Positions 1 through 63,796 are shown, counted from the first letter of the whole stretch. The stretch is 63,796 nt of DNA, filler included, from an uncultured bacterium (GCA_964506785.1; 5 parts of 5 records of this genome joined end to end with filler, not necessarily neighbours in it); one strand, 5' to 3'. Program-made: numbers and translations. Notes: a model not told the origin generated them from the sequence alone.

Positions 1-1046
1 TTGGCTATTCTTTTGGCGGAGAGTTTGAAGAGAGCTTCAGAAAAAAGGGAGTGAGGCTTTTCAAATTTGCCAGAGGCAGGCATAAAATAAAAAGCCTGAC
101 AAGTTTAGGGATTATATTCAGGATAATCATATATATCCTTAAGAACAAAATCGATATTATCCATACCCACACTTTCAACGCCCATATCTGGGGGGCTACG
201 GCGGCAAAGCTTACCCGGAGAAAGATTGTTGAGCATGTCCATGATTCTCGCTATTTAGCCCCGGATGAATTCAAAAAAAGACGGGAATTTAGCCGCCAGT
301 ATAAGCATATTAAATTATTCGGGAGAATATCCGATAAGGTTATTGTTTTAACCGAGCAGAATTATGCGTTCTTAAGAGACAATAATTTATACGATGAAAG
401 CCAGATTAGAAAAATTCATAATGGCATTCCTTTTTCGAACAGAGAAAACCCCCGCAGTAAAACCGATAGAAACCTGCGGGATAAACTGGACATTAAAGAA
501 GATAATTTAATCATTTTGACACCTTCCCGGTTATCGCCAGAAAAAAATGTTGATTTAATTTTCGAACTTGCTCCCCGGGTAAGAGAAAAATATCCGAAGG
601 CCGTTTTTATTATCTCCGGAGACGGACCTTTGTTTGAAGAATTCAGGAAGAAAACTCAGGAGCTTAAACTTGAAGATACCGTAAGGATGATTGGATTCTA
701 CCCTCAGATATTCGACCTTTTAGAGATAACCGATATCTTTTTGCTGCCTTCGCTTTTAGAGCTGCATTCCATTGCTATTTTAGAGGCGCTAAGTATGAAG
801 GTTCCGGTAGTTGTCTCCAAGGATGTCGGCTCTAACGATGAGTTTATTAAAGATTGGCATAACGGGGTTCTCATCAATCCTTTCGGTTCTGATGGCTGGG
901 CTGAGGCTATCATTAAACTTCTCGGGGATAAAGAACTTCGCCGGGCAATCGGCCAAAGAGGATATGAATTATGCCAGAATAATTTCGATATTCAAGATGT
1001 TACCCGAAGAATCGAGAGAGTTTATGTTGAACTTATCGGTAAATAA
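1..1046 (+). CDS. GT4-family (GT-B) glycosyltransferase, 5'-truncated
   Basis: Frame is open from the window start (GYSFGGEFEE...). Motifs IHTHT, RLSPEKN, GDGPL, FLLPS..E..SIAILEA. Confidence 0.9.
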   Translation, partial: GYSFGGEFEESFRKKGVRLFKFARGRHKIKSLTSLGIIFRIIIYILKNKIDIIHTHTFNAHIWGATAAKLTRRKIVEHVHDSRYLAPDEFKKRREFSRQYKHIKLFGRISDKVIVLTEQNYAFLRDNNLYDESQIRKIHNGIPFSNRENPRSKTDRNLRDKLDIKEDNLIILTPSRLSPEKNVDLIFELAPRVREKYPKAVFIISGDGPLFEEFRKKTQELKLEDTVRMIGFYPQIFDLLEITDIFLLPSLLELHSIAILEALSMKVPVVVSKDVGSNDEFIKDWHNGVLINPFGSDGWAEAIIKLLGDKELRRAIGQRGYELCQNNFDIQDVTRRIERVYVELIGK

Positions 1047-2415
1047 AAATAATATTTTACTTACGGTTATTTTCGCCTTTTTATTCGGCTTAAGCTTGTG
1101 TCTCTTCCTGCCTTTAGCTACAAAAAATATATTTTTTATTTTAGCTATTCCTTTAATCGGCGCCTTTTTTCTTTTGATGGTGATTAATCTTAAAGCCATG
1201 CTGGTCGTTCTGCTTTTCATACGGGTTTTGATGGACCCGCTTTTAAACATGACCAAACTGCATATTTTGGGTGAAAATATTGGCGCCGGAGGAGTAATAA
1301 ACCTTCTCATTATTCTTCTGGCGGCGGGCCTGGCAATTTTAAATTTCAGGCGCCTTTCTAAAAGCAGGTTTTTTAGAAACTGGGTGGTTTTTCTGTTTAT
1401 TTGTGCATTTACGATAATCTATGCCCCTTTCCCGGGCAGGGCCCTTAAGTTATTTTTTAATTTGCTTAGCTATATGGCCATGGCCTTGATTCCATTTTTT
1501 ATAGTCGAAAGCCGCAAGGATGAAAGATTCTGGCTTAAGATAATTTTTTTTAGTTCATTCTTGCCGATTGCTTTTGCAAATTTCGATTTACTAACCGGCG
1601 GAAGTTATTATGTATACACAGGGATGCGGATTAAAGGGACTTTTACCCATCCAAACATTTTGGCTTTTTATCTGGTTTTGATAATTGCATTGGTGTTTTA
1701 TATCCTTAAAAGCCGGAGACTTTCAATGACGAATGCCAGAAGAAATTTTCTCCTCGTTTATATGGCTGATTTATTTATTCTTCTTTTAGCAACTAAAACA
1801 CGAAGCGCCTGGATATCTTGCTGGGGAATGTTTTTTATATATGGTCTCTTAAAAGAGAAGAAATACCTTTTTTTATCTCTGGTTGTACCGCTGGCATTAT
1901 TATTGCATCCGGCGGTGATGCAAAGAATAAACAATTTGTTTTTAAAGGCCAGTGAGTTGCCAAAGGATAGATTGAATTCTTTTGCCTGGAGGATGGAATT
2001 GTGGAAAAGTAGCCTGCCTTGGGTTAAAAAACGATTTTTCCTGGGATATGGGCTGGGGTCATTTCGGAGATTATCTTACAACTTTTTTAACTTATCGTAT
2101 TCAGATGTTGCTTCGCATAATATTTACCTTGAGATTTTATTTGAAACCGGCATTATAGGCTTGATAAGTTATCTGGCTATTTATATTGGTGCCTTAAAAA
2201 CTTTTTTCAGACAAATGAAAAGTAAGGCATCGGAAAAATCTCTTGAATATACAATTGTATTTTCCTATGTTATCAGCTATATGATCGTTTGTTTTGCGGA
2301 TAATTTATTATACTATTTAGCCTTCAATTGGTATTTTTGGTTTTTTGCGGGTTTGATGTTAAGAACTATACAGTTAGAGGGGAAGAATGATTTCGGTTAT
2401 CGTGCCATCGTTTAA
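1024..2415 (+). CDS. O-antigen ligase/Wzy-family membrane protein
   Basis: About 12 TM segments; RIKGTFTHPN, TKTRSAW, GYGLGSF, SHNIYL motifs. ATG at 1024 preferred over 811 to avoid a long overlap. Confidence 0.85.
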   Translation: MLNLSVNKNNILLTVIFAFLFGLSLCLFLPLATKNIFFILAIPLIGAFFLLMVINLKAMLVVLLFIRVLMDPLLNMTKLHILGENIGAGGVINLLIILLAAGLAILNFRRLSKSRFFRNWVVFLFICAFTIIYAPFPGRALKLFFNLLSYMAMALIPFFIVESRKDERFWLKIIFFSSFLPIAFANFDLLTGGSYYVYTGMRIKGTFTHPNILAFYLVLIIALVFYILKSRRLSMTNARRNFLLVYMADLFILLLATKTRSAWISCWGMFFIYGLLKEKKYLFLSLVVPLALLLHPAVMQRINNLFLKASELPKDRLNSFAWRMELWKSSLPWVKKRFFLGYGLGSFRRLSYNFFNLSYSDVASHNIYLEILFETGIIGLISYLAIYIGALKTFFRQMKSKASEKSLEYTIVFSYVISYMIVCFADNLLYYLAFNWYFWFFAGLMLRTIQLEGKNDFGYRAIV

Positions 2416-3286
2416 TTCCGCTTTAACCATAGAGACAACGCTTAAAGCCTTAGCCAGACAGACAAAGGCGAGTCTTATAAAAGAGATAATTGTGGTTGAT
2501 TCCTCCACTGATAAGAAAACCAAAATGATACTTTCCCAAAGGAAACCCGATAAGTTGAAAGTTTTAAATGGCGGAATTAAAATTATGCCGGCCCGAAGCC
2601 GGAATATTGGTGCCGCCGAGGCTAAAGGGAAAGTGCTGGCCTTTATCGATGCGGATGCTTATCCGGATGAAATCTGGCTTGAGGAGATTTTCGAGGCCTA
2701 TCAATCTGGTTGCCGGGCAGGGGGAGGCGGTATTGACGTAAATAAGGAGCAGATAAATAACCCAATTGCCCTGGCACAGTTTTACCTTCAGTTCAATGAA
2801 TATATAAATACGGGTGAAAGGCGAATAAAAAGTTTTGTCCCGGCCTGTAACCTTTTTTGTGAGCGGCAACTATTCCAAAAAGCAGGTGGTTTTCCAGAGA
2901 TACGGGCGGCGGAAGACGTTCTTTTTGGATTAGAAATCAATAAAAGGAGCCCACTCTGGTTTTTGCCAGAAGCTAAGGTTTATCATATTTTTCGGGAGAA
3001 GTGGGGGGCATTTATAAGGAATCAAATGCTTCTGGGCAAATATGTGAGTATTTATCGCCAGAAGCACTATGGCCGCTTTATCTATAAAGGAATTATACCT
3101 TTAATTTTCTTTCCTGCTTTTTTACTGGTAAAACTATCCAGGATTTTCGTAAGGATAGGAAAAGCCGGCTGGGTTCATATCTTTCGTTTTATTAAAGTGG
3201 CACCAATATTTCTATCTGGATTGTTTTTCTGGAGTATTGGTTTTATAAATGGATGTACGACTTCAAATGAAAATTTTAAATATTAA
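2387..3286 (+). CDS. GT2-family glycosyltransferase
   Basis: ISVIVPSFN, VVDSS, RNIGA, FIDADA (DxD), ED motif, hydrophobic C-terminus. Confidence 0.9.
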   Translation: MISVIVPSFNSALTIETTLKALARQTKASLIKEIIVVDSSTDKKTKMILSQRKPDKLKVLNGGIKIMPARSRNIGAAEAKGKVLAFIDADAYPDEIWLEEIFEAYQSGCRAGGGGIDVNKEQINNPIALAQFYLQFNEYINTGERRIKSFVPACNLFCERQLFQKAGGFPEIRAAEDVLFGLEINKRSPLWFLPEAKVYHIFREKWGAFIRNQMLLGKYVSIYRQKHYGRFIYKGIIPLIFFPAFLLVKLSRIFVRIGKAGWVHIFRFIKVAPIFLSGLFFWSIGFINGCTTSNENFKY

Positions 3287-3989
3287 TTATGACAATATAA
3301 CGAAGGCGGCAGCTTTAGAGAAAGCTTTCCGATTATTAGATAGCAATCGTAAGGCCAACATCTTTTTCTTAAATGCCGATTGTTTATATAAGGCCCAAAA
3401 AGACAAAGAGTATTGTCGTATTTTAAATTCGGCCGACTTAGTTCTGCCCGATGGAATTGGATTGAAACTAACTACCAGGTTCTTTGGCAGGCAGATGAGA
3501 GAAAATTGTAATGGTTCTGATTTTTCCCCTTTGCTTCTGGCCAGAGCCGCCCAGAAAGGAGATAAGGTGTTTTTTCTTGGCGGCCGGGAAGGGGTAGCTG
3601 AGGAGGCGATGAGATATGTAATGAAAAAAATCCCAGGCATCCAAATTGTCGGGAGCCATCCAGGTTATATTGAAAACCATCAGGCGGTAATCGATAAGAT
3701 AAATAATTCCGGAGCAGATATTTTGTTCGTGGCCATGGGTGTGCCGCTTCAAGAAAAATGGATTGTCCGCCACCGTGAGAAAATAAAACCGAGGCTCTGC
3801 CTGGGGGTGGGAGCCCTATTAGATTTTTTATCCGGCCGAATCAAGAGGGCACCGAGGATTCTACGAATGATTCATCTGGAATGGGCCTGGCGGATACTAA
3901 TGGAGCCAAGGAGACTCTGGAAGAGATATTTAGTTAATGACCTTAAAGTTTTTTGGCTGGTTTTGAAAAGAAAAATTTCCAGCTTGTAA
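3267..3989 (+). CDS. WecB/TagA/CpsF (GT26) glycosyltransferase
   Basis: PDGIG, NGSDF, FFLGG, VAMGVPLQEKW, GVGALLDF, RAP, LEWAWR..EPRRL motifs. Alternative start at 3249. Confidence 0.92.
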   Translation: MKILNINYDNITKAAALEKAFRLLDSNRKANIFFLNADCLYKAQKDKEYCRILNSADLVLPDGIGLKLTTRFFGRQMRENCNGSDFSPLLLARAAQKGDKVFFLGGREGVAEEAMRYVMKKIPGIQIVGSHPGYIENHQAVIDKINNSGADILFVAMGVPLQEKWIVRHREKIKPRLCLGVGALLDFLSGRIKRAPRILRMIHLEWAWRILMEPRRLWKRYLVNDLKVFWLVLKRKISSL

Positions 3990-4016
3990 TGAAATCCTTA
4001 AAAGGAGTAATTTTTC

Positions 4017-4682
4017 ATGGATTTTGAAAAAAGTGGGCGGTGGATAAGCAATTTGGGATTAACCGCTTTAGCCGGTTATGCCTTATTTTTACACCTTTCT
4101 AATCCGGCCGCTTTAGATATCTTCTGTTTCGAAGATGGTTTGATTGAATGGTTGACGGCTTTATTTTATCTGTTGGCGGCAGTTATTTTCATCTATGCTT
4201 CCAGGTGGTGTGGTTTAAAAAACATCTGGTACTGGGGATTTGTTTTCCTTTTTTTAATAGTCGCCGGTGAAGAAATAAGCTGGGGCCAGCGGATATTTAA
4301 TTTTGCCACCCCCAAAATGCTTGGTGATATAAATGTTCAGGCAGAGGCGAGCTTCCATAATATTGAAGGCATCCATGGAAGTATAAGGGCGGTGGGTTTA
4401 ATTTTTATCGCGGTGATTTGTTATTTTATCCCTTTAACTGACAGGTTTGTCGGCTGGCTCGGGAGGTTTTATAGAAAAATCCGACTGCCGATTTATCCTC
4501 TCTGGAGTATCACCTTGCCAACAATCGGTATTTTATTTATGCTTATCCCCAGATTGTTTTTTGGCGAGGTGGTATTTAATTTAGATGAGATAGGAGAAAT
4601 CTATTTGTCAGCGGGATTTTTAGTTTTTTCTCTTTCAGAATATAATTTGACGGTCAAAACCAAAAAAGGATTTAAAAAGTGA
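4017..4682 (+). CDS. Uncharacterised polytopic membrane protein
   Basis: RBS AAGGAG; about 6 TM; EDG..EW and GEEISWGQR motifs. Confidence 0.75.
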   Translation: MDFEKSGRWISNLGLTALAGYALFLHLSNPAALDIFCFEDGLIEWLTALFYLLAAVIFIYASRWCGLKNIWYWGFVFLFLIVAGEEISWGQRIFNFATPKMLGDINVQAEASFHNIEGIHGSIRAVGLIFIAVICYFIPLTDRFVGWLGRFYRKIRLPIYPLWSITLPTIGILFMLIPRLFFGEVVFNLDEIGEIYLSAGFLVFSLSEYNLTVKTKKGFKK

Positions 4683-5746
4683 GTCAAAAAACGAAAAGAG
4701 CGATGGGCTTTTTACTTTATTTTAGCGGCCTCTGGAAACTGGCCAGGAAAAGGAAATTTACCATTCTTTCGTATCACCGGATAAGTGAGAAACATTATGG
4801 CGACCCGTTCTTATGTGTTACACCTCAGAACTTTGAACGGCAGATTCAATACCTGAAAAGACGGTATGCAATTATTTCTTTGACAGAGTTAATCAAACTT
4901 ATGTCTCAGCCGGAACTGACAGACGCGCCATTCCTGGATATCACTTTTGATGACGGATACCGGGATAATTATACTTACGCCTATCCAATTCTGAAAAAAT
5001 ATAGGGTTCCAGCAACTATATTTTTGACTACCGGGTATATCGATACGGATAAATTATTCTGGTGGGACCGGCTTGCCAGAGTTGTTAAGGCAATTAATGG
5101 GAAGAATGGCAAATTAAGATTTAAAGAGGATATTTATCCGATAGAGATGAAAAAGGGCTTAGATTTAATGCTCTCAAGTGATGAACCTAAGCATAAGGAA
5201 GCAATGCCGAGACTTTGTCTTATGTTTAAAGAAATGGAAGAAAAAAAAAGAGAGCGGATACTTGACGATTTAGAAAAACAGATGGGTGAGGCGCTTACTG
5301 ATGGTCGGGAGAGACCCTATCCTTTAAGCTGGAAGGAGATAAAAGAGATGAACGAAGGGGGGATAAGTTTTGGCTCTCATACGGTCAACCACACCATTTT
5401 ATCCAGGGTAGAACTAACCCGGGCCAGAGAGGAAATTGTGCAGTCAAAATTAGAGATAGAGAAAAGAATCGGAAAAAAAGTAGAGCATTTTTCTTATCCA
5501 AACGGGCGCAAAGAGGATTTTAACAGGGAGATGAAAGAGTTACTTAAAGATAATAATTATCTAAGTGCCTGTTCGGCTATTAATGGGGCAACCGGCCGGC
5601 ACGATGATCTATTCTCCTTAAAACGGAGGGATGTTACTAATTCACCTGTTTATATTTTCGCTTTAAAAGTATCGGGTATCTTCGATTGGCTCTGGTTGAA
5701 AACCGAAAAAGGAAAGATTAATCAGTATGAGACGCTTTTTAGTTAA
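4679..5746 (+). CDS. Polysaccharide deacetylase (NodB/CE4)
   Basis: YHRI, ITFDDGYRDNY, ATIFL, GSHTVNH, FSYPNG. Confidence 0.9.
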   Translation: MSQKTKRAMGFLLYFSGLWKLARKRKFTILSYHRISEKHYGDPFLCVTPQNFERQIQYLKRRYAIISLTELIKLMSQPELTDAPFLDITFDDGYRDNYTYAYPILKKYRVPATIFLTTGYIDTDKLFWWDRLARVVKAINGKNGKLRFKEDIYPIEMKKGLDLMLSSDEPKHKEAMPRLCLMFKEMEEKKRERILDDLEKQMGEALTDGRERPYPLSWKEIKEMNEGGISFGSHTVNHTILSRVELTRAREEIVQSKLEIEKRIGKKVEHFSYPNGRKEDFNREMKELLKDNNYLSACSAINGATGRHDDLFSLKRRDVTNSPVYIFALKVSGIFDWLWLKTEKGKINQYETLFS

Positions 5747-6950
5747 TATGATGCTTTTGTTTTTATTTATCGGTCTATTAGCGGTTATAATTTTAATTTT
5801 TATGGCTGAGGCGGAATTTAACCAGGCAAGGTTATTGGAAGATCGGTATCTTTGGAAAAAAGCGGAAACGAAATACCAAAAGGCAGTTGATTTAAATCCA
5901 ATAAACGCTAAATACTTAACCGGCCTGGGTGATTTTTTAAAAAGACAAAGCAATTATTATGAAGATAGACTCTCTTTAATTGAGCGGGCAGAGGCGGCAT
6001 ATAAAGGTGCGGCCAGACTAAATCCCGGCTGGGCAGAATCTTTATATCTGTTAGGCGATGCAGAGTTAACTCACAGCTCATTTATTATAGCTGACAATCA
6101 AGAATCCAAAGGACGACGCTCTAAGTTGCAAGCTCGGGCAATAGCCAATTTTAAAACGGCAATTAAAAATGACCCATACAATTTCAGGATAAATTATTTA
6201 ACGGGCATGAAAATGATTTCACTCTGGGATTTTCTTAGTAGGGAGGAAAGACAGTTTAGCCTGGAAAGGCTCGAATATGCCCTCTGGGAGAAACCCTGGT
6301 ATGGTGATTTTGTTTTTCAGGGAATTATGTATTATACTGGAAATTTTAGTCTGGCAGAGAAGATTACCGAAGATAATTTAGGAGGAACCGAGGCGTTACT
6401 TTCATTTATTCAGAAAAATAATCTCTGGCAACATCGCCGGAAAATAACTAAGAGGCTTTGTGACCTTAGGAGGATGAAAAATCCCAAAGCATTTGAAGAT
6501 GCGAAGAAGGCGCAGTTAAGATATTTAAAGGAATTAAAGAATCGTTGCCTCCGGAAGCAACGTAGTAATGATGATTTGCGCTGGCGGTCGGCCGAGGAGT
6601 GGCAAGGAAGGTATAAAGACGGAGGCGATAGATATGTAAATGGCCGGATGTATAAGGAAGGGACAATGTATCTTCCTATTTATTTGCCTCAAGGGAGGAT
6701 GAAAATTTTTATTGAAGCTAAGGGTTCTCCAGCGAGAGATATTTATCCATATATGGTGGTAGAGCTGGATGGAGAGCTGATTGGTGAGAGGCTGGTTAAT
6801 CAAAAGAGATGGCGGGAGTATGGTTTTGCCGTAGATACCGATGGCGGAATAAAGGTTTTAAGCGTAAGTTTTGTAAATGACGGTGAAAATCCGGAAAAAG
6901 GAGAAGACCGGAATTTATACATTGGAGAAGCAAGAGTAATAAAAGAATAA
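5727..6950 (+). CDS. Membrane-anchored TPR protein with a C-terminal carbohydrate-binding-like beta-sandwich
   Basis: N-terminal TM; TPR-like helices (YQKAVDLNP, YKGAARLNP); C-terminal FVND...EDRNLYI motif resembling CBM60-type Ca-binding modules. Confidence 0.65.
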   Translation: MRRFLVNMMLLFLFIGLLAVIILIFMAEAEFNQARLLEDRYLWKKAETKYQKAVDLNPINAKYLTGLGDFLKRQSNYYEDRLSLIERAEAAYKGAARLNPGWAESLYLLGDAELTHSSFIIADNQESKGRRSKLQARAIANFKTAIKNDPYNFRINYLTGMKMISLWDFLSREERQFSLERLEYALWEKPWYGDFVFQGIMYYTGNFSLAEKITEDNLGGTEALLSFIQKNNLWQHRRKITKRLCDLRRMKNPKAFEDAKKAQLRYLKELKNRCLRKQRSNDDLRWRSAEEWQGRYKDGGDRYVNGRMYKEGTMYLPIYLPQGRMKIFIEAKGSPARDIYPYMVVELDGELIGERLVNQKRWREYGFAVDTDGGIKVLSVSFVNDGENPEKGEDRNLYIGEARVIKE

Positions 6951-6977
6951 GGGTGAGGTTAAGGTTGAGGTTGAGGG
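6951..6977 (+). repeat. Hexamer tandem array (RAGGTT) upstream of the four-helix-bundle gene
   Basis: GGGTGAGGTTAAGGTTGAGGTTGAGGG. Confidence 0.8.
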
Positions 6978-6984
6978 AGTCAGA

Positions 6985-7239
6985 GTGAAGTATAAATCTT
7001 TTGAAGATTTTAGTTTAACTTCACAAATTAGACGTTCTACTTTACCTGTGTCGGGTAATATAGCTGAAGGCTTTGGTCACAAGCATACTAAAGATAAACT
7101 TAATTTTTATTATAATTCCCGAGCTTCATTAGCGGAAACCAAAAGCCATTTGCTATATGGTAGGAAGGTCGGATATTTCCGCGAAAAAGATTTCGACAGT
7201 ATTATGAAGCAAATTAAGGAAAGCTGGAAAGTTATTTAA
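6985..7239 (+). pseudogene. Four-helix-bundle (23S rRNA IVP/Avd-like) gene with an internal in-frame deletion
   Basis: KSFED is joined directly to FSLTSQIRRS, followed by NIAEGFG and SRASLAETKSHL. The first helix (L.VWQKA...FP..E) usual in this family is missing. Confidence 0.7.
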
Positions 7240-7260
7240 TATCTTCCTTAAAAAATAGTT

Positions 7261-7287
7261 CTTAACCTATACCTAAACCTTAATCTT
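7261..7287 (-). repeat. Inverted hexamer array downstream of the four-helix-bundle gene
   Basis: CTTAACCTATACCTAAACCTTAATCTT; reverse complement AAGATTAAGGTTTAGGTATAGGTTAAG resembles the upstream array. Confidence 0.7.
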
Positions 7288-7301
7288 AGATAAAAATATC
7301 T

Positions 7302-8711
7302 ATGGTGAGTAAATATTATAAACAAATACTGTGGTTCGGTTTGGCCGGGGTGATGATTTTTGCACCTTTAGCTAGAGGGGCAGTGAGAATCTGGTCGATT
7401 ACGCCGATTGAGGCGGTGATGGCGATATTGGTTTTTTTGTGGCTCTGGCGGGTTAATAATGCGACAGTTCATGGTTCATTGCTCATAGCTGATAGCAATA
7501 AGGATAATAATTTGACTCTAGAAAAAGAAAAAAGAAAAAACAAGAGAAAGTTAGTTAAAACGCCAATTGATTTGCCGATTTGGCTGTTTGTCGGAGTGGC
7601 TGGTTTTTCCTGTATTTTCAGTATTTATAAAGAAGCAAGTTTATTTGAGATGCTGCGGCTGTTTTCCGTCGTTGGATGTTTTTATTTGGTAGTCAACAAT
7701 TTTGGCCGCCAGTTAAGTTTTCGCCTGTCCAGTTTAATAGTCATTATGGCCTCAGGAATGGCTCTTTTAGGCCTGGGACAGTATTTTGCCGGGCTTAAAC
7801 ATGGCTGGTGGATTCCCGACAATTTTTTAGCCGCCAGCTATGTTAACCATAATCATTTTGCCGCTTATCTGGAGTTAGCGATTCCCATAGCCTTAGGAAT
7901 GCTTTTAGCCCTCTTTCCAAATGTTGCAGGGCCAACGCGGCAGGATTTATATCTTGTTAACTATAAGGATAGAATATGGGTGAAGCTGGGGTTACTGGTT
8001 GGGGTAGGACTGATGTTGGCGGGATTGCTCTTTTCTCAATCAAGGGGAGCCTGGGTTTCATTAGGGATAGCACTTATAGTAATGAATATTGTCTTAATTA
8101 GAAAAGGGATACTAAAAATTAAAAGTTTAGCTATTTTCTTTTTAATCATTTTGTTGGGACTAGTTTACATATACGCCGGTTATGACCAGACAGCGAAACG
8201 GCTACAAAGTGTTGAAGGAGTGCAGAAAGAACTTTCCTATGAAGGGCGAAAAAAAATATGGCAGGGAAGTGTAGAAATGATTAAAGATAATCCTTTACAT
8301 GGCACCGGAATTGGAACTTTCGTCTGGGGATTTCCTGCTTACCGGCCCAAAGGGTTAGAAGTCCAAGCGCATTATGCCCACAATGATTACTTGCATATGA
8401 TGGCGGAGACAGGGGTTTTTTCTTTGCCACTTATGGTCTGGATGATTTGGGTGGTAGTCGGGAAAGGATTTAATATGACTTATGGCCCATGGTTCATTGT
8501 TCGTGGTAAAGAAGAAAAAAATAAGGGAAGAGAAAAAAAAGGTAATTTTAGTTTGATGGACGGTATCGTCTTGGGCAGCGCCGTGGGAATTCTTAGTTTA
8601 TCTTTACATGGATTGGTTGATTTTAATTTTCATATCCCGGCTAATATGCTGGCGATTGCCGCTTTAGCCGGAATAATTATGCGAAAAAGAGGAGGATGCA
8701 AAAATGCTTAA
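7302..8711 (+). CDS. O-antigen ligase family / possible O-oligosaccharyltransferase
   Basis: YVNHNHFAAYLE, SQSRGAW, GTGIGTF, AHNDYL, LHGLVDFNFHIPAN; multi-TM. Confidence 0.85.
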   Translation: MVSKYYKQILWFGLAGVMIFAPLARGAVRIWSITPIEAVMAILVFLWLWRVNNATVHGSLLIADSNKDNNLTLEKEKRKNKRKLVKTPIDLPIWLFVGVAGFSCIFSIYKEASLFEMLRLFSVVGCFYLVVNNFGRQLSFRLSSLIVIMASGMALLGLGQYFAGLKHGWWIPDNFLAASYVNHNHFAAYLELAIPIALGMLLALFPNVAGPTRQDLYLVNYKDRIWVKLGLLVGVGLMLAGLLFSQSRGAWVSLGIALIVMNIVLIRKGILKIKSLAIFFLIILLGLVYIYAGYDQTAKRLQSVEGVQKELSYEGRKKIWQGSVEMIKDNPLHGTGIGTFVWGFPAYRPKGLEVQAHYAHNDYLHMMAETGVFSLPLMVWMIWVVVGKGFNMTYGPWFIVRGKEEKNKGREKKGNFSLMDGIVLGSAVGILSLSLHGLVDFNFHIPANMLAIAALAGIIMRKRGGCKNA

Positions 8712-10152
8712 AGAACAACAAAGTTTAGTTAAATGGGTAACAATGACTTTGGATGCCCTGGTGGTGGTAGTAGCTTTTTTCGCCGCCTATTTTCTAAGGG
8801 TTCATTTTCACACTTTTTATAAACTTGACCTATTTCCTTCGGAACATATCATCGGAGGAATGGCAAACTTCCAAATTTATCTACTGGCCCTCTTTTTATG
8901 GGTGCCACTGTGGGTTTTGATGCTTTCTCTGAATGGATTGTATCGTCCATTTCGTACCCGTTTTTTTCTGGAGATGGCCTGGGGGATTATTAGAGCAGCC
9001 TTTTTTACTACCATTGCCTTTGCCAGCATCGCTTTTATCTTGAAGATGCAATTTGTCAGCCGGTTTTTCTTTATTATCCTTGTTGGTTTAACCTCTCTTT
9101 TACTAATCTCCGAGAAATGGGTGACTTTTTCGGTGATGCATTATTTCCGGATGAAAGGCTACAATTTCCGCCGGCTTTTACTGGTTGGCAGCGAAGGGCG
9201 GATGGAGAAATTTATTAAAACCATCGAAGCTCATCCTGAATGGGGACTGCGAATCAGCGGATTGGTAAATGATAAGCTGGATAGTGTCGGCAAGGAACTT
9301 TTTGGGATCAAAGTTATGGGAGTGTTAAAGGATATCCCCCGGATATTGCGGGAAAATGTTATTGATGAGGTTATCTTTATCGTACCATTGATGTGGCTGC
9401 CGCGGATACAGGCCTGTATTACTTACTGTGAAACTCAAGGGGTGAAGGCTTCTCTTGCCGCTGATTTGTTTAATTTAAGAATCGCCCGGGCACGCCAGAC
9501 TGATTTAAATGGATTCCCTCTTATAAGCTTTGAGACGATTTTCGGCCGGGAATGGCAGTTGTTGGTTAAGCGACTGGTGGATTTAACTTTTTCTACTCTG
9601 GGGATAATCATTTTTTCTCCATTTTTCGTGATGATTTCAACCGCTATTAAGTTGACATCTCCTGGCCCGGTATTTTTCAAGCAGAAGCGTATGGGGATGA
9701 ACGGCCGCATTTTTACCCTTTTTAAATTCCGGACGATGTATAAAGACGCCGAAGAAAAATTAGTTGAATTAAAGCACTTGAATGAGATGGATGGGCCGGT
9801 ATTTAAAATAAAAAATGACCCGCGGATGACCCCCGTAGGCAAGTTTTTGCGGACGACCAGCATTGATGAGTTGCCTCAACTGTTCAATATTTTGAGGGGA
9901 CATATGAGCCTGGTTGGGCCCCGGCCGCCAATACCCGGAGAAGTAAATCAATATGAGAACTGGCAGAAAAGACGGCTGAGTATGCGTCCCGGGCTTACCT
10001 GTTTTTGGCAGATTAACGGCCGAAATAAGTTGAATTTTAAAAAGTGGATAGAGATGGATTTAAAATATATTGATAACTGGTCTCTTCGGCTGGACTTTAA
10101 AATTCTAATGAAAACTATCCCGGTGGTCCTTTTTGGCGCTGGTGCCAGTTAA
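8704..10152 (+). CDS. Polyprenyl-phosphate glycosylphosphotransferase (WcaJ/WbaP-like priming transferase)
   Basis: N-terminal TMs, CoA-binding-like domain, KRLVD, FKFRTM, DPR.T..G.FLR..SIDELPQ, SLVGPRP. Confidence 0.93.
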   Translation: MLKEQQSLVKWVTMTLDALVVVVAFFAAYFLRVHFHTFYKLDLFPSEHIIGGMANFQIYLLALFLWVPLWVLMLSLNGLYRPFRTRFFLEMAWGIIRAAFFTTIAFASIAFILKMQFVSRFFFIILVGLTSLLLISEKWVTFSVMHYFRMKGYNFRRLLLVGSEGRMEKFIKTIEAHPEWGLRISGLVNDKLDSVGKELFGIKVMGVLKDIPRILRENVIDEVIFIVPLMWLPRIQACITYCETQGVKASLAADLFNLRIARARQTDLNGFPLISFETIFGREWQLLVKRLVDLTFSTLGIIIFSPFFVMISTAIKLTSPGPVFFKQKRMGMNGRIFTLFKFRTMYKDAEEKLVELKHLNEMDGPVFKIKNDPRMTPVGKFLRTTSIDELPQLFNILRGHMSLVGPRPPIPGEVNQYENWQKRRLSMRPGLTCFWQINGRNKLNFKKWIEMDLKYIDNWSLRLDFKILMKTIPVVLFGAGAS

Positions 10153-10236
10153 TTTTCGATAGCTAAATTTTTCCATTTAAGGTAGAATAAATCTGTTCTT
10201 TAATCATAAGTAATTAGATTCAGGGGGGGGAGAAAG

Positions 10237-10701
10237 ATGACGAAAAAAATTTTTATCTGGATAACAGCCGGGATGCTTTGTTTGATGTTTCTTCCTTTTG
10301 GCTGCGCCAAGAGGGGAAAAGAAGAAAAGGTAGTGGCAAAAATAAATGATTATGAGATGACCGTTGCCGACCTTGAGGATGAAATTACTTATTCTCCATA
10401 CGCCGGCCTCAAAGAGCAGAACCTGGATGAGATACTTGATTTGGCCATTAGAAAGCAAATTTTGATTCAAGAAGCCCAAAGACAGGGGTTAGATAAGCAA
10501 AAAAGTTTTATGAGGACTATCGAACGCTATTGGCAGCAAACTTTAATCAAAGAGTTATTGGAAAAAGAAACAAAAAGAGTTTTTAATAGCGTCGCTAAAG
10601 AGAGGCAAAAAGAAGCCCTGAATGATTGGATGGAGGGGCTTTATAAAAAGGCGAAGATAAAGATAGATAAAAAGGTGCTGGAGGAAATGGAAGAGAGGTA
10701 G
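10237..10701 (+). CDS. SurA-N/EpsD-like chaperone lipoprotein lacking the PPIase domain
   Basis: Lipobox-like PFGC; VVAKIN, LIQEAQRQGLD, LYKKAKIKID. Confidence 0.65.
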   Translation: MTKKIFIWITAGMLCLMFLPFGCAKRGKEEKVVAKINDYEMTVADLEDEITYSPYAGLKEQNLDEILDLAIRKQILIQEAQRQGLDKQKSFMRTIERYWQQTLIKELLEKETKRVFNSVAKERQKEALNDWMEGLYKKAKIKIDKKVLEEMEER

Positions 10702-10720
10702 CGCTTGGCTTCCGCCAAAA

Positions 10721-10765
10721 AGTGTCAGAGCGTCAAAGTATCAAAGTGTCAAAGTATCAGAGTGT
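10721..10765 (+). repeat. Octamer tandem array (consensus AGTRTCAR), about 5.5 copies
   Basis: AGTGTCAG AGCGTCAA AGTATCAA AGTGTCAA AGTATCAG AGTGT. Confidence 0.85.
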
Positions 10766-10817
10766 TCTGCAAAGAAGACAAACGAGATAAGGGAATAACG
10801 AAATCAGGAGGAGAAAA

Positions 10818-11387
10818 ATGATGAAACAGAAAAATAGAAGGAAAAACTATTTTATTAAAAAGAAGTTTCAGGGTAACTTTATTTTCAGGTTTTCTTTCCT
10901 TTTAATTTTAGGATTGGTCCTCTCGGGAACTATCCTTTATCTTTTTTCCCGAGGGACTCTGACGACCACCTTTGTTAATTCCCGTCTTTCGATAGTTAAC
11001 ACGGCCGATTATATCCTGCCGGGCCTATTGGGTTCAAGTTTGATAACCATCGTTTTAGTCAGCCTGGCCACGGCAGTGGTGATAATGTATCTTTCGCACC
11101 GGATTGCCGGGCCGTTATATAAGGTGGAAAGAAGCGCTCAGGGAATCGGCGCCGGTGATTTAACTTTGAAAATCAGGCTGCGTTCAACCGATGAAATGGC
11201 AAAACTGGCCGATTGTTTTAACCAAATGACGGAAGATTTAAAAAAGCATCTTTTAGAAATAAAGACCAAATCGGAAGATTTAGGAAAATACCTGACGGCC
11301 CTCAAAGAAAAAGATACCGCCAAAGAGCTTTTAGAGAAAAAGAGGCAGTTGGATAGCGCTATCGATTATTTTAAAGTAGGAGCATAG
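10818..11387 (+). CDS. Two-TM HAMP-domain protein
   Basis: RBS AGGAG; SHRIAGPL..V, GDLT..I.LR..DE...LA..FNQM. Confidence 0.85.
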   Translation: MMKQKNRRKNYFIKKKFQGNFIFRFSFLLILGLVLSGTILYLFSRGTLTTTFVNSRLSIVNTADYILPGLLGSSLITIVLVSLATAVVIMYLSHRIAGPLYKVERSAQGIGAGDLTLKIRLRSTDEMAKLADCFNQMTEDLKKHLLEIKTKSEDLGKYLTALKEKDTAKELLEKKRQLDSAIDYFKVGA

Positions 11388-11436
11388 TTGGCTGATGGTT
11401 CGAATTGGCTCTTGGCGCATAGCTTATGGCTGATAG
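11388..11436 (+). repeat. Degenerate heptamer array (consensus ATRGCTS)
   Basis: TTGGCTG ATGGTTC ... TTGGCTC TTGGCGC ATAGCTT ATGGCTG ATAG. Confidence 0.6.
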
Positions 11437-11443
11437 GAAAATA

Positions 11444-12013
11444 ATGAAAGGTAAAATTTATATTATCTTATTCCTCCTGATATTACTTTTCCCATTTCCG
11501 GCGGATGCCCAACTTGATAATGGGGTAAATGAGGAATGGATGAAGATTGAGTCAAAATATTGCACTATTTTTTGTCATCCCGACGTTAACCTGGGAAGGG
11601 TTAATAGAAAAATCCGAATCAGATTTTATGACCTTGATTGCAGCCGTAATTTCGCCAATTATGAAAGTGAGGAAAAACAGTTGGCAGAGAAGTTTGACTG
11701 TATATTCCAAAAGGCAGAAAAGATTTTAGATATGTATCCGCGGAAGATTCACCTGATGGTTAAAATTTTTAAAAACCAGGCCCAGTTAGATAGAGCTTAT
11801 AAGAAAACCTTTGGGCAGGAAAATGATACCCAAAGGATTTCATATTATGTGCATAAATATACAACCATTTATACGACCCAATCGGCTATCCGGCAGGGTG
11901 TCCTGGCACATGAAATTGGTCATGCGGTTTCTGACCATTATTTTTTAATATTACCTCCGGTAAAAATTAAGGAACTTTTAGCCCAATATGTTGAAATTCA
12001 CCTGGAGGAATGA
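11444..12013 (+). CDS. Secreted HExxH zinc-metallopeptidase-like protein
   Basis: Signal peptide ending PADA; LAHEIGH with a downstream Glu (ELLAQY). Confidence 0.7.
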   Translation: MKGKIYIILFLLILLFPFPADAQLDNGVNEEWMKIESKYCTIFCHPDVNLGRVNRKIRIRFYDLDCSRNFANYESEEKQLAEKFDCIFQKAEKILDMYPRKIHLMVKIFKNQAQLDRAYKKTFGQENDTQRISYYVHKYTTIYTTQSAIRQGVLAHEIGHAVSDHYFLILPPVKIKELLAQYVEIHLEE

Positions 12014-12026
12014 AAAATAAATAAAC

Positions 12027-12055
12027 TTGACAAGCCATTTAGTCTGTGATATCTA
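12027..12055 (+). promoter_or_regulatory. Sigma-70-type promoter candidate
   Basis: TTGACA, 17-nt spacer, then TG-A-TATCTA (imperfect -10). Confidence 0.45.
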
Positions 12056-12099
12056 CTAATTACGGTTTAAGTTTGTCAGTTGAAAAGGAGAGGTGGTAT

Positions 12100-12756
12100 A
12101 TGAAGACACTGAAATACACTTTAGTTATTTTGGCAATAAACATTCTGGTTTTCCCCAGTATAATGAAGGCGGAAATACGAGAAGATATCGCTCTAGGGGA
12201 GGATATGACTGTAGCCCAGTTTGCCGGTATCATGGTTGACTTGTTAGACCTTGAGAGGCCAAGTGGAAGCGAAACTCTTCCTGAAGCCGAGCTTTTTGAA
12301 GTTGAGACAAATATGCTGGCCGAAAGAGGCATTTCGACATTTTTAGAGTTAAAACCAGAGGAATTGGTTACCTGCAGTATCTTTGTCAATGTGCTTTACG
12401 ATGCCTTGCTGGGTCCGAACGAAGACACAACCGAGGAAAAAGTTGCTTATTTATCTGACCGGGGATATATGGATCGCTGTGTTCCGGGTGAGATTTTATT
12501 GGCCAGGACGATAATTACGGTTTTGAATATTCCGGCTTTGACAAAAGCAATTGCCGAAGCCTATGGGGCACCAGGCGGCGCCGGATTTAAAGGAATTAGT
12601 CTGGCACCTTCAAATCCTGCCCCAGAATCAATTGTGCCAACGGGACCCGTATTTAGCGCACCACCGCCGCCACCAGCTGGTCCGGGACCGACGCCGACCG
12701 CAACACCTCCAACGACACCCACGCCACCGCCGGCACCGCCAGCCAGTCCAATTTAA
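12100..12756 (+). CDS. Secreted protein with degenerate SLH-like helices and a Pro/Thr-rich tail ending PASPI
   Basis: Strong RBS (AAGGAGAGG) before ATG 12100; signal peptide; MTVAQFA..M..LL and VTCSIF..VL..AL segments; P/T-rich C-terminus. Confidence 0.75.
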   Translation: MKTLKYTLVILAINILVFPSIMKAEIREDIALGEDMTVAQFAGIMVDLLDLERPSGSETLPEAELFEVETNMLAERGISTFLELKPEELVTCSIFVNVLYDALLGPNEDTTEEKVAYLSDRGYMDRCVPGEILLARTIITVLNIPALTKAIAEAYGAPGGAGFKGISLAPSNPAPESIVPTGPVFSAPPPPPAGPGPTPTATPPTTPTPPPAPPASPI

Positions 12757-12784
12757 TAGCGGAACAAGCAAAATTAAGAATAAT

Positions 12785-12816
12785 AAAACCCCATAAAAAT
12801 TTATGGGGTTTTTTTT
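12785..12816 (+). terminator. Rho-independent terminator
   Basis: AAAACCCCATAAA-AA-TTTATGGGGTTTT followed by a T-run. Confidence 0.85.
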
Positions 12817-12851
12817 AGGGATTGTCCAGAAAAATACTCAGTAAATATGTC

Positions 12852-12880
12852 TTGTAATTTAGTTATAACTAAACTATGAT
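12852..12880 (+). promoter_or_regulatory. Promoter with a perfect 16-bp palindromic operator in the spacer
   Basis: TTGTAA (12852-57), 17 nt, TATGAT (12875-80). The spacer contains TTTAGTTATAACTAAA (12858-73). Confidence 0.75.
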
Positions 12881-12888
12881 ACATTATT

Positions 12889-13674
12889 ATGGAACCGGCA
12901 GTTTATAGTCCTTTACAACTGAGAGAGCTTTTCCATCTGGAATTTTTAAGGTGGTTTGGCCGAAAAGTTAAGGCGCAATTTTATGCTATCAAAGGCGGAG
13001 CAAATTTACGGTTTTTTTACAAAAGTTTTCGATATTCAGAAAATATGGATTTGGATATTCAGGGGGTGACGGTAAGTGTTCTGAAAGAGACAGTTATGAA
13101 AATACTGCAGGCTTTGTCTTTTCAGGATGCCTTTAAGCCATTTGGTATAGAAAAGGCGGTGCCGCCAGAAATCAAACGGGCAAAACAAACGGAAACGACT
13201 CAAAGATTTAAAATTCATTTAATAACTTTTGCAGGAGAAGACCTTTTTACCAAGATTGAATTTTCGCGCCGAGGATTTAAAGGGGAAATTATTGTTCAAC
13301 CGGTTTCATCAGTTATCTTAAGGGCATACAAGCTGCCGCCTTTATTAGTTCCTCATTACGATATTCAATCAGCAATTATGCAGAAAATAGGAGCACTTAC
13401 TGCCAGGACAATAATTCAGGCAAGGGATATTTTCGACTTATATATTTTAAGTTCGCAGTATAAGCCTCTTAAAGAAAAAAAGATAAAGATGAGTAAAGCT
13501 TTAGCCAAAGCGGGTGAAAATATTTTTGAAATTAGTTTTGAGCAGTTTCAGGATGCAGTTATGTCTTATTTCTCCTTAGATGACCAGAGTGTATATAATT
13601 CGTCAACAGCCTGGGATGAAATCAAGTTAAAGGTAGCTAATTTTATTGATGACTTACGGAGAGAATATGCCTAA
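12889..13674 (+). CDS. AbiEii/AbiGii-family nucleotidyltransferase toxin (type IV TA)
   Basis: IKGGANL, RYSENMDLD, QKI.AL..R...QARD.FDLY. Confidence 0.85.
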   Translation: MEPAVYSPLQLRELFHLEFLRWFGRKVKAQFYAIKGGANLRFFYKSFRYSENMDLDIQGVTVSVLKETVMKILQALSFQDAFKPFGIEKAVPPEIKRAKQTETTQRFKIHLITFAGEDLFTKIEFSRRGFKGEIIVQPVSSVILRAYKLPPLLVPHYDIQSAIMQKIGALTARTIIQARDIFDLYILSSQYKPLKEKKIKMSKALAKAGENIFEISFEQFQDAVMSYFSLDDQSVYNSSTAWDEIKLKVANFIDDLRREYA

Positions 13675-13983
13675 AGGCTCTATTTTGGTATTTATTAAAA
13701 AGCTGGAGCGGCCGGTATTTACCACACATGAATTAGCCTCTTTTTCAGGGAAGTCTCTTTCGGCGACAACCCAGGCACTTACTTTTCTTGAAAAAGAAGG
13801 GCTAATTTTAAAGATTTACCGGGGTATCTGGGCTGAAAGAGGGAATAAACGTTTGAATGCCTATAGCGTGATTCCTTTTTTATTCCCCAAGCATCGCGCC
13901 TATGTTTCTTTTATAAGCGCCCTGCATTTGTATGGAATAATTGAACAGATCCCCCAGATGGTTACGCTTGCCTCAACCGCTCA
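13667..13983 (+). CDS. AbiEi-family antitoxin, 3'-truncated by contig end
   Basis: wHTH (VFTTHELA..., LEKEG.I.KI.RGIW) and AYVSFISALHLYGIIEQIP. Confidence 0.85.
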
Positions 13984-14083
13984 NNNNNNNNNNNNNNNNN
14001 NNNNNNNNNNNNNNNNNNNNNNNNNNNTTAATTAATTAANNNNNNNNNNNNNNNNNNNNNNNNNNNNNNNNNNNNNNNNNNNN
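13984..14083. other. Artificial contig-join spacer
   Basis: N-run + TTAATTAATTAA (stops in all six frames) + N-run, 100 nt. Confidence 0.97.
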
Positions 14084-15093
14084 CCCACTAAGGGAATTAT
14101 CTTTGCTCCTTCATAATAATTTGGAGTTGAAAAAAATCGGAGAATAGGCTCCCGTAATATTGACATTCCAATTACCGCCGGGATGCATAAAATCAGAAAA
14201 TATCGTGTTCCTGAGGCGACAAATTCCTTGCTTATTTTCTCGCCTTGATTTTCCCAGATGATTATTGAAAGCGGATTAAATGCCAGCGCAAACAAAGAAG
14301 TGATAAACAATATGCTGTTCTGCGAAATGGCATAGCTGATTGAATAAATACCGACCTCTTTTGCTTCTCGAAAGAATTCGAGCATATAGCGGTCGGAAAG
14401 GCTCAAAATCCAGGCGGCTAAACTGCCGATTACTAAGGGAAAACTATACTTTGCCATTTCCAGCGCCGATTCATAGGGAATACCCTTATTTATTTTCCTT
14501 ATTTTCCCTACCGCCATCTTCCAAAGAAAAGGCAAAGCCAAACCGGCGCTTAAAACGATTCCCCAGAGTAATCCCCCTAATCCAAAATGAAAAAAGACGA
14601 TAAGTGATATGCCAAAAATAAAGCCGGCCAGCCTTATCCAGATAGAAAAACCGCTATACCAGTTTATCTGGCGCCTTATTTTTAGAAAATTTAATAATAT
14701 GGTGAAAAGAGAGCTGAAAATATAGACAATTATTCCGATTTCAAGAAGATTAAAAAGATTCTCCGGGATTCGTTTCTTTAGAAAAACGATAGCGCTTAAG
14801 AAAATTAAAGATGTTACAAAAAGGGTCAAAAAAGTCAGCTTTAGTATCAACGCGGAAAATTCTTCTCTTTTCCCTTTTTTCTCGTAAGCGGGGTAAAACC
14901 TTGAAATTGAAAGGCCAACCCAGCCGCCAACTATGGTTAAAATAGAAACAACCCCTATCGCCAGAACATAACTTCCATAATCAGACGGAGGAAATAAACG
15001 GGTAAGAATAGGCAGGCTTATCACCGTCACTATGGAGGGAATAATTTTTGCCGGAAAATACTGTCCTATATCCTTAAAAAGTTTTCTAATCAT
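14084..15093 (-). CDS. Wzx/MOP oligosaccharide flippase, 3'-truncated
   Basis: LPILTRLF.P.DYG, SDRYML, EVGIYS; many TMs. ATG at 15093. Confidence 0.88.
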
Positions 15094-15103
15094 AGTGAAT
15101 AGT

Positions 15104-15132
15104 AAAAAAAACAACCCTCCTTGAGAGTTGCC
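15104..15132 (-). terminator. Rho-independent terminator after rpoD
   Basis: Minus strand GGCAACTCTC-AAG-GAGGGTTGTT followed by a T-run. Confidence 0.7.
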
Positions 15133-15192
15133 GTTAAAGCTCTTCTATTCTTAAGGTTTCTTTACTGGGAATTGTTTTGGCTGAATTTGCCG

Positions 15193-16917
15193 CTACAGAA
15201 ATTCTTTGAGTCTTTTACTGCGGGTCGGGTGGCGCAGTTTTTTTAGGGCCTTTACTTCTATCTGTCTTACTCTTTCCCGGGTAACCTTGAAAATATCTCC
15301 GACTTCCTCCAATGTCCGGGGATAGCCGTCACCGATTCCAAAACGCAGCCGCAGGACTTTTTCTTCCTTTTCCGTCAGGGTAGTCAAAATCTTCTGCATT
15401 TGATCCTGGAGCATCTGCGAAGCCGTTGCCCAGGCCGGAGAAATAGCTGATTCATCTTCGATAAAATCGCCAAAATGAGTGTCGCCTTCTTTACCGATCG
15501 GCGTTTCTAAAGATATGGGGTGCTGGGCAATTTTCAAAATACCCCTGACTTTCTCTGCGGTAATATCCATCTTCTTAGCTGTTTCTTCTGAAGTAGGATT
15601 GCGGCCCAATTTCTGCACCAGATGTTTTGAAGCCCGGGAAATTTTATTCATTGTTTCAATCATATGAACCGGAATGCGAATGGTTCTCGCCTGGTCAGCA
15701 ATGGCCCGGGTAATCGCCTGGCGGATCCACCAGGTGGCATAAGTAGAAAATTTAAAGCCTTTTTTGTATTCAAATTTATCTACCGCCTTCATCAAACCGA
15801 TGTTCCCTTCCTGGATAAGGTCTAAAAAAGTTAATCCCCGGTTAACATATTTTTTGGCAATACTTACTACTAAACGCAGATTAGCTTCGACTAAATCCCG
15901 TTTGGCTCTGATAACGGCAAATTCCTTTGTTCTTACTTCTTTAGCCTGTTTTCTAAATTTGTCTAAGGGCGTTTTTAAATCTAATTCAACCCGGCGTAAC
16001 TTCCGAGCGTGTACGGAAAACACTTTATTCAATTCGTGGAATTGCTTGATATCTATTTTGTATCTCCGCTTGATTATCTTCCGGGTAATCTTCCTTTTTT
16101 TAAGCTGTTCCGTCAAAAAAATAAATTCTTTGGGGGTAAGCTTCCGTTCTTTAAATATTCTGGCAAATTGTTTTTCTTCCTTTTGTATTCTAAATTCCTG
16201 CAGGCCGATTTTTACGACAATCCGATTAATGTGATACTGCCTTAGCTTAAACTGATTTATAATTTCAATCGCTTTTGAATGCCAGTCATCGAAATAATGC
16301 TCATAGCGGATTCTATCTTCCTGCGACAATCTTTTACGGGAAAGTTTTTTCTGATAAAAAAGCATTTGCCTTTCCGCCGATTTTACCTGTTGCAATAATT
16401 TTGGAAGATTCCGTAAAAATTTTCTCTTTGCCTTTGGGGTTTCAATTTTGCAATATTCTTCTAAATTGATTTTTTTCTTTACAATCTTCTCTCCTAATGA
16501 TTTTACCTCTTTAATGGATAGATTCGTGCCGACTACTGCCTGCCGAAGACTCTCTTCTGCGTCTTCAATTTTTTTAGCTAAATTTATTTCCTGATCCCTG
16601 GTTAGAAGAGGGATACGCCCCATTTGCCTGAGATAAATCTTTACCGGATCCTCAACCGCCGGAACTTCGCCAATAAGCTTCTCCGGCAGCAGCTCTATTT
16701 TTTTTCTTCCTTCCAAAACAACCGAATCTACTACTTCAATATTAAGACTGTCTAACATCATTAAGATGTTATCCATCTCATCGGATGAACTAATCTCTTC
16801 GGGAAGCAAATTATTGACTTCTTCGTAAGTCAGATGTCCTTTCTGCTTGCCTAAAGAGATAAGTTTTTTTATCTCTTCGCCTTTCCTGCTGATATTTTTT
16901 TTTGTCCGTTTCTTCAT
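15193..16917 (-). CDS. rpoD: RNA polymerase primary sigma factor
   Basis: Region 1.1, [50 protein letters not shown]. Confidence 0.98.
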
Positions 16918-16923
16918 TTACCT

Positions 16924-18678
16924 TTACCGTGCTTTGACAACATTCTGATATTCGCTGAGAAGCCTTCTTATAGTCTCATCTTCGCCCTTAGCTTCAGCCA
17001 GCTTTATCTCTTTTTCCAATTCCTTCTGTCGTTTCAATCTTTTTCTTTTCTTTATATACTCAAGGCAATCCCTTAGTGCCTTTGCTTCATCGTGAAAAAC
17101 AGTTTTATTTAAAATGATAAAAGTCAGGATATCGCGGGTTTTTTCCTCAGGGAGAAAATTAATCAGCGATTTGCTTGAAGGTAATTTATCATCCCGGCCA
17201 TAGCGCCAGATAAATTCGGCAATTTGCCGTAAATTACCGTCATAGAAATCGCTTGGTTCTATCTCTTTTTTAACCTCATCCAGGATATCTTCCTTTTCGA
17301 AAATTAACTTGATCAGGCTTCCTTCGGCATCAAGCGAAAAATTCGGAAAAACTCCCTCGGGAGCTGCCAGCGGTTTTCCTCTCTGGGAAAGCTTATTAAA
17401 CTCCTCCATTACATCGCTTTCTTCTATGTTGAGACGCTCTGATATCTGTTTAATCATCTCCCGCCTGGCAATGCTATTTTCAACCAATTTAACCCAGGGG
17501 AGCATTCCCTCGACAACAGCCACTTTACCGTTAAGATTTTTAACGTCGCACAGGTTCAGAAGCCTCTCCAGATTATATTCAAAAAATCCCTTGGCTTCAT
17601 TGACGGCGGCAAGAAAAGCCGCTTTTCCGTTCTTCCTGATAAATTCATCCGGATCAAACCCATCCTTCAATGACACAATCCGCACTTGAAGCTGCTCTCG
17701 AAGCAAAAGTTCTATTCCTCTCAAGGTGGCCGCTGTTCCGGCGGCATCCGGGTCATAAACCAGAATAACCTCTTTGGCCAACCTCCTGAGTGCGCGAACC
17801 TGCCCTTCGGTAAAAGAGGTGCCTGAAGAAGAAACTACATTGGTTATGCCGGCTTGATAAAGCGAGATAAAATCAAGATAGCCTTCCACGACTAAAGCGC
17901 TGCCGGACTTGCGGATATCGTCTTTAGCAAAATTAAGCCCATAAAGAACGGCGCTTTTTTTAAAAACAGGCGTCTCGGGTGAATTAAGATATTTTGGCTG
18001 GGTATCATCCAATACCCGCCCGCCAAAGGCAATCACCCGGCCGGTAACATCAAAAATAGGAAAGATAATTCTTTTCCGGAAATAATCGAAATATCCCTCT
18101 TCATTCATCCGGGGGGAAATTAAACCGGCTCTTTCTAAAAGGGATAAAGATATCTTTTTCTGCTGGGCCGCCAGACATAAACCGTCCCTTTTCAAAGGGG
18201 CATAGCCTAAACGCATCTTTTCTATGGTGCTTTTCCGAATCTGCCGTTTCTCTAAATATGACAGGGCAATTTGCCCTTCCCTCGTTTCTTTAAGGCAATG
18301 CGCAAAATAATGACTGGCCGTTTCATTGAGGTCTAAGATAGACCGGGCTAACCCGGAGTTCTGTCCGGAAGCAAAAAAACTCTTGGAGATGCTAATCCCT
18401 TTTTTCTCAGCCAGAACCTTTACCGATTCTCCAAAACTCATTTGATTATACTTCATTAAAAATGAGAAGATATTGCCGCCTACCCCGCAGCCAAAACAAT
18501 GAAAAATTTGCTTATCGGGGTTTACATAGAAAGAGGCGGTCTTTTCGCTATGGAAAGGGCAAAGGGCTTTAAAATTCCGGCCTGATTTTTTTAATTGAAC
18601 GTGGCCGGAGATAACCTCAACGATATCGTTTTGGTCCTGAATTTTTTGAATTAAATCATCGGGAATACGGCCACCCAT
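16924..18678 (-). CDS. dnaG: DNA primase
   Basis: CPFH zinc finger, HCFGC, KYLNSPET, VEGYLD, TOPRIM DPDAAG. Confidence 0.98.
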   Translation of the reverse strand: MGGRIPDDLIQKIQDQNDIVEVISGHVQLKKSGRNFKALCPFHSEKTASFYVNPDKQIFHCFGCGVGGNIFSFLMKYNQMSFGESVKVLAEKKGISISKSFFASGQNSGLARSILDLNETASHYFAHCLKETREGQIALSYLEKRQIRKSTIEKMRLGYAPLKRDGLCLAAQQKKISLSLLERAGLISPRMNEEGYFDYFRKRIIFPIFDVTGRVIAFGGRVLDDTQPKYLNSPETPVFKKSAVLYGLNFAKDDIRKSGSALVVEGYLDFISLYQAGITNVVSSSGTSFTEGQVRALRRLAKEVILVYDPDAAGTAATLRGIELLLREQLQVRIVSLKDGFDPDEFIRKNGKAAFLAAVNEAKGFFEYNLERLLNLCDVKNLNGKVAVVEGMLPWVKLVENSIARREMIKQISERLNIEESDVMEEFNKLSQRGKPLAAPEGVFPNFSLDAEGSLIKLIFEKEDILDEVKKEIEPSDFYDGNLRQIAEFIWRYGRDDKLPSSKSLINFLPEEKTRDILTFIILNKTVFHDEAKALRDCLEYIKKRKRLKRQKELEKEIKLAEAKGEDETIRRLLSEYQNVVKAR

Positions 18679-18679
18679 A

Positions 18680-19639
18680 TTACTTCCTTCTTATTCGTTC
18701 AAAGCCGGAACAATTTAAAATATTCAGTTTGCCTTTTTTCTCTATTTTATCTAAAATTAGATTCAGCCCAATTGAATCACTGGACATATGTCCGGCAATA
18801 ATCACATTAAGATGATTCTTTTCTGCCTCTTTGAGGTTTTCTTCTTTAATGTGCATACCTATAATAGTGCCTACTCCCGCTTCGACCAGTTTACTCATGG
18901 CCGTTTTAGGGCCGCCGGTGCCGCCGGTCATATCGACCAAAATTTTCCCCGCTTTATTCTCTGCGTTTCCAGAGACGATTTTTGGCTGGGCAAGATGATT
19001 TTTTATCTGCAGTTTATACTCTGGAAGTTCCTTTAAAACGGCAATAACATCCTTTAATTTGTCGCAGTGACGCTTTTTAAATATTTTCTGCAAAAATAAA
19101 GTAACCAGATTATCGGCCGGGGTATGAATACACATTAAAGGGACGTTTAAAAGCTGGGCGGCCGCTACGGTTCTCATGTGATTTACCGGGAGCAGCCCTC
19201 TTTCTACCTCTTTAATCCTTCCGCCCATTATACCCTCGGCGACATTAATCGGGACGCCAAATTTATGAAGAATATCGATTTGCACCGGCATCACTTCAGA
19301 TAAAGCGGCTAAGGCTTTCCCTTCGGGATGATGAGAGAGGACTAAATCAATCTTTTTTCCCTTCTTTTTTAAAATTTCGGCTAAAAGGAGCTCTCCTACC
19401 TCGATATCAATACCCACCATAAGATTCTTGACAACCGTTTTTTCCCCTCCATTTAAAATGCGGGTATCGCTAAAAGGGTTCCACAGTTTTTCTAAGTCAA
19501 AGGCATCCTTATCTTCTTTATCCATTTTTTCATATTTCTTTTTAAGTTCGGCTAATTCTTTCTTTACCTTTTCCTTGCCCCGGGGATCAGCCTCGATACC
19601 GGCTTCTACGGCTATTTGATAGATTTGTTTAATTTCCAT
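18680..19639 (-). CDS. NIF3 (NGG1p-interacting factor 3)-like dinuclear metal protein
   Basis: SHHPEG, HTPADN, GMHI, AGHMSSD. Confidence 0.85.
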   Translation of the reverse strand: MEIKQIYQIAVEAGIEADPRGKEKVKKELAELKKKYEKMDKEDKDAFDLEKLWNPFSDTRILNGGEKTVVKNLMVGIDIEVGELLLAEILKKKGKKIDLVLSHHPEGKALAALSEVMPVQIDILHKFGVPINVAEGIMGGRIKEVERGLLPVNHMRTVAAAQLLNVPLMCIHTPADNLVTLFLQKIFKKRHCDKLKDVIAVLKELPEYKLQIKNHLAQPKIVSGNAENKAGKILVDMTGGTGGPKTAMSKLVEAGVGTIIGMHIKEENLKEAEKNHLNVIIAGHMSSDSIGLNLILDKIEKKGKLNILNCSGFERIRRK

Positions 19640-20316
19640 TCGTCTCCTCCTTTTCGTAATTGCCTTAACTCTTTAATTTTCTGCGGAATAAAGTTTTCTT
19701 TATCCTCAGCTAAATCATCTAGAAAATCCTGGTAGATAGTTAAAGAAGGGGTATCTTTAAGCTGGTCGACCTTTTCTTTGCTGATAAAAGTGCCGATAGA
19801 ATCAATATGAGGCGATATTCCTCTTCCGGGAAAAATCGCAACCAACCTTTCATAGACTTTTAGCGAATGACGCAAAATCCATCCGGAAAGGTTGGAACGA
19901 TAAACTTGCATATTTACAGCCAGCGGCAGGTTAATTTTTAAAATCAGGACTAAAATTAAAGCTGTAATTATCAACCCTCGGCCTAAACCGAAAAGGGCTC
20001 CGCCCAGGCGGTTACCGACAGTCAAGGTAACGTGCCGGGCGCTAAAAAAAGTAATAAGGCGTCCCAGGATAGAAAAAATAAAAATTACCGCCAGCAGTAC
20101 AATAATAAAAACTGCCGCTTTATTTTCAACCAGAGGCAAATCCCATCGGGTTTCGATAGATTTAATGATATTGCTTTGATAATAGGTAGCTAAAAGCAGC
20201 CCAAGGACAACACCTATGACTGAAAAAACTTCTCTAATCAAGCCTTTGCGAAAACCCAAAAAGGTACTCACCGCTGCCAAACCAATTATTGCATAATCAA
20301 GAAAGTTTAGGTCCAT
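19612..20316 (-). CDS. cvpA: CvpA-family membrane protein
   Basis: LDY, GFRKGLIRE, NRLGGALFGL.RG. Confidence 0.85.
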   Translation of the reverse strand: MDLNFLDYAIIGLAAVSTFLGFRKGLIREVFSVIGVVLGLLLATYYQSNIIKSIETRWDLPLVENKAAVFIIVLLAVIFIFSILGRLITFFSARHVTLTVGNRLGGALFGLGRGLIITALILVLILKINLPLAVNMQVYRSNLSGWILRHSLKVYERLVAIFPGRGISPHIDSIGTFISKEKVDQLKDTPSLTIYQDFLDDLAEDKENFIPQKIKELRQLRKGGDEWKLNKSIK

Positions 20317-20338
20317 ATCCCCATCCTCACTGCCCAGG

Positions 20339-20368
20339 ATTATATCATAAAAACAGCATAGAAAGCAA
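20339..20368 (-). promoter_or_regulatory. Promoter candidate for cvpA-NIF3-dnaG-rpoD
   Basis: Minus strand TTGCTT, 18-nt spacer ending TGA, then TATAAT. Confidence 0.5.
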
Positions 20369-20441
20369 ATTTACTTATTCTCAAGACAGAGCCTTCTTTT
20401 GTAAAAGTTATTCAGGATGCGTTTTCTCCTGCCATTCAAGG

Positions 20442-21731
20442 TTACATATAAGACAATTTTAGCTGATTCCCCGGATGAACTTTAACCAGGTGGTTGATTA
20501 AAGAAGCCTTTCCGGGAAAACTAAGGCGGAAATAATTTCTGGTCAATCCGGTCAAATTTCCGTCTTTATCCTTTTTCTCTACCAGAATCTCCAGCGCTTT
20601 GTCTTTTTGAGCGGCCCAATATTTCTCTTTTAGCTTTTTAGCTAACTGGTGTAATTCCTGACTGCGCCTTTTCTTTATTGCCAGCGGGACTTGTCCGGAA
20701 AAATCAGCCGCCGGAGTTAGCTCTCTTGGCGAGAAGGTGAAAATGTGCAAATGGGTAAATCCTATTTTTTTCACTAAATCTTTGGTTTTTTGAAAATGCC
20801 TCTCTTTTTCTCCCGGGAAGCCAACCATAACATCGGTGCTAAAGGTCGCTTGAGGGATTCGCGCTTTAATTTTCTTGATTAGGCTTTGATATTGACTCCG
20901 GTTATAGGTTCTTCCCATCCGGGAAAGAATCTCGTCGTCACCGCTTTGCAGCGAAATGTGAAAATGGGGACAAACCTTTTGGCTACCGGCAATCTGCTCG
21001 ATTAATGCGGGGCTCAATTCACCCGGTTCTAAAGAACTAAGCCGGACTCTCAATAATCCATCTTTCTCCTCTAATTCCTGTAAAACCTCAGCTAAATTAC
21101 TTTGGGGCTTCAAGTCTTGCCCGTAAGAGCCCAGGCGGATTCCGGTTAAAACCACTTCTTTAAATCCATGTTTTAAAAGCCGCTTGATTTCTTCTTTTAC
21201 TTCAACCTTGGACCGGCTTATCATCTCTCCCCGTACCCGCGGCACCAGGCAATAACGGCAACGGGCATTACAGCCATCCTGGATTTTAACAAAAGCCCGG
21301 GTGTGGTTATAAAATCGTTCAACCTTTAAATTTTCCCAGCTGGTTCGCTTTTTATTATCAGAGACGGCAATCTCTTTTTTCCCGCTTGTTAAGGCCTTTT
21401 TAAATAAACTGAAAATCTGTGCTTTTTCCGGATTTCCCGCCAATAAAATAACCCCGGGAAAATCGGCTAATAATTCCGGCTGCCGCTGGACCAGGCAACC
21501 GGTAAGTACGATTTTCGCCCGGGGGTTAAATCTTCTTGCCTGCCGGATAGCATACTTCGATTCCTTATCGGCTTTGGCCGTAACCGTGCAGGTATTAATA
21601 AGGTAAACATCGGCTTTCCCTTTGAAGGGAACAAGGGAAAAATCATCCTTTAGAAATTCGCCGACAATGGCTTCGGTATCGTATTGATTAACTTTGCACC
21701 CTAACGTATAACTGGCTATCTTCAGATTCAT
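20442..21731 (-). CDS. mtaB: tRNA t6A methylthiotransferase
   Basis: TLGCKVNQY, INTCTVT, KIQDGCNARCRYC, TRAM-like end; lies downstream of dnaJ. Confidence 0.93.
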   Translation of the reverse strand: MNLKIASYTLGCKVNQYDTEAIVGEFLKDDFSLVPFKGKADVYLINTCTVTAKADKESKYAIRQARRFNPRAKIVLTGCLVQRQPELLADFPGVILLAGNPEKAQIFSLFKKALTSGKKEIAVSDNKKRTSWENLKVERFYNHTRAFVKIQDGCNARCRYCLVPRVRGEMISRSKVEVKEEIKRLLKHGFKEVVLTGIRLGSYGQDLKPQSNLAEVLQELEEKDGLLRVRLSSLEPGELSPALIEQIAGSQKVCPHFHISLQSGDDEILSRMGRTYNRSQYQSLIKKIKARIPQATFSTDVMVGFPGEKERHFQKTKDLVKKIGFTHLHIFTFSPRELTPAADFSGQVPLAIKKRRSQELHQLAKKLKEKYWAAQKDKALEILVEKKDKDGNLTGLTRNYFRLSFPGKASLINHLVKVHPGNQLKLSYM

Positions 21732-21746
21732 TATTGCCTTCAATTT

Positions 21747-21802
21747 TTCCGTCTTCTGTTTTCTGTCTTCCGTCCTCTGTCTTCCGTCTTCTGTTTTCTG
21801 TT
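21747..21802 (+). repeat. Heptamer tandem array (YTCYGTY), 8 copies
   Basis: TTCCGTC TTCTGTT TTCTGTC TTCCGTC CTCTGTC TTCCGTC TTCTGTT TTCTGTT. Confidence 0.9.
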
Positions 21803-21804
21803 AT

Positions 21805-22935
21805 TTATAAAAACCACTTGCCAAGAAACCCTTTGTTTTTCTGGTAGCTTTCCTCTAAAGTTTTGCCTAAATCTCTGATTAGCCTTTTCTGCTCCTGCGT
21901 AAGATTAGAGGGCACCTGAACAATTACCCGGACATATTCGTTACCTTTGCCCCGTCCGTGCAAATTAGTAATACCCTTGTTTCTGAGACGGAAAATCTTA
22001 TTGGTCGGCGTGCCGGCGGGAATTTTCATTCGGGCATTACCTTCTAAGGTAGGCACTTCAATCTCCCCCCCTAAGGTGGCCAGTGGGAAGCTTATCGGCA
22101 CTTCAAGATAAATATCATCTTCTTCTCTTTTAAAAATCTTATGAGGCCGTAAGTGAATTAATATATAAAGATCCCCTGAGGGCCCGCCTTTTTCTCCGGC
22201 TTCACCTTTACCGCGCACCCGGATATGGGTGCCCTCGTCGACACCCGGAGGAATCTTAACGCTTATTTCGGATTCCTTCCTGACCTTACCCCGTCCGTGA
22301 CAGCTCAGGCAGGGATCAGAAATTATCTGGCCGCTCCCTCCACACTGATCACAGGGCTGGCTAAAACTAAAAAATCCCTGCCGGTATTGAATCTGGCCGT
22401 TTCCCCGGCACCGGGGACAGGTTTTCTTTCCCGTCCCTGGCTTTGTCCCTTCACCGTTACAAACCGGGCAGATAACCGTATGATAAATATCGACTCTTTT
22501 TTCTGAGCCAAAAGCAGCCTCTTCTAAGGTTACCGTTAAGCGGTATTCTAAATCCGCGCCGCGCCGCGGCCCCCGCCGCCGGCTGCCTCGCCCGCCAAAA
22601 AAATCGAACAAATCGCCAAAGACATTGCCGCCAAAACCCAAATCAGAGAAAATACTCCCGAAATCCGTGCTTTTAAAGATATCTTCATAGCTATATTGCT
22701 GGTCGATACCGGCGTGGCCAAACTGATCGTAGGCGCTTCTTTTTTTCGGGTCGGTAAGGACAGCATAGGCCTCAGAAATTTCTTTAAACTTCTCCTCTGC
22801 CTCTTTCTTTTCATCCGGGGCGACTCGATCCGGATGATACTTCATCGCTAACTGCCGATAAACTTTTTTTATCTCTTCGTTAGAAGCATTCTTGCCTACC
22901 CCTAACACTTCATAATAATCGCGCTTAACAACCAA
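21805..22935 (-). CDS. dnaJ: Chaperone DnaJ
   Basis: HPD J-domain, G/F region, four CxxCxGxG repeats. Confidence 0.98.
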
Positions 22936-22958
22936 TTATCTACCTCATTTTTACTGTT

Positions 22959-23004
22959 CCTGGTACCCTGATATCCTGATATCCTGATATCCTGATACCC
23001 TAAT
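22959..23004 (+). repeat. Octamer tandem array (consensus CCTGATAY), about 5.7 copies
   Basis: CCTGGTAC CCTGATAT CCTGATAT CCTGATAT CCTGATAC CCTAAT. Confidence 0.9.
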
Positions 23005-24906
23005 CTATTTTCTGTCTTTATCGTCTTCTTCCTTAAACTCGGCATCGACTACGTCTTCTTTTTTCCCCTCTTTCGGCCCGCCCGGTGATTCTTTTTCTTC
23101 TGATTGAGGCGGCGGAGTTCCTCCCGGACCGGCTCCCTGGTTTTGCTGTTGCTTGGCCGTTGCTTCCCGGTAAACCGCCTCGGACAATTTATGGGAAGCC
23201 TGGGAAAGTTTTTCAATACCTTTCTTTACCGACTCGGTATCATTTCCTTCCATAACCTTCTTTAAGCTCTTAATTTCCTCCTCTATCTTTCCTTTTTCCG
23301 CCGCGCCTACCTTATCGCCATAATCGCGCAGGGCTTTCTCGGTGGTAAAAATTAAGTTGTCGGCCTGGTTACGCGCTTCCACCAATTCCTTTTTCTTTTT
23401 ATCCTCTCCGGCGAATTTCTCCGCCTCTTTAATCATTTTATCGACTTCATCCTTAGAGAGCTTTGTCGGAGCGGTTATACGCATTGACTGTTCTTTTCCC
23501 GTTCCCTTATCTTTGGCCGAAACATGCATGATACCGTCGGCATCGATATCAAAGGAAACCTCAATCTGAGGAATACCCCGCGGCGCCGGAGGGATACCAA
23601 CCAGCTGGAATTTACCCAAGCTGACATTATCTGCCGCCATTGGTCTTTCTCCCTGTAAAACGTTTATTTCTACCGCCGGTTGATTATCGGCCGCCGTTGA
23701 AAATATCTGGCTCTTTTTTGTCGGGATGGTGGTATTCCTTTCAATCAAGCGGGTGCAAACTGAGCCTAAGGTTTCAATACCTAAGGATAAAGGGATAACA
23801 TCTAATAGAAGGATATCCTTTACCTCTCCGGTAAGTACCCCGGCTTGAATGGCCGCCCCCCTGGCCACACATTCCATCGGGTCAATACCTCTTTCTACCT
23901 TCTTGCCGACATAATCCTCGACAAATTTGTGAACCACCGGCATCCGGGTTGGTCCGCCGACTAAGATTATCCGGTTGATATCATTCGGCTTAAGTCCGGC
24001 ATCCGATAAAGCCTGCTCCATAGGATGTTTACAACGGTTGATAACCGGCATTACCAGTTCTTCCAACTTTGCCCGGGAGACGGAGATGGTTAAATGCTTT
24101 GGCCCGTGGGCGTCAGCAGAAATAAAGGGAAGGTTTATCTCTGTCGTCAAGACATTAGACAGCTCTATCTTGGCTTTTTCCGCCGCCTCTCTTAATCTCT
24201 GCATGGCCATTTTATCCTGTGTTAAATCGATGCCGTTATCTTTTTTAAACTCACCGGCGATATAGTCAATCAGGTTATTGTCCATATCGGTCCCTCCTAA
24301 TTGAGTATCACCGCTGGTTGATTTAACCTCAAAAACCCCTTCGGCCATTTCCATAATAGTTACATCTAAGGTTCCGCCGCCAAAGTCAAAAACCATTATC
24401 TTCTGCTCTTTCCCGGCTTTATCGACACCATAGGCCAAACAAGCGGCTGTCGGCTCGTTAATAATTCTTTTTACCTCGAGTCCGGCAATAACCCCGGCAT
24501 CTTTGGTTGCCTGGCGCTGGTTATCGTTAAAATAAGCCGGGACAGTAATTACGGCTTGGAGGACATTCTCACCCAGATAGGCCTCGGCATCCTGCTTAAT
24601 CTTTTGCAGGATAAAAGCGGAAATCTGCTGGGGAGTAAATTCTTTGCCATGAACCTTCACTTTATCGTCTGTCCCCATTTTTCTTTTTATGGCCGTAATC
24701 GTTCCTTCGGGATTACTGACCGCCTGCCGGCGGGCCGGCTCACCCACTAATTTTTCGCCGTCTTTGGTAAAAGCAACGTAAGAGGGAAAAGCCTTGCCCC
24801 CCAGGGTTGTGCCTTCCGCGCTGGGGATAATGGTTGCTTTTCCGCCTTCCATAACCGCCGCCGCTGAATTTGAAGTTCCTAAATCGATTCCAATAATCTT
24901 TGCCAT
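23005..24906 (-). CDS. dnaK: Hsp70 chaperone
   Basis: [43 protein letters not shown]. Confidence 0.99.
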
Positions 24907-24941
24907 TTTTTACCTCCTTTTAACTTTATGTTATTCACCAT

Positions 24942-25445
24942 TCACTTCTTTTTACTCACCTTGACCATCGCCGGCCGAATTACCCGGTCGGCCAAGAGAT
25001 AGCCTTTCTGCAGCTCCTCAATAATCGTTCCTTCCGGATGTTTATCCGCTTCTTCCTGGCTGACAATTTCGTGCAGGCGCGGGTCAAATTTCTCTCCGTC
25101 GGTTTTCATCTCAACCAGCCCGGTTTTACTCAAAATTTCCTTAAGCTGTTTCTGAATCATTATTACCCCTTGTTTTAAAGAATCGAAATCCCGGTGATTA
25201 TGGGCCGAATCTATGGCCCGCTCAATATTGTCCATTACCGGGAGCAATTCCTGAATTAAAGATTCTTCGGCAAATTTAATAAGATTTTCCTTATCTCTTT
25301 CGGTGCGTTTTCGGAAATTCTCGAATTCAGCCTTAAGGCGAAGCAACTGGTCATATAATGCTTTGTTTTTCTCCGTTTCCTCGTCAAATTGCGTTTTCTT
25401 TGAATAGATAATAGAGCGGTCCTTGTATATGCTCATAGCTTGCAC
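24942..25445 (-). CDS. grpE: Nucleotide exchange factor GrpE
   Basis: LRLKAEFENFRKR, LLPVMDN.ERA, FDPRLHE, GY...RVIRPAMVKV. Confidence 0.97.
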   Translation of the reverse strand: MQAMSIYKDRSIIYSKKTQFDEETEKNKALYDQLLRLKAEFENFRKRTERDKENLIKFAEESLIQELLPVMDNIERAIDSAHNHRDFDSLKQGVIMIQKQLKEILSKTGLVEMKTDGEKFDPRLHEIVSQEEADKHPEGTIIEELQKGYLLADRVIRPAMVKVSKKK

Positions 25446-25456
25446 TTATCTCCTTC

Positions 25457-26488
25457 TTATGTTCCGGCTAATTGATTAATGGTGGAAGTCAATTGTTTGG
25501 CCGTCGAGGAAACCAAGGCCACGGCTTTGCGATAATCCATTCTCTTCGGCCCAATTACCCCTACCGTGCCAACCGAGACATTGCCCAATTTATAGGAGGC
25601 AAAAACAATGCTGCAATCCTCCATATCTTTACAGGCACACTCCCGGCCGATTAAAATCCTGATTTCATCAGCTTCTGAATTTTTAAAAATACGCTCAAAG
25701 GTTTCTTCCTTCTCCAGGCTTTTAAGCAAACTGCCGATTTTTTCTCTATCTTTAAATTCCGGTTCATCCAGAAAAAAACTGGTCCCATCCAAAAATATTT
25801 TTTTCTTCCCTTTTGTTTTAAGGAACTCTTTAAGTATCCGCTGGGCTTTTCTATAAAGGCGGCTAAAACTTTCTTTAGAAGACCCTTTAATCCCTAAGAG
25901 ACTTTGCTTTAACGATTCTTTATTCCGCTTATTCAAGAGCAGATTTAATTCCCGGAGTTCTTCCTCGGAAATCGGCTCTTCGACCTGAATAAATTTATCA
26001 TCCACCAGGCCGAAGCTGGAAACCAGGAGCATAAGGATTCTTTTGCCCCCGGTGGCCACTAATTCAATCCGGTCAAGGTTCTCTCCGGCAGACTGCGGGG
26101 CTAAAACAACCGCCGTATGATGGGTAACCGAAGCCAGCTTTTTTGAAGCCCTCCTGATAATCTCGTCAAGATTTCTCCTTTGGGAATGATATTCCCGGTT
26201 CAAATCCGAAAGGATTAACTTATCTATTTTTTCAATCTTAAGCAGATTATCGACATAAAAACGGTATCCTTTATCGGTCGGCACCCGCCCGGCGGAAATA
26301 TGCGGCTGCTTAAAATATCCGAGGGACTCCAATTCAACCATTTCGTTGCGAATAGTCGCCGGGCTTAAATTCAAATGATAATTTTCAACCAAGGCCCGGG
26401 AGCTAACCGGCCGGCTGGTTTGAATATATGACTCAACCGCCACGCTTAGAATATTTTTTTTTCTTTCATTGAGCTTTTCTTTAACCAT
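25457..26488 (-). CDS. hrcA: Heat-inducible transcription repressor
   Basis: SPATIRNEM, QPHISAGRVPTDKGYRFYVD, VIGPKRMDY. ATG at 26488. Confidence 0.97.
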   Translation of the reverse strand: MVKEKLNERKKNILSVAVESYIQTSRPVSSRALVENYHLNLSPATIRNEMVELESLGYFKQPHISAGRVPTDKGYRFYVDNLLKIEKIDKLILSDLNREYHSQRRNLDEIIRRASKKLASVTHHTAVVLAPQSAGENLDRIELVATGGKRILMLLVSSFGLVDDKFIQVEEPISEEELRELNLLLNKRNKESLKQSLLGIKGSSKESFSRLYRKAQRILKEFLKTKGKKKIFLDGTSFFLDEPEFKDREKIGSLLKSLEKEETFERIFKNSEADEIRILIGRECACKDMEDCSIVFASYKLGNVSVGTVGVIGPKRMDYRKAVALVSSTAKQLTSTINQLAGT

Positions 26489-26505
26489 CGCCCTTTCCCC
26501 GGAAT

Positions 26506-26532
26506 TTGGCACTCTCAAAGTTTGAGTGCTAA
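26506..26532 (-). promoter_or_regulatory. CIRCE operator (HrcA binding site)
   Basis: TTGGCACTC-N9-GAGTGCTAA, one mismatch from consensus, directly upstream of hrcA. Confidence 0.95.
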
Positions 26533-26560
26533 ATTATAGCACTTCCCTTATTTTTGTCAA
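26533..26560 (-). promoter_or_regulatory. Sigma-70 promoter of the hrcA operon
   Basis: Minus strand TTGACA, 16-nt spacer ending TGC, then TATAAT abutting CIRCE. Confidence 0.85.
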
Positions 26561-26675
26561 GAAAAAAATAAAAACCTTTTTCTCCCGGCGATTATTCCTC
26601 TCCCTGGGCAGTAGAAAGCTGGAATTAGCAACAAGGGGTGATTTCCGGGAGTAAAAGAATATTTAATAGGAATGA

Positions 26676-27950
26676 TTATGAAGCGCTATGAAGCTGGAGG
26701 ATATCGTTATACTCATCTATTTCTTTTTTGATATCATCAGTGGTCCTTAGGGGTTGTAGAATTATAATATTAGCGTTGCTGTCTGCCGGGGTTTGGAAAA
26801 TGTCGGCCAGTGAATAAACACTGATTCCCCCGGGCCTATCATCGAATAATACTATCTTTACCTGCCTATCTTTAGCTAATCGCAAGAGAGCATTTTTGTT
26901 TTCTTGCCTGATTTTACCCTTAATTACAGAAAGATGGCTTCCCGGAGTAATCGTCTTTTTAGCTAATTTTATAAGTTGGCCTATTTCCTCTACTTCATCA
27001 GAATTAACCAGAACCTCATCCTTCACTATAGTTACAATTCCTATCTTTGAATCTATTTCGCCAAGCATCTTTTCTAAAACCCTGGCCTTTCTTAAATCCT
27101 GGGCGGTTATAAAAATCTTCCCCAATTTGCCATTATCAGAAAGAACCCTTAAAACATTTTCGGCATCTATAAGGCCGCCGTCATTTAACAACTCTTCGGC
27201 ATAAATAATAAAATTCTGTTCAGTTTTAATATCCTTAACTAATTCAGCGGTTAATTCTGGGTATTCGGCTTTTCCTTTTAATCTTCCCCTGAAATCTTTA
27301 AAAAGAACCGGTAAGTTTAAGATTTCCTCGGCGTACTTTTGCTGTTCCGGATACATATACGCTCCGGGTATAGTCAAAAATTTCAAAAGATGTCTTCTGG
27401 CTCCTATTAACCTATTCTGCCTAAAGTATAAAATGCCCAGATTATAATGGGCTTCAGCAAAACGGGGTATTATCCTTATTGCTTCTTTATAAAATTCTTC
27501 TGCTTTTTCTAATTCCTCTAATAAACCCTGTTCTAGGTATAATATCCCCAGATTTAAATATGCTAACGCATATCGAGGATTTATATCTATCGCCCGCTTA
27601 TAACATTTTTCTGCGGCTTCCTCTAATCTACGCCTCATTATTATTACTTCTTCTAATCTTATCTTTTGAATGGCGGCGGCTTGTTTAGCTTTTTCTTCTT
27701 TTTCTCTTTTAATCCTTAGTTTCTCTATCGCCTCTTTTATAGCTTCATCTCTCGCCTTTTTCGCATATATTATCCCCAGTTCTGTATATAATAGAGTTTG
27801 CATTTCGGTCACTGGCTGTGTAAGCTGCAGTTTCCGGTGGAACCTTGAAACGGGTTTAATTTCTTGTTTTACTTCAACTTCGTATATATCTTTGATATCC
27901 TCCGGCAGTTTTAATCTCTCTTTAGGAATAATGCCGGAAGCCTCCGGTTG
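26676..27950 (-). CDS. TPR-containing protein, 5'-truncated at the contig end
   Basis: TPRs (CYKRAIDINPRYALAYLNLG, YKEAIRIIPRFAEAHYNLG). Frame stays open 46 codons upstream of 27812 to the contig edge. Confidence 0.8.
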   Translation of the reverse strand, partial: QPEASGIIPKERLKLPEDIKDIYEVEVKQEIKPVSRFHRKLQLTQPVTEMQTLLYTELGIIYAKKARDEAIKEAIEKLRIKREKEEKAKQAAAIQKIRLEEVIIMRRRLEEAAEKCYKRAIDINPRYALAYLNLGILYLEQGLLEELEKAEEFYKEAIRIIPRFAEAHYNLGILYFRQNRLIGARRHLLKFLTIPGAYMYPEQQKYAEEILNLPVLFKDFRGRLKGKAEYPELTAELVKDIKTEQNFIIYAEELLNDGGLIDAENVLRVLSDNGKLGKIFITAQDLRKARVLEKMLGEIDSKIGIVTIVKDEVLVNSDEVEEIGQLIKLAKKTITPGSHLSVIKGKIRQENKNALLRLAKDRQVKIVLFDDRPGGISVYSLADIFQTPADSNANIIILQPLRTTDDIKKEIDEYNDILQLHSAS

Positions 27951-28050
27951 NNNNNNNNNNNNNNNNNNNNNNNNNNNNNNNNNNNNNNNNNNNNTTAATT
28001 AATTAANNNNNNNNNNNNNNNNNNNNNNNNNNNNNNNNNNNNNNNNNNNN
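27951..28050. other. Artificial contig-join spacer
   Basis: N-run + TTAATTAATTAA + N-run. Confidence 0.97.
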
Positions 28051-31000
28051 AAGAGAAAAAAAAGTTAGAAAAAAAAAAGAAAAAAAACGGTATAGAAAAT
28101 GCCTTGAAAGATAAAAAGCTGAAAGAATTCTGGGAAAGGTTGGAAGGGGTAATAGAAGAACATGGCATAGAGGAATTATTTTATTTTGAACCTCAGCGGA
28201 GCAAACAGATGTTTCCTTTCCATTCAGAGCAGGCTGAATTGGAAAAAGCTAAATTGGGAGTAGTTGAACAGCTTCTCTCTCTGGGAGATTACAATCTTTA
28301 TATACAGAATAGGGAAAGACAGCTGATAGCCTCGGAAATAGGCCTTTACCCGTTTTTATTTAGCCTTCGCTTCTCCAGTGACGAAGAGTTAGAGGCGATA
28401 TATGGTGAAAAAGGGCGTATATCGCGCGGTGATTGGCAGCAACTAAAAGATATAGTTCTTGGTAAATCAGGAAGGGTGAAAGTTCCGGTAGTTGAAATAG
28501 CTGATTTATTAGATGAGCGAAATAAGGGTTTCTATGGCCATGCCGAAAATGTTAATGTTACAAGAAGAATCTGGCGGTCTTTACATTTAGACCGGGAAGG
28601 CCGAAAGGCGCTCGGGCTGGATGAGGCGGTTAATGCAAAGAGGATTTTTTATCCGGATGAATTTAAACCCGGTGAAGGCAGTTCTTGTCAGGGAATCATT
28701 AAGGGGACGGTTAATACCGGCAGAAAGGTTATCGTTGACCATAATAGCTATATCGAAATTGAAAAGGGAAAAGCACTATTTATCCCCAGCGGATTTATTA
28801 TTGATAATTGCCGGTTTGAAATCACTGAAAATTTTCCGGTCAGGTTTTACGGAGAGAAAGGACGGGTAACCGGGCTGGAATGGACTGCCGGTAAGGAACT
28901 TTACGATGTCAATGGAGCGAAGGTGGAAGAATTGATATTACGCGGCGATGAAACAGTAACCGCAATTGATATTGTTGATAAAAACGGCCAGACCAAATCG
29001 TATCTTTGCCGTTTAATTAACAGCCTGCCCCGCCGGGAGGTTAAAATAGGAGATATCTATAATATTCAGGATGAAGACGGCTGGAAGTATTTAGTCAACC
29101 AGCATCCGGAAATGCTGAGCCAATATGAAGATAAGTGGGAGGAGATTAAGGAGAAACAGTTTATAGATTTAGAAATATTTGGCGGATTCACCTATTATGA
29201 AGCTTTAAAACGGGTTGATGCTCTGAAATCGTACCAGAGGACAATTAACCTGCAAATAATGCTTCAGGAAGAGGAGAAAGGACTGGGTATTGAAGAAATA
29301 TTTAAGGAAGAATTTAAAAAAGCGGCCCCATTCCTTTCCCCGCGGGAACAGCTTATTATTCTTCTGAGGGCCTATACTGATTTTACTTTAGGAGAGATTG
29401 CCGAAAATGAAGAATTTCTTGATTTTACCGGTAATGCCAAAACCGGAAAGAAAGTTGGCAAACAGAGAATTGGAGATATTCAAGATAATGCTTTAAGTAA
29501 GTTGAGAAAGTGGAATATGGAGCTGGCCTCTTTTTCAGCCATGCTTGAAAGAAAAAGTTCCAAAGAAATAAATAATATCCCTGAAAATTTCCGCATGGCC
29601 TTGTTTAATTTAAGCAAAGAGGAACGGAAACAGCAGATGATACCTCGAGCGAAAGTGGAATTATATCTCTGGGCAATAAATAGGGACCCGAAGGGAATAG
29701 AAAAGGAATGGACTATAGCGAAAATTGCCCGGGATTCGGGTATTAGCGCTGTTACTATTATAGCTCATTTGCCGGCTGTCCAAAAACTCCTGGATACCGA
29801 AAACCTTCCGTCAATTAAGATAAAAGAAACCAAGAAGAAAATACTCAATCCACAAAAGGAAATTTATCAATGGGCCTGTATGAGGGATGAAGAAGGGAAA
29901 GCCAAAGAATGGAGCCAGGAAGAAATCAGCCGGGCGACGGGCTGTACTCTAGAGCAGGCAGATAAATATCTTCCTGATGTTGAGCTTGATTTGCAAAACA
30001 ATAATGAAGGTATAATTAAATTAAAGCCGGATTTAGTAACTGTTACCGGCCAGAGTTATATGGTTAACTATTTCAACCTCGATATCAATCAAGAAGGGTT
30101 ATATCCTTCTCCTATAGAATTTGAAGGGAATAAACTACAGGAAATAGTCGGCTGGGGTGATTCCGTGAGTGAAAAACTGCAGCCATTTAGTATACGGCTT
30201 GGGCAGGAAAAAAGAAATTTCAGAATTTTATATGATGAAGTAAAAAGAAGAATAATACTATTGAGGGAAATAAATGGTAGATGTATCCCGAGTGAATACT
30301 TCGAAATACAGTTGGAAGGAAAGTGTAAAGGTTTAGTTTGGTACAAATATAGTGAAGGGAAATCTGTTCTGGGTGCGGTCCCGCCGGTATTTACAGGGTT
30401 GGAAAGAAAAATCGGAAAATCGGAAGAATCAAAGATAGACAAAACGTTGATTATCGGAGCGGTGCGCGAAGCGGTGGAGGCCAGAGAATTAGAGTTAAAA
30501 TATCCTGAAGCCACTGTCTATTTCTTAGCCCGTCTTCCGGAAGATGATAGATATATCCGGGCATATCCGGTCCAGGGAAAAATAACAAATAGCCCGTTTA
30601 TGGTGCAGGAAGAAAAACAGGTAAGCCAGTTAGCCGATAGTTATGCCGTTGATAAAGATAGCCGGTTGAAGGTTATTGCTGAATCAGGGAGGCATGAGGT
30701 TAATGAAATGGTCGAGAAATTTGCTAATCTTCTGGTTTTATTGGATAACCAGGGAATTAAACCGGCGGATGAATTAACGGTTTCTATAACCGGACTGACT
30801 TCAAAACCGGAAAGAACCAGGCGTTTTATATCGGAAAGAACAGGTAGAAAAAGAGAAGAAGATGCCGGGAAGATAATCGAAGGTATTTTTCAGGCGCTTA
30901 GGGCGCGTAAAAGAAAGGATTTAAGCGGAAAAATTGAAGAACTTACCTCAAGCGGAAGGCTCATCCTGCGATTTGCCGGAGTTGACCTTGCTTATAGGTT

Positions 31001-34000
31001 TGATAAAGAGGAGAGAAAATGGGTAAAGGCAGGGGTGCAAGATAAGGCAGCTAAAAACAAAGGTTCTCTCAAAAAATGCCTTGAGACGATGCTGAATAAT
31101 GGTTGCTTTATATACGAAGATAAGGATAACTCGCTAAGCTTGGAAAAATTAATCGAGTTAAGGGGGATTAACCCACAGACCGGAAAGTCATACAGCCTTC
31201 CTACCGTCAGTCGAGAATTAAAATGCCTTTCTAATCTGGGTTTAGTGAAGAAGCATAAAGTTGATGGGATAATCAAATTTTATCTTGGTGACCAGCTAAA
31301 AGGCATATCAGAGGAGGTTAGAGAAAAAATTCTTGCTATCCCTCAGCTGGATAAACATGCCATTCCAGACGAAGAAATGGGCCGATTAGTGAAAGGCCAG
31401 TGGGAGGAAATTGCCGGGATTGAGGATTTATCTATTTTTCTAAAGCAGGATAGTCAGAAGCCATTTGGTAAACGAGTTGAAATATTCCAGGAATTAGGTC
31501 AACTTATGCTAAAGGGCCATTATCAAAGAGGGAATTCGCTGGCAGAGATTTTAAATGAACTCCGGCAAAAAGAAAATAAAGGTTTAATAGAGTTGACCAT
31601 TCCCCGGGTGAATTTTATCCGCAGGCTTATTAAAACCCGCACCAGAGAGATGGAAATAAATGCCCCCTCCGTCTATAACGCCGCAGATAAAGTTTTTGAA
31701 GCGCTTTACCCTAAACTCTCTCAGGCTCTGAAAGATTTAACCGCTGAATTATCCAGAGAGATTCTGGGGGTAGAAATTTTGGGAATAGGAAAAGAGGGAA
31801 AATATACGACTAAAGATGGAATTCTTTTCCTTGATAAAAAAGGGTATAAATTTGGTCCAAGGTTTTCCAATGTCCGGATTGAGTATGAAACCCGTTTAGC
31901 GGAAGCTATCCCGGCCGGAGAGACAAAAAAGAAAAGGATGGTAACCAGAGTATGGTTTTATAAAGATGGGATGGGACCAGAGCAGTTTTCTACCGCCAGG
32001 GATAAAAAGACAGGAAAACTTTTGTTTTCTTTTAGAAAACTGCGCCGTTCTAAATACCTCTCTATGGGAGAAGAATACAAAACTGAGGATGGCATTATCA
32101 TCAGGACAATGCTGACAGACGGAGTGCCCTATATAGGCGGAGAAAAACCTTATCCTTGGCAACCAATGATTTCTTATCGGAATGTCTGGGTAGATATACA
32201 TGTTCGAAAGGGAAAAAGAGTTAGCCTGCGTTTTATTAGGTTTGAAGGTGGGAATGAAATTATTGACTGCCAGGGTAATTTTCATCCCATTATCTATTTT
32301 GGGGAGGGTAAAGATATCAACAGGCAGTTAAAGGAAAAACTTCCTTCAGTAAAAACAAAGGACGAATATCAGGTAAATGCGGAACAATTTAAAGAAGCCC
32401 TTCGGCAGGCGGGTTTGCCGGAAGAGATTATTAAAGGCCTTTTTGATGGCCTGGTTAACAAAATGACTTCGCTAAAGATTAAAGCTGCCAGAAGGCGGCA
32501 GTTTGCAAAAAGTGGTTTGATTAGCCAAAAACAGCCGGGAATGCTTAAAAATATCGGGACAATCCCTTCAGATAAATTTTCCGAGCGCTTTCAACTTGAG
32601 GGGTTTGCCGAAACTATAAAAGATGAATTTAATAAATTTCGCTCAGGCGATGAAGATTTGGCTGGTTATGATTCACTTCAGGCGGGAGAGCTTGTTGTTA
32701 GGGGTTACACCCGGGAATATTTTAAAAAGATTAAATCTGAGACCGGCCTATCCCAGCCCTATACCTATGATTTCTTGAGGACGCATCGTTATCCGGGAAG
32801 CAAGGGGAGCCAACGTAAATTCATTGCTTCAGTAGAGCGGAAAAATGAGAGAAATCGCGAATTCAGAAAGAAAAAATTTAAAAAAATAGTTGACAAAATC
32901 GATATAAGAAGGATTGCTGAGGAATTCAGTATAACGGTGCCTTTCGTCAAAAGGGCTTTGGGACGCACCTTAGACGTTAAACAGACCTTAAATAGTTTGG
33001 ATAAAGTTAAGTCGGCATCTTTAGAAAGCGGTTTATCCCCACTGCTTGCCTTTCATCTAGTGGGTGTATATCAAATGTCCAAAGAGGATATTAATGAGGG
33101 GATTATTACTCTCGCGGATGTTTATAGAAACTTGGAGGAGAAAAGAGCCGATGAAATCCAGGTTTTTAAAGGAGAAATTAACTCTTTGAAAAAGCAACTT
33201 TTGTGTCTCCAAAGTGACGAAGATATAAATTTGTATCAAGAGAGCCGTAAAAAACTGGCAGATAATATACCACTAATCAAGTACGATATTGGGAGAGGAA
33301 ATCCTAAGCTCGATTACATCAAGCAGATTGTAATTGGAAATTTTGAGAAGAAAAAAGATGGATATCCGCGCTATAAAGCTTTTGATGAGGCCAAAGAAAT
33401 TAAAGAAGCCGGGGAAGGTATTGTCAATTCAAGAAGGACCCTGAGGGGATATCGTGCTCAAGTAACCAGGCTGTGGCAGGAATTCATTGGATTCGAAAAA
33501 AAGATTCAAGACGAGAATATTATAAAGGCCAAAGAAACAATGGAGGGGACCTTAAAATCGGTCTTAGCCCAGTTAAAATTATTATCCCCCGAAAATTGTA
33601 GCCAGATAGCCAAGGTGATACCCAGACACCTTTTTGATGTCCGCCATAGCTTGCGAAAGAGAATTGTTGAAAGGATGCGCAGGGGTAACCTCTTAACGGA
33701 TAAGCAGGCAGAAATGCTTATTAAACAGGATGTGGCAGTTTTTGAGAAACGGTTTAATTTGTCTTTATTTTGTCAAAAGCTTAAAGAGAATATGCAGCGA
33801 TTGGCGATTGAGCCGGTAGAAGGACAAAAAAGCGGATTTGCGGAGTTTTACATCCAGAGGATAGTAAGCAATGGATATGCCTGGAGTCTAATCGATGAAA
33901 TGTACAAATATATTTCCGGGTTGAACAAAGAGTTACTTTTATCGATAATTAGCGTGCGGAATCCGGGGGCCTATATATTTGTCAACTTCGAAGTTCTATT

Positions 34001-37000
34001 GCCGTCTTATCTTGAAGAAATAATGGAAAAACTAAAAAATGGAGATAAACTGAATACAGTTAAATTATGTGCCTTGATTAAAAACGGCCAGAATAATAAT
34101 AAAGAGGCTATTGTTGTCGGGCAAAAGGCTTTCAGCCTTCTTTATAAAGATTATCATTCTAAATACGGTAATAGATTGGAAGAAATCGTTAAGAAGTATC
34201 TTCCAGATTGGTCGTTGAGAGATGATTTTTTACAAAAAGCTAAGCTGGCCTGGGTGAAAGGAGTACTGAAAGGTCTTCCAAATTATAGCAGAGATAATGT
34301 AAGTCCGGGATACGAAGACAGCGGAAATAATGATGAAAAGTTCTGGGATAAAGTAGAAGATAATTTTATCCTAGAGTTCAGTACGCCAGAAGAGAAAGCG
34401 CGCAGAAGAGATTATTTCTCCTTTGTCTCCATAAACACACCGGTAAAAAATAAAAAAGCAGAATCCAAAGGGAAAGACGGCGGTAAGGCGACGATATCGG
34501 ATTTTAATTCAGACAAAAGCTTAGAGCAATGGAGTTTATTTGATAGAAAGGATGTAATAGATGCCTTTAATAAACTGGAGCAATCTGAACAGGATGTTAT
34601 TGAACGGGTTATGATTAACGAATTACCTTTAGAGGAGGTGGCTGAAGAATTAGGCTATGAAGTTATAGAGCTGCGTAAGGTTCTGGGGAATGCCGAAGGT
34701 AAATTAAGAAAAGTTCTATCCGCCAAGGGGTTTGGCCCGGAAGAAACTCCGCAAAAAAAATCCGGGTTGATTTCTATCCCGAAGCCGGGGTCCCCGGATT
34801 CTACTTCGCGCCACTATATACCTCAAAACATGAAAAATGCTTTTAGAGCCGGAGCCTTAAATCTTCTGGGTGTCCCTTCCTCCTTTCCGACTGATAGGGC
34901 TTTTTTGAAAAGAGCTGTCGGGCGAAAGGCGGTATGGAGAGATAGATCGCTTGATGATGATTCGGTGAAGAAGTTAGAAGAGCTGAATGAATTAGCGGAT
35001 GAACTGGGGATGCTTATTGATGATACTCCGAAGGATGAAAAATACGACAGGTATTTATTTGTCTGGATGTTCAGGAACCAGAAGCTGTGTGAAGCAATAA
35101 ACGACTGCCTTATTGAAATAGACTGGATTATAGATAGATGGAGAGGGAATGAAAGGGAAGAGGCATTTGCCTTTAAGTTAAAGCGGGCCGCGGAGGCGCT
35201 TAAGGAGCAGCCGGCAGAGAAAGGTGAAGGACTTATTTTTCAAACAATAGGGGATTTATTGGGACTGACCAGGCAGAGAGCGCAGCAGTTACACCAGGAG
35301 GCGGCGTTATTTTTTGCTGAAGGGAACCCGATAGAAGCAATTAACGGAATATTAGATAGTTTTAATGACGAATCTATGGATGATCGGTCAGGGAACCATC
35401 TGAATGGTCTATTGGAGAAAATCAAAAAAGGGCCGTTATCATTCGCTCCCCGCTTCAGTGAAAAGGCAGAAGCGGTAAACTGGCTGAGAGGCAACCGCCA
35501 TTTATTAGGTAATAAAGCCTTAGGCCATCTTATGCGTGAATTATGGAGATTAGGTAAGATTCCCTTCGGTGAGATTATGGAATGGCAGATGTTTGCGGCA
35601 GCATTTGATTATGCTTTAAAAAACGAAGGCTTAGTTAAAAAAGAAGTTGAATCTGCTTGGCGGAATTTAAAGGAAAATGAGCGGGAGAAAATCAAGAAAA
35701 ACCCTTCTAAAATTATTAGGTATATAGATAAGGGTAAATTTACCTATTTGAAAGGGAAGGAGGGGAAAAGCACTGTTCTTTCATCATCCTATTTCTATCT
35801 AATTATTCGAATCGGTCTGGGTTTATATTTGAAGGGGGGAAAAGACATTTCTGCAAGAGAAATTACCCGGGCGGGATTATTCAAAACTATGGCTTTTTTT
35901 GCCGGCTTTGGATTTTTAACCGGTATTTGGGGTGTTGGGTTTGTTGGATTAATCTCTTTAGTTATTTCGGGGACAGCTTTACTTGAAGCATTTTATGTGA
36001 ATAAAGCTTTGGTTGAAGGAAGCCGAGAAATTCGGGCCGGACCAGAAGAAATGGATAGATTGATTCCGGCCTTCCGCTATGAAGCTCAGCCGACAGAAGA
36101 AGGGGAAAATAAAATTTGCTATATAGATAAAGAAGGCCGGCTCAGAGTTAATCACTTAGCCATGAACCATATCCCTAAACCTCTCCAGTATCACTTCCTT
36201 TTTCATGAAAGAATCCATCAGTTAATTAAAACCCGCTCAAACAGATTCGATGAAGTGCTTGCTTATTCGCTGCAATTCCTGCCTTTCCTATATCCGGTAA
36301 TTTCTTTAATAATTTCTATTGCTTCTTCAAGCTCCTTTTCAGATGAGGAAGCCAAACCCAAAGTCTTAAAGGTCTGTCCCACCTACGGAGAGGCAAAATG
36401 GCTGGTTAAAAATACTAAAGGACTGTTTGTTATAAGAGAGGATTTTGATGGTGAAGATAAGAATTTTTATATCAGAGCCCTGTATTTAAAAGAAGACGGC
36501 CGGGAAGAACCAGCGGGATTCTGCCGATTCAAAGTATCAAGCCTTCAGGCGTTTACCGGGGAAGACAGCACTGATCTTGGGGTTAAAAAGGAATATCAAA
36601 ACTTAGGATTAGGAAGAATTATTCTGGCAGCTTTAATGAATTCAGCTAGGGATAAAGGGTGCCATCTTTTTATTGCAAAGCAGCCGCAAACAGCTCTTTT
36701 TGATGTGCTTGGGTTTAAGGCTAACAGCGGGGGATCAGTGGTCGGGGCATATAATGCATCTTTTGCCCCGAAGGAGAAAAGCAATGACTTAGAATTGCTT
36801 AAAAGATTAGCCGTGCCTATAGATGAGGCAGAAGAATATGTTGACTTAAATGAATCGGGTTTAGATATCAAAGCTATTATTTTTGATTTGGATGATACTT
36901 TATATAGAAACGAAGCATTAAAGGAAGATTATGATAACGAAGGGATTAAATTTGTAGCCAAAAGGCTTAAAATAGCCAATCCCGAGACGGTTAAAAAGAT

Positions 37001-40000
37001 ATTTTATAATACCCAGCGGGGTTTATCCGAAAAATTTATGGGGCTTTACGGCCGCCCGGCAACGCGCAGTGAAACATTAGAGCAACTGGGCATTAAAGTG
37101 GAAGATTGGGGAAAATGGAACAGAAAGAAAATCCGCCCGGAAAGATATCTCACCCGGGATGTTGAATTGCAAAAATCTCTTGTTTCTCTTTCAAAGAAAT
37201 ATAAATTGGCTATTGTAACTGATAATAGCTATGTGCAGACGAAAAGGATATTAAAAGCTTTAGGAATTAAAAAGTATTTTCGGGTGATTAAAGCCGCTGC
37301 CCGCAAGCCAAATCGGGCAGTTTTTCAAGCGGCTGTGAAAGAACTTGGAGTGGAGCCTGAGGGATGTATTGCTGCCGGCGACAGATATGAAATAGATGTC
37401 CAACCGGCCAAAGAAGCCGGGGCGCAGGAAGGAATCCTTATCAGTTCGCCTGAGGATATCTATAAGTTAGAAGGGCACCTGCAATATAGAAAAAGATTTA
37501 TTCAGTATTTTATTCAAAATAAGCCCAAAGAGTTTTATCTCGAAGATATTCTTAAGGTGTATAGGGATTTATCTAAAAAGGAAGTTATATATATCATCAA
37601 TGCCTTGGCAGAGCGGAAATTGAGTGGTGAATATTTTGAAATGTTTGACGACACAGGCAACCCGAGCGGGAAAATTAAGAAGATAGAAGGTGTGCGTTTA
37701 GAAGGTAAGAGGGAAATAAAAGAGCCGGATAATCTCAATAGGATAATAGATGAACATCCAGAGGTTGTTCTGGATAATTCAGAATTGGGCCGGGTGGTAA
37801 GCCTCAGGGAAATATGGCCTTTTTTAAATCAGGAAGGGGAACAATTATTAAGGGAGTTTTGGACCAATAAAGAGCCGGAAACACTTAAAGCTAATTTGCT
37901 GATTGGTTCTGGAGGGGAAATTTTAGGTTATCTTCAATATACTTTGAAAAGCGGCACTAAAGCAGAGTTAGATTTTATTCAGGTTATTCAAAAGCCGGCA
38001 GGCATTGAAAACCGCCGTATATATTTAATTTTGATGGGCGCTTTAATTGGAGAATTAAAAGCCCAGGGAATTAAAGAGTTCAGTTGGATTGCACTACCAG
38101 GTTCCGAGAGGTTTTACCATAAATGCTTATCGGAAAGAATGGATTATATAACTAATGGAGGATACAAATTTGTCGCTTATCTGGACACAGACGGGCGTTT
38201 AAGTAAAAGGCAGAAAGAAGAACAGAAGCGGTTTTTCAAATATTTTGTGCGTCGGGAAGCAAAGGGCGAATCGATTGAAGATAAAGAAAGAGTTACACCT
38301 TTAAAAACTAAGGTTTCTAAGATTACTAATCCCCAAAAATTACCAAGTAAGGTAAGAGAATACTGGCAGGGGCACGAATTTTTATATATCCTTGAGAATA
38401 AAAAGTTGGGGTATGCCGCTTATGTAGGCGTCCACGCCTATTTTAAAGACTGCCTGATAGACGGGAAATTACAAGCCATAGGAGGCATCAGAAACAAACC
38501 ATATAGGAATAAGACTGAGGCAATAATAGATGTTTTGAAATTATCGGAAGGGATGTCTAACAAAAATATTTTAGCCGGGGTTCCCTTAGGCGGGGCAAAG
38601 ATAGTTTTGCCTGATTTCTCAAGAGATTTAATTTCTTTTAACCCGAGGGTTAAGTTATTTAAACCTTTAGTCTCACTTATTTCTTCGGTTAACAGTTTGT
38701 ATAACAAATTTCTTAGAAGAAGGGTTCTTAAAAATCTCGCTTTGACCCTGGAAGAATTAGGGGTGATGATTACCGGGCAGGATGTGGGAATAAGCAAAAA
38801 GGATGTAAACTATATGGCAAAATACGCTCCCAATGTAATCAGCGGCACTCCGGGCCGGGCCCTGGGAGGGAAGCCGACTACGCCTTTTACAGCTGAAGGC
38901 GTTTATTATGGAATAAAAGAGGCCGTGAAATTTGCTTATGAGAAGAAATTACCTGGTTTTGATTCTCCAAAGTTGAAGGGAAAGAAAATAACATTACAGG
39001 GATTAGGCGGGGTTGGAAGCAGATTATTAAACTATCTTTTAAAAGACGGGGCAATAGTTTATGCCGCTGATGTCAATCCTGAAGCTGTAGAAAGGGTTAA
39101 AAAAGAATATGCTAAATTTTTGGAACAAAACTTATTTATTGTGGAAAATCCGGATGAGATTTATCAGGTAAAGGCCGATATATTTTCGCCATGTGGATTA
39201 GGGGCGGTATTGAATGAGAAGACAATTCCGTTATTAAAAGAGTCCGGTATAAAGGTTGTTGCCGGGGCAGCCAATAATCAATTAGCGAATCCTGAGAAAA
39301 ATGGTGATGGCCAACGTTTATTTGAAAGTGGAATTATTTATGTTCCGGACTATGTTATTAATTCAGGCGGTGTCCTGGCGGCTGCCAGTGAAGCTTTAGG
39401 ATACGATTTATCCGCCAAGGTTAAAAATATTGCCCGGACAGTAAGGGAGATTTTGGGGAAATCGTTTAAAAAGAGAAAACCTGCATCTGAGGTTGCTGAT
39501 ATTTTAGCCGGGGAGAAAATAAAGGAAATTAGAGTAAGCCGCTTTGAAGGAAAAACTTCATCAAAAGGGACGATAGCAAAATGCTTTAAGACAATGTATG
39601 AAAATGGAATTTTCAAAGGGAACGCTAAGACCCGCCGCCAATTAGAAGAATTGAGGGGCTTAAGTAGAAGCACCCTCCAGAGAGAATTAAGCGGCCTTGA
39701 GGCGATTGGATTGGTTGGAGTTGATAATTCCAATCCACAATTGCCAAAATATTATTTAACTGATAGATTGCGCGCCCCGCCTGAGGTAATAGAGAAAATT
39801 TGCAGCATAGGTGTCACCTCCGATAATCCGAAAGGGCTGCTTAACCGCTTTGAAATTCCTGCCGAGAAAATTTATTCCCTAAAAGTCATTGTCGATAATA
39901 TATTATCCGATTGGCCTTTTATTTCTTTTGACGACAGGCCGATTGGCCAGATTCCTGATTCAACTGAGGTTACAGACGAAAATTTAAAGAAAGAGATTAT

Positions 40001-41646
40001 CAACTCCCTTTCGGTTAGGGGAATTGGTTCTATTACTTTCCATGAAGGGACTGATGCTTCTAAACTTGGCCTCCTTAGTCAGCATATCAAGAAGGCGGGA
40101 AGTTTTACCTGGCCGATAATTATAGATGAAAAGGGCACTGTGCTGGATGGACGCCACCGCCCCGAAGGAATAGAGACAATAGGGATTTCAGGCGATAAGG
40201 CAGTTTTGGTTCAGGAAGTGGATTTAGATAATCCGGATTTAACCCTGGGTAGCTGGATTAGAATAATAAGGGGTAATAAAAGTCAATTAACAAACTGCGC
40301 CGAAGGATTAGGTTTTAAAAAGGGAGACTCCGGCGCGGGGGATGGCGAGATTTCAGTTTCGATTGCCGGAGAAGATTATTTTATAAAGGAAAGTGAAGCT
40401 TTATATGTCGAGGCAAAAAAGGCTTTTAAAGAAAATTATTCAGCGGCGGAAAACTTACCCGGAGAAATCAGGGAAAAGCTATTCAGTCATTATTTGGCCG
40501 GATTTATTTTAGGGAAAATTTCCGCAGGGGCGGATCTACCCGTTGATTATATATCCGACGAGCGCCGGGATTTATTAAAAAATGAAGAAGGGATTTTTAT
40601 AGCTGTTAAGGCATTTACCAAAGACGAATTCAGCCAAATTACAGATTTAAATATAGAATTTCCTCCCAAAAGCACCCGTTTTATTATCCCTTACCGGGTT
40701 GTTGGTATGGGGTTACCCCTAAACAGCTTTATTTCTATTCCTTCTGAAAACACTGAGCAATATACTAACAGCTTAACTAATGAATTTAGAAAAGCTCTTA
40801 ATGGATTGGAATTGGTAAATCTCGGGGAGGGGATATCCCTATCTGAAATTACTTCAGAAGTAAAAAGGTTCTATCAGGAGAGGCTTTATACTTTTAGAAA
40901 GGGCGGCAAAAAAGAAAGCCGGGGAAGAGACCGGTTTATTACGAACACAGCCAGGGAACTAAAACGGTACGAGAAAATTTTAAAAATAATAGGCCCGGCA
41001 GTAAGCATCTGGGGGGCGGCAAGAATTAAATTGGGAGGCAGATTCTTTGAAGAGGCAAAGCAATTAGCCGGGGTTATTTCAAATAAACATAATTTTTCTG
41101 ATGTAGCGAGCTTTCCCGAAGGTTTTTCCATAATTACCGGCGGCGGGCCGGGCATAATGATGGCCGCCAGCAGCGGCACCGATAAAGAGAATATATCTGT
41201 GGGATTAGAAATTGATATACCGCACGAACAAGAGTCTAGTAATTCGGCAATAGTTCAGAAGTTTAAATACTTCTTCGCTCGGAAGAATACTTTTATTAAT
41301 TTAAGCGAGGCTTTTATATGTATGGCCGGCGGGTTTGGCACCCTTGATGAATTTTTTGAGGTTATGGCTTTAAAAAACAAGGGATATATGGATAATTTTC
41401 CCGTTATTCTATATGGCAAGGATTTCTACAAAGGGCTTTTTGGGTTGTTAAAGGATGTTGAGAGGCGTCATTTTTTAAGAAGGCCGCTTGATAAATTAAT
41501 TAATTTGGCTGATTCTCCCGAGCAGGTAAAAAATATTCTCAAGGATAAAGCACCCGCTTCTTTAAAGGAGAAGAATGGGGTAGATATCCGCAAGGCAATA
41601 CGAGATTTATATAAAAGCATTAAAAAACTGGATGGCATAGGTCCGG
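28051..41646 (+). CDS. Giant multidomain protein fragment (more than 4500 aa), open at both ends
   Basis: No stop codon from 28053 to 41646. Sigma-4-like/HTH, wHTH repeats, TM, HExxH, GNAT, HAD, Glu/Leu/Phe/Val dehydrogenase, ParB/SerK-like and LOG motifs. Confidence 0.93.
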
Positions 41647-41746
41647 NNNNNNNNNNNNNNNNNNNNNNNNNNNNNNNNNNNNNNNNNNNNTTAATTAATT
41701 AANNNNNNNNNNNNNNNNNNNNNNNNNNNNNNNNNNNNNNNNNNNN
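41647..41746. other. Artificial contig-join spacer
   Basis: N-run + TTAATTAATTAA + N-run. Confidence 0.97.
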
Positions 41747-41805
41747 TCCCCTAAAGAAATAAACTTTTTTGAACCCTCGATAGCCAGCTGAATAAGTTCA
41801 AACAT
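41747..41805 (-). CDS. Start of an unidentified gene cut by the contig end
   Basis: RBS GAGGTG followed by ATG, MFELIQLAIEGSKKFISLG... Confidence 0.45.
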
Positions 41806-41898
41806 TTTTCACCTCTTAATAAAGAAAACGTCTCTTTTAATTACTGCTGCGTTTCCTAACCGGGGTAATATTTCCCCTTGAGTTTTCCGTTTTAACTT

Positions 41899-44580
41899 TC
41901 AATACGTCAAAGCTTTAAAACTTTCCTCTAATTTATCGAGCTTTTGTTTAAGCTGGGACTCAAAGATTTTATTTTTTTCAATAACACCCTTGGGCGCCCG
42001 CTGTAAAAAATCCTTGTTCAAGAGCCGCGTCTGCACCTGCAAAAAGTTATTTTTCACTCTGGCGATTTCTTTTTTTAATCTTGCCTTTTCCTTTTGCATA
42101 TCAATCAATCCTGCCAGAGGCAGAAAAATCTCCAGTTTCCCGACTACCGCGGTCGCAGAGGGCTTGGGTTTATCAATTTCGTTTTTCACCACCAAATCTT
42201 TTATTTTAGCCAAATTCTTTAAAATCCGGCTGTTATTCAGTAAAATATTTCGAGAGGCAGAAACGGGCGCTCGAATCAAAACTTTTATTTCCCGGCTAGG
42301 GGAGATATTTATCTCTCCTCTAATGTTCCTTATGGCGGTAATTACGCTAATCAACAACGCCATATTTTTTTCGGCACCCGGATTAGTAAATTGACGCCTC
42401 TTTTTCGGCCAAGAAACGGCCATAATACTTTCTCCCGGGACTGAAAGTTTCTGCCAAATTTCTTCCGTGATAAAAGGGATAAAGGGGTGCAGCAAACGCA
42501 ACGATGTTTCTAAAACATGGTGAAGTATTGTTTGCGTAATTTTTCGATGCCCTTTCTCCTCCAAGTAAATTTTGGAAATCTCGACATACCAATCGCAGAA
42601 TTCATGCCAGAGAAAATTATACACGGTGAAAGCCGCCTCATTAAAGCGATAATTTTGAAGTGAAGCCTCTACCCTGCCAATGATTTTTTCCAGACGGCTG
42701 ATAATCCAGGCATCAGAAAGATTGAACTTTTCGATTTTAAAATCCTCCCGGGTAAACTGGTAATTTTCCAGATTTCTCAAAGTAAAACGGGAAAGATTCC
42801 AGATTTTATTGGCAAAATTCCTGCCCATCTCAAACTTAGTTTCGGAAAGAAGGACATCCTGTCCTTCGCTGGTCAAAGTAATCAGACTGAATCGGACGGC
42901 ATCGGTGCCAAAACGATTAATCATGTCCAAAGGATCTATGCCGTTTCCTAAAGATTTACTCATTTTTCTGCCCAGCCCATCTAAAATCGTCCCGTGGATA
43001 TAAACCTGCCGGAACGGGACAGCTCTCATAAACTCTAAACCCATCATAATCATCCGGGCAACCCAAAAGAAAATTATTCCCCGGTCAGTTACCAAAACCG
43101 AAGTAGGATAGAAATAATTCAGGCCTTTCGTTTTCTTCGGCCAACCCAGGGTAGAAAACGGCCAGAGGGCTGAAGAAAACCAGGTATCCAAAACATCTTC
43201 ATCCTGATAAATATCCTTTGATTTGCAAACCGGGCATCTATCCGGTTTCGTCCGGGAAACAATAATTCCTTTTTTATTATCTTTTGATTCCTCCTCTGCC
43301 TTATCCTGGCAACGGCGGCAATAATAAACCGGTAATCGATGACCCCACCAAATCTGCCGGGAAATACACCAATCTTTTATTTCCTGCATCCAGGAAAGAT
43401 AAAATTTTTCCCAGCGTGAGGGGAAAAAACAAATCTTTTTTGATTTTACGGCGTTTACTGCCGGCCTGGCTAATTTTTTCATCTTGACAAACCACTGCAG
43501 CGAAAGCACCGGCTCAACCGCTGTACGGCAGCGATAACATCTTCCGATAGCATGAGAATAATTTTCTTCCTTAGATAAAAGTCCGGTTTTTGCTAAATCC
43601 TCCAATACCTTCCGGCGGCATTCTTCCCGGGTCAATCCCTGATAGGCCATACCGGCCTCACCAGTCATTTTCGCCCGACTATCAATGACTACCGGTGCAT
43701 CCAGTTTATAACGCTGGCCAACTAAAAAATCAGCGGCATCATGAGCCGGGGTTATTTTAACCGCTCCGGTGCCAAATTTCCGGTTGACAAAATCATCGGC
43801 CAAAACCGGGATTTCACGTTTTTTTAAAGGAAGCATAACCATCCGGCCAACTGCATTTTTATACCGCTTATCTTTAGGATGAACGGCTACGGCCGTATCA
43901 CCCAGGATGGTTTCTGGACGGGTAGTAGCCACAACAATAAATTCGTCCCGGGCATCTTTAAAGGGATATTTTACATAATAAAGGCTGCCTTTTTCTTCAG
44001 TATAGTCTACCTCAATATCAGAAAGGGCAGTGAGACATCGCGGGCACCAATTAATGATATACCTGCCCCGGTAGATATACCCCTTTCTGTAAAGATGGAT
44101 AAATGCCTCTTTAACCGCTTCCGACAAACCCTCATCCAGAGTAAATCTTTCCCTGGCCCAATCACAGGAAGACCCTAATTTTTTAAGCTGCTTAATAATC
44201 GTCCGGCCATATTCGTTCCTCCACTGCCAAACCTTTTTAATAAAAGCCGGCCTGCCCATCTGGTGGCGGCTCTTCTTTTTTTTCTGTAATTCTTTTTCAA
44301 CGACATTCTGGGTGGCAATCCCGGCATGGTCTGTTCCCGGAAGCCAGAGGGCCGATTTTCCTTTCATTCTCTGCCAACGAATAAGAATATCCTGAATGGT
44401 GTTATTCAGAGCGTGCCCCATATGAAGTTCACCGGTAATATTCGGCGGCGGGATAACAATGGTATAGGCTTTCTTTTTTCTATCAATACGAGCATTAAAA
44501 AAACCATTCTTCTCCCAAAAGCGATACCATTTATCTTCTACTTCTTTGGGGTTATATTGCGGCGGCAGTTCCTTTAGCAT
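41899..44580 (-). CDS. valS: Valyl-tRNA synthetase
   Basis: PPPNITGELHMGH, DWCISRQIWWGH, KMSKS, C-terminal coiled coil. Confidence 0.99.
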   Translation of the reverse strand: MLKELPPQYNPKEVEDKWYRFWEKNGFFNARIDRKKKAYTIVIPPPNITGELHMGHALNNTIQDILIRWQRMKGKSALWLPGTDHAGIATQNVVEKELQKKKKSRHQMGRPAFIKKVWQWRNEYGRTIIKQLKKLGSSCDWARERFTLDEGLSEAVKEAFIHLYRKGYIYRGRYIINWCPRCLTALSDIEVDYTEEKGSLYYVKYPFKDARDEFIVVATTRPETILGDTAVAVHPKDKRYKNAVGRMVMLPLKKREIPVLADDFVNRKFGTGAVKITPAHDAADFLVGQRYKLDAPVVIDSRAKMTGEAGMAYQGLTREECRRKVLEDLAKTGLLSKEENYSHAIGRCYRCRTAVEPVLSLQWFVKMKKLARPAVNAVKSKKICFFPSRWEKFYLSWMQEIKDWCISRQIWWGHRLPVYYCRRCQDKAEEESKDNKKGIIVSRTKPDRCPVCKSKDIYQDEDVLDTWFSSALWPFSTLGWPKKTKGLNYFYPTSVLVTDRGIIFFWVARMIMMGLEFMRAVPFRQVYIHGTILDGLGRKMSKSLGNGIDPLDMINRFGTDAVRFSLITLTSEGQDVLLSETKFEMGRNFANKIWNLSRFTLRNLENYQFTREDFKIEKFNLSDAWIISRLEKIIGRVEASLQNYRFNEAAFTVYNFLWHEFCDWYVEISKIYLEEKGHRKITQTILHHVLETSLRLLHPFIPFITEEIWQKLSVPGESIMAVSWPKKRRQFTNPGAEKNMALLISVITAIRNIRGEINISPSREIKVLIRAPVSASRNILLNNSRILKNLAKIKDLVVKNEIDKPKPSATAVVGKLEIFLPLAGLIDMQKEKARLKKEIARVKNNFLQVQTRLLNKDFLQRAPKGVIEKNKIFESQLKQKLDKLEESFKALTY

Positions 44581-45517
44581 TATCTTTTTCCTTCTTCTTC
44601 TTCTCTATATATCTAGCGGCGGATAGAGCGGCAATGGTCCCTTCAGCACAGGCCACATCCACCTGCTTTAATTCTTTTTCCCGAACATCACCGACGGCAT
44701 ATATCCCGGTTAAAGAGGTCTCCATCTTTTCATTCGTAATAATGTAGCCTGATTCATTTAATTTAATCAAATCTCCCAGAAATTTAGAATTTGGCAAAAA
44801 TCCGACGTAGATAAAAACTCCGGAGACCTCGATATCCTTTTTTATGATTGAGCCCTTGTCCTGCACAGTAATCGAGGTAACAACATCTTTGCCGTTTATA
44901 GAAACAGGAATATGGTTTAAAAAAAGTTTTATTTTTTTGTTCCTTTTTAATTCTTCCTGTAAAATCTTAGCGGCCCGCAGTTCCTGGCGGCGGTGGACCA
45001 AAATTATCTGCCGGGCAAACCTGGTTAATGATAATGCTTCCTCTGCCGCCGCATCCCCGCCTCCGATGACAGCAATATCCTTGCCTCTATAGAGAGGACC
45101 GTCACAAATTCCGCAGTACGAAACACCTTTACCGGCATATTCCTTCTCGCCGGGAATATTCAAATTCCTGGGAATAGCACCAGAGGCGATAATGACCGCA
45201 TAAGCAGTAAATCTTTCTTTATCTGTGCGTATTTCTATAGCATCCCCTTCCGGAATAATTTTTTTTACTTCCTTCAATTCGATAATTTCAACACCGAACT
45301 TCTCTGCCTGCTTTTTAAAACGGGCCATTAAATCCGGCCCTTCGATGCCTTCCGGGAAACCGGGATAGTTCTCGATAAATTCGGTTGCCGCAGCCGCGCC
45401 TCCAACCAATCCCTTTTCCAATAATAAGGTTTTTATCCTTTCTCTGGCGGCATAAATAGCGGCCGTCAATCCTCCGGGACCGCCGCCGATAATTATTAAG
45501 TCGTACTCAGTCATCAA
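44552..45517 (-). CDS. trxB: Thioredoxin reductase
   Basis: GGGPGG, GVSYCGICDG, GGGDAA.EEA, VHRR, AVGDV. Confidence 0.93.
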   Translation of the reverse strand: MMTEYDLIIIGGGPGGLTAAIYAARERIKTLLLEKGLVGGAAAATEFIENYPGFPEGIEGPDLMARFKKQAEKFGVEIIELKEVKKIIPEGDAIEIRTDKERFTAYAVIIASGAIPRNLNIPGEKEYAGKGVSYCGICDGPLYRGKDIAVIGGGDAAAEEALSLTRFARQIILVHRRQELRAAKILQEELKRNKKIKLFLNHIPVSINGKDVVTSITVQDKGSIIKKDIEVSGVFIYVGFLPNSKFLGDLIKLNESGYIITNEKMETSLTGIYAVGDVREKELKQVDVACAEGTIAALSAARYIEKKKKEKDNAKGTAAAI

Positions 45518-45583
45518 AAAGTTCCCTTTTCCCAGTAAACAACGCCAAAATAGTAACGAGATTTATGAGAAATGAAAAGAAGT

Positions 45584-46114
45584 TTACTTTCTTGCCTTTC
45601 TCATATAGGCAATATAGGGCAGATTGCGGTAACACTGCCGATAATCCAACCCATATCCAACTAGAAATTTATCCGGCACCTCAAAACCAACATAATCTAT
45701 ATTTATCGGGATCTTCCGGCAATCTTTTTTATCCAGGAGGCTGCAAATTTTGATACTCCGGGGCTTTAATTCCTTCAGAAAACTTACCAGTTTCCTGGTA
45801 GTAGCGCCGGTATCAACGATATCTTCAACAATAACTAAATCCTCGCCTTTTATTTTCCCCTCCGCTAATGAAACAATTTTACTCTTTTGGGAACTGGTAG
45901 TCCCTTTCCCATAACTTGATACTTTTATAAATTCGACCCTAATCGGCATGGTCAATTTACGGGACAAATCGGCCATAAAAATCGAAGCGCCATTAAGAAC
46001 GCCAATAAGAACCGGAGTTTTCTTTCGATATTCAAAAGAAATAATCCGGGCCAGCTTTTCAACTTTCCATTTTATTCTTTCTTCGTCAATTAAGGTCACT
46101 AACGTCTCTTTCAT
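45584..46114 (-). CDS. hpt: Hypoxanthine phosphoribosyltransferase
   Basis: VSSYG, VEDIVDTGAT, FLVGYGLDY, YRNLPYI. Confidence 0.95.
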   Translation of the reverse strand: MKETLVTLIDEERIKWKVEKLARIISFEYRKKTPVLIGVLNGASIFMADLSRKLTMPIRVEFIKVSSYGKGTTSSQKSKIVSLAEGKIKGEDLVIVEDIVDTGATTRKLVSFLKELKPRSIKICSLLDKKDCRKIPINIDYVGFEVPDKFLVGYGLDYRQCYRNLPYIAYMRKARK

Positions 46115-46584
46115 TTATCCTCCAAAAGAGCAACGGCAAAAGCAGCTACTCCTTCTCCTCTACCCAAAAAACCTAATTTTTCCTGAGTGGTTGCCTTAAT
46201 GTTAATTATCTTTTCGGTAATCTTCAAGGTTTCGGCAATATTGGTTTTCATCCCCTCGATATAGGCTGAAACTTTCGGCGCTTCGATAACTATCGTCGCG
46301 TCAATATTGCCAATCTTTAACTCTCTGTGCTTAAGCTTGTCTCTGACCTTTCCTAAAATCAAACGGCTGGAGATATTTTCATATTTCGGATCCGTATCAG
46401 GAAAATTCTTTCCCAAATCACCTAAAGCGGCTGCCCCCAAGAGCGCATCAGCTAAAGCATGCAGCAGGACATCGGCATCGGAATAGCCTTTTAAGCCCCG
46501 TGCAAAAGGAATCTCTACGCCGCCTAAGATCAGCTTTCTCCCTTTTACCAAAGGATGAACGTCATAGCCGAAACCAATTTTCAT
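46111..46584 (-). CDS. ispF: 2-C-methyl-D-erythritol 2,4-cyclodiphosphate synthase
   Basis: IGFGYDVH, SDADVLLHA, KATT.E.LGF.GRGEG. Confidence 0.97.
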   Translation of the reverse strand: MKIGFGYDVHPLVKGRKLILGGVEIPFARGLKGYSDADVLLHALADALLGAAALGDLGKNFPDTDPKYENISSRLILGKVRDKLKHRELKIGNIDATIVIEAPKVSAYIEGMKTNIAETLKITEKIINIKATTQEKLGFLGRGEGVAAFAVALLEDK

Positions 46585-46668
46585 AATTGCGCAGTCACTT
46601 TCTATTCGGTCGTCGTTATCGGTCGAAAAGCTGCTTAGCTGAAAATTAAATAACAGAAACCGGAAAAA

Positions 46669-47349
46669 TTACATCCGGGATTTTAATATTGCCTCAGCCA
46701 AAATCAAATCAAGCGGAGTGGTAATTTTAATATTCTCTTTAGAGCCATCGATTACCTTAACAGGATGCCCCAGATACTCCACCAGTTCAGCATCATCAGT
46801 CCCGTAATAATCATCGAGCTTTGCTTTTTCATGAGCAGAAAGGAGAAGCTCCTTCCGATAGCCCTGAGGTGTTTGAACGGCCCAAAGAGCCCTGCGCCTC
46901 AAGGTTTTCACCACTTCTTTTTTTTTGTCCAATTCTTTAATCGTGTCTTGGCAGGGAACAGCCGGAACTACCGCCCCAAAAGATTCAGCCTCCTTAATCA
47001 CCTCATTAATTAACTCTTTCCTGACTAAAGGCCGCACTCCATCATGAACCAAAACTATTCCTGAACGAGGAGAAATTTCTTTCAATCCGCGGGCAACCGA
47101 ATCCTGCCTTTTTTCTCCTCCGAGCACCACCTTTTTTAACTTCATTGAAAAATCGGAAAGCAGTTTTTTTATCTGTCCTGCCTGGCTTTGATGGATAACT
47201 AAAATTATCTCATCTACCAAAGATTCCTCAAAAAAGACCGAAAGCGTGCGAATTATTACCGGCTTCAACCCTAACATCAGATACGGCTTGGCAATCGAAC
47301 CTTTGAATCTTTTACTTTCTCCGGCGGCAACAATAATTACACTTACCAA
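46669..47349 (-). CDS. ispD: 2-C-methyl-D-erythritol 4-phosphate cytidylyltransferase
   Basis: AAGESKR, RQDSV, VHDGVRP, VQTPQ, NIKITTP.D. Confidence 0.97.
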   Translation of the reverse strand: MVSVIIVAAGESKRFKGSIAKPYLMLGLKPVIIRTLSVFFEESLVDEIILVIHQSQAGQIKKLLSDFSMKLKKVVLGGEKRQDSVARGLKEISPRSGIVLVHDGVRPLVRKELINEVIKEAESFGAVVPAVPCQDTIKELDKKKEVVKTLRRRALWAVQTPQGYRKELLLSAHEKAKLDDYYGTDDAELVEYLGHPVKVIDGSKENIKITTPLDLILAEAILKSRM

Positions 47350-47368
47350 AATACCGTTCCTTTATAAA

Positions 47369-48370
47369 TCAACGATACTCGTTACGAAACCGGCCAAAAA
47401 TCATCCGGCCAGCTGAAGTTTGAAGAACACTGGTAACCACAATCTCGACTGTCTGACCCAGACGGCTCTTTCCTTCTTCAATAACAATCATCGTCCCATC
47501 GTCCAGATAAGCGACACCTTGATTAAATTCTTTTCCCTCTTTTATCACTTTTACCTTCATTACCTCGCCGGGTAAGACCACCGGTTTAAGCGCATTGGCC
47601 AGTTCATTCATATTCAAAACCTTGATATTGTCTAAGTCAGCAACTTTATTTAGATTGTAGTCGTTAGTAAAAATCTTGGCATTGAGGGTTTTCGAAAGCT
47701 TCAAAAGCTTTGCGTCCACCGTATTCAATTCAGGAAAATCCACATCCTGAATCACTACTTTAAACTGTTTGCTTTTTTGCAGTTTCTTTAACACATCTAA
47801 ACCCCTCCGCCCGCGGTTCCTCTTTAAGGTATCGGAAGAATCGGCAATGCCCTGAAGCTCGGCTAAAACAAAACGGGGAATAATTAAAATACCTTCGACA
47901 AATCCGCTTTCACAAATATCCGCAATGCGACCGTCAATTATGACACTGGTGTCTAATATCTTGAAATGGCTTTTTCCTTCTTCTTCCGTCCATTTAAGAA
48001 AGGGAGTAGAAAAACTTAACTCATCTCTTCTTCTGACAACAACCATAATGCCCAGGTAGCACAAGAGAACCGCCAAGACAGGCCTAACGATAGCGACTAA
48101 GACACTAGTGCCGTAAAGAAACGGAAAGGTATGGACGATAAGATTGGCGATTATCAAGCCCAAAACTATTCCGATAATACCGGCAATCAAAGCTTTGGTT
48201 TTTGCCCTGGACAAACCCAGCTCCAAGGCAACGATAAAGACACCGGTAAAAAAACCAATTATTGCGCCGGTAACGGGAGGAAAAGCTTCAAGGCCAATCT
48301 GTACGCTTAAACCGTAACCCGCAGCAATACAAAGCATCATAAAAATAGCCCGGAAAATAAAATAACCCAA
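47369..48370 (-). CDS. YacL-like membrane PIN/TRAM-domain protein
   Basis: N-terminal TMs, ILDTSVIIDGRI, TNDYNLNKVA, YLDDGTMIV, QTSAGRMIF. Confidence 0.92.
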   Translation of the reverse strand: MGYFIFRAIFMMLCIAAGYGLSVQIGLEAFPPVTGAIIGFFTGVFIVALELGLSRAKTKALIAGIIGIVLGLIIANLIVHTFPFLYGTSVLVAIVRPVLAVLLCYLGIMVVVRRRDELSFSTPFLKWTEEEGKSHFKILDTSVIIDGRIADICESGFVEGILIIPRFVLAELQGIADSSDTLKRNRGRRGLDVLKKLQKSKQFKVVIQDVDFPELNTVDAKLLKLSKTLNAKIFTNDYNLNKVADLDNIKVLNMNELANALKPVVLPGEVMKVKVIKEGKEFNQGVAYLDDGTMIVIEEGKSRLGQTVEIVVTSVLQTSAGRMIFGRFRNEYR

Positions 48371-48384
48371 TTAAATTCACCTCC

Positions 48385-49743
48385 TTATTTAAAAACTAGT
48401 TCAATGGCTTGATTGACTGTTTCTACTGGAAAAATATTTATTCTTTTAGACAACTTGGATGAGGTATTTGCTTTAGGCAGAATGATTTTTTTGAAGCCTA
48501 AACGAGCGGCTTCCTTAATTCTTAACTCCGCCTGACGCACTCCTCTTACTTCACCACCCAGCCCGACTTCACCAAAAACAGCCGTATCAGCCGAAATCGG
48601 AGCGTTTTTAAATCCCGAGATGACGGCTAAAATAAGGCCTAAATCAACTGCCGGCTCCTCCACCTTAACCCCGCCAGCAATGTTAATAAAAACATCCTGG
48701 GTGTGAATGTGAAATCCCGCCCTTTTTTCCAAAACAGCTACGAGAAGAAGAAGGCGTTGATAATCGAATCCTTCCGAAGTCCGGCGGGGAAAACCAAAGC
48801 TGGTAGGTGACACCAAGGCCTGCACTTCTATTAACAGTGGACGGCTGCCTTCCAAACAGGCAACGACAATCGAACCGACTTTATCCCGGGAACGCTCTTC
48901 CAGAAAAAATTGCGAAGGGTTCCTAACTTCTCCTAAGCCCTCTTGACTCATTTCAAAAATTCCAATTTCGTTAGTTGAACCGAAACGATTCTTAACGGTT
49001 CGCAGAATTCGAAAACTCGAGTGTTTTTCACCTTCGAAATAAAGCACCGTATCAACAATATGTTCTAAAACCTTTGGCCCGGCCAAAGTCCCTTCCTTGG
49101 TAACATGACCAACGATAAAAATAGGAACGTTCAAAGTCTTGGCAAAATACATCAATTCCGTAGTAACTTCCCTGACTTGACTGATACTGCCCGGAGCGGC
49201 AGACAAAACGGGATTATAAACAATCTGAATGGAATCAACTACGACTAAACTGGGCTTTAGTTTTTCCATGTGGCTCTTGATGTTTTCAAAATTAGTTTCA
49301 GCCAAAAAAAAGAATTCTTCCAATGACCCAATCTTCAGCCGTTCGGCCCGCATCTTCATCTGTTTCAGAGATTCCTCCCCGGAAACATATAAAACCCGGC
49401 CAAACTTTTGAGAAAACTTCGAAGAAATCTGCAATAAAAGCGTGGATTTGCCAATTCCGGGCTCTCCGCCAATTAGAACCAGTGAGCCCGAGACCACACC
49501 GCCACCTAAAATACGGTCAAATTCTTCACAGGTAGTTGTCCGCCTCTCTTCAAGGACAGAATCAATTTCACTAATTCTTTGAGGTTTACTTCCGCTTTTT
49601 ACCAGGCTTTCCTTCAATTGAACTATTTCCTCAACCAAAGTATTCCATTGGTCGCATCCGGGACACCGTCCCAGCCAACGAAGACTTTGATAGCCGCAAT
49701 TCTGACAGATAAACCTTACCCTGGCTTTATCTTTTAACATCAT
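48385..49743 (-). CDS. radA: DNA repair protein RadA/Sms
   Basis: C4 zinc finger, GEPGIGKST, KNRFG. Confidence 0.98.
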   Translation of the reverse strand: MMLKDKARVRFICQNCGYQSLRWLGRCPGCDQWNTLVEEIVQLKESLVKSGSKPQRISEIDSVLEERRTTTCEEFDRILGGGVVSGSLVLIGGEPGIGKSTLLLQISSKFSQKFGRVLYVSGEESLKQMKMRAERLKIGSLEEFFFLAETNFENIKSHMEKLKPSLVVVDSIQIVYNPVLSAAPGSISQVREVTTELMYFAKTLNVPIFIVGHVTKEGTLAGPKVLEHIVDTVLYFEGEKHSSFRILRTVKNRFGSTNEIGIFEMSQEGLGEVRNPSQFFLEERSRDKVGSIVVACLEGSRPLLIEVQALVSPTSFGFPRRTSEGFDYQRLLLLVAVLEKRAGFHIHTQDVFINIAGGVKVEEPAVDLGLILAVISGFKNAPISADTAVFGEVGLGGEVRGVRQAELRIKEAARLGFKKIILPKANTSSKLSKRINIFPVETVNQAIELVFK

Positions 49744-50627
49744 TTTTCTTCTTCTGTTTTTTCTATCTTCTTTTTGGCCGGTCGCCTATAAGAAGATTTT
49801 TTGGGCTTGCGGAAAAGTTTCCAGGGGTTTTCTTCAAGATCTCTGATAAAAGCGTATAATTCGTCATAAAGCTCTTCTGAACTGACCAATTTCCCAATCG
49901 TTCCCTTTCCCGCATCCACTTTCCCCAGAACGCTTTTAAGAGAAGTCAGAGAATCGGAAAATTTGCCCATCTCGGATTTAAGCGAAGTCGAGATATCCTT
50001 GAAATTAGACACGGTAACCTTTATTTCTTCGCGACTCTCCTGACACATCCCATTGAGCTGAGTAAGCAAGATGTTTAGCTTTGCACTTGATTCATGGGCA
50101 TTTTTTAAAATTTCCTTGATTGTCTCTTTGGCATTTGTTTCCACCACGATGCTATTCAGACAATTGGCGATTCCATCCAATTTCTTCACCATCTCTTCAC
50201 CCATCTTCATGGCTTTTTCAAACCGCACCGGATCCTTACCAACTAAAAGGCCGCCTTCGGAAATTTTAGGAGTATTGGTTGTACCCGGAGCAATTTCGAT
50301 ATATTTTTCGCCCAATAGTCCCATAGTGTTGATAAGAACCTCGGCATCCTGATGAATTTCTACGCCTTTTTTTATCCAAAGAGCCAGCTCCACGCGGGTT
50401 GTTTCTCCTTTTAAAAGTTTTATTTTTTCTACCCTGCCAACCTCAACACCGGCCACCCTGACCGGGGCACCTTTATCCAGGCCTCCGGTATAGTTAAAAA
50501 CCACCTTAAACCGATAACCCTTCTCAAATAGACGAAAATCCCTGACAAAAAGAATCATCACGCAGAGTATGAGGATACCCACCAAAGCAAATATACCAAC
50601 TTTAAATTCAGGAGTTGATTTAGGCAT
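49740..50627 (-). CDS. mlaD: MCE/MlaD-family protein
   Basis: N-terminal TM, GL..GAPVRVAGVEVG, GLLGEKYIEI.PG. Confidence 0.88.
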   Translation of the reverse strand: MPKSTPEFKVGIFALVGILILCVMILFVRDFRLFEKGYRFKVVFNYTGGLDKGAPVRVAGVEVGRVEKIKLLKGETTRVELALWIKKGVEIHQDAEVLINTMGLLGEKYIEIAPGTTNTPKISEGGLLVGKDPVRFEKAMKMGEEMVKKLDGIANCLNSIVVETNAKETIKEILKNAHESSAKLNILLTQLNGMCQESREEIKVTVSNFKDISTSLKSEMGKFSDSLTSLKSVLGKVDAGKGTIGKLVSSEELYDELYAFIRDLEENPWKLFRKPKKSSYRRPAKKKIEKTEEEK

Positions 50628-50717
50628 AGTTTCCCCCTTTATTTAGTATTCCGCCGCCCTTATCCCGGGAAAAAATATCCCGGGAAAGCATAAACATAGG
50701 GAACGGAACACGCTATT

Positions 50718-51467
50718 TTAAGTATGCCCGGCAATGGGCCCATGGGCACTACCGGTAATAAATTGACGAACAACGGGATTTTTTGTGTTTTTAATCTCAT
50801 CGGGAGTGCCAATTTCAATTATTTTTCCCTGATAAAGCATACCGATGCGGTCAGCGATTCTATAAGCACTGCGCATATCATGGGTTACGGCAATAGAAGT
50901 TACCGAAAGCTTGCTGTGCAAATCTAAAATTAAATTATTAATGGCGTCGGCCATAATTGGGTCAACTCCGGTAGTCGGTTCATCATATAAAATCAACTCC
51001 GGATTCATGGCAATAGCCCTGGCTAAACCTACTCTCTTTTTCATTCCACCGCTCAGTTCTGAAGGCATTAAATCTTCGATACTTTCCAGCCCAACTAAAG
51101 CCAGCTTCTCCTTAACCAGGGTATAAATTTGCTCTTTTCCTAAACTTTGGTGCTCAATTAAACCAAAGGCTACATTCTCTCCAACGGTCAGGGAGTCAAA
51201 TAAAGCCGCCCCTTGAAAAAGCATTCCAAAACGCAGACGGAGTGTATTTAAATCCCTTTCTGACATCGTGGTAATATTCCTACCGTCAATCATAATCTCT
51301 CCAGAGTCTGGTTTTAAAATACCTATGATATGCTTAAGGAGGACACTTTTCCCGCAGCCGCTTCGGCCAATTATAACAAAGGTTTCACCTTTGTTTATTT
51401 TGAGGTCCAACTTAGCTAAAACCTTCTTCTTGTCAAAAAATTTAGTAACCTGTCTTATGTCAATCAT
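50718..51467 (-). CDS. mlaF: MlaF-type ABC ATPase
   Basis: GRSGCGKS, FQGAALFDS, LSGGMKKRVGLARA, YDEPTTG.DP. Confidence 0.92.
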   Translation of the reverse strand: MIDIRQVTKFFDKKKVLAKLDLKINKGETFVIIGRSGCGKSVLLKHIIGILKPDSGEIMIDGRNITTMSERDLNTLRLRFGMLFQGAALFDSLTVGENVAFGLIEHQSLGKEQIYTLVKEKLALVGLESIEDLMPSELSGGMKKRVGLARAIAMNPELILYDEPTTGVDPIMADAINNLILDLHSKLSVTSIAVTHDMRSAYRIADRIGMLYQGKIIEIGTPDEIKNTKNPVVRQFITGSAHGPIAGHT

Positions 51468-51510
51468 TTTTTTGCGCTAAAAACTTAACCCTTTAACGTT
51501 ACCCTGTTTA

Positions 51511-52278
51511 TCAAAAAAGCAGCACTGATAAGAAGAAATCAGACACCAGAATCAACATGCAGGAAGCAACAACCGAAATAGTAGTCGCCCGTCCGACTCC
51601 CTCGGCGCCGCCTTGGGCAATAAAACCCCGATAACAACTGACAATGGCAATTATCATTCCAAAGAAGGAGGCCTTTACCAATCCGTTAACGATATCACTG
51701 GGGTCGAGAAACTTAAGATTATCAAGAAAAAAAGTGCCATGGATACCCATCATTTTTACACCGACGAGATACCCGCCAAAAATTCCCGTAAAATCGCTAA
51801 AAACAGTCAAAATAGGCAGAAGGGCCGTGCAGGCAATAAAACGCGGAACAACTAAATATTTCACCGGACTTACGGCCATCGCCTGCAGGGCGTCAACCTG
51901 CTCAGTAACCTTCATCGTTCCAATCTCCGCGGTAATCGCCGCCCCGACCCTGCCCGCTAAAATCAAAGCAGTAAGAACCGGGCCTAATTCTCGCGTCATG
52001 GAAAAACCTACCACGGCCCCAATCCCTGATTCGACCGAAAGCTGGTGAAACTGATAATAGGTCTGAACAACCAAAACCATTCCGGTAAAAGCACCGGTAA
52101 TCAGGACTACCGGAAGACTTTTGATGCCGATTTTTACCATCTGGTCCAGCATATTTTTCTTTTTAAAAGGAGGGGTAACCGTCCAGTAAATTGTCTCGAG
52201 AAAAAGCATGGAAATCCGGCCGAGATTATCGACTGCCTTGAGACAATAACGACCCAAAAAATAAAAAAAATGGAACAT
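51511..52278 (-). CDS. mlaE: MlaE-type ABC permease
   Basis: RELGPVLTA, AEIGTMKVTEQVDAL, GAEGVGRATT. Confidence 0.93.
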   Translation of the reverse strand: MFHFFYFLGRYCLKAVDNLGRISMLFLETIYWTVTPPFKKKNMLDQMVKIGIKSLPVVLITGAFTGMVLVVQTYYQFHQLSVESGIGAVVGFSMTRELGPVLTALILAGRVGAAITAEIGTMKVTEQVDALQAMAVSPVKYLVVPRFIACTALLPILTVFSDFTGIFGGYLVGVKMMGIHGTFFLDNLKFLDPSDIVNGLVKASFFGMIIAIVSCYRGFIAQGGAEGVGRATTISVVASCMLILVSDFFLSVLLF

Positions 52279-52283
52279 ATAAT

Positions 52284-53639
52284 TTAGACTCCCATCTTCA
52301 TTAGATTTTCAAAACGGGCGTACTCTTCGATAAAAGCGAGTTTAACCGTTCCGGTAGGTCCATTCCTCTGCTTACCGATAATAATTTCGGCAATCCCTTT
52401 ATTCTCTTCAGTCGGGGTGTAATAGGATTCCCGGTAAATGAAACCAACCAAATCGGCGTCCTGCTCGATGGCTCCAGATTCCCGTAAATCGGAGAGCAGA
52501 GGCCGCCGGTTTACCCGGCTTTCTACGGCACGGCTTAACTGCGAAATAGCAATAACTGGAACGTGCAACTCCTTAGCCATTGATTTCAGAGATCGGGAAA
52601 TTTCAGATATTTCCTGCTGGCGATTTTCAATTTTGCCCCTTCCCTGCATAAGCTGGAGGTAATCGACAACTACCAATTTTATATCATGCTGTGTTTTAAG
52701 ACGGCGGGCTTTTGCCCTCAGTTCTAAAACAGAAATAGCCGGTGTGTCATCGATAAAAATTGCCGTTTCGGAAAGTCTGCCCGCGGCTATGGTCAATTTC
52801 GGCCAGGCTGACTCTCCTAAAAAACCGCTTAAAAGTTTCCGTCCATTTATCCGGGCCTCAGACCAAAGCATTCTTTGCACTAACTGCTCTTTAGACATCT
52901 CTAAGCTAAAAAACGCCACGGGCATTTTTTTCTCTACCGCGACATATTGGATAATGTTGATACAAAGCGAGGTTTTTCCCATCGCCGGCCGGCTGGCAAT
53001 AACCACCAAATCCCCGGACTGAAAACCGGTAGTCAAATGGTCTAAGTCTTTAAACCCAGAGGGAATGCCGGTTACATGCTCCTTGCGGTTATATAAATCT
53101 TCAATAAGTTCAAAACTATCTTTCAGAACCTCTTTAATGGGAATAAAACTCTGTTCAATCCGCCTTTGAGCTATTTCGAAAATCATTTGCTCGGCCCGAT
53201 CTAGAAGCATATCAGGATCTTCACTACTGGCATAGCTCTCGGTAATAATCTGTGTCGCCGTATTAATCAACTGGCGAAGAAGGGATTTTTCCTTAACAAT
53301 CTTAGCGTAATATTCTAAATGGGCCGAAGTAGGCACCGAATTGATTAAAGAAGTTAAATAACTTGCCCCACCTACTTCATCTAACTGCCCCATCTTTTTC
53401 AACTTGGCGGTCAACGTAATTACATCTACCGCTTCCCGACGTTCGTATAAATCAATAATAGCCGAAAAAATCGTTTGATGAGCTTCTTTATAAAAACTCT
53501 GGGAAGAAAGTATTTCTACCGCCCGGCCGATAGCTACATCCTCTAAAAGCATTGAGCCCAGCACGGACATTTCTGCTTCGATACTTTTAGGAGAAAGTTT
53601 TTCCTTAAGAAGAACTTCCTTTTCTGCCATGATTACCAC
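52284..53639 (-). CDS. dnaB: Replicative DNA helicase
   Basis: RPAMGKT, DYLQL, SQLSR, SDLRESGAIEQDAD, KQRNGPTG; no intein. Confidence 0.99.
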   Translation of the reverse strand: MVIMAEKEVLLKEKLSPKSIEAEMSVLGSMLLEDVAIGRAVEILSSQSFYKEAHQTIFSAIIDLYERREAVDVITLTAKLKKMGQLDEVGGASYLTSLINSVPTSAHLEYYAKIVKEKSLLRQLINTATQIITESYASSEDPDMLLDRAEQMIFEIAQRRIEQSFIPIKEVLKDSFELIEDLYNRKEHVTGIPSGFKDLDHLTTGFQSGDLVVIASRPAMGKTSLCINIIQYVAVEKKMPVAFFSLEMSKEQLVQRMLWSEARINGRKLLSGFLGESAWPKLTIAAGRLSETAIFIDDTPAISVLELRAKARRLKTQHDIKLVVVDYLQLMQGRGKIENRQQEISEISRSLKSMAKELHVPVIAISQLSRAVESRVNRRPLLSDLRESGAIEQDADLVGFIYRESYYTPTEENKGIAEIIIGKQRNGPTGTVKLAFIEEYARFENLMKMGV

Positions 53640-53648
53640 CTTTAGATT

Positions 53649-53717
53649 ATAGAAACCAGCTAACAGAAAACAAACTATTTCTGTCTGCTTCTGAGTTCTG
53701 CCGTCTGACTTCTGACT
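53649..53717. repeat. Opposed heptamer arrays forming a potential hairpin
   Basis: ATAGAAA CCAGCTA ACAGAAA ACAAACT ... TCTGAGT TCTGCCG TCTGACT TCTGACT. Confidence 0.6.
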
Positions 53718-53720
53718 TTA

Positions 53721-54164
53721 TTATTCTTTAATCACCCAGACCTTAAGCACAGTCTTTATCTCCGGGTGAAGTTCAACTGAAATATGATAGATCCCTAAAC
53801 TTTTTATCGGCTCAGCTAATTTGATCCCTTTTACAGCAATTTGCACACCTTCTTTGGCTAAAGCTTCGGCAATATCCTGCGAGGTTACCGAACCATAAAG
53901 TTTATTATCCGCGCCAGCTCTGGCCGAAATCGTGCAGGATATATTCTCAATTCTCTGGGACAAATTTTTCAAAGCCCCTTTTTCTTTTTCTTTGTTTCTA
54001 ACTTCTTTTTTCTTTTCTTCGTCAATAATCTGCAAATTACCAGAAGAGGCTTTTAAAGCCAGTCCTTTGGGAATCAGGAAATTACGAGCATATCCCTCGG
54101 CAACCTCAACAATATCTTTTTCCTTCCCTAACCCGGAAATTTTCTTTTTAAGAATAATTTTCAT
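53721..54164 (-). CDS. rplI: 50S ribosomal protein L9
   Basis: V..GYARNFLIPKG.A, KLYGSVT. Confidence 0.98.
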   Translation of the reverse strand: MKIILKKKISGLGKEKDIVEVAEGYARNFLIPKGLALKASSGNLQIIDEEKKKEVRNKEKEKGALKNLSQRIENISCTISARAGADNKLYGSVTSQDIAEALAKEGVQIAVKGIKLAEPIKSLGIYHISVELHPEIKTVLKVWVIKE

Positions 54165-54235
54165 TTTTATCCCTTTTTACAATACTGGTTTATAATGTTT
54201 CGGAGAACATGACATTGTTGTTATTNNNNNNNNNN

Positions 54236-54480
54236 AAAGGCAAAAGATTAGCCATCCTGGCCCTTTTAATCACCTTGGCTAAATGCCTCTGATGATAAGC
54301 GCAGTTTCCAGAAATCCGGCGAGGAATAATCTTCCCCCTTTCGGTGGTATAGCGTTTGAGCCTGGTGACATCCTTATAATCGATCATATCAACTTTATCA
54401 ATGCAAAATTTACAAACTTTTTTCTTAAAAAAAGTCCTTTTTTTTCTTTTTTGAAGTTTTTTCTTTTTAAACCTGGCCAT
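54236..54480 (-). CDS. rpsR: 30S ribosomal protein S18; 3' end lies in the 10-N gap
   Basis: [28 protein letters not shown]...LLP. Confidence 0.96.
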
Positions 54481-54496
54481 TTATTTATCTCCTTTC

Positions 54497-54916
54497 CTAG
54501 AATGGGACTTCATCGCTTTTATCGTCAAAATTAACCGTGGCTTCGTTTTTTTCTTCTTGAGCCGCTTCGTTTTTGGGGACAAAACCACGCCCTCCTAAAA
54601 ACTGGACCCTTTCGGCGACAACATCCAAAGCGCTCCTTTTTTCTCCGGCAGGAGTCTCCCAGGAGCGGCTTTGGAGCCTTCCCTCAATAAATACCGGCCG
54701 GCCCTTGTTTAGATATTGGCTGCAAGATTCCGCCTGTTTACCCCAGACAACTATACGAAGAAAACACGCCTCTTCCTTTTTCTCCTTGTTAGCCGTGATA
54801 TAAGTACGGTTAACGGCAAGGCCTAAATTGCATACCGGACGGCCGTCAGGAAGATACCGCAATTCCGGGTCCCTGGTGAGATTGCCGATAAGAAATACTT
54901 TATTAAGATTGGCCAT
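54497..54916 (-). CDS. ssb: Single-stranded DNA-binding protein
   Basis: NKVFLIGNLTRDPE, EGRLQSRSW, C-terminal EVPF. Confidence 0.98.
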   Translation of the reverse strand: MANLNKVFLIGNLTRDPELRYLPDGRPVCNLGLAVNRTYITANKEKKEEACFLRIVVWGKQAESCSQYLNKGRPVFIEGRLQSRSWETPAGEKRSALDVVAERVQFLGGRGFVPKNEAAQEEKNEATVNFDDKSDEVPF

Positions 54917-55208
54917 TTTTCTCTCCTTCCCTTTTGAATATCGAAAAACGCAAAATACCTTCCTTCAACTGATAAAGTTTTCTTAATTCACCTAAGGTAT
55001 CCCGAGGAACGGAAAAATAAATGAGGTAAAATTTAGCTTCTTTTTTGCCTTTGATAGAATGATGCAGTTTCTTCTGCCCCCATTCTTCAATCTTTTCCAC
55101 TTTGCCTTTAAATTGTTTGATGCCGTCCTGGATATTTTGAAGCTTTTCCTTTAACTTATCTTCGGCCATAACCGGATCGAGGATAAAAAGCCCTTCATAA
55201 TGTCGCAA
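54903..55208 (-). CDS. rpsF: 30S ribosomal protein S6
   Basis: RHYE..FILDP, EEWG.KKL; rpsF-ssb-rpsR order; TTG start with AGGAGG RBS. Confidence 0.93.
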   Translation of the reverse strand: MRHYEGLFILDPVMAEDKLKEKLQNIQDGIKQFKGKVEKIEEWGQKKLHHSIKGKKEAKFYLIYFSVPRDTLGELRKLYQLKEGILRFSIFKREGEKNGQS

Positions 55209-55273
55209 AGTTCCACCTCCTTATTTTTAAAAGATTACCGTAACCAAGTTACAAGCGATATATGTCTCTTCTC

Positions 55274-55328
55274 TTACGAACTTCTAAATTTAAATTGGAC
55301 GACATCTCCGTCCTGAATTTGATAATCT
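55274..55328 (-). CDS. ychF: C-terminal end of the YchF ATPase
   Basis: Translates DYQIQDGDVVQFKFRSS*, matching the YchF end; upstream of rpsF as is common. Confidence 0.8.
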
Positions 55329-55428
55329 NNNNNNNNNNNNNNNNNNNNNNNNNNNNNNNNNNNNNNNNNNNNTTAATTAATTAANNNNNNNNNNNNNNNN
55401 NNNNNNNNNNNNNNNNNNNNNNNNNNNN
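55329..55428. other. Artificial contig-join spacer
   Basis: N-run + TTAATTAATTAA + N-run. Confidence 0.97.
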
Positions 55429-55699
55429 TTAAAAGAGTCACCAAGGTTTCTGCCTTATATAATCCATATGGAAATCTCGCGCTTTTTTTCTTCCCCGCCA
55501 GCCAAAGCCCAAATCCGGAGGCGAAAATCGCCAAAAGATCGGCTCCGCTATGAAAAGCATCAGCCAATAGTATCTTTGAATCGAAAAGATATCCTATAGC
55601 ACCTTTGGTTACCGCTAAAAGCAAAGTAAAAAAAGTAGCCATAAAAGCTACTTTTTGGCCTCTTTTTAGCTTTTCTACGCTTTTACTATTAACGCTCAT
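55429..55699 (-). CDS. Cation diffusion facilitator transporter, 3'-truncated
   Basis: LADAFHSGAD, FPYGLYKAE. Confidence 0.88.
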
Positions 55700-55713
55700 T
55701 TTCTATCTCTAAA

Positions 55714-55947
55714 TTATTCCCGGGGAAATTGCCGGGTCATAAATGCTCCGCAACCAGGGCATCTTGTTTGAAAACAAGGCAAGCCTCGTTTGTGAGGTAA
55801 AACTCGCCCGCAATTGGGGCAAATACATGTATCCGGAGATCCAACCGGCCCCCGCGGCCCGAACCATCCCCATCTTCTTCCTCCTCTAAAACCCTTGCCT
55901 CGGCCCCGGCCGCCGCGCCCTCCGCCTCTTCCGAATCCAAATGGCAT
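55714..55947 (-). CDS. Small Gly/Arg-rich protein with Cys zinc-ribbon motifs
   Basis: GRGG repeats, CICPNCG...H..G.PC....CPGCG. Confidence 0.75.
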   Translation of the reverse strand: MPFGFGRGGGRGGRGRGKGFRGGRRWGWFGPRGPVGSPDTCICPNCGRVLPHKRGLPCFQTRCPGCGAFMTRQFPRE

Positions 55948-55993
55948 TTCGATACTCCTTTTCTGGGAATTTATTTTACGGTTAATATCGTCA

Positions 55994-56362
55994 CTACTTG
56001 CTTTTGCCTCTTATTTTTATTCCCTTCATCCTTAATGCATCTGTTCTTTTCCTGGAACATTCCCTGCAGAAAAATTTCGGTTCGGCATTCCGCTTATCGT
56101 AATTAGGGGCCAACACCAATCTTTGCAAACTTGTTTCTTTGCCGCATTGGTCACACCTGCCCTTTTCCTTGAAATGCCACATCTCAACCGCCTTCGAAGT
56201 AAATATAAATCGGTCTACCCAAAAAAATATCGATCCCCCTATCAAGTTGGCTATAATCGTAGACCATATGCCTACTCCCAAATTCCTGACTACCAGCCAC
56301 AAGATAGGAGTACTTAATTGCCAGCGAAACAAATATAACGTAAACCTTTTGATATTAATCAT
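55994..56362 (-). CDS. Small membrane protein with a C-terminal CxxC...CxxC
   Basis: RWQLSTPIL, ANLIGG.IFFWVD..IF, CDQC and CREC. Confidence 0.7.
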   Translation of the reverse strand: MINIKRFTLYLFRWQLSTPILWLVVRNLGVGIWSTIIANLIGGSIFFWVDRFIFTSKAVEMWHFKEKGRCDQCGKETSLQRLVLAPNYDKRNAEPKFFCRECSRKRTDALRMKGIKIRGKSK

Positions 56363-56990
56363 GGTGGCTAACGTCTTTTACGAACAACAACGGAAAAACA
56401 ATGTCACTCACACAACAAGGTATCCATACCGCGATAAAAAGAAATAAAAATATGGCGATATACAAGAACCATTGCAGCGATTCCCCCATAGCCATAATAA
56501 TGTGAAACAGCGATGCCCAAGTGCTTAAAAGCACGTGACCGGCATGAGGAAATTTTGTCCTTGGCCGAAAATAAGCTATCGCCACTCCTAATAGCGCTAA
56601 CGGATTAACCAACCACCACTTTTCGATGAAACCTATATGGATACCCCTATTTGGCATATTAAGCAAAGTCTCCCCTAGATACGGTATTAAAGAATCGCTT
56701 ATTGTCGCAATGCCTATGGATCCCGTATACCCGATAATAAGTAAAACCCAAAAATTACATTTTCCCGCAAGGCATTTTCCGCTAAAGCGTTCGCACTCAT
56801 GAAGTTCAAACATAGATGCGGTAACAAGGGCGCTTAAAACAACATGCAACGGATGAAGTATATAAAAAATGTTATAAGAAAAATTGGCGGGTAATTTCCG
56901 AAAAAACACCATGATTACAATACCGGTAACCGCTCCAAAAAGAGTAAAAGGAGCGTGAATTTTTAATTCCTTTGAGACCTGCTTAAACAC
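56355..56990 (-). CDS. His/Cys-containing polytopic membrane protein
   Basis: HAPFT, LHPLHV, PHAGHV, PCC.SDIVFP. Confidence 0.75.
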   Translation of the reverse strand: MFKQVSKELKIHAPFTLFGAVTGIVIMVFFRKLPANFSYNIFYILHPLHVVLSALVTASMFELHECERFSGKCLAGKCNFWVLLIIGYTGSIGIATISDSLIPYLGETLLNMPNRGIHIGFIEKWWLVNPLALLGVAIAYFRPRTKFPHAGHVLLSTWASLFHIIMAMGESLQWFLYIAIFLFLFIAVWIPCCVSDIVFPLLFVKDVSHHD

Positions 56991-57025
56991 CTTAATACCT
57001 GCTTTATTTTCTGCCAGGACCGGAT

Positions 57026-57455
57026 TTATATCTTTCTTACGTAAAATTTGTTATTTTTATATTCTGTTTCCGTTAATTTGCCTTCAGCTATTGGCCTATC
57101 GATAACAGCCCAATCTCTATTGGCTTTTTTTAAAAATTCACTTACCGCTTCTTTTTTCATCGGATGCGCCGATGCAATGCTTAAAAGGTCTTCTTTAACA
57201 TTCCCCGTAAACGAAAAGGCATTTCCCTCATATTTCAAGGAAACCCAATCAGCCCCGCATAAATCATTCAGGTCATCTTTTTGCCATATAAAAGAAGCGT
57301 TTGAGATAACAGCCATTTTGATTCCCGGTGGCTTAAGTAATTCTATTTCCTTACCAGGATTAACATCAAGTTGGAGGAATATTATTTATCCCTAAACTCC
57401 GGCCCAGGCGCCTTGACGGAACCGGGCCGAATGTTAATAAACTTTCTTTAATCAT
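57026..57455 (-). pseudogene. Decayed radical SAM gene
   Basis: MIKESLLTFGPVPSRRLGRSLG, frameshift, INNIPP; the CxxxCxxC region is absent; ADWVSLK is joined directly to YEGNAF. Confidence 0.8.
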
Positions 57456-57492
57456 TATATTTTGATATTTTTTCTCGCTGAAATTATTCTAA

Positions 57493-58206
57493 TTACACGT
57501 CCAGTATATGACCTGTTTTCAGGGAAACGAAATTTTTACCGTATTTTTCCCTGAAAATTTTCTCTGCTTCCGGGCCGCTACAATGCATAGGCCCGCTTTT
57601 AATTATACCCATTTTCTTAAAGTTCCCGGCTAAAATCTGTATCGCTCTCTTATCTGCTTCCATCAGATGAAATCCGCCTAAAACAAGGTAAATAAGCTCC
57701 TTTGGAAATTTTGTTTTTGCTTTTTCCACCATTTTCAGGACTCCGGGATGGGCGCATCCCGTAATTATGATAAGGCCATTTTCCGTTTTTAACACCATAG
57801 CTTGTTCTGCCATATATTTGCCATTATAGGCCCCGGCTATTTCTCCGGTAGAAAATATATCCGGCAAAATTTGCGTTAATTTATCTGCCTCGATAAGATT
57901 GGCGTCGAGTTTTTTGGCTTTATTTTTAAATTCGCGGCTAAAATTAGGGCAGATGTACACAGGCATGCCTTTTTTGCTTTTCAGCAAATCCCAAAGCCCT
58001 CCCCAATGATCCCAGTGGTCATGGGAAATCACTATTGCCTTAATCTTGCCTGCATCAACTTTCAATGATCGCATATTCTCGAGTAACCACTTCCCTTTTT
58101 CCCCTGTATCAAACAGTATTTTATCATTAATCAAAAAGGAAATGCCCCATCCAATATGGAGATTTTTATCCTTCCTATCCTTATCGAAAAGAATTTTTAT
58201 TTTCAT
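57493..58206 (-). CDS. Metallo-beta-lactamase-fold hydrolase (COG1237-like)
   Basis: LFDTG, SHDHWDHWGG, GCAHPG, GGFHL, HCSG. Confidence 0.9.
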   Translation of the reverse strand: MKIKILFDKDRKDKNLHIGWGISFLINDKILFDTGEKGKWLLENMRSLKVDAGKIKAIVISHDHWDHWGGLWDLLKSKKGMPVYICPNFSREFKNKAKKLDANLIEADKLTQILPDIFSTGEIAGAYNGKYMAEQAMVLKTENGLIIITGCAHPGVLKMVEKAKTKFPKELIYLVLGGFHLMEADKRAIQILAGNFKKMGIIKSGPMHCSGPEAEKIFREKYGKNFVSLKTGHILDV

Positions 58207-58219
58207 TTTTAACGTCTTC

Positions 58220-58720
58220 CTATATTTTTTTGATTATTTTCCTATGTGACGAAAACGGTATTGCGGGTAAATCTTTCTTACTGAAAAATTTAGCATCTTT
58301 CAATTCATTATTTAATAATAACGATCCTTGAAAAATTTCAACTTCATACCCGATAACAAGAAGCGAACCATATTCTCTCGACTTTTGAATATAAATGCCT
58401 ATCAAGTTTTTGATTTCACCCTTTAAGCCTGTTTCCTCTTTTAACTCTCTCAGGCATGCGATTTCAGGCATTTCTTCTGACTCAACAAATCCCCCGGGCA
58501 AAGCCCACTTATTTATTCCCGGTTTTATATTTCTTTTGACTATAAGAATCTTACCTCTCCCGTTCTTTGCCACACAAACAGCCACGGGTAAAGGGTTTTT
58601 ATAATATATCCAACCACACTTTTGACAGGCCAACCTTTTTCGGCCGTCCACCTGTTCCTTGCGTAAATAATATCCGCATAAAGGGCAAAATTTAAATTTC
58701 TTCGGAGTTGAATTTTTCAT
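58220..58720 (-). CDS. NUDIX hydrolase with an N-terminal zinc ribbon
   Basis: FCPLCG, CQKCG, LPGGFVE..E....ACLRELKEETG. Alternative start at 58753. Confidence 0.92.
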   Translation of the reverse strand: MKNSTPKKFKFCPLCGYYLRKEQVDGRKRLACQKCGWIYYKNPLPVAVCVAKNGRGKILIVKRNIKPGINKWALPGGFVESEEMPEIACLRELKEETGLKGEIKNLIGIYIQKSREYGSLLVIGYEVEIFQGSLLLNNELKDAKFFSKKDLPAIPFSSHRKIIKKI

Positions 58721-58730
58721 TTTATCTTTT

Positions 58731-59276
58731 TCATTTTTTATAATCTTTTTCACCCGCGTAAACCGGTACTTTTAACCAATTTTCAGGAGGGGTAAAAGGG
58801 CAGGCGTAATCCCTGCTATACGCGCACCAGGGGTTATACGCATCATTAAAATCAATTATCCATTTCCCCCCGGGGGTTTGATGCCTGCCGGTTTCAAGGT
58901 CCAGATACCGCCCTGCCCCATATGTTTCTTTACCGCTGGTGACATCCCTGAAAGGGACAAAAAACCCCTCTTCTTCAGGGGAACTTTTATAAATCTGCAA
59001 TTTACAATCTGTATCACCTATTCTGAAATTAAATTCACCCCACTTTAAAAACTTCCGCTCATTTCCTTTGGTATCTTCTATTTTCACCGTTTCCTTCTCC
59101 CCATGTTCCCGGAGGTCAAGCTCAAAGAGGTAATCCCGATCAGGGCTATAATAATTTAAGCCTTTAAATTTTTGACATTCGTCAAAAGATAGGGGCGACT
59201 GAAAAGGTGTTTTAAAAAATCCGTCTTTTTCCCTGCGTTTTGCTTCAATATGTTGTTTCCACCCGGCGATATCCAT
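58731..59276 (-). CDS. DUF1684-family protein
   Basis: F.PFRD.TSG.ETYGAGRYL, DFN.AYNP.CAY...Y.CP. Confidence 0.9.
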   Translation of the reverse strand: MDIAGWKQHIEAKRREKDGFFKTPFQSPLSFDECQKFKGLNYYSPDRDYLFELDLREHGEKETVKIEDTKGNERKFLKWGEFNFRIGDTDCKLQIYKSSPEEEGFFVPFRDVTSGKETYGAGRYLDLETGRHQTPGGKWIIDFNDAYNPWCAYSRDYACPFTPPENWLKVPVYAGEKDYKK

Positions 59277-59325
59277 TGCTTTTCCTTCCTTTTACCTGTA
59301 AGAATAAAAAATTCTCTTCGAACCC

Positions 59326-59610
59326 TTATTCCGGAATTTTATCTACTGCCTCGTATTTTGCCAGAAGGTCATCTTCGGTAAGCAAAATATAATCTTCCCC
59401 CTCTGCCTTAACTTCCGTTCCGCTTAATTCCTTATAAATTACGCGGTCACCAACCGCCACTTCATCGGTTGCGTCTTCCGCTACCGCAATAACCTTACCC
59501 TCCTGAAGTTTTTCTTTAGCGGTATCAGGAACATATATACCGCCGGATGTCTTATCTCTGGCCTCAAGGGGTTTTACCAGAATCTGTCCGTTTATTGGTT
59601 GCAACTTCAT
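59326..59610 (-). CDS. groES: Co-chaperonin GroES (short variant, no adjacent groEL)
   Basis: KTSGGIYVPDTAKEK, G.V.AV, VGDRV.Y, GTEVK, EDDLLA. Confidence 0.9.
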   Translation of the reverse strand: MKLQPINGQILVKPLEARDKTSGGIYVPDTAKEKLQEGKVIAVAEDATDEVAVGDRVIYKELSGTEVKAEGEDYILLTEDDLLAKYEAVDKIPE

Positions 59611-59624
59611 ACTATCACCTCCTT

Positions 59625-60209
59625 TTAAGTAGAAAGAAACCTGTCAATTTTCGCCTGATCAAATCCTACCACTAAATGCCCGTCAATATCAATCTGCGGC
59701 ACGGCCATCTGGCCGCTGCGCCTTACTAATCTTTCGGCTGCGCGCTGGTCTTGAGCTATATCTACTGTCGTAAAATTAATACCCTGTTTACGTAAATATG
59801 CCTTGGCGGTTCCGCAGGCGGGGCAACCTGGGCCGCTATACACAACTACCCGATGAAAAATCTTTTTTTCGCCGCTTTTACGGGGCGATGCCATACCGCA
59901 TAATACACGGCCGTAAAACCTAGCATTTTCAACCCCTTCTATACGCCGGACTATCTTTTTTTCGCGAAACGCTAAAACTGTAGGTACATTTTTCACATTA
60001 AACTGTTTATGCACGCCTTTAATCTTTTCCACGTCAACAACATAAACAGGAATTTTTTTGTTTTCCTTACTAAAATTTTCGATTTCACCCAAAGCTCGCC
60101 TCGCGTTAGGCGAAAAACCCGCATAAAACATTAAAACCAAAAAGTCCTTGTGTTTATTTTGCGCGTCCTGAAAATGATTCCGGTTTTTTATCCATTCAAA
60201 CATTACCAT
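59625..60209 (-). CDS. Thioredoxin-like plus glutaredoxin (NrdH-like) fusion
   Basis: N-terminal Trx fold with cis-Pro VPT but no CxxC; C-terminal CPAC, VPQI, VVGFD. Confidence 0.85.
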   Translation of the reverse strand: MVMFEWIKNRNHFQDAQNKHKDFLVLMFYAGFSPNARRALGEIENFSKENKKIPVYVVDVEKIKGVHKQFNVKNVPTVLAFREKKIVRRIEGVENARFYGRVLCGMASPRKSGEKKIFHRVVVYSGPGCPACGTAKAYLRKQGINFTTVDIAQDQRAAERLVRRSGQMAVPQIDIDGHLVVGFDQAKIDRFLST

Positions 60210-60216
60210 TTGCCTT

Positions 60217-60594
60217 TCAGATTTTATTTAAAAGAATTTTTACTTCGTTTTGTACGATTTTATAAACCCTCTTTTCTAGATCCTTAAAAGGTAATTTCTT
60301 TTCCTTTTTGACGCCAAGAAGCGAGGTTAACTCGATGTAAGTATCTACAGACACCCCCTCCCTTTTAAATAGTTCCTTGCCGCACTGAATCGCGCAGGCG
60401 TCTATTAAAATACGCTTTTTTGAGTTTTTTACAATTTCCCCACGCTTCCATGGCACTATGGCGGCGGGAAGACATCCTATTTTCACATCATCAGGATTTT
60501 CCTCCCATACCCTTATACAGGCTTTAGATGCGGCAACGCCGGTGGCGCATCCGCCATAACAGGTAAAAATCAAAACTTTATAAAGATTGGCCAC
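60217..60594 (-). CDS. DGC-domain putative zinc-binding protein
   Basis: TCYGG, GCL, IDAC...CGK. Confidence 0.75.
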   Translation of the reverse strand: MANLYKVLIFTCYGGCATGVAASKACIRVWEENPDDVKIGCLPAAIVPWKRGEIVKNSKKRILIDACAIQCGKELFKREGVSVDTYIELTSLLGVKKEKKLPFKDLEKRVYKIVQNEVKILLNKI

Positions 60595-60946
60595 TTTTTA
60601 ATTGTTTAAGCTCTTCTATGGTTTTTTCGGCAACGATTTTTTGTTTATTGTAATGCTTTATCATTCGCTGTAAGCATTTATTTTTTTCCTTAACATCAGC
60701 GAGATATTTTGCGCAAAGATCCATAAATCTTTTTGTTTCTTCCACGTTATTTTTTACATTTTCCGGTATTTTTTCGCTGTCATGCCTTACTGCCTCATTG
60801 GGACATACACTGTGGCAGGTACCGCAATGAATGCAATTTTCCATATTTATTCTTGCCTTCTCATCCTCCATCGAAATTGCGTCAACCGGACATTTCCCGA
60901 CGCAAACATTGCAACCGGTACATTTTTTTTCGTCAACCCATGGCAT
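60578..60946 (-). CDS. 2x[4Fe-4S] ferredoxin with a C-terminal extension
   Basis: CTGCNVCVGKCP and CIHCGTCHSVCP. Confidence 0.92.
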   Translation of the reverse strand: MPWVDEKKCTGCNVCVGKCPVDAISMEDEKARINMENCIHCGTCHSVCPNEAVRHDSEKIPENVKNNVEETKRFMDLCAKYLADVKEKNKCLQRMIKHYNKQKIVAEKTIEELKQLKSGQSL

Positions 60947-60947
60947 A

Positions 60948-61490
60948 TTATAACCTCCTGAAATTTTCAGAACTATAGCGGCAAGCCAATAAAAACAACA
61001 GATCCGATAATCTATTTAAATAAATCAATATATCATCGTCTTCTATGCCCTCCTTATTTCTTAACGCTACCACCCTGCGTTCCAAGCGCCTGGCGATAGT
61101 ACGGACAACATGCAATGTCGCGGAACATAAATTATTGCCGGGCAGCACAAAATTTCGGAAATGATATTTTTTTTCCAGCTTTCCAATTTCTTTTTCTAAA
61201 TATTTTACATATTTAAAAAGGGAGTTTCGTCCGCTTTTTTGCGAACTGCCCCCGGAAATCCGGCCCCCTACGATAAATAAGTTATTCTGCACCCTTTTTA
61301 AAATATCTTTGCCGCCTTCATCCCTTATTAAACTTTTAGCCATTCCCAAAAAAGAACTAAGTTCGTCTATAGTACCTGCCGCTTCAAGCCTTAAATCGTC
61401 TTTGGGCAGCTTATGGCCTGAAAGCGCATAGGCGTATCCCTTGTCTCCCTTTTTTGTAACAATACTTACTGTTTGTCTCCGCGGCGGCAT
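60948..61490 (-). CDS. PduO-type cob(I)alamin adenosyltransferase
   Basis: TKKGDKG, GTIDELSS, LHVVRTIARR.ER, YLNRLSDLLF. Confidence 0.9.
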   Translation of the reverse strand: MPPRRQTVSIVTKKGDKGYAYALSGHKLPKDDLRLEAAGTIDELSSFLGMAKSLIRDEGGKDILKRVQNNLFIVGGRISGGSSQKSGRNSLFKYVKYLEKEIGKLEKKYHFRNFVLPGNNLCSATLHVVRTIARRLERRVVALRNKEGIEDDDILIYLNRLSDLLFLLACRYSSENFRRL

Positions 61491-61492
61491 AA

Positions 61493-63343
61493 TCAGCTAT
61501 AAATAATCTCTTTGATTTTTTTCCAGATATTTTTTATATTTTCCGTCAAAGATGTGTCAGCATATTCCACTACAGATATTTTTCGCATTTGCGCCTCGGT
61601 AACCTCTTTGCCGTAAGGCACGGTTCCTATGAATTCGGAATTATGTTTCTCCGCCAACTTTTGTATCCTGCTGGTCCAGTTCTGGTTTAAATCCGATTTA
61701 TTTACTATTACACCCGATTTGACTCCAAAATGATTTATCACTTTCAATACCCGTTCTAAATCATGCGCCCCCGAAATGGTAGGTTCGGTAACCGCCAGGG
61801 CGTAGTCTGCGCCTGTAATAGAAGATATCACGGGGCATCCTGTTCCGGGAGCGCCATCCATGATCGCCTTACCCAGGTTGGCTTCTTTAGCAAGTATTGT
61901 TGCTTTATCCCGAACTAAGGTAACCAGTCTTCCGGAGTTTTCTTCGGCTACGCCTAATTTCGCGTGGCTCATTGGCCCGAAACGCGTATCAGACATAAAC
62001 CATTCGCCGTTTACAGCAGGCTTGGTTTTTACCGCATCGTACTTGCACACCAGTTCACATACCCCGCACCCCTCACACGCCAATTTATCAATCGCGTAAC
62101 AAAGCTTGCCTTTTTTCTCATATTTATCAATAGCGGAAAAATGACAGGCCTCTCTGCATTTTCCGCATTGAACGCACACATCCTGATTTATATCTGCTTC
62201 TACCCCTCCGCTAAAAAATCCTTTTGTCTTTACCTCAGGCGATAAAACCAGGTGCAAATCCGCCGCGTCTACATCACAATCAGAAATTACAACCCTCTTG
62301 GCCAAGGCAACAAAGCTTGCAGTCAACGATGTCTTACCGGTTCCGCCTTTTCCGCTTATAACTACTAATTCTTTGGGCTTCTTGCCGGTATTTGTGCCAT
62401 ATTTTTTAGATTTTTCAGGTATACTCCCCGCCGGCCTTTTTTTGCTTTTAACCGTTTTCGGCGGTTTTCTTTTTTGTTTGGCTAAAAGCAATACCTTTTC
62501 TCCCAGCTTGTCAAATATGGCTTTTATATACGGAAATTTCTCTACCGCCAATTCTCCGCGGGAGTAACTTTCAGCTATTTTGCGTTCATCGGGAATCTCC
62601 CCGATGATATCCAATTGCGCCGCCCGGCAATATTCTTTTAAAGAGGCGTCTTTATATTCTGCCCTGTTTACCACTACCACGGGTTCCTGGCCTATTTCCC
62701 TCGCCATATCCACGGCAAGCTTTAAATCATTTATACCAAAGGGAGTGGGATCGGTAACCAGAATACACAAATCCACATTTTTCACCGTTTCTACAACAGG
62801 GCAACTTGTGCCGGGTGATGAATCCAAAACATTAACCCCTTCTCCGATATATTCTTTAACCTTTTTTACCAACCGCGGAGACATCCCTCCTTCGGCTGTT
62901 TCTAACAGCGCGTAATAAACCTTTATATCTGCGCTTAATCCTTCTTTTATCACACCGATTTTTCTTTCTTTCTCGATAATCGCGTCCACGGGACAGATAA
63001 TCGTGCACCCCCCGCATACATGGCACAATTCTTTGAATATAAGCACTTTCCCGCCTACAACCGCGATGGCGTTATAATTGCATATTTCCGCGCATTTGCC
63101 GCACACAATACACTTTTCTTTATCTGCCTCGGCAGGCCCGAGTAATACCGCGTCTTCTTCCTTTTTAATGACAGGGTTAAGAAATAGATGCCCGTTTGGT
63201 TCCTCTACATCACAATCCAAATAGCGGACTTGTTTTCCCTTTTCTGATAACACCTTTGCCAGATTAGTGGCTATAAAAGTTTTTCCCGTCCCGCCTTTCC
63301 CGCTGGAAACTGCGATCGACACCCTGTTTATATTTTCACTCAC
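61493..63343 (-). CDS. Fused tandem MinD-superfamily P-loop ATPase with ferredoxin inserts (two COG1149-like halves)
   Basis: SGKGGTGKT occurs twice; DCDVEEPN and DCDVDAADL; two [4Fe-4S] motif pairs; PGTSCP and PGTGCP. Confidence 0.92.
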   Translation of the reverse strand: MSENINRVSIAVSSGKGGTGKTFIATNLAKVLSEKGKQVRYLDCDVEEPNGHLFLNPVIKKEEDAVLLGPAEADKEKCIVCGKCAEICNYNAIAVVGGKVLIFKELCHVCGGCTIICPVDAIIEKERKIGVIKEGLSADIKVYYALLETAEGGMSPRLVKKVKEYIGEGVNVLDSSPGTSCPVVETVKNVDLCILVTDPTPFGINDLKLAVDMAREIGQEPVVVVNRAEYKDASLKEYCRAAQLDIIGEIPDERKIAESYSRGELAVEKFPYIKAIFDKLGEKVLLLAKQKRKPPKTVKSKKRPAGSIPEKSKKYGTNTGKKPKELVVISGKGGTGKTSLTASFVALAKRVVISDCDVDAADLHLVLSPEVKTKGFFSGGVEADINQDVCVQCGKCREACHFSAIDKYEKKGKLCYAIDKLACEGCGVCELVCKYDAVKTKPAVNGEWFMSDTRFGPMSHAKLGVAEENSGRLVTLVRDKATILAKEANLGKAIMDGAPGTGCPVISSITGADYALAVTEPTISGAHDLERVLKVINHFGVKSGVIVNKSDLNQNWTSRIQKLAEKHNSEFIGTVPYGKEVTEAQMRKISVVEYADTSLTENIKNIWKKIKEIIYS

Positions 63344-63403
63344 TATTTCACCCCTTTTTCCATAGAACCAAACATTTCTAAGCGATGATTCTTTGCCATT
63401 TTT

Positions 63404-63796
63404 TTATCCCCTTCCCTTATATTTTTCAACCCACTCACTTTTAACATTTACCCATGAATCGGCTTTCTTCGCATAATGGATACGTAAAGTAAAATCCCTG
63501 AAAATATCTGCGTCCACATAGAAACGGCTTAAGCCTTCAGGTTTTTCAAACGTTACAATATAATGCTTTGCGGCTCCGGAAGGAATCTTATAACTCATGG
63601 AACTTTCATCAACCAATCCAAGCTCATTTTCTACCCCGTCCTCTATATACATCGATATCTCTTCATTGGCTGAATATCGCCTATTGGGCGGTGAAACAAA
63701 AGTGTACGACGGCATAAGGTCTATACTGTATTCGTTGTTATTTCCATAATGGAAAACGAATACCAGATATTCCTTGGAAGAAAAAAATAAAGGTTT
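63404..63796 (-). CDS. Hypothetical protein, 5'-truncated by the window end
   Basis: Frame is open from 63796 through ATG 63715 to the stop at 63404. Confidence 0.6.
   Translation of the reverse strand, partial: KPLFFSSKEYLVFVFHYGNNNEYSIDLMPSYTFVSPPNRRYSANEEISMYIEDGVENELGLVDESSMSYKIPSGAAKHYIVTFEKPEGLSRFYVDADIFRDFTLRIHYAKKADSWVNVKSEWVEKYKGRG

Follow-up and report, generated by a model that had tools for sequence, protein, structure and literature searches.

The window, 63,796 nucleotides of DNA from an uncultured bacterium, consists of five contigs joined with runs of N and TTAATTAATTAA spacers; the feature studied here is the third contig, at positions 28051-41646. As the preliminary description stated, this 13.6-kb contig is a single uninterrupted frame: internal stops were looked for and none was found in the 4531 codons from 28053 to 41645, the first of these nucleotides being the origin of our amino acid numbering (table 1). 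Per 500 codons, 31-43 stops interrupt one of the remaining forward frames and 45-62 the other, and from the stop counts the probability of a chance origin is estimated at below 1e-100. Compared with 25 other ORFs of the window, the frame shows a matching codon usage (r 0.95; the shifted frames reach 0.57 and 0.43), and position-specific GC is even along the whole frame. Five sequencing runs from four studies contain 0.91-0.98 of the words sampled from positions 30000-39999. In addition, an independent metagenome contig, L001, reproduces the final 7091 nt at 99.9% identity (six mismatches, no gaps) and carries the frame on for 1479 codons to a stop at L001 11530. The known ORF, at least 6010 aa or about 18 kb, has its 3' end recovered and its 5' end open, in line with the earlier view of the contig as a piece of a giant gene. 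An assembly chimera or a chance-open frame could still appeal to a contig broken at both ends, to its A-rich, low-complexity 5' end and to positions 28051-29999, which lack an independent check; yet L001, the several runs and the uniform codon usage contradict it, as does the homology to a related protein (P0002, below), which stays collinear across the point where L001 begins. We give this explanation next to no credence and consider it close to refuted; the contig genuinely represents part of one giant bacterial protein-coding gene.

Domains along the chain

The chain is tiled by distinct Pfam families, none of them dominant: Sigma70_r4, GNAT, HAD, ELFV (two domains), MarR-like wHTH, LOG (twice) and, on L001, M23. 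These identities agree with the earlier characterization of the chain as normally stand-alone cytoplasmic domains rather than adhesin repeats.

Table 1. Features of the third contig, by position in the translated frame and in the window
Feature	Residues (aa)	Position (nt)	Strand	Remarks
Stop-free frame, 4531 codons		28053..41645	+	cut by both contig ends; the ORF that contains it spans at least 6010 codons
N-terminal arm	1-1255	28053..31817	+	no family assigned, no relatives detected in searches
Short sigma-70 region 4 / LuxR-type HTH	428-451	29334..29405	+	PF04545 E 9.9e-6 (slice), TIGR02937 E 0.0011
wHTH module, copy 1	1002-1110	31056..31382	+	paralogue of aa 3836-3940; HTH_5 E 0.03
Module common to Omnitrophota giant proteins	1256-2227	31818..34733	+	beta-rich part, all-helical part, terminal sigma-like domain
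Sigma-70 region 4-like domain	2143-2225	34479..34727	+	TIGR02937 E 9.1e-11, 41.7 bits, just below cut-off 42.9
Possible extra sigma region 4-like HTH (weak)	2391-2417	35223..35303	+	PF04545 E 0.23; motif LGLTRQRAQQL
Membrane module	2575-2763	35775..36341	+	hydrophobic runs 2575-2593 (weak), 2612-2650, 2735-2763; HERIH at 2718; DEVLAY
GNAT acetyltransferase domain	2801-2888	36453..36716	+	PF00583 E 4e-7, 30.7 bits, cut-off 20.7
HAD-IA phosphatase-type domain	2939-3125	36867..37427	+	PF13419 E 8.5e-17, TIGR02253 E 2.3e-26
Claimed second GNAT-like domain, unconfirmed	3278-3376	37884..38180	+	language-model lead only
Leu/Phe/Trp-type ELFV dehydrogenase	3439-3827	38367..39533	+	NF035922 E 7.7e-59, PF00208, PF02812
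wHTH module, copy 2	3836-3940	39558..39872	+	MarR_2 E 3.2e-4, HVO_A0261_N; paralogous to copy 1
SerK/ParB-like domain	4026-4216	40128..40700	+	DGRHR at 4032; 5x0b, 1vk1
LOG domain 1 (lysine-decarboxylase-like / nucleotide phosphoribohydrolase)	4303-4501	40959..41555	+	PF03641 E 2.4e-22, TIGR00730 E 4.3e-22, 5wq3 E 3.7e-30
Linker and start of LOG domain 2		41556..41645	+	continues on L001 7091-7630; PF03641 E 1.1e-25, 9us2 E 3.4e-30

The sigma/HTH domains that had been noticed correspond to the short Sigma70_r4 match and to the ECF-type region 4 match at aa 2143-2221 (table 1), and the winged helix reported after the dehydrogenase to a weak match at aa 3858-3890. The latter module has a second copy in the N-terminal arm; the two align with a Smith-Waterman score of 113, against a mean of 28 and a maximum of 55 in 500 shuffles (z 15.8).

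Within the enzyme block, the GNAT domain placed earlier at about 36460-36720 and the HAD domain placed at about 36870-37470 were both recovered, the latter with 62 bits for PF13419 (cut-off 23.8) and with DLDDT, T, K and GDxxxD in the sequence. The supposed second GNAT-like domain (about 37885-38180) fared differently: aa 3278-3376 gave no Pfam match and no PDB sequence match, and the lead consists of language-model atlas feature matches of 0.93-0.95, GNAT-named clusters among them. The Glu/Leu/Phe/Val dehydrogenase stands, with 46-52 bits for PF00208 (cut-off 23.4), 28.5 bits for PF02812 in a slice (cut-off 25.3), a match to leucine dehydrogenase 3vpx (E 3.9e-46), and GGAK and GLGGVG present; NF035922 (ScyB) reaches 199 bits against a cut-off of 600. 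A candidate ParB/SerK-like region (about 40030-40720 in the earlier reading) emerged from matches to the free serine kinase 5x0b (E 1.2e-4) and to 1vk1 (E 5.2e-4), with chain residues 63-231 aligned collinearly. The 5x0b match comprises two collinear stretches, one including DGRHR (DGHHR in the family), each of which alone has E >0.4; an atlas lead to ParB_N scores 0.89, the AF2 model has a pLDDT of 35, and no Pfam family matches aa 4026-4216. Finally, the LOG domain seen at about 40960-41540 is followed by a second one, suspected from its start and completed on L001 (PF03641, 80 bits for LOG1 and 90.7 for LOG2, cut-off 27). LOG1 reads GGFGTLDE and LOG2 GGPGTLDE, LOG2 being without the usual GGG motif and having Q where LOG1 has R.

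Beyond LOG2, the L001 tail continues with a hydrophobic segment, followed by a transglutaminase-like Cys-His-Asp core that is weak (below threshold, E 0.05-0.07) and by an M23 peptidoglycan peptidase of the LytM type (47.4 bits, cut-off 28.7; HSGLD and HLH present). M23 enzymes cleave peptidoglycan cross-bridges. We take DxDxT/GDxxxD in HAD, GGAK (catalytic Lys) and GxGxxG (NAD(P) site) in ELFV, PGGxGTxxE and GGG in LOG, and HxxxD and HxH (zinc) in M23 to be family motifs; those of HAD, ELFV, LOG1, GNAT1 and M23 are intact in the sequence. Substrates cannot be transferred, because no domain reaches an NCBIfam equivalog cut-off, and no pathway logic connects the enzymes. Since weak searches of proteins of 2492-7930 aa and of 771-2454 aa detected no fused relative of the block, its order may not be selected as a unit.

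The sigma-like family module and its membrane neighbour

A search of 1.84e9 representative proteins with aa 1201-2400 returned only six matches, and the four named relatives are all proteins of Candidatus Omnitrophota MAGs. The remaining contigs of the window are bacterial. The Omnitrophota link drawn earlier fits, and the gene may well come from an Omnitrophota-type bacterium. The homology is confined to aa 1256-2227, with 30% identity to P0002 over 809 columns (E 5e-84). The AF2 model of the helical part is all helical (mean pLDDT 74.5), and its residues 713-780 can be superposed on sigma-factor region 4 for 23 of the 50 matches listed (Z about 8-9.9), the top ECF entries among the matches listed reaching Z 9-9.9 with an rmsd of 0.9-2.8 Å over 57-67 residues. 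A sigma region 4 fold within the giant protein is thus supported by sequence and by model, and NCBI labels P0002 and the relative P0003 "sigma factor".

P0002 and a further relative, P0005, have M as their first residue and lack a hydrophobic N-terminus, and their arms before the module measure 1462 and about 1560 aa, compared with at least 1445 aa here. These lengths and starts suggest an N-in protein with its start near the contig end and little missing. Modules have also been shuffled among the relatives, P0002 2251-2379 matching P0005 30-152 at 41% identity (E 3e-20).

Such mobility, together with the restricted span of the homology, invites the reading that once separate genes became one through the disappearance of their stop codons, in a lineage tolerant of very long genes, so that some domains work, others decay and no integrated function exists. 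LOG2 and sigma region 2 do have motifs that look degenerate, and 80% of clusters of proteins of at least 10,000 aa are singletons according to one preprint (10.64898/2026.06.07.730766). Nevertheless, five of the domains keep intact catalytic motifs (HAD, ELFV, LOG1, GNAT1 and M23), the two assemblies differ at six sites, four of them synonymously, and the frame does not decay across 18 kb, and we find such a product of accretion unlikely.

Past the sigma-like domain lies the TM-HExxH-TM arrangement of the preliminary description, recovered here with its two main hydrophobic runs (hydropathy peaks 2.04 for 2612-2650 and 1.81 for 2735-2763). The single HERIH sits in a loop, 17 aa ahead of the final run, with DEVLAY immediately before that run; by composition, 0.03 HExxH motifs are expected in 4531 aa. 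Topology is predicted from a Kyte-Doolittle scan (threshold 1.4) and charge counts only, and the 39-aa run could form one helix or two. P0003 holds a homologous TM-HExxH...DExLAY-TM module (BLASTP E 0.004, Smith-Waterman z 12.2), beginning 20 aa after its sigma-like domain, and so far the module is found only in Omnitrophota giant proteins. It matches no family in Pfam (E up to 5) or NCBIfam (E up to 1). Assignment to M50 site-2 proteases or to another membrane zinc protease was rejected, as the HExxH comes with no family-typical domain match. Neither the sigma-like module nor the adjoining HExxH membrane module is mentioned in the main texts of two giant-gene preprints (10.64898/2026.06.07.730766; 10.1101/2023.11.21.568195), nor is the word "sigma".

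A region 4 HTH adjoining a membrane module that carries a motif like that of zinc proteases resembles ECF-type sigma-70 factors and tethered sigma-anti-sigma systems released by proteolysis. The protein might accordingly be a sigma-like regulator held by the TM-HExxH-TM module and freed by regulated proteolysis when envelope or prey contact is sensed outside. The fold itself, the scarcity of HExxH by chance and the same succession of sigma-like domain and HExxH module in two of the four family members covering the region (this protein and P0003) speak for this. Unlike in sigma-70 factors, however, the domain is one part of a chain exceeding 6000 aa, and region 2 is not detected: no Pfam Sigma70_r2 match occurs in the 4531-codon frame, pLDDT stays below 50 at model residues 631-720, where region 2 is expected, and the region scores 21.1 bits in P0002, under the Pfam cut-off of 24. 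With an HExxH module that belongs to no protease family, and with P0002 and P0005 having no TM-HExxH-TM module after the sigma-like domain, we hold a tethered regulator to be improbable.

Proposed architecture and possible roles

The reading towards which we lean, with only slightly better than even confidence, is a membrane-tethered scaffold: a giant multi-enzyme protein whose regulatory and enzyme arms would lie in the cytoplasm and whose hydrolase arm would lie outside. A long cytoplasmic N-terminal arm, with HTH/wHTH domains and the family-specific helical module ending in the sigma-like domain, would lead to a two-helix membrane hairpin displaying the small HExxH...DE loop. The second arm, with GNAT, HAD phosphatase, Leu/Phe/Trp-type dehydrogenase, SerK-like kinase and tandem LOG, would again be cytoplasmic. 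One further passage is predicted after it, at the tail segment, which scores under the 1.4 threshold and follows a K/R-rich flank; it would place an arm of about 1230 aa, with the transglutaminase-like core and the M23 endopeptidase, outside. Provided that the chain stays intact, such a scaffold may link the two sides of the membrane: outside, hydrolysis of the own or a prey cell wall, and inside, the handling of amino acids and nucleotides together with the DNA-binding-type modules.

The alternative that the chain is a cargo, exported or cut to deliver enzymes and regulators into host or prey in the manner of MARTX-type toxins or viral polyproteins, shares with those systems a single chain made up of several unrelated domains that normally stand alone. 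Cytoplasmic-type domains would find their cofactors in a prey cytoplasm too, and candidate proteases exist in the HExxH loop, the weak transglutaminase-like core and M23. West-Roberts et al. raise C39/S8 cleavage of giant proteins, and Omnitrophota are reported in PMC10066038 to be predatory or host-dependent. Yet this proposal of the preliminary description found no backing in the 6010 known residues, from which the N-terminus, with any signal peptide that it may have, is missing: they contain no signal, secretion or known autoprocessing domain, nor any C39, S8, C80, RTX or SecA-like domain, and, unlike MARTX toxins and viral polyproteins, they show no repeat regions and carry housekeeping enzymes instead of known effectors. 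A strong Shine-Dalgarno-like sequence, moreover, lies upstream of only one of the 55 in-frame ATGs, and M23 targets peptidoglycan cross-bridges, not polyproteins. The hydrophobic segment and M23 C-terminus are more simply explained by a membrane-anchored protein whose arm outside is small, and we judge the delivery of cargo quite improbable.

Among known systems, the nearest are the Omnitrophota multi-enzyme giants and Archaeovorins (West-Roberts et al. 2023, 10.1101/2023.11.21.568195), which share with this protein one long ORF, many enzyme families including GNAT and HAD, internal TM segments, poor conservation outside small modules, a cell-wall hydrolase theme and Omnitrophota relatives. 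Nielsen & Lui 2026 (10.64898/2026.06.07.730766) name giant "multi-enzyme metabolic cluster" proteins of Omnitrophota as class 1; their preprint also describes a Pfam module with GNAT and HAD among its members, and architectures of which 46% are TM-only and inner-membrane-anchored. On balance, the protein seems to belong to this already reported multi-enzyme kind, an assignment that we favour without pressing it. Giants are there defined by at least 10,000 aa, and by an ORF >20 kb in Seymour et al. 2023, whereas about 6,000 aa are known here and the 5' end is open. In contrast to the Archaeovorin/dockerin giants, the 6010 aa give no Pfam match to SecA-like DEAD, HEAT, glycosyltransferase or dockerin domains. 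A further difference from the giants in the main texts of both preprints lies in its sigma-like/HTH modules, ELFV dehydrogenase, SerK-like domain and tandem LOG. Stand-alone Leu/Phe/Trp dehydrogenases, type II LOG, HAD-IA, archaeal SerK and LytM/M23 proteins are matched over nearly their full family length, but all are fused here in a single frame.

A bolder possibility, to which we assign a low probability, is a self-contained signalling precursor, in which the conserved TM-HExxH...DExLAY-TM module would keep the sigma-like or HTH arm and the enzyme arm at the inner membrane. Once the outside M23/transglutaminase-like arm engages a cell wall, cleavage of the chain by this module or by a partner protease would release a transcription factor and enzymes inside.

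In some Omnitrophota, giant genes account for a sizeable fraction of the genome. The protein described here, with its sigma-like module common to only a handful of Omnitrophota proteins, is a tractable giant: small among its peers at about 6,000 aa, with a known 3' end, a start that may be close and only two membrane modules. Its domains can be clearly recognised and seem intact, which makes assays of single domains feasible, and three questions become addressable: on which side of the membrane the enzyme block lies, whether the chain is cleaved and whether the sigma-like domains touch RNA polymerase. If the signalling precursor were true, it would be a new way for gene expression to respond to prey or envelope contact, and would give a first mechanistic grip on the giant genes of Omnitrophota.

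Integrity and extent of the giant frame

The giant open reading frame (ORF) fills the whole third contig of the window (CAZDME010000039.1) and comprises 4531 codons with zero stops (window 28053-41645, plus strand; residues are numbered from 28053). The other forward frames carry 31-62 stops per 500 codons, a density that excludes chance as the reason for such an open frame. The five contigs of the window (1-13983, 14084-27950, 28051-41646, 41747-55328, and 55429-63796) are set apart by a TTAATTAATTAA spacer flanked by N runs at each join (13984-14083, 27951-28050, 41647-41746, and 55329-55428), and the fourth holds a separate 10-N gap (54226-54235). Since the giant ORF is the entire third contig, its neighbors in the window are not its neighbors in the genome, and its apparent end at 41702, like that of any ORF listed across a spacer, is an artefact of the join.

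That the frame itself is an artefact is barely credible. Its codon usage follows that of 25 other window ORFs (r 0.95; the shifted frames reach 0.57 and 0.43), GC at each of the three codon positions is constant over its full length, and tetranucleotide use of the third contig correlates with that of the other contigs (r 0.89-0.96). Sampled 31-mers of window 30000-39999 are present, at fractions of 0.91-0.98, in five public runs from four studies, which are sediment and seawater metagenomes. An independent JGI metagenome contig (L001, 47,057 bases in its record) aligns without gaps to window 34556-41646; 6 of the 7091 aligned bases differ, and 4 of these differences are synonymous. A collinear protein alignment with a relative, P0002, spans the point where L001 begins. 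For the first 1.9 kb of the third contig the assembly support is codon usage alone. Its 5' end (28051-28095) is A-rich and of low complexity, reading in frame as a lysine run; this stretch, which may just as well belong to an untranslated leader, is the probable cause of the assembly break there. A recent duplication of the LOG domain was rejected as the cause of a contig break, as the two copies display no nucleotide similarity outside the overlap of the two query windows.

On L001 the frame stays open for another 1479 codons, ending in a stop at position 11530 of that contig, so that the known giant ORF amounts to 6010 codons, with the 5' end beyond the contig. P0002 and P0005, relatives of its helical, sigma-like module, begin with M and have no hydrophobic N-terminus; 1462 and about 1560 residues, respectively, precede the module, compared with 1445 so far in the giant ORF. 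The lengths of these N-terminal arms suggest that the third contig nearly reaches the start of the gene; the protein would then measure about 6,000 aa, with an N-terminus starting in the cytoplasm. Internal translation starts at domain borders were rejected: a strong Shine-Dalgarno-like site precedes just one of the 55 in-frame ATGs, and thus the domains are not arranged for separate initiation. Cleavage of giant proteins by C39 or S8 domains has been raised (West-Roberts et al. 2023; 10.1101/2023.11.21.568195); we consider it unlikely that the present protein is the exported or processed cargo polyprotein envisaged in the preliminary description.

Domain content and internal duplication

Nearly all domains called in the preliminary description were verified by HMM searches (table), the exceptions including a SerK/ParB-like domain and a second GNAT. 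The SerK/ParB-like domain has no Pfam match, but two collinear stretches, containing DGRHR, align with structures of archaeal free serine kinase (E 1.2e-4), which makes its presence in the giant ORF probable; an AF2 model of aa 3835-4330, built with no alignment, was unusable (pLDDT 35). The second GNAT was not upheld by HMM or PDB sequence searches, the latter returning chance-level rows alone (E about 0.2), while language-model hits (0.93-0.95) include some GNAT-named clusters. For the ELFV domain, the best HMM is a tryptophan dehydrogenase model (7.7e-59, far under equivalog level), and the best PDB matches are leucine dehydrogenases (3.9e-46). PDB sequence searches with aa 1-1255 and 2228-2800 yielded no useful match, and PADLOC recognized 0 families.

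Features of the giant ORF and of its continuation on L001 (tail)
Feature	Location	Support
Sigma70_r4	aa 428-451	HMM
wHTH module, first copy	aa 1002-1110 (window 31056-31382)	Smith-Waterman with second copy, 113 vs. max 55 (500 shuffles)
Sigma-70/ECF region 4	aa 2143-2221	HMM, 9.1e-11
Hydrophobic runs	aa 2612-2650, 2735-2763; weaker 2575-2593	hydropathy in sequence
GNAT	aa 2801-2888	HMM
HAD	aa 2939-3125	HMM
ELFV dehydrogenase	aa 3439-3827	HMM and PDB sequence match
wHTH module, second copy	aa 3836-3940 (window 39558-39872)	as first copy
MarR-like wHTH	aa 3858-3890	HMM
LOG	aa 4303-4501	HMM
Second LOG	L001 tail	1.1e-25
Moderately hydrophobic segment, K/R-rich flank ahead	L001 tail	
Transglutaminase-like core (weak), CGGYA motif	L001 tail	two best Pfam rows, E 0.05-0.07
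M23 peptidase, HSGLD and HLH	L001 tail	2.3e-12
About 360 residues without family	L001 tail	

The two wHTH copies, 2,800 aa apart and diverged, have in common the pattern KC..TM..NG.F … LRG … REL..L…GLV … YL.D.L; self-BLASTP of the giant protein detected no internal repeats, and the pair emerges in targeted Smith-Waterman alone. As read from the sequence, catalytic motifs are intact in the HAD, ELFV, first LOG, first GNAT, and M23 domains, and the second LOG is partly degenerate by appearance. It is doubtful, in our judgment, that the chain is an accretion product without integrated function.

The sigma-like module, its relatives, and neighboring genes

A HMMER search with aa 1201-2400 against 1.84 billion representative proteins gave 6 matches in total, with homology limited to aa 1256-2227, the best being P0002 (30% identity, 809 columns, E 5e-84). 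All four named matches are NCBI entries from MAGs of Candidatus Omnitrophota (1407 to 5430 aa, three marked partial), two of them automatically named sigma factors. These relatives agree with the earlier placement in Omnitrophota, while falling short of proof for the third contig. Word-based homology searches with the whole protein (against proteins of 2492-7930 aa), aa 1-1200 (2101-5000 aa), and aa 3130-4531 (771-2454 aa) found no relative and, for the enzyme block, no fused counterpart; as these searches overlooked P0002 and P0005 too, they are weak evidence. Scans of genome contigs returned no relative, one alignment being too divergent for use, and a viral-contig search found no relative.

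The AlphaFold model of the module, from a six-sequence alignment, is all-helical (mean pLDDT 74.5). In 23 sigma-factor entries, out of the 50 rows listed, region 4 matches the last 65 residues of the model, the top ECF rows reaching Z 9-9.9 at an rmsd of 0.9-2.8 A; Foldseek gave nothing at E <= 0.001, its best sub-threshold rows also being ECF sigma factors. The helical part ahead of this domain retrieved generic coiled-coil or helical-repeat rows alone. Region 2 has no Pfam match in the giant ORF (model residues 631-720 stay below pLDDT 50) and lies under the Pfam cut-off in P0002, and hence we term the domain sigma-like and not a sigma factor.

The HExxH at aa 2718, between hydrophobic runs, is the sole one in 4531 aa, against a chance expectation of about 0.03 by our own arithmetic (41 His). 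In another relative, P0003, the sigma-like domain extends to 1180 and is followed immediately by hydrophobic runs (1200-1249); HELIH stands at 1334, and another hydrophobic run at 1352-1381. The two membrane modules are similar (BLASTP E 0.004; Smith-Waterman z 12.2), with RAGP, F-HE-IH, and DE-LAY in common. Homologous TM-HExxH-TM modules thus follow the sigma-like domain in two of the four family members covering the region, and are absent in P0002 and P0005. This pairing could be read as a sigma-like regulator released by proteolysis, a reading that we deem improbable; the membrane module has no match among protease families. A module of roughly 130 aa (…RGPP.LR… HESQP.E..GL.AQ) stands after the sigma-like domain in P0002 and at the protein start in P0005 (2251-2379 vs. 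30-152, 41% identity). The giant proteins in this family swap or rearrange modules.

The other window contigs encode ordinary-sized bacterial housekeeping genes (RpoD, DnaG, MtaB, DnaJ, DnaK, HrcA, ValRS, RadA, and DnaB). On the second contig (window 15193-26518, minus strand), rpoD and dnaG are adjacent, followed by mtaB and the heat-shock cluster dnaJ/dnaK/hrcA; the bin therefore has a normal, stand-alone RpoD. On L001, a 150-aa ORF (11542-11994, plus strand) starts 12 nt past the stop of the giant gene; this ORF matches no family, combines a single hydrophobic N-terminal helix with a repeat of roughly 30 aa present twice (…KTTFIGEGVFIQ…, …KVTLVGKDVFVQ…), and could encode a small membrane partner. 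Next, L001 11997-15494 encodes two proteins of archaeal type, a Hel308-like helicase (3.6e-35 to Pfam "Archaeal helicase, domain 4") and a DRG-like GTPase (MMR_HSR1 and C-terminal TGS domain). An archaeal origin was rejected, the other contigs of the bin being bacterial and the relatives Omnitrophota; such genes beside an Omnitrophota-related giant gene may reflect either transfer or normal PVC-group content.

A putative membrane-tethered scaffold

Giant multi-enzyme genes are a known kind, of which the present gene is a further member. Giant ORFs are described as frequent across the phylum and poorly conserved (Seymour et al., PMC10066038), lytic enzymes and GNAT are listed beside domains of glycolytic enzymes in the Archaeovorins (West-Roberts et al. 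2023), and a first Pfam module including GNAT and HAD has been reported (Nielsen and Lui 2026; 10.64898/2026.06.07.730766). The sigma-like module family with its HExxH membrane partner was not found in print, "sigma" having 0 occurrences in the main texts of the 2023 and 2026 preprints; supplements or catalogues of these papers may list such domains.

Any topology has to accommodate two sets of domains. M23 enzymes have peptidoglycan targets, outside the membrane; the DNA-binding-type domains, like the enzymes that depend on NAD(P), acetyl-CoA, or nucleotides, are of a cytoplasmic kind, and the simplest topology satisfying both is N-in. The N-terminus would lie inside, a two-helix hairpin would display an 85-aa loop carrying HExxH, the enzyme arm would be back in the cytoplasm, and one more membrane passage after the second LOG would leave the C-terminal arm, about 1230 aa long, outside. 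Overall, we lean slightly toward a membrane-tethered scaffold, whose topology, coupling, and chain integrity we each infer; such a protein would couple hydrolysis of the wall, outside, to regulatory modules and the handling of amino acids and nucleotides on the inside.
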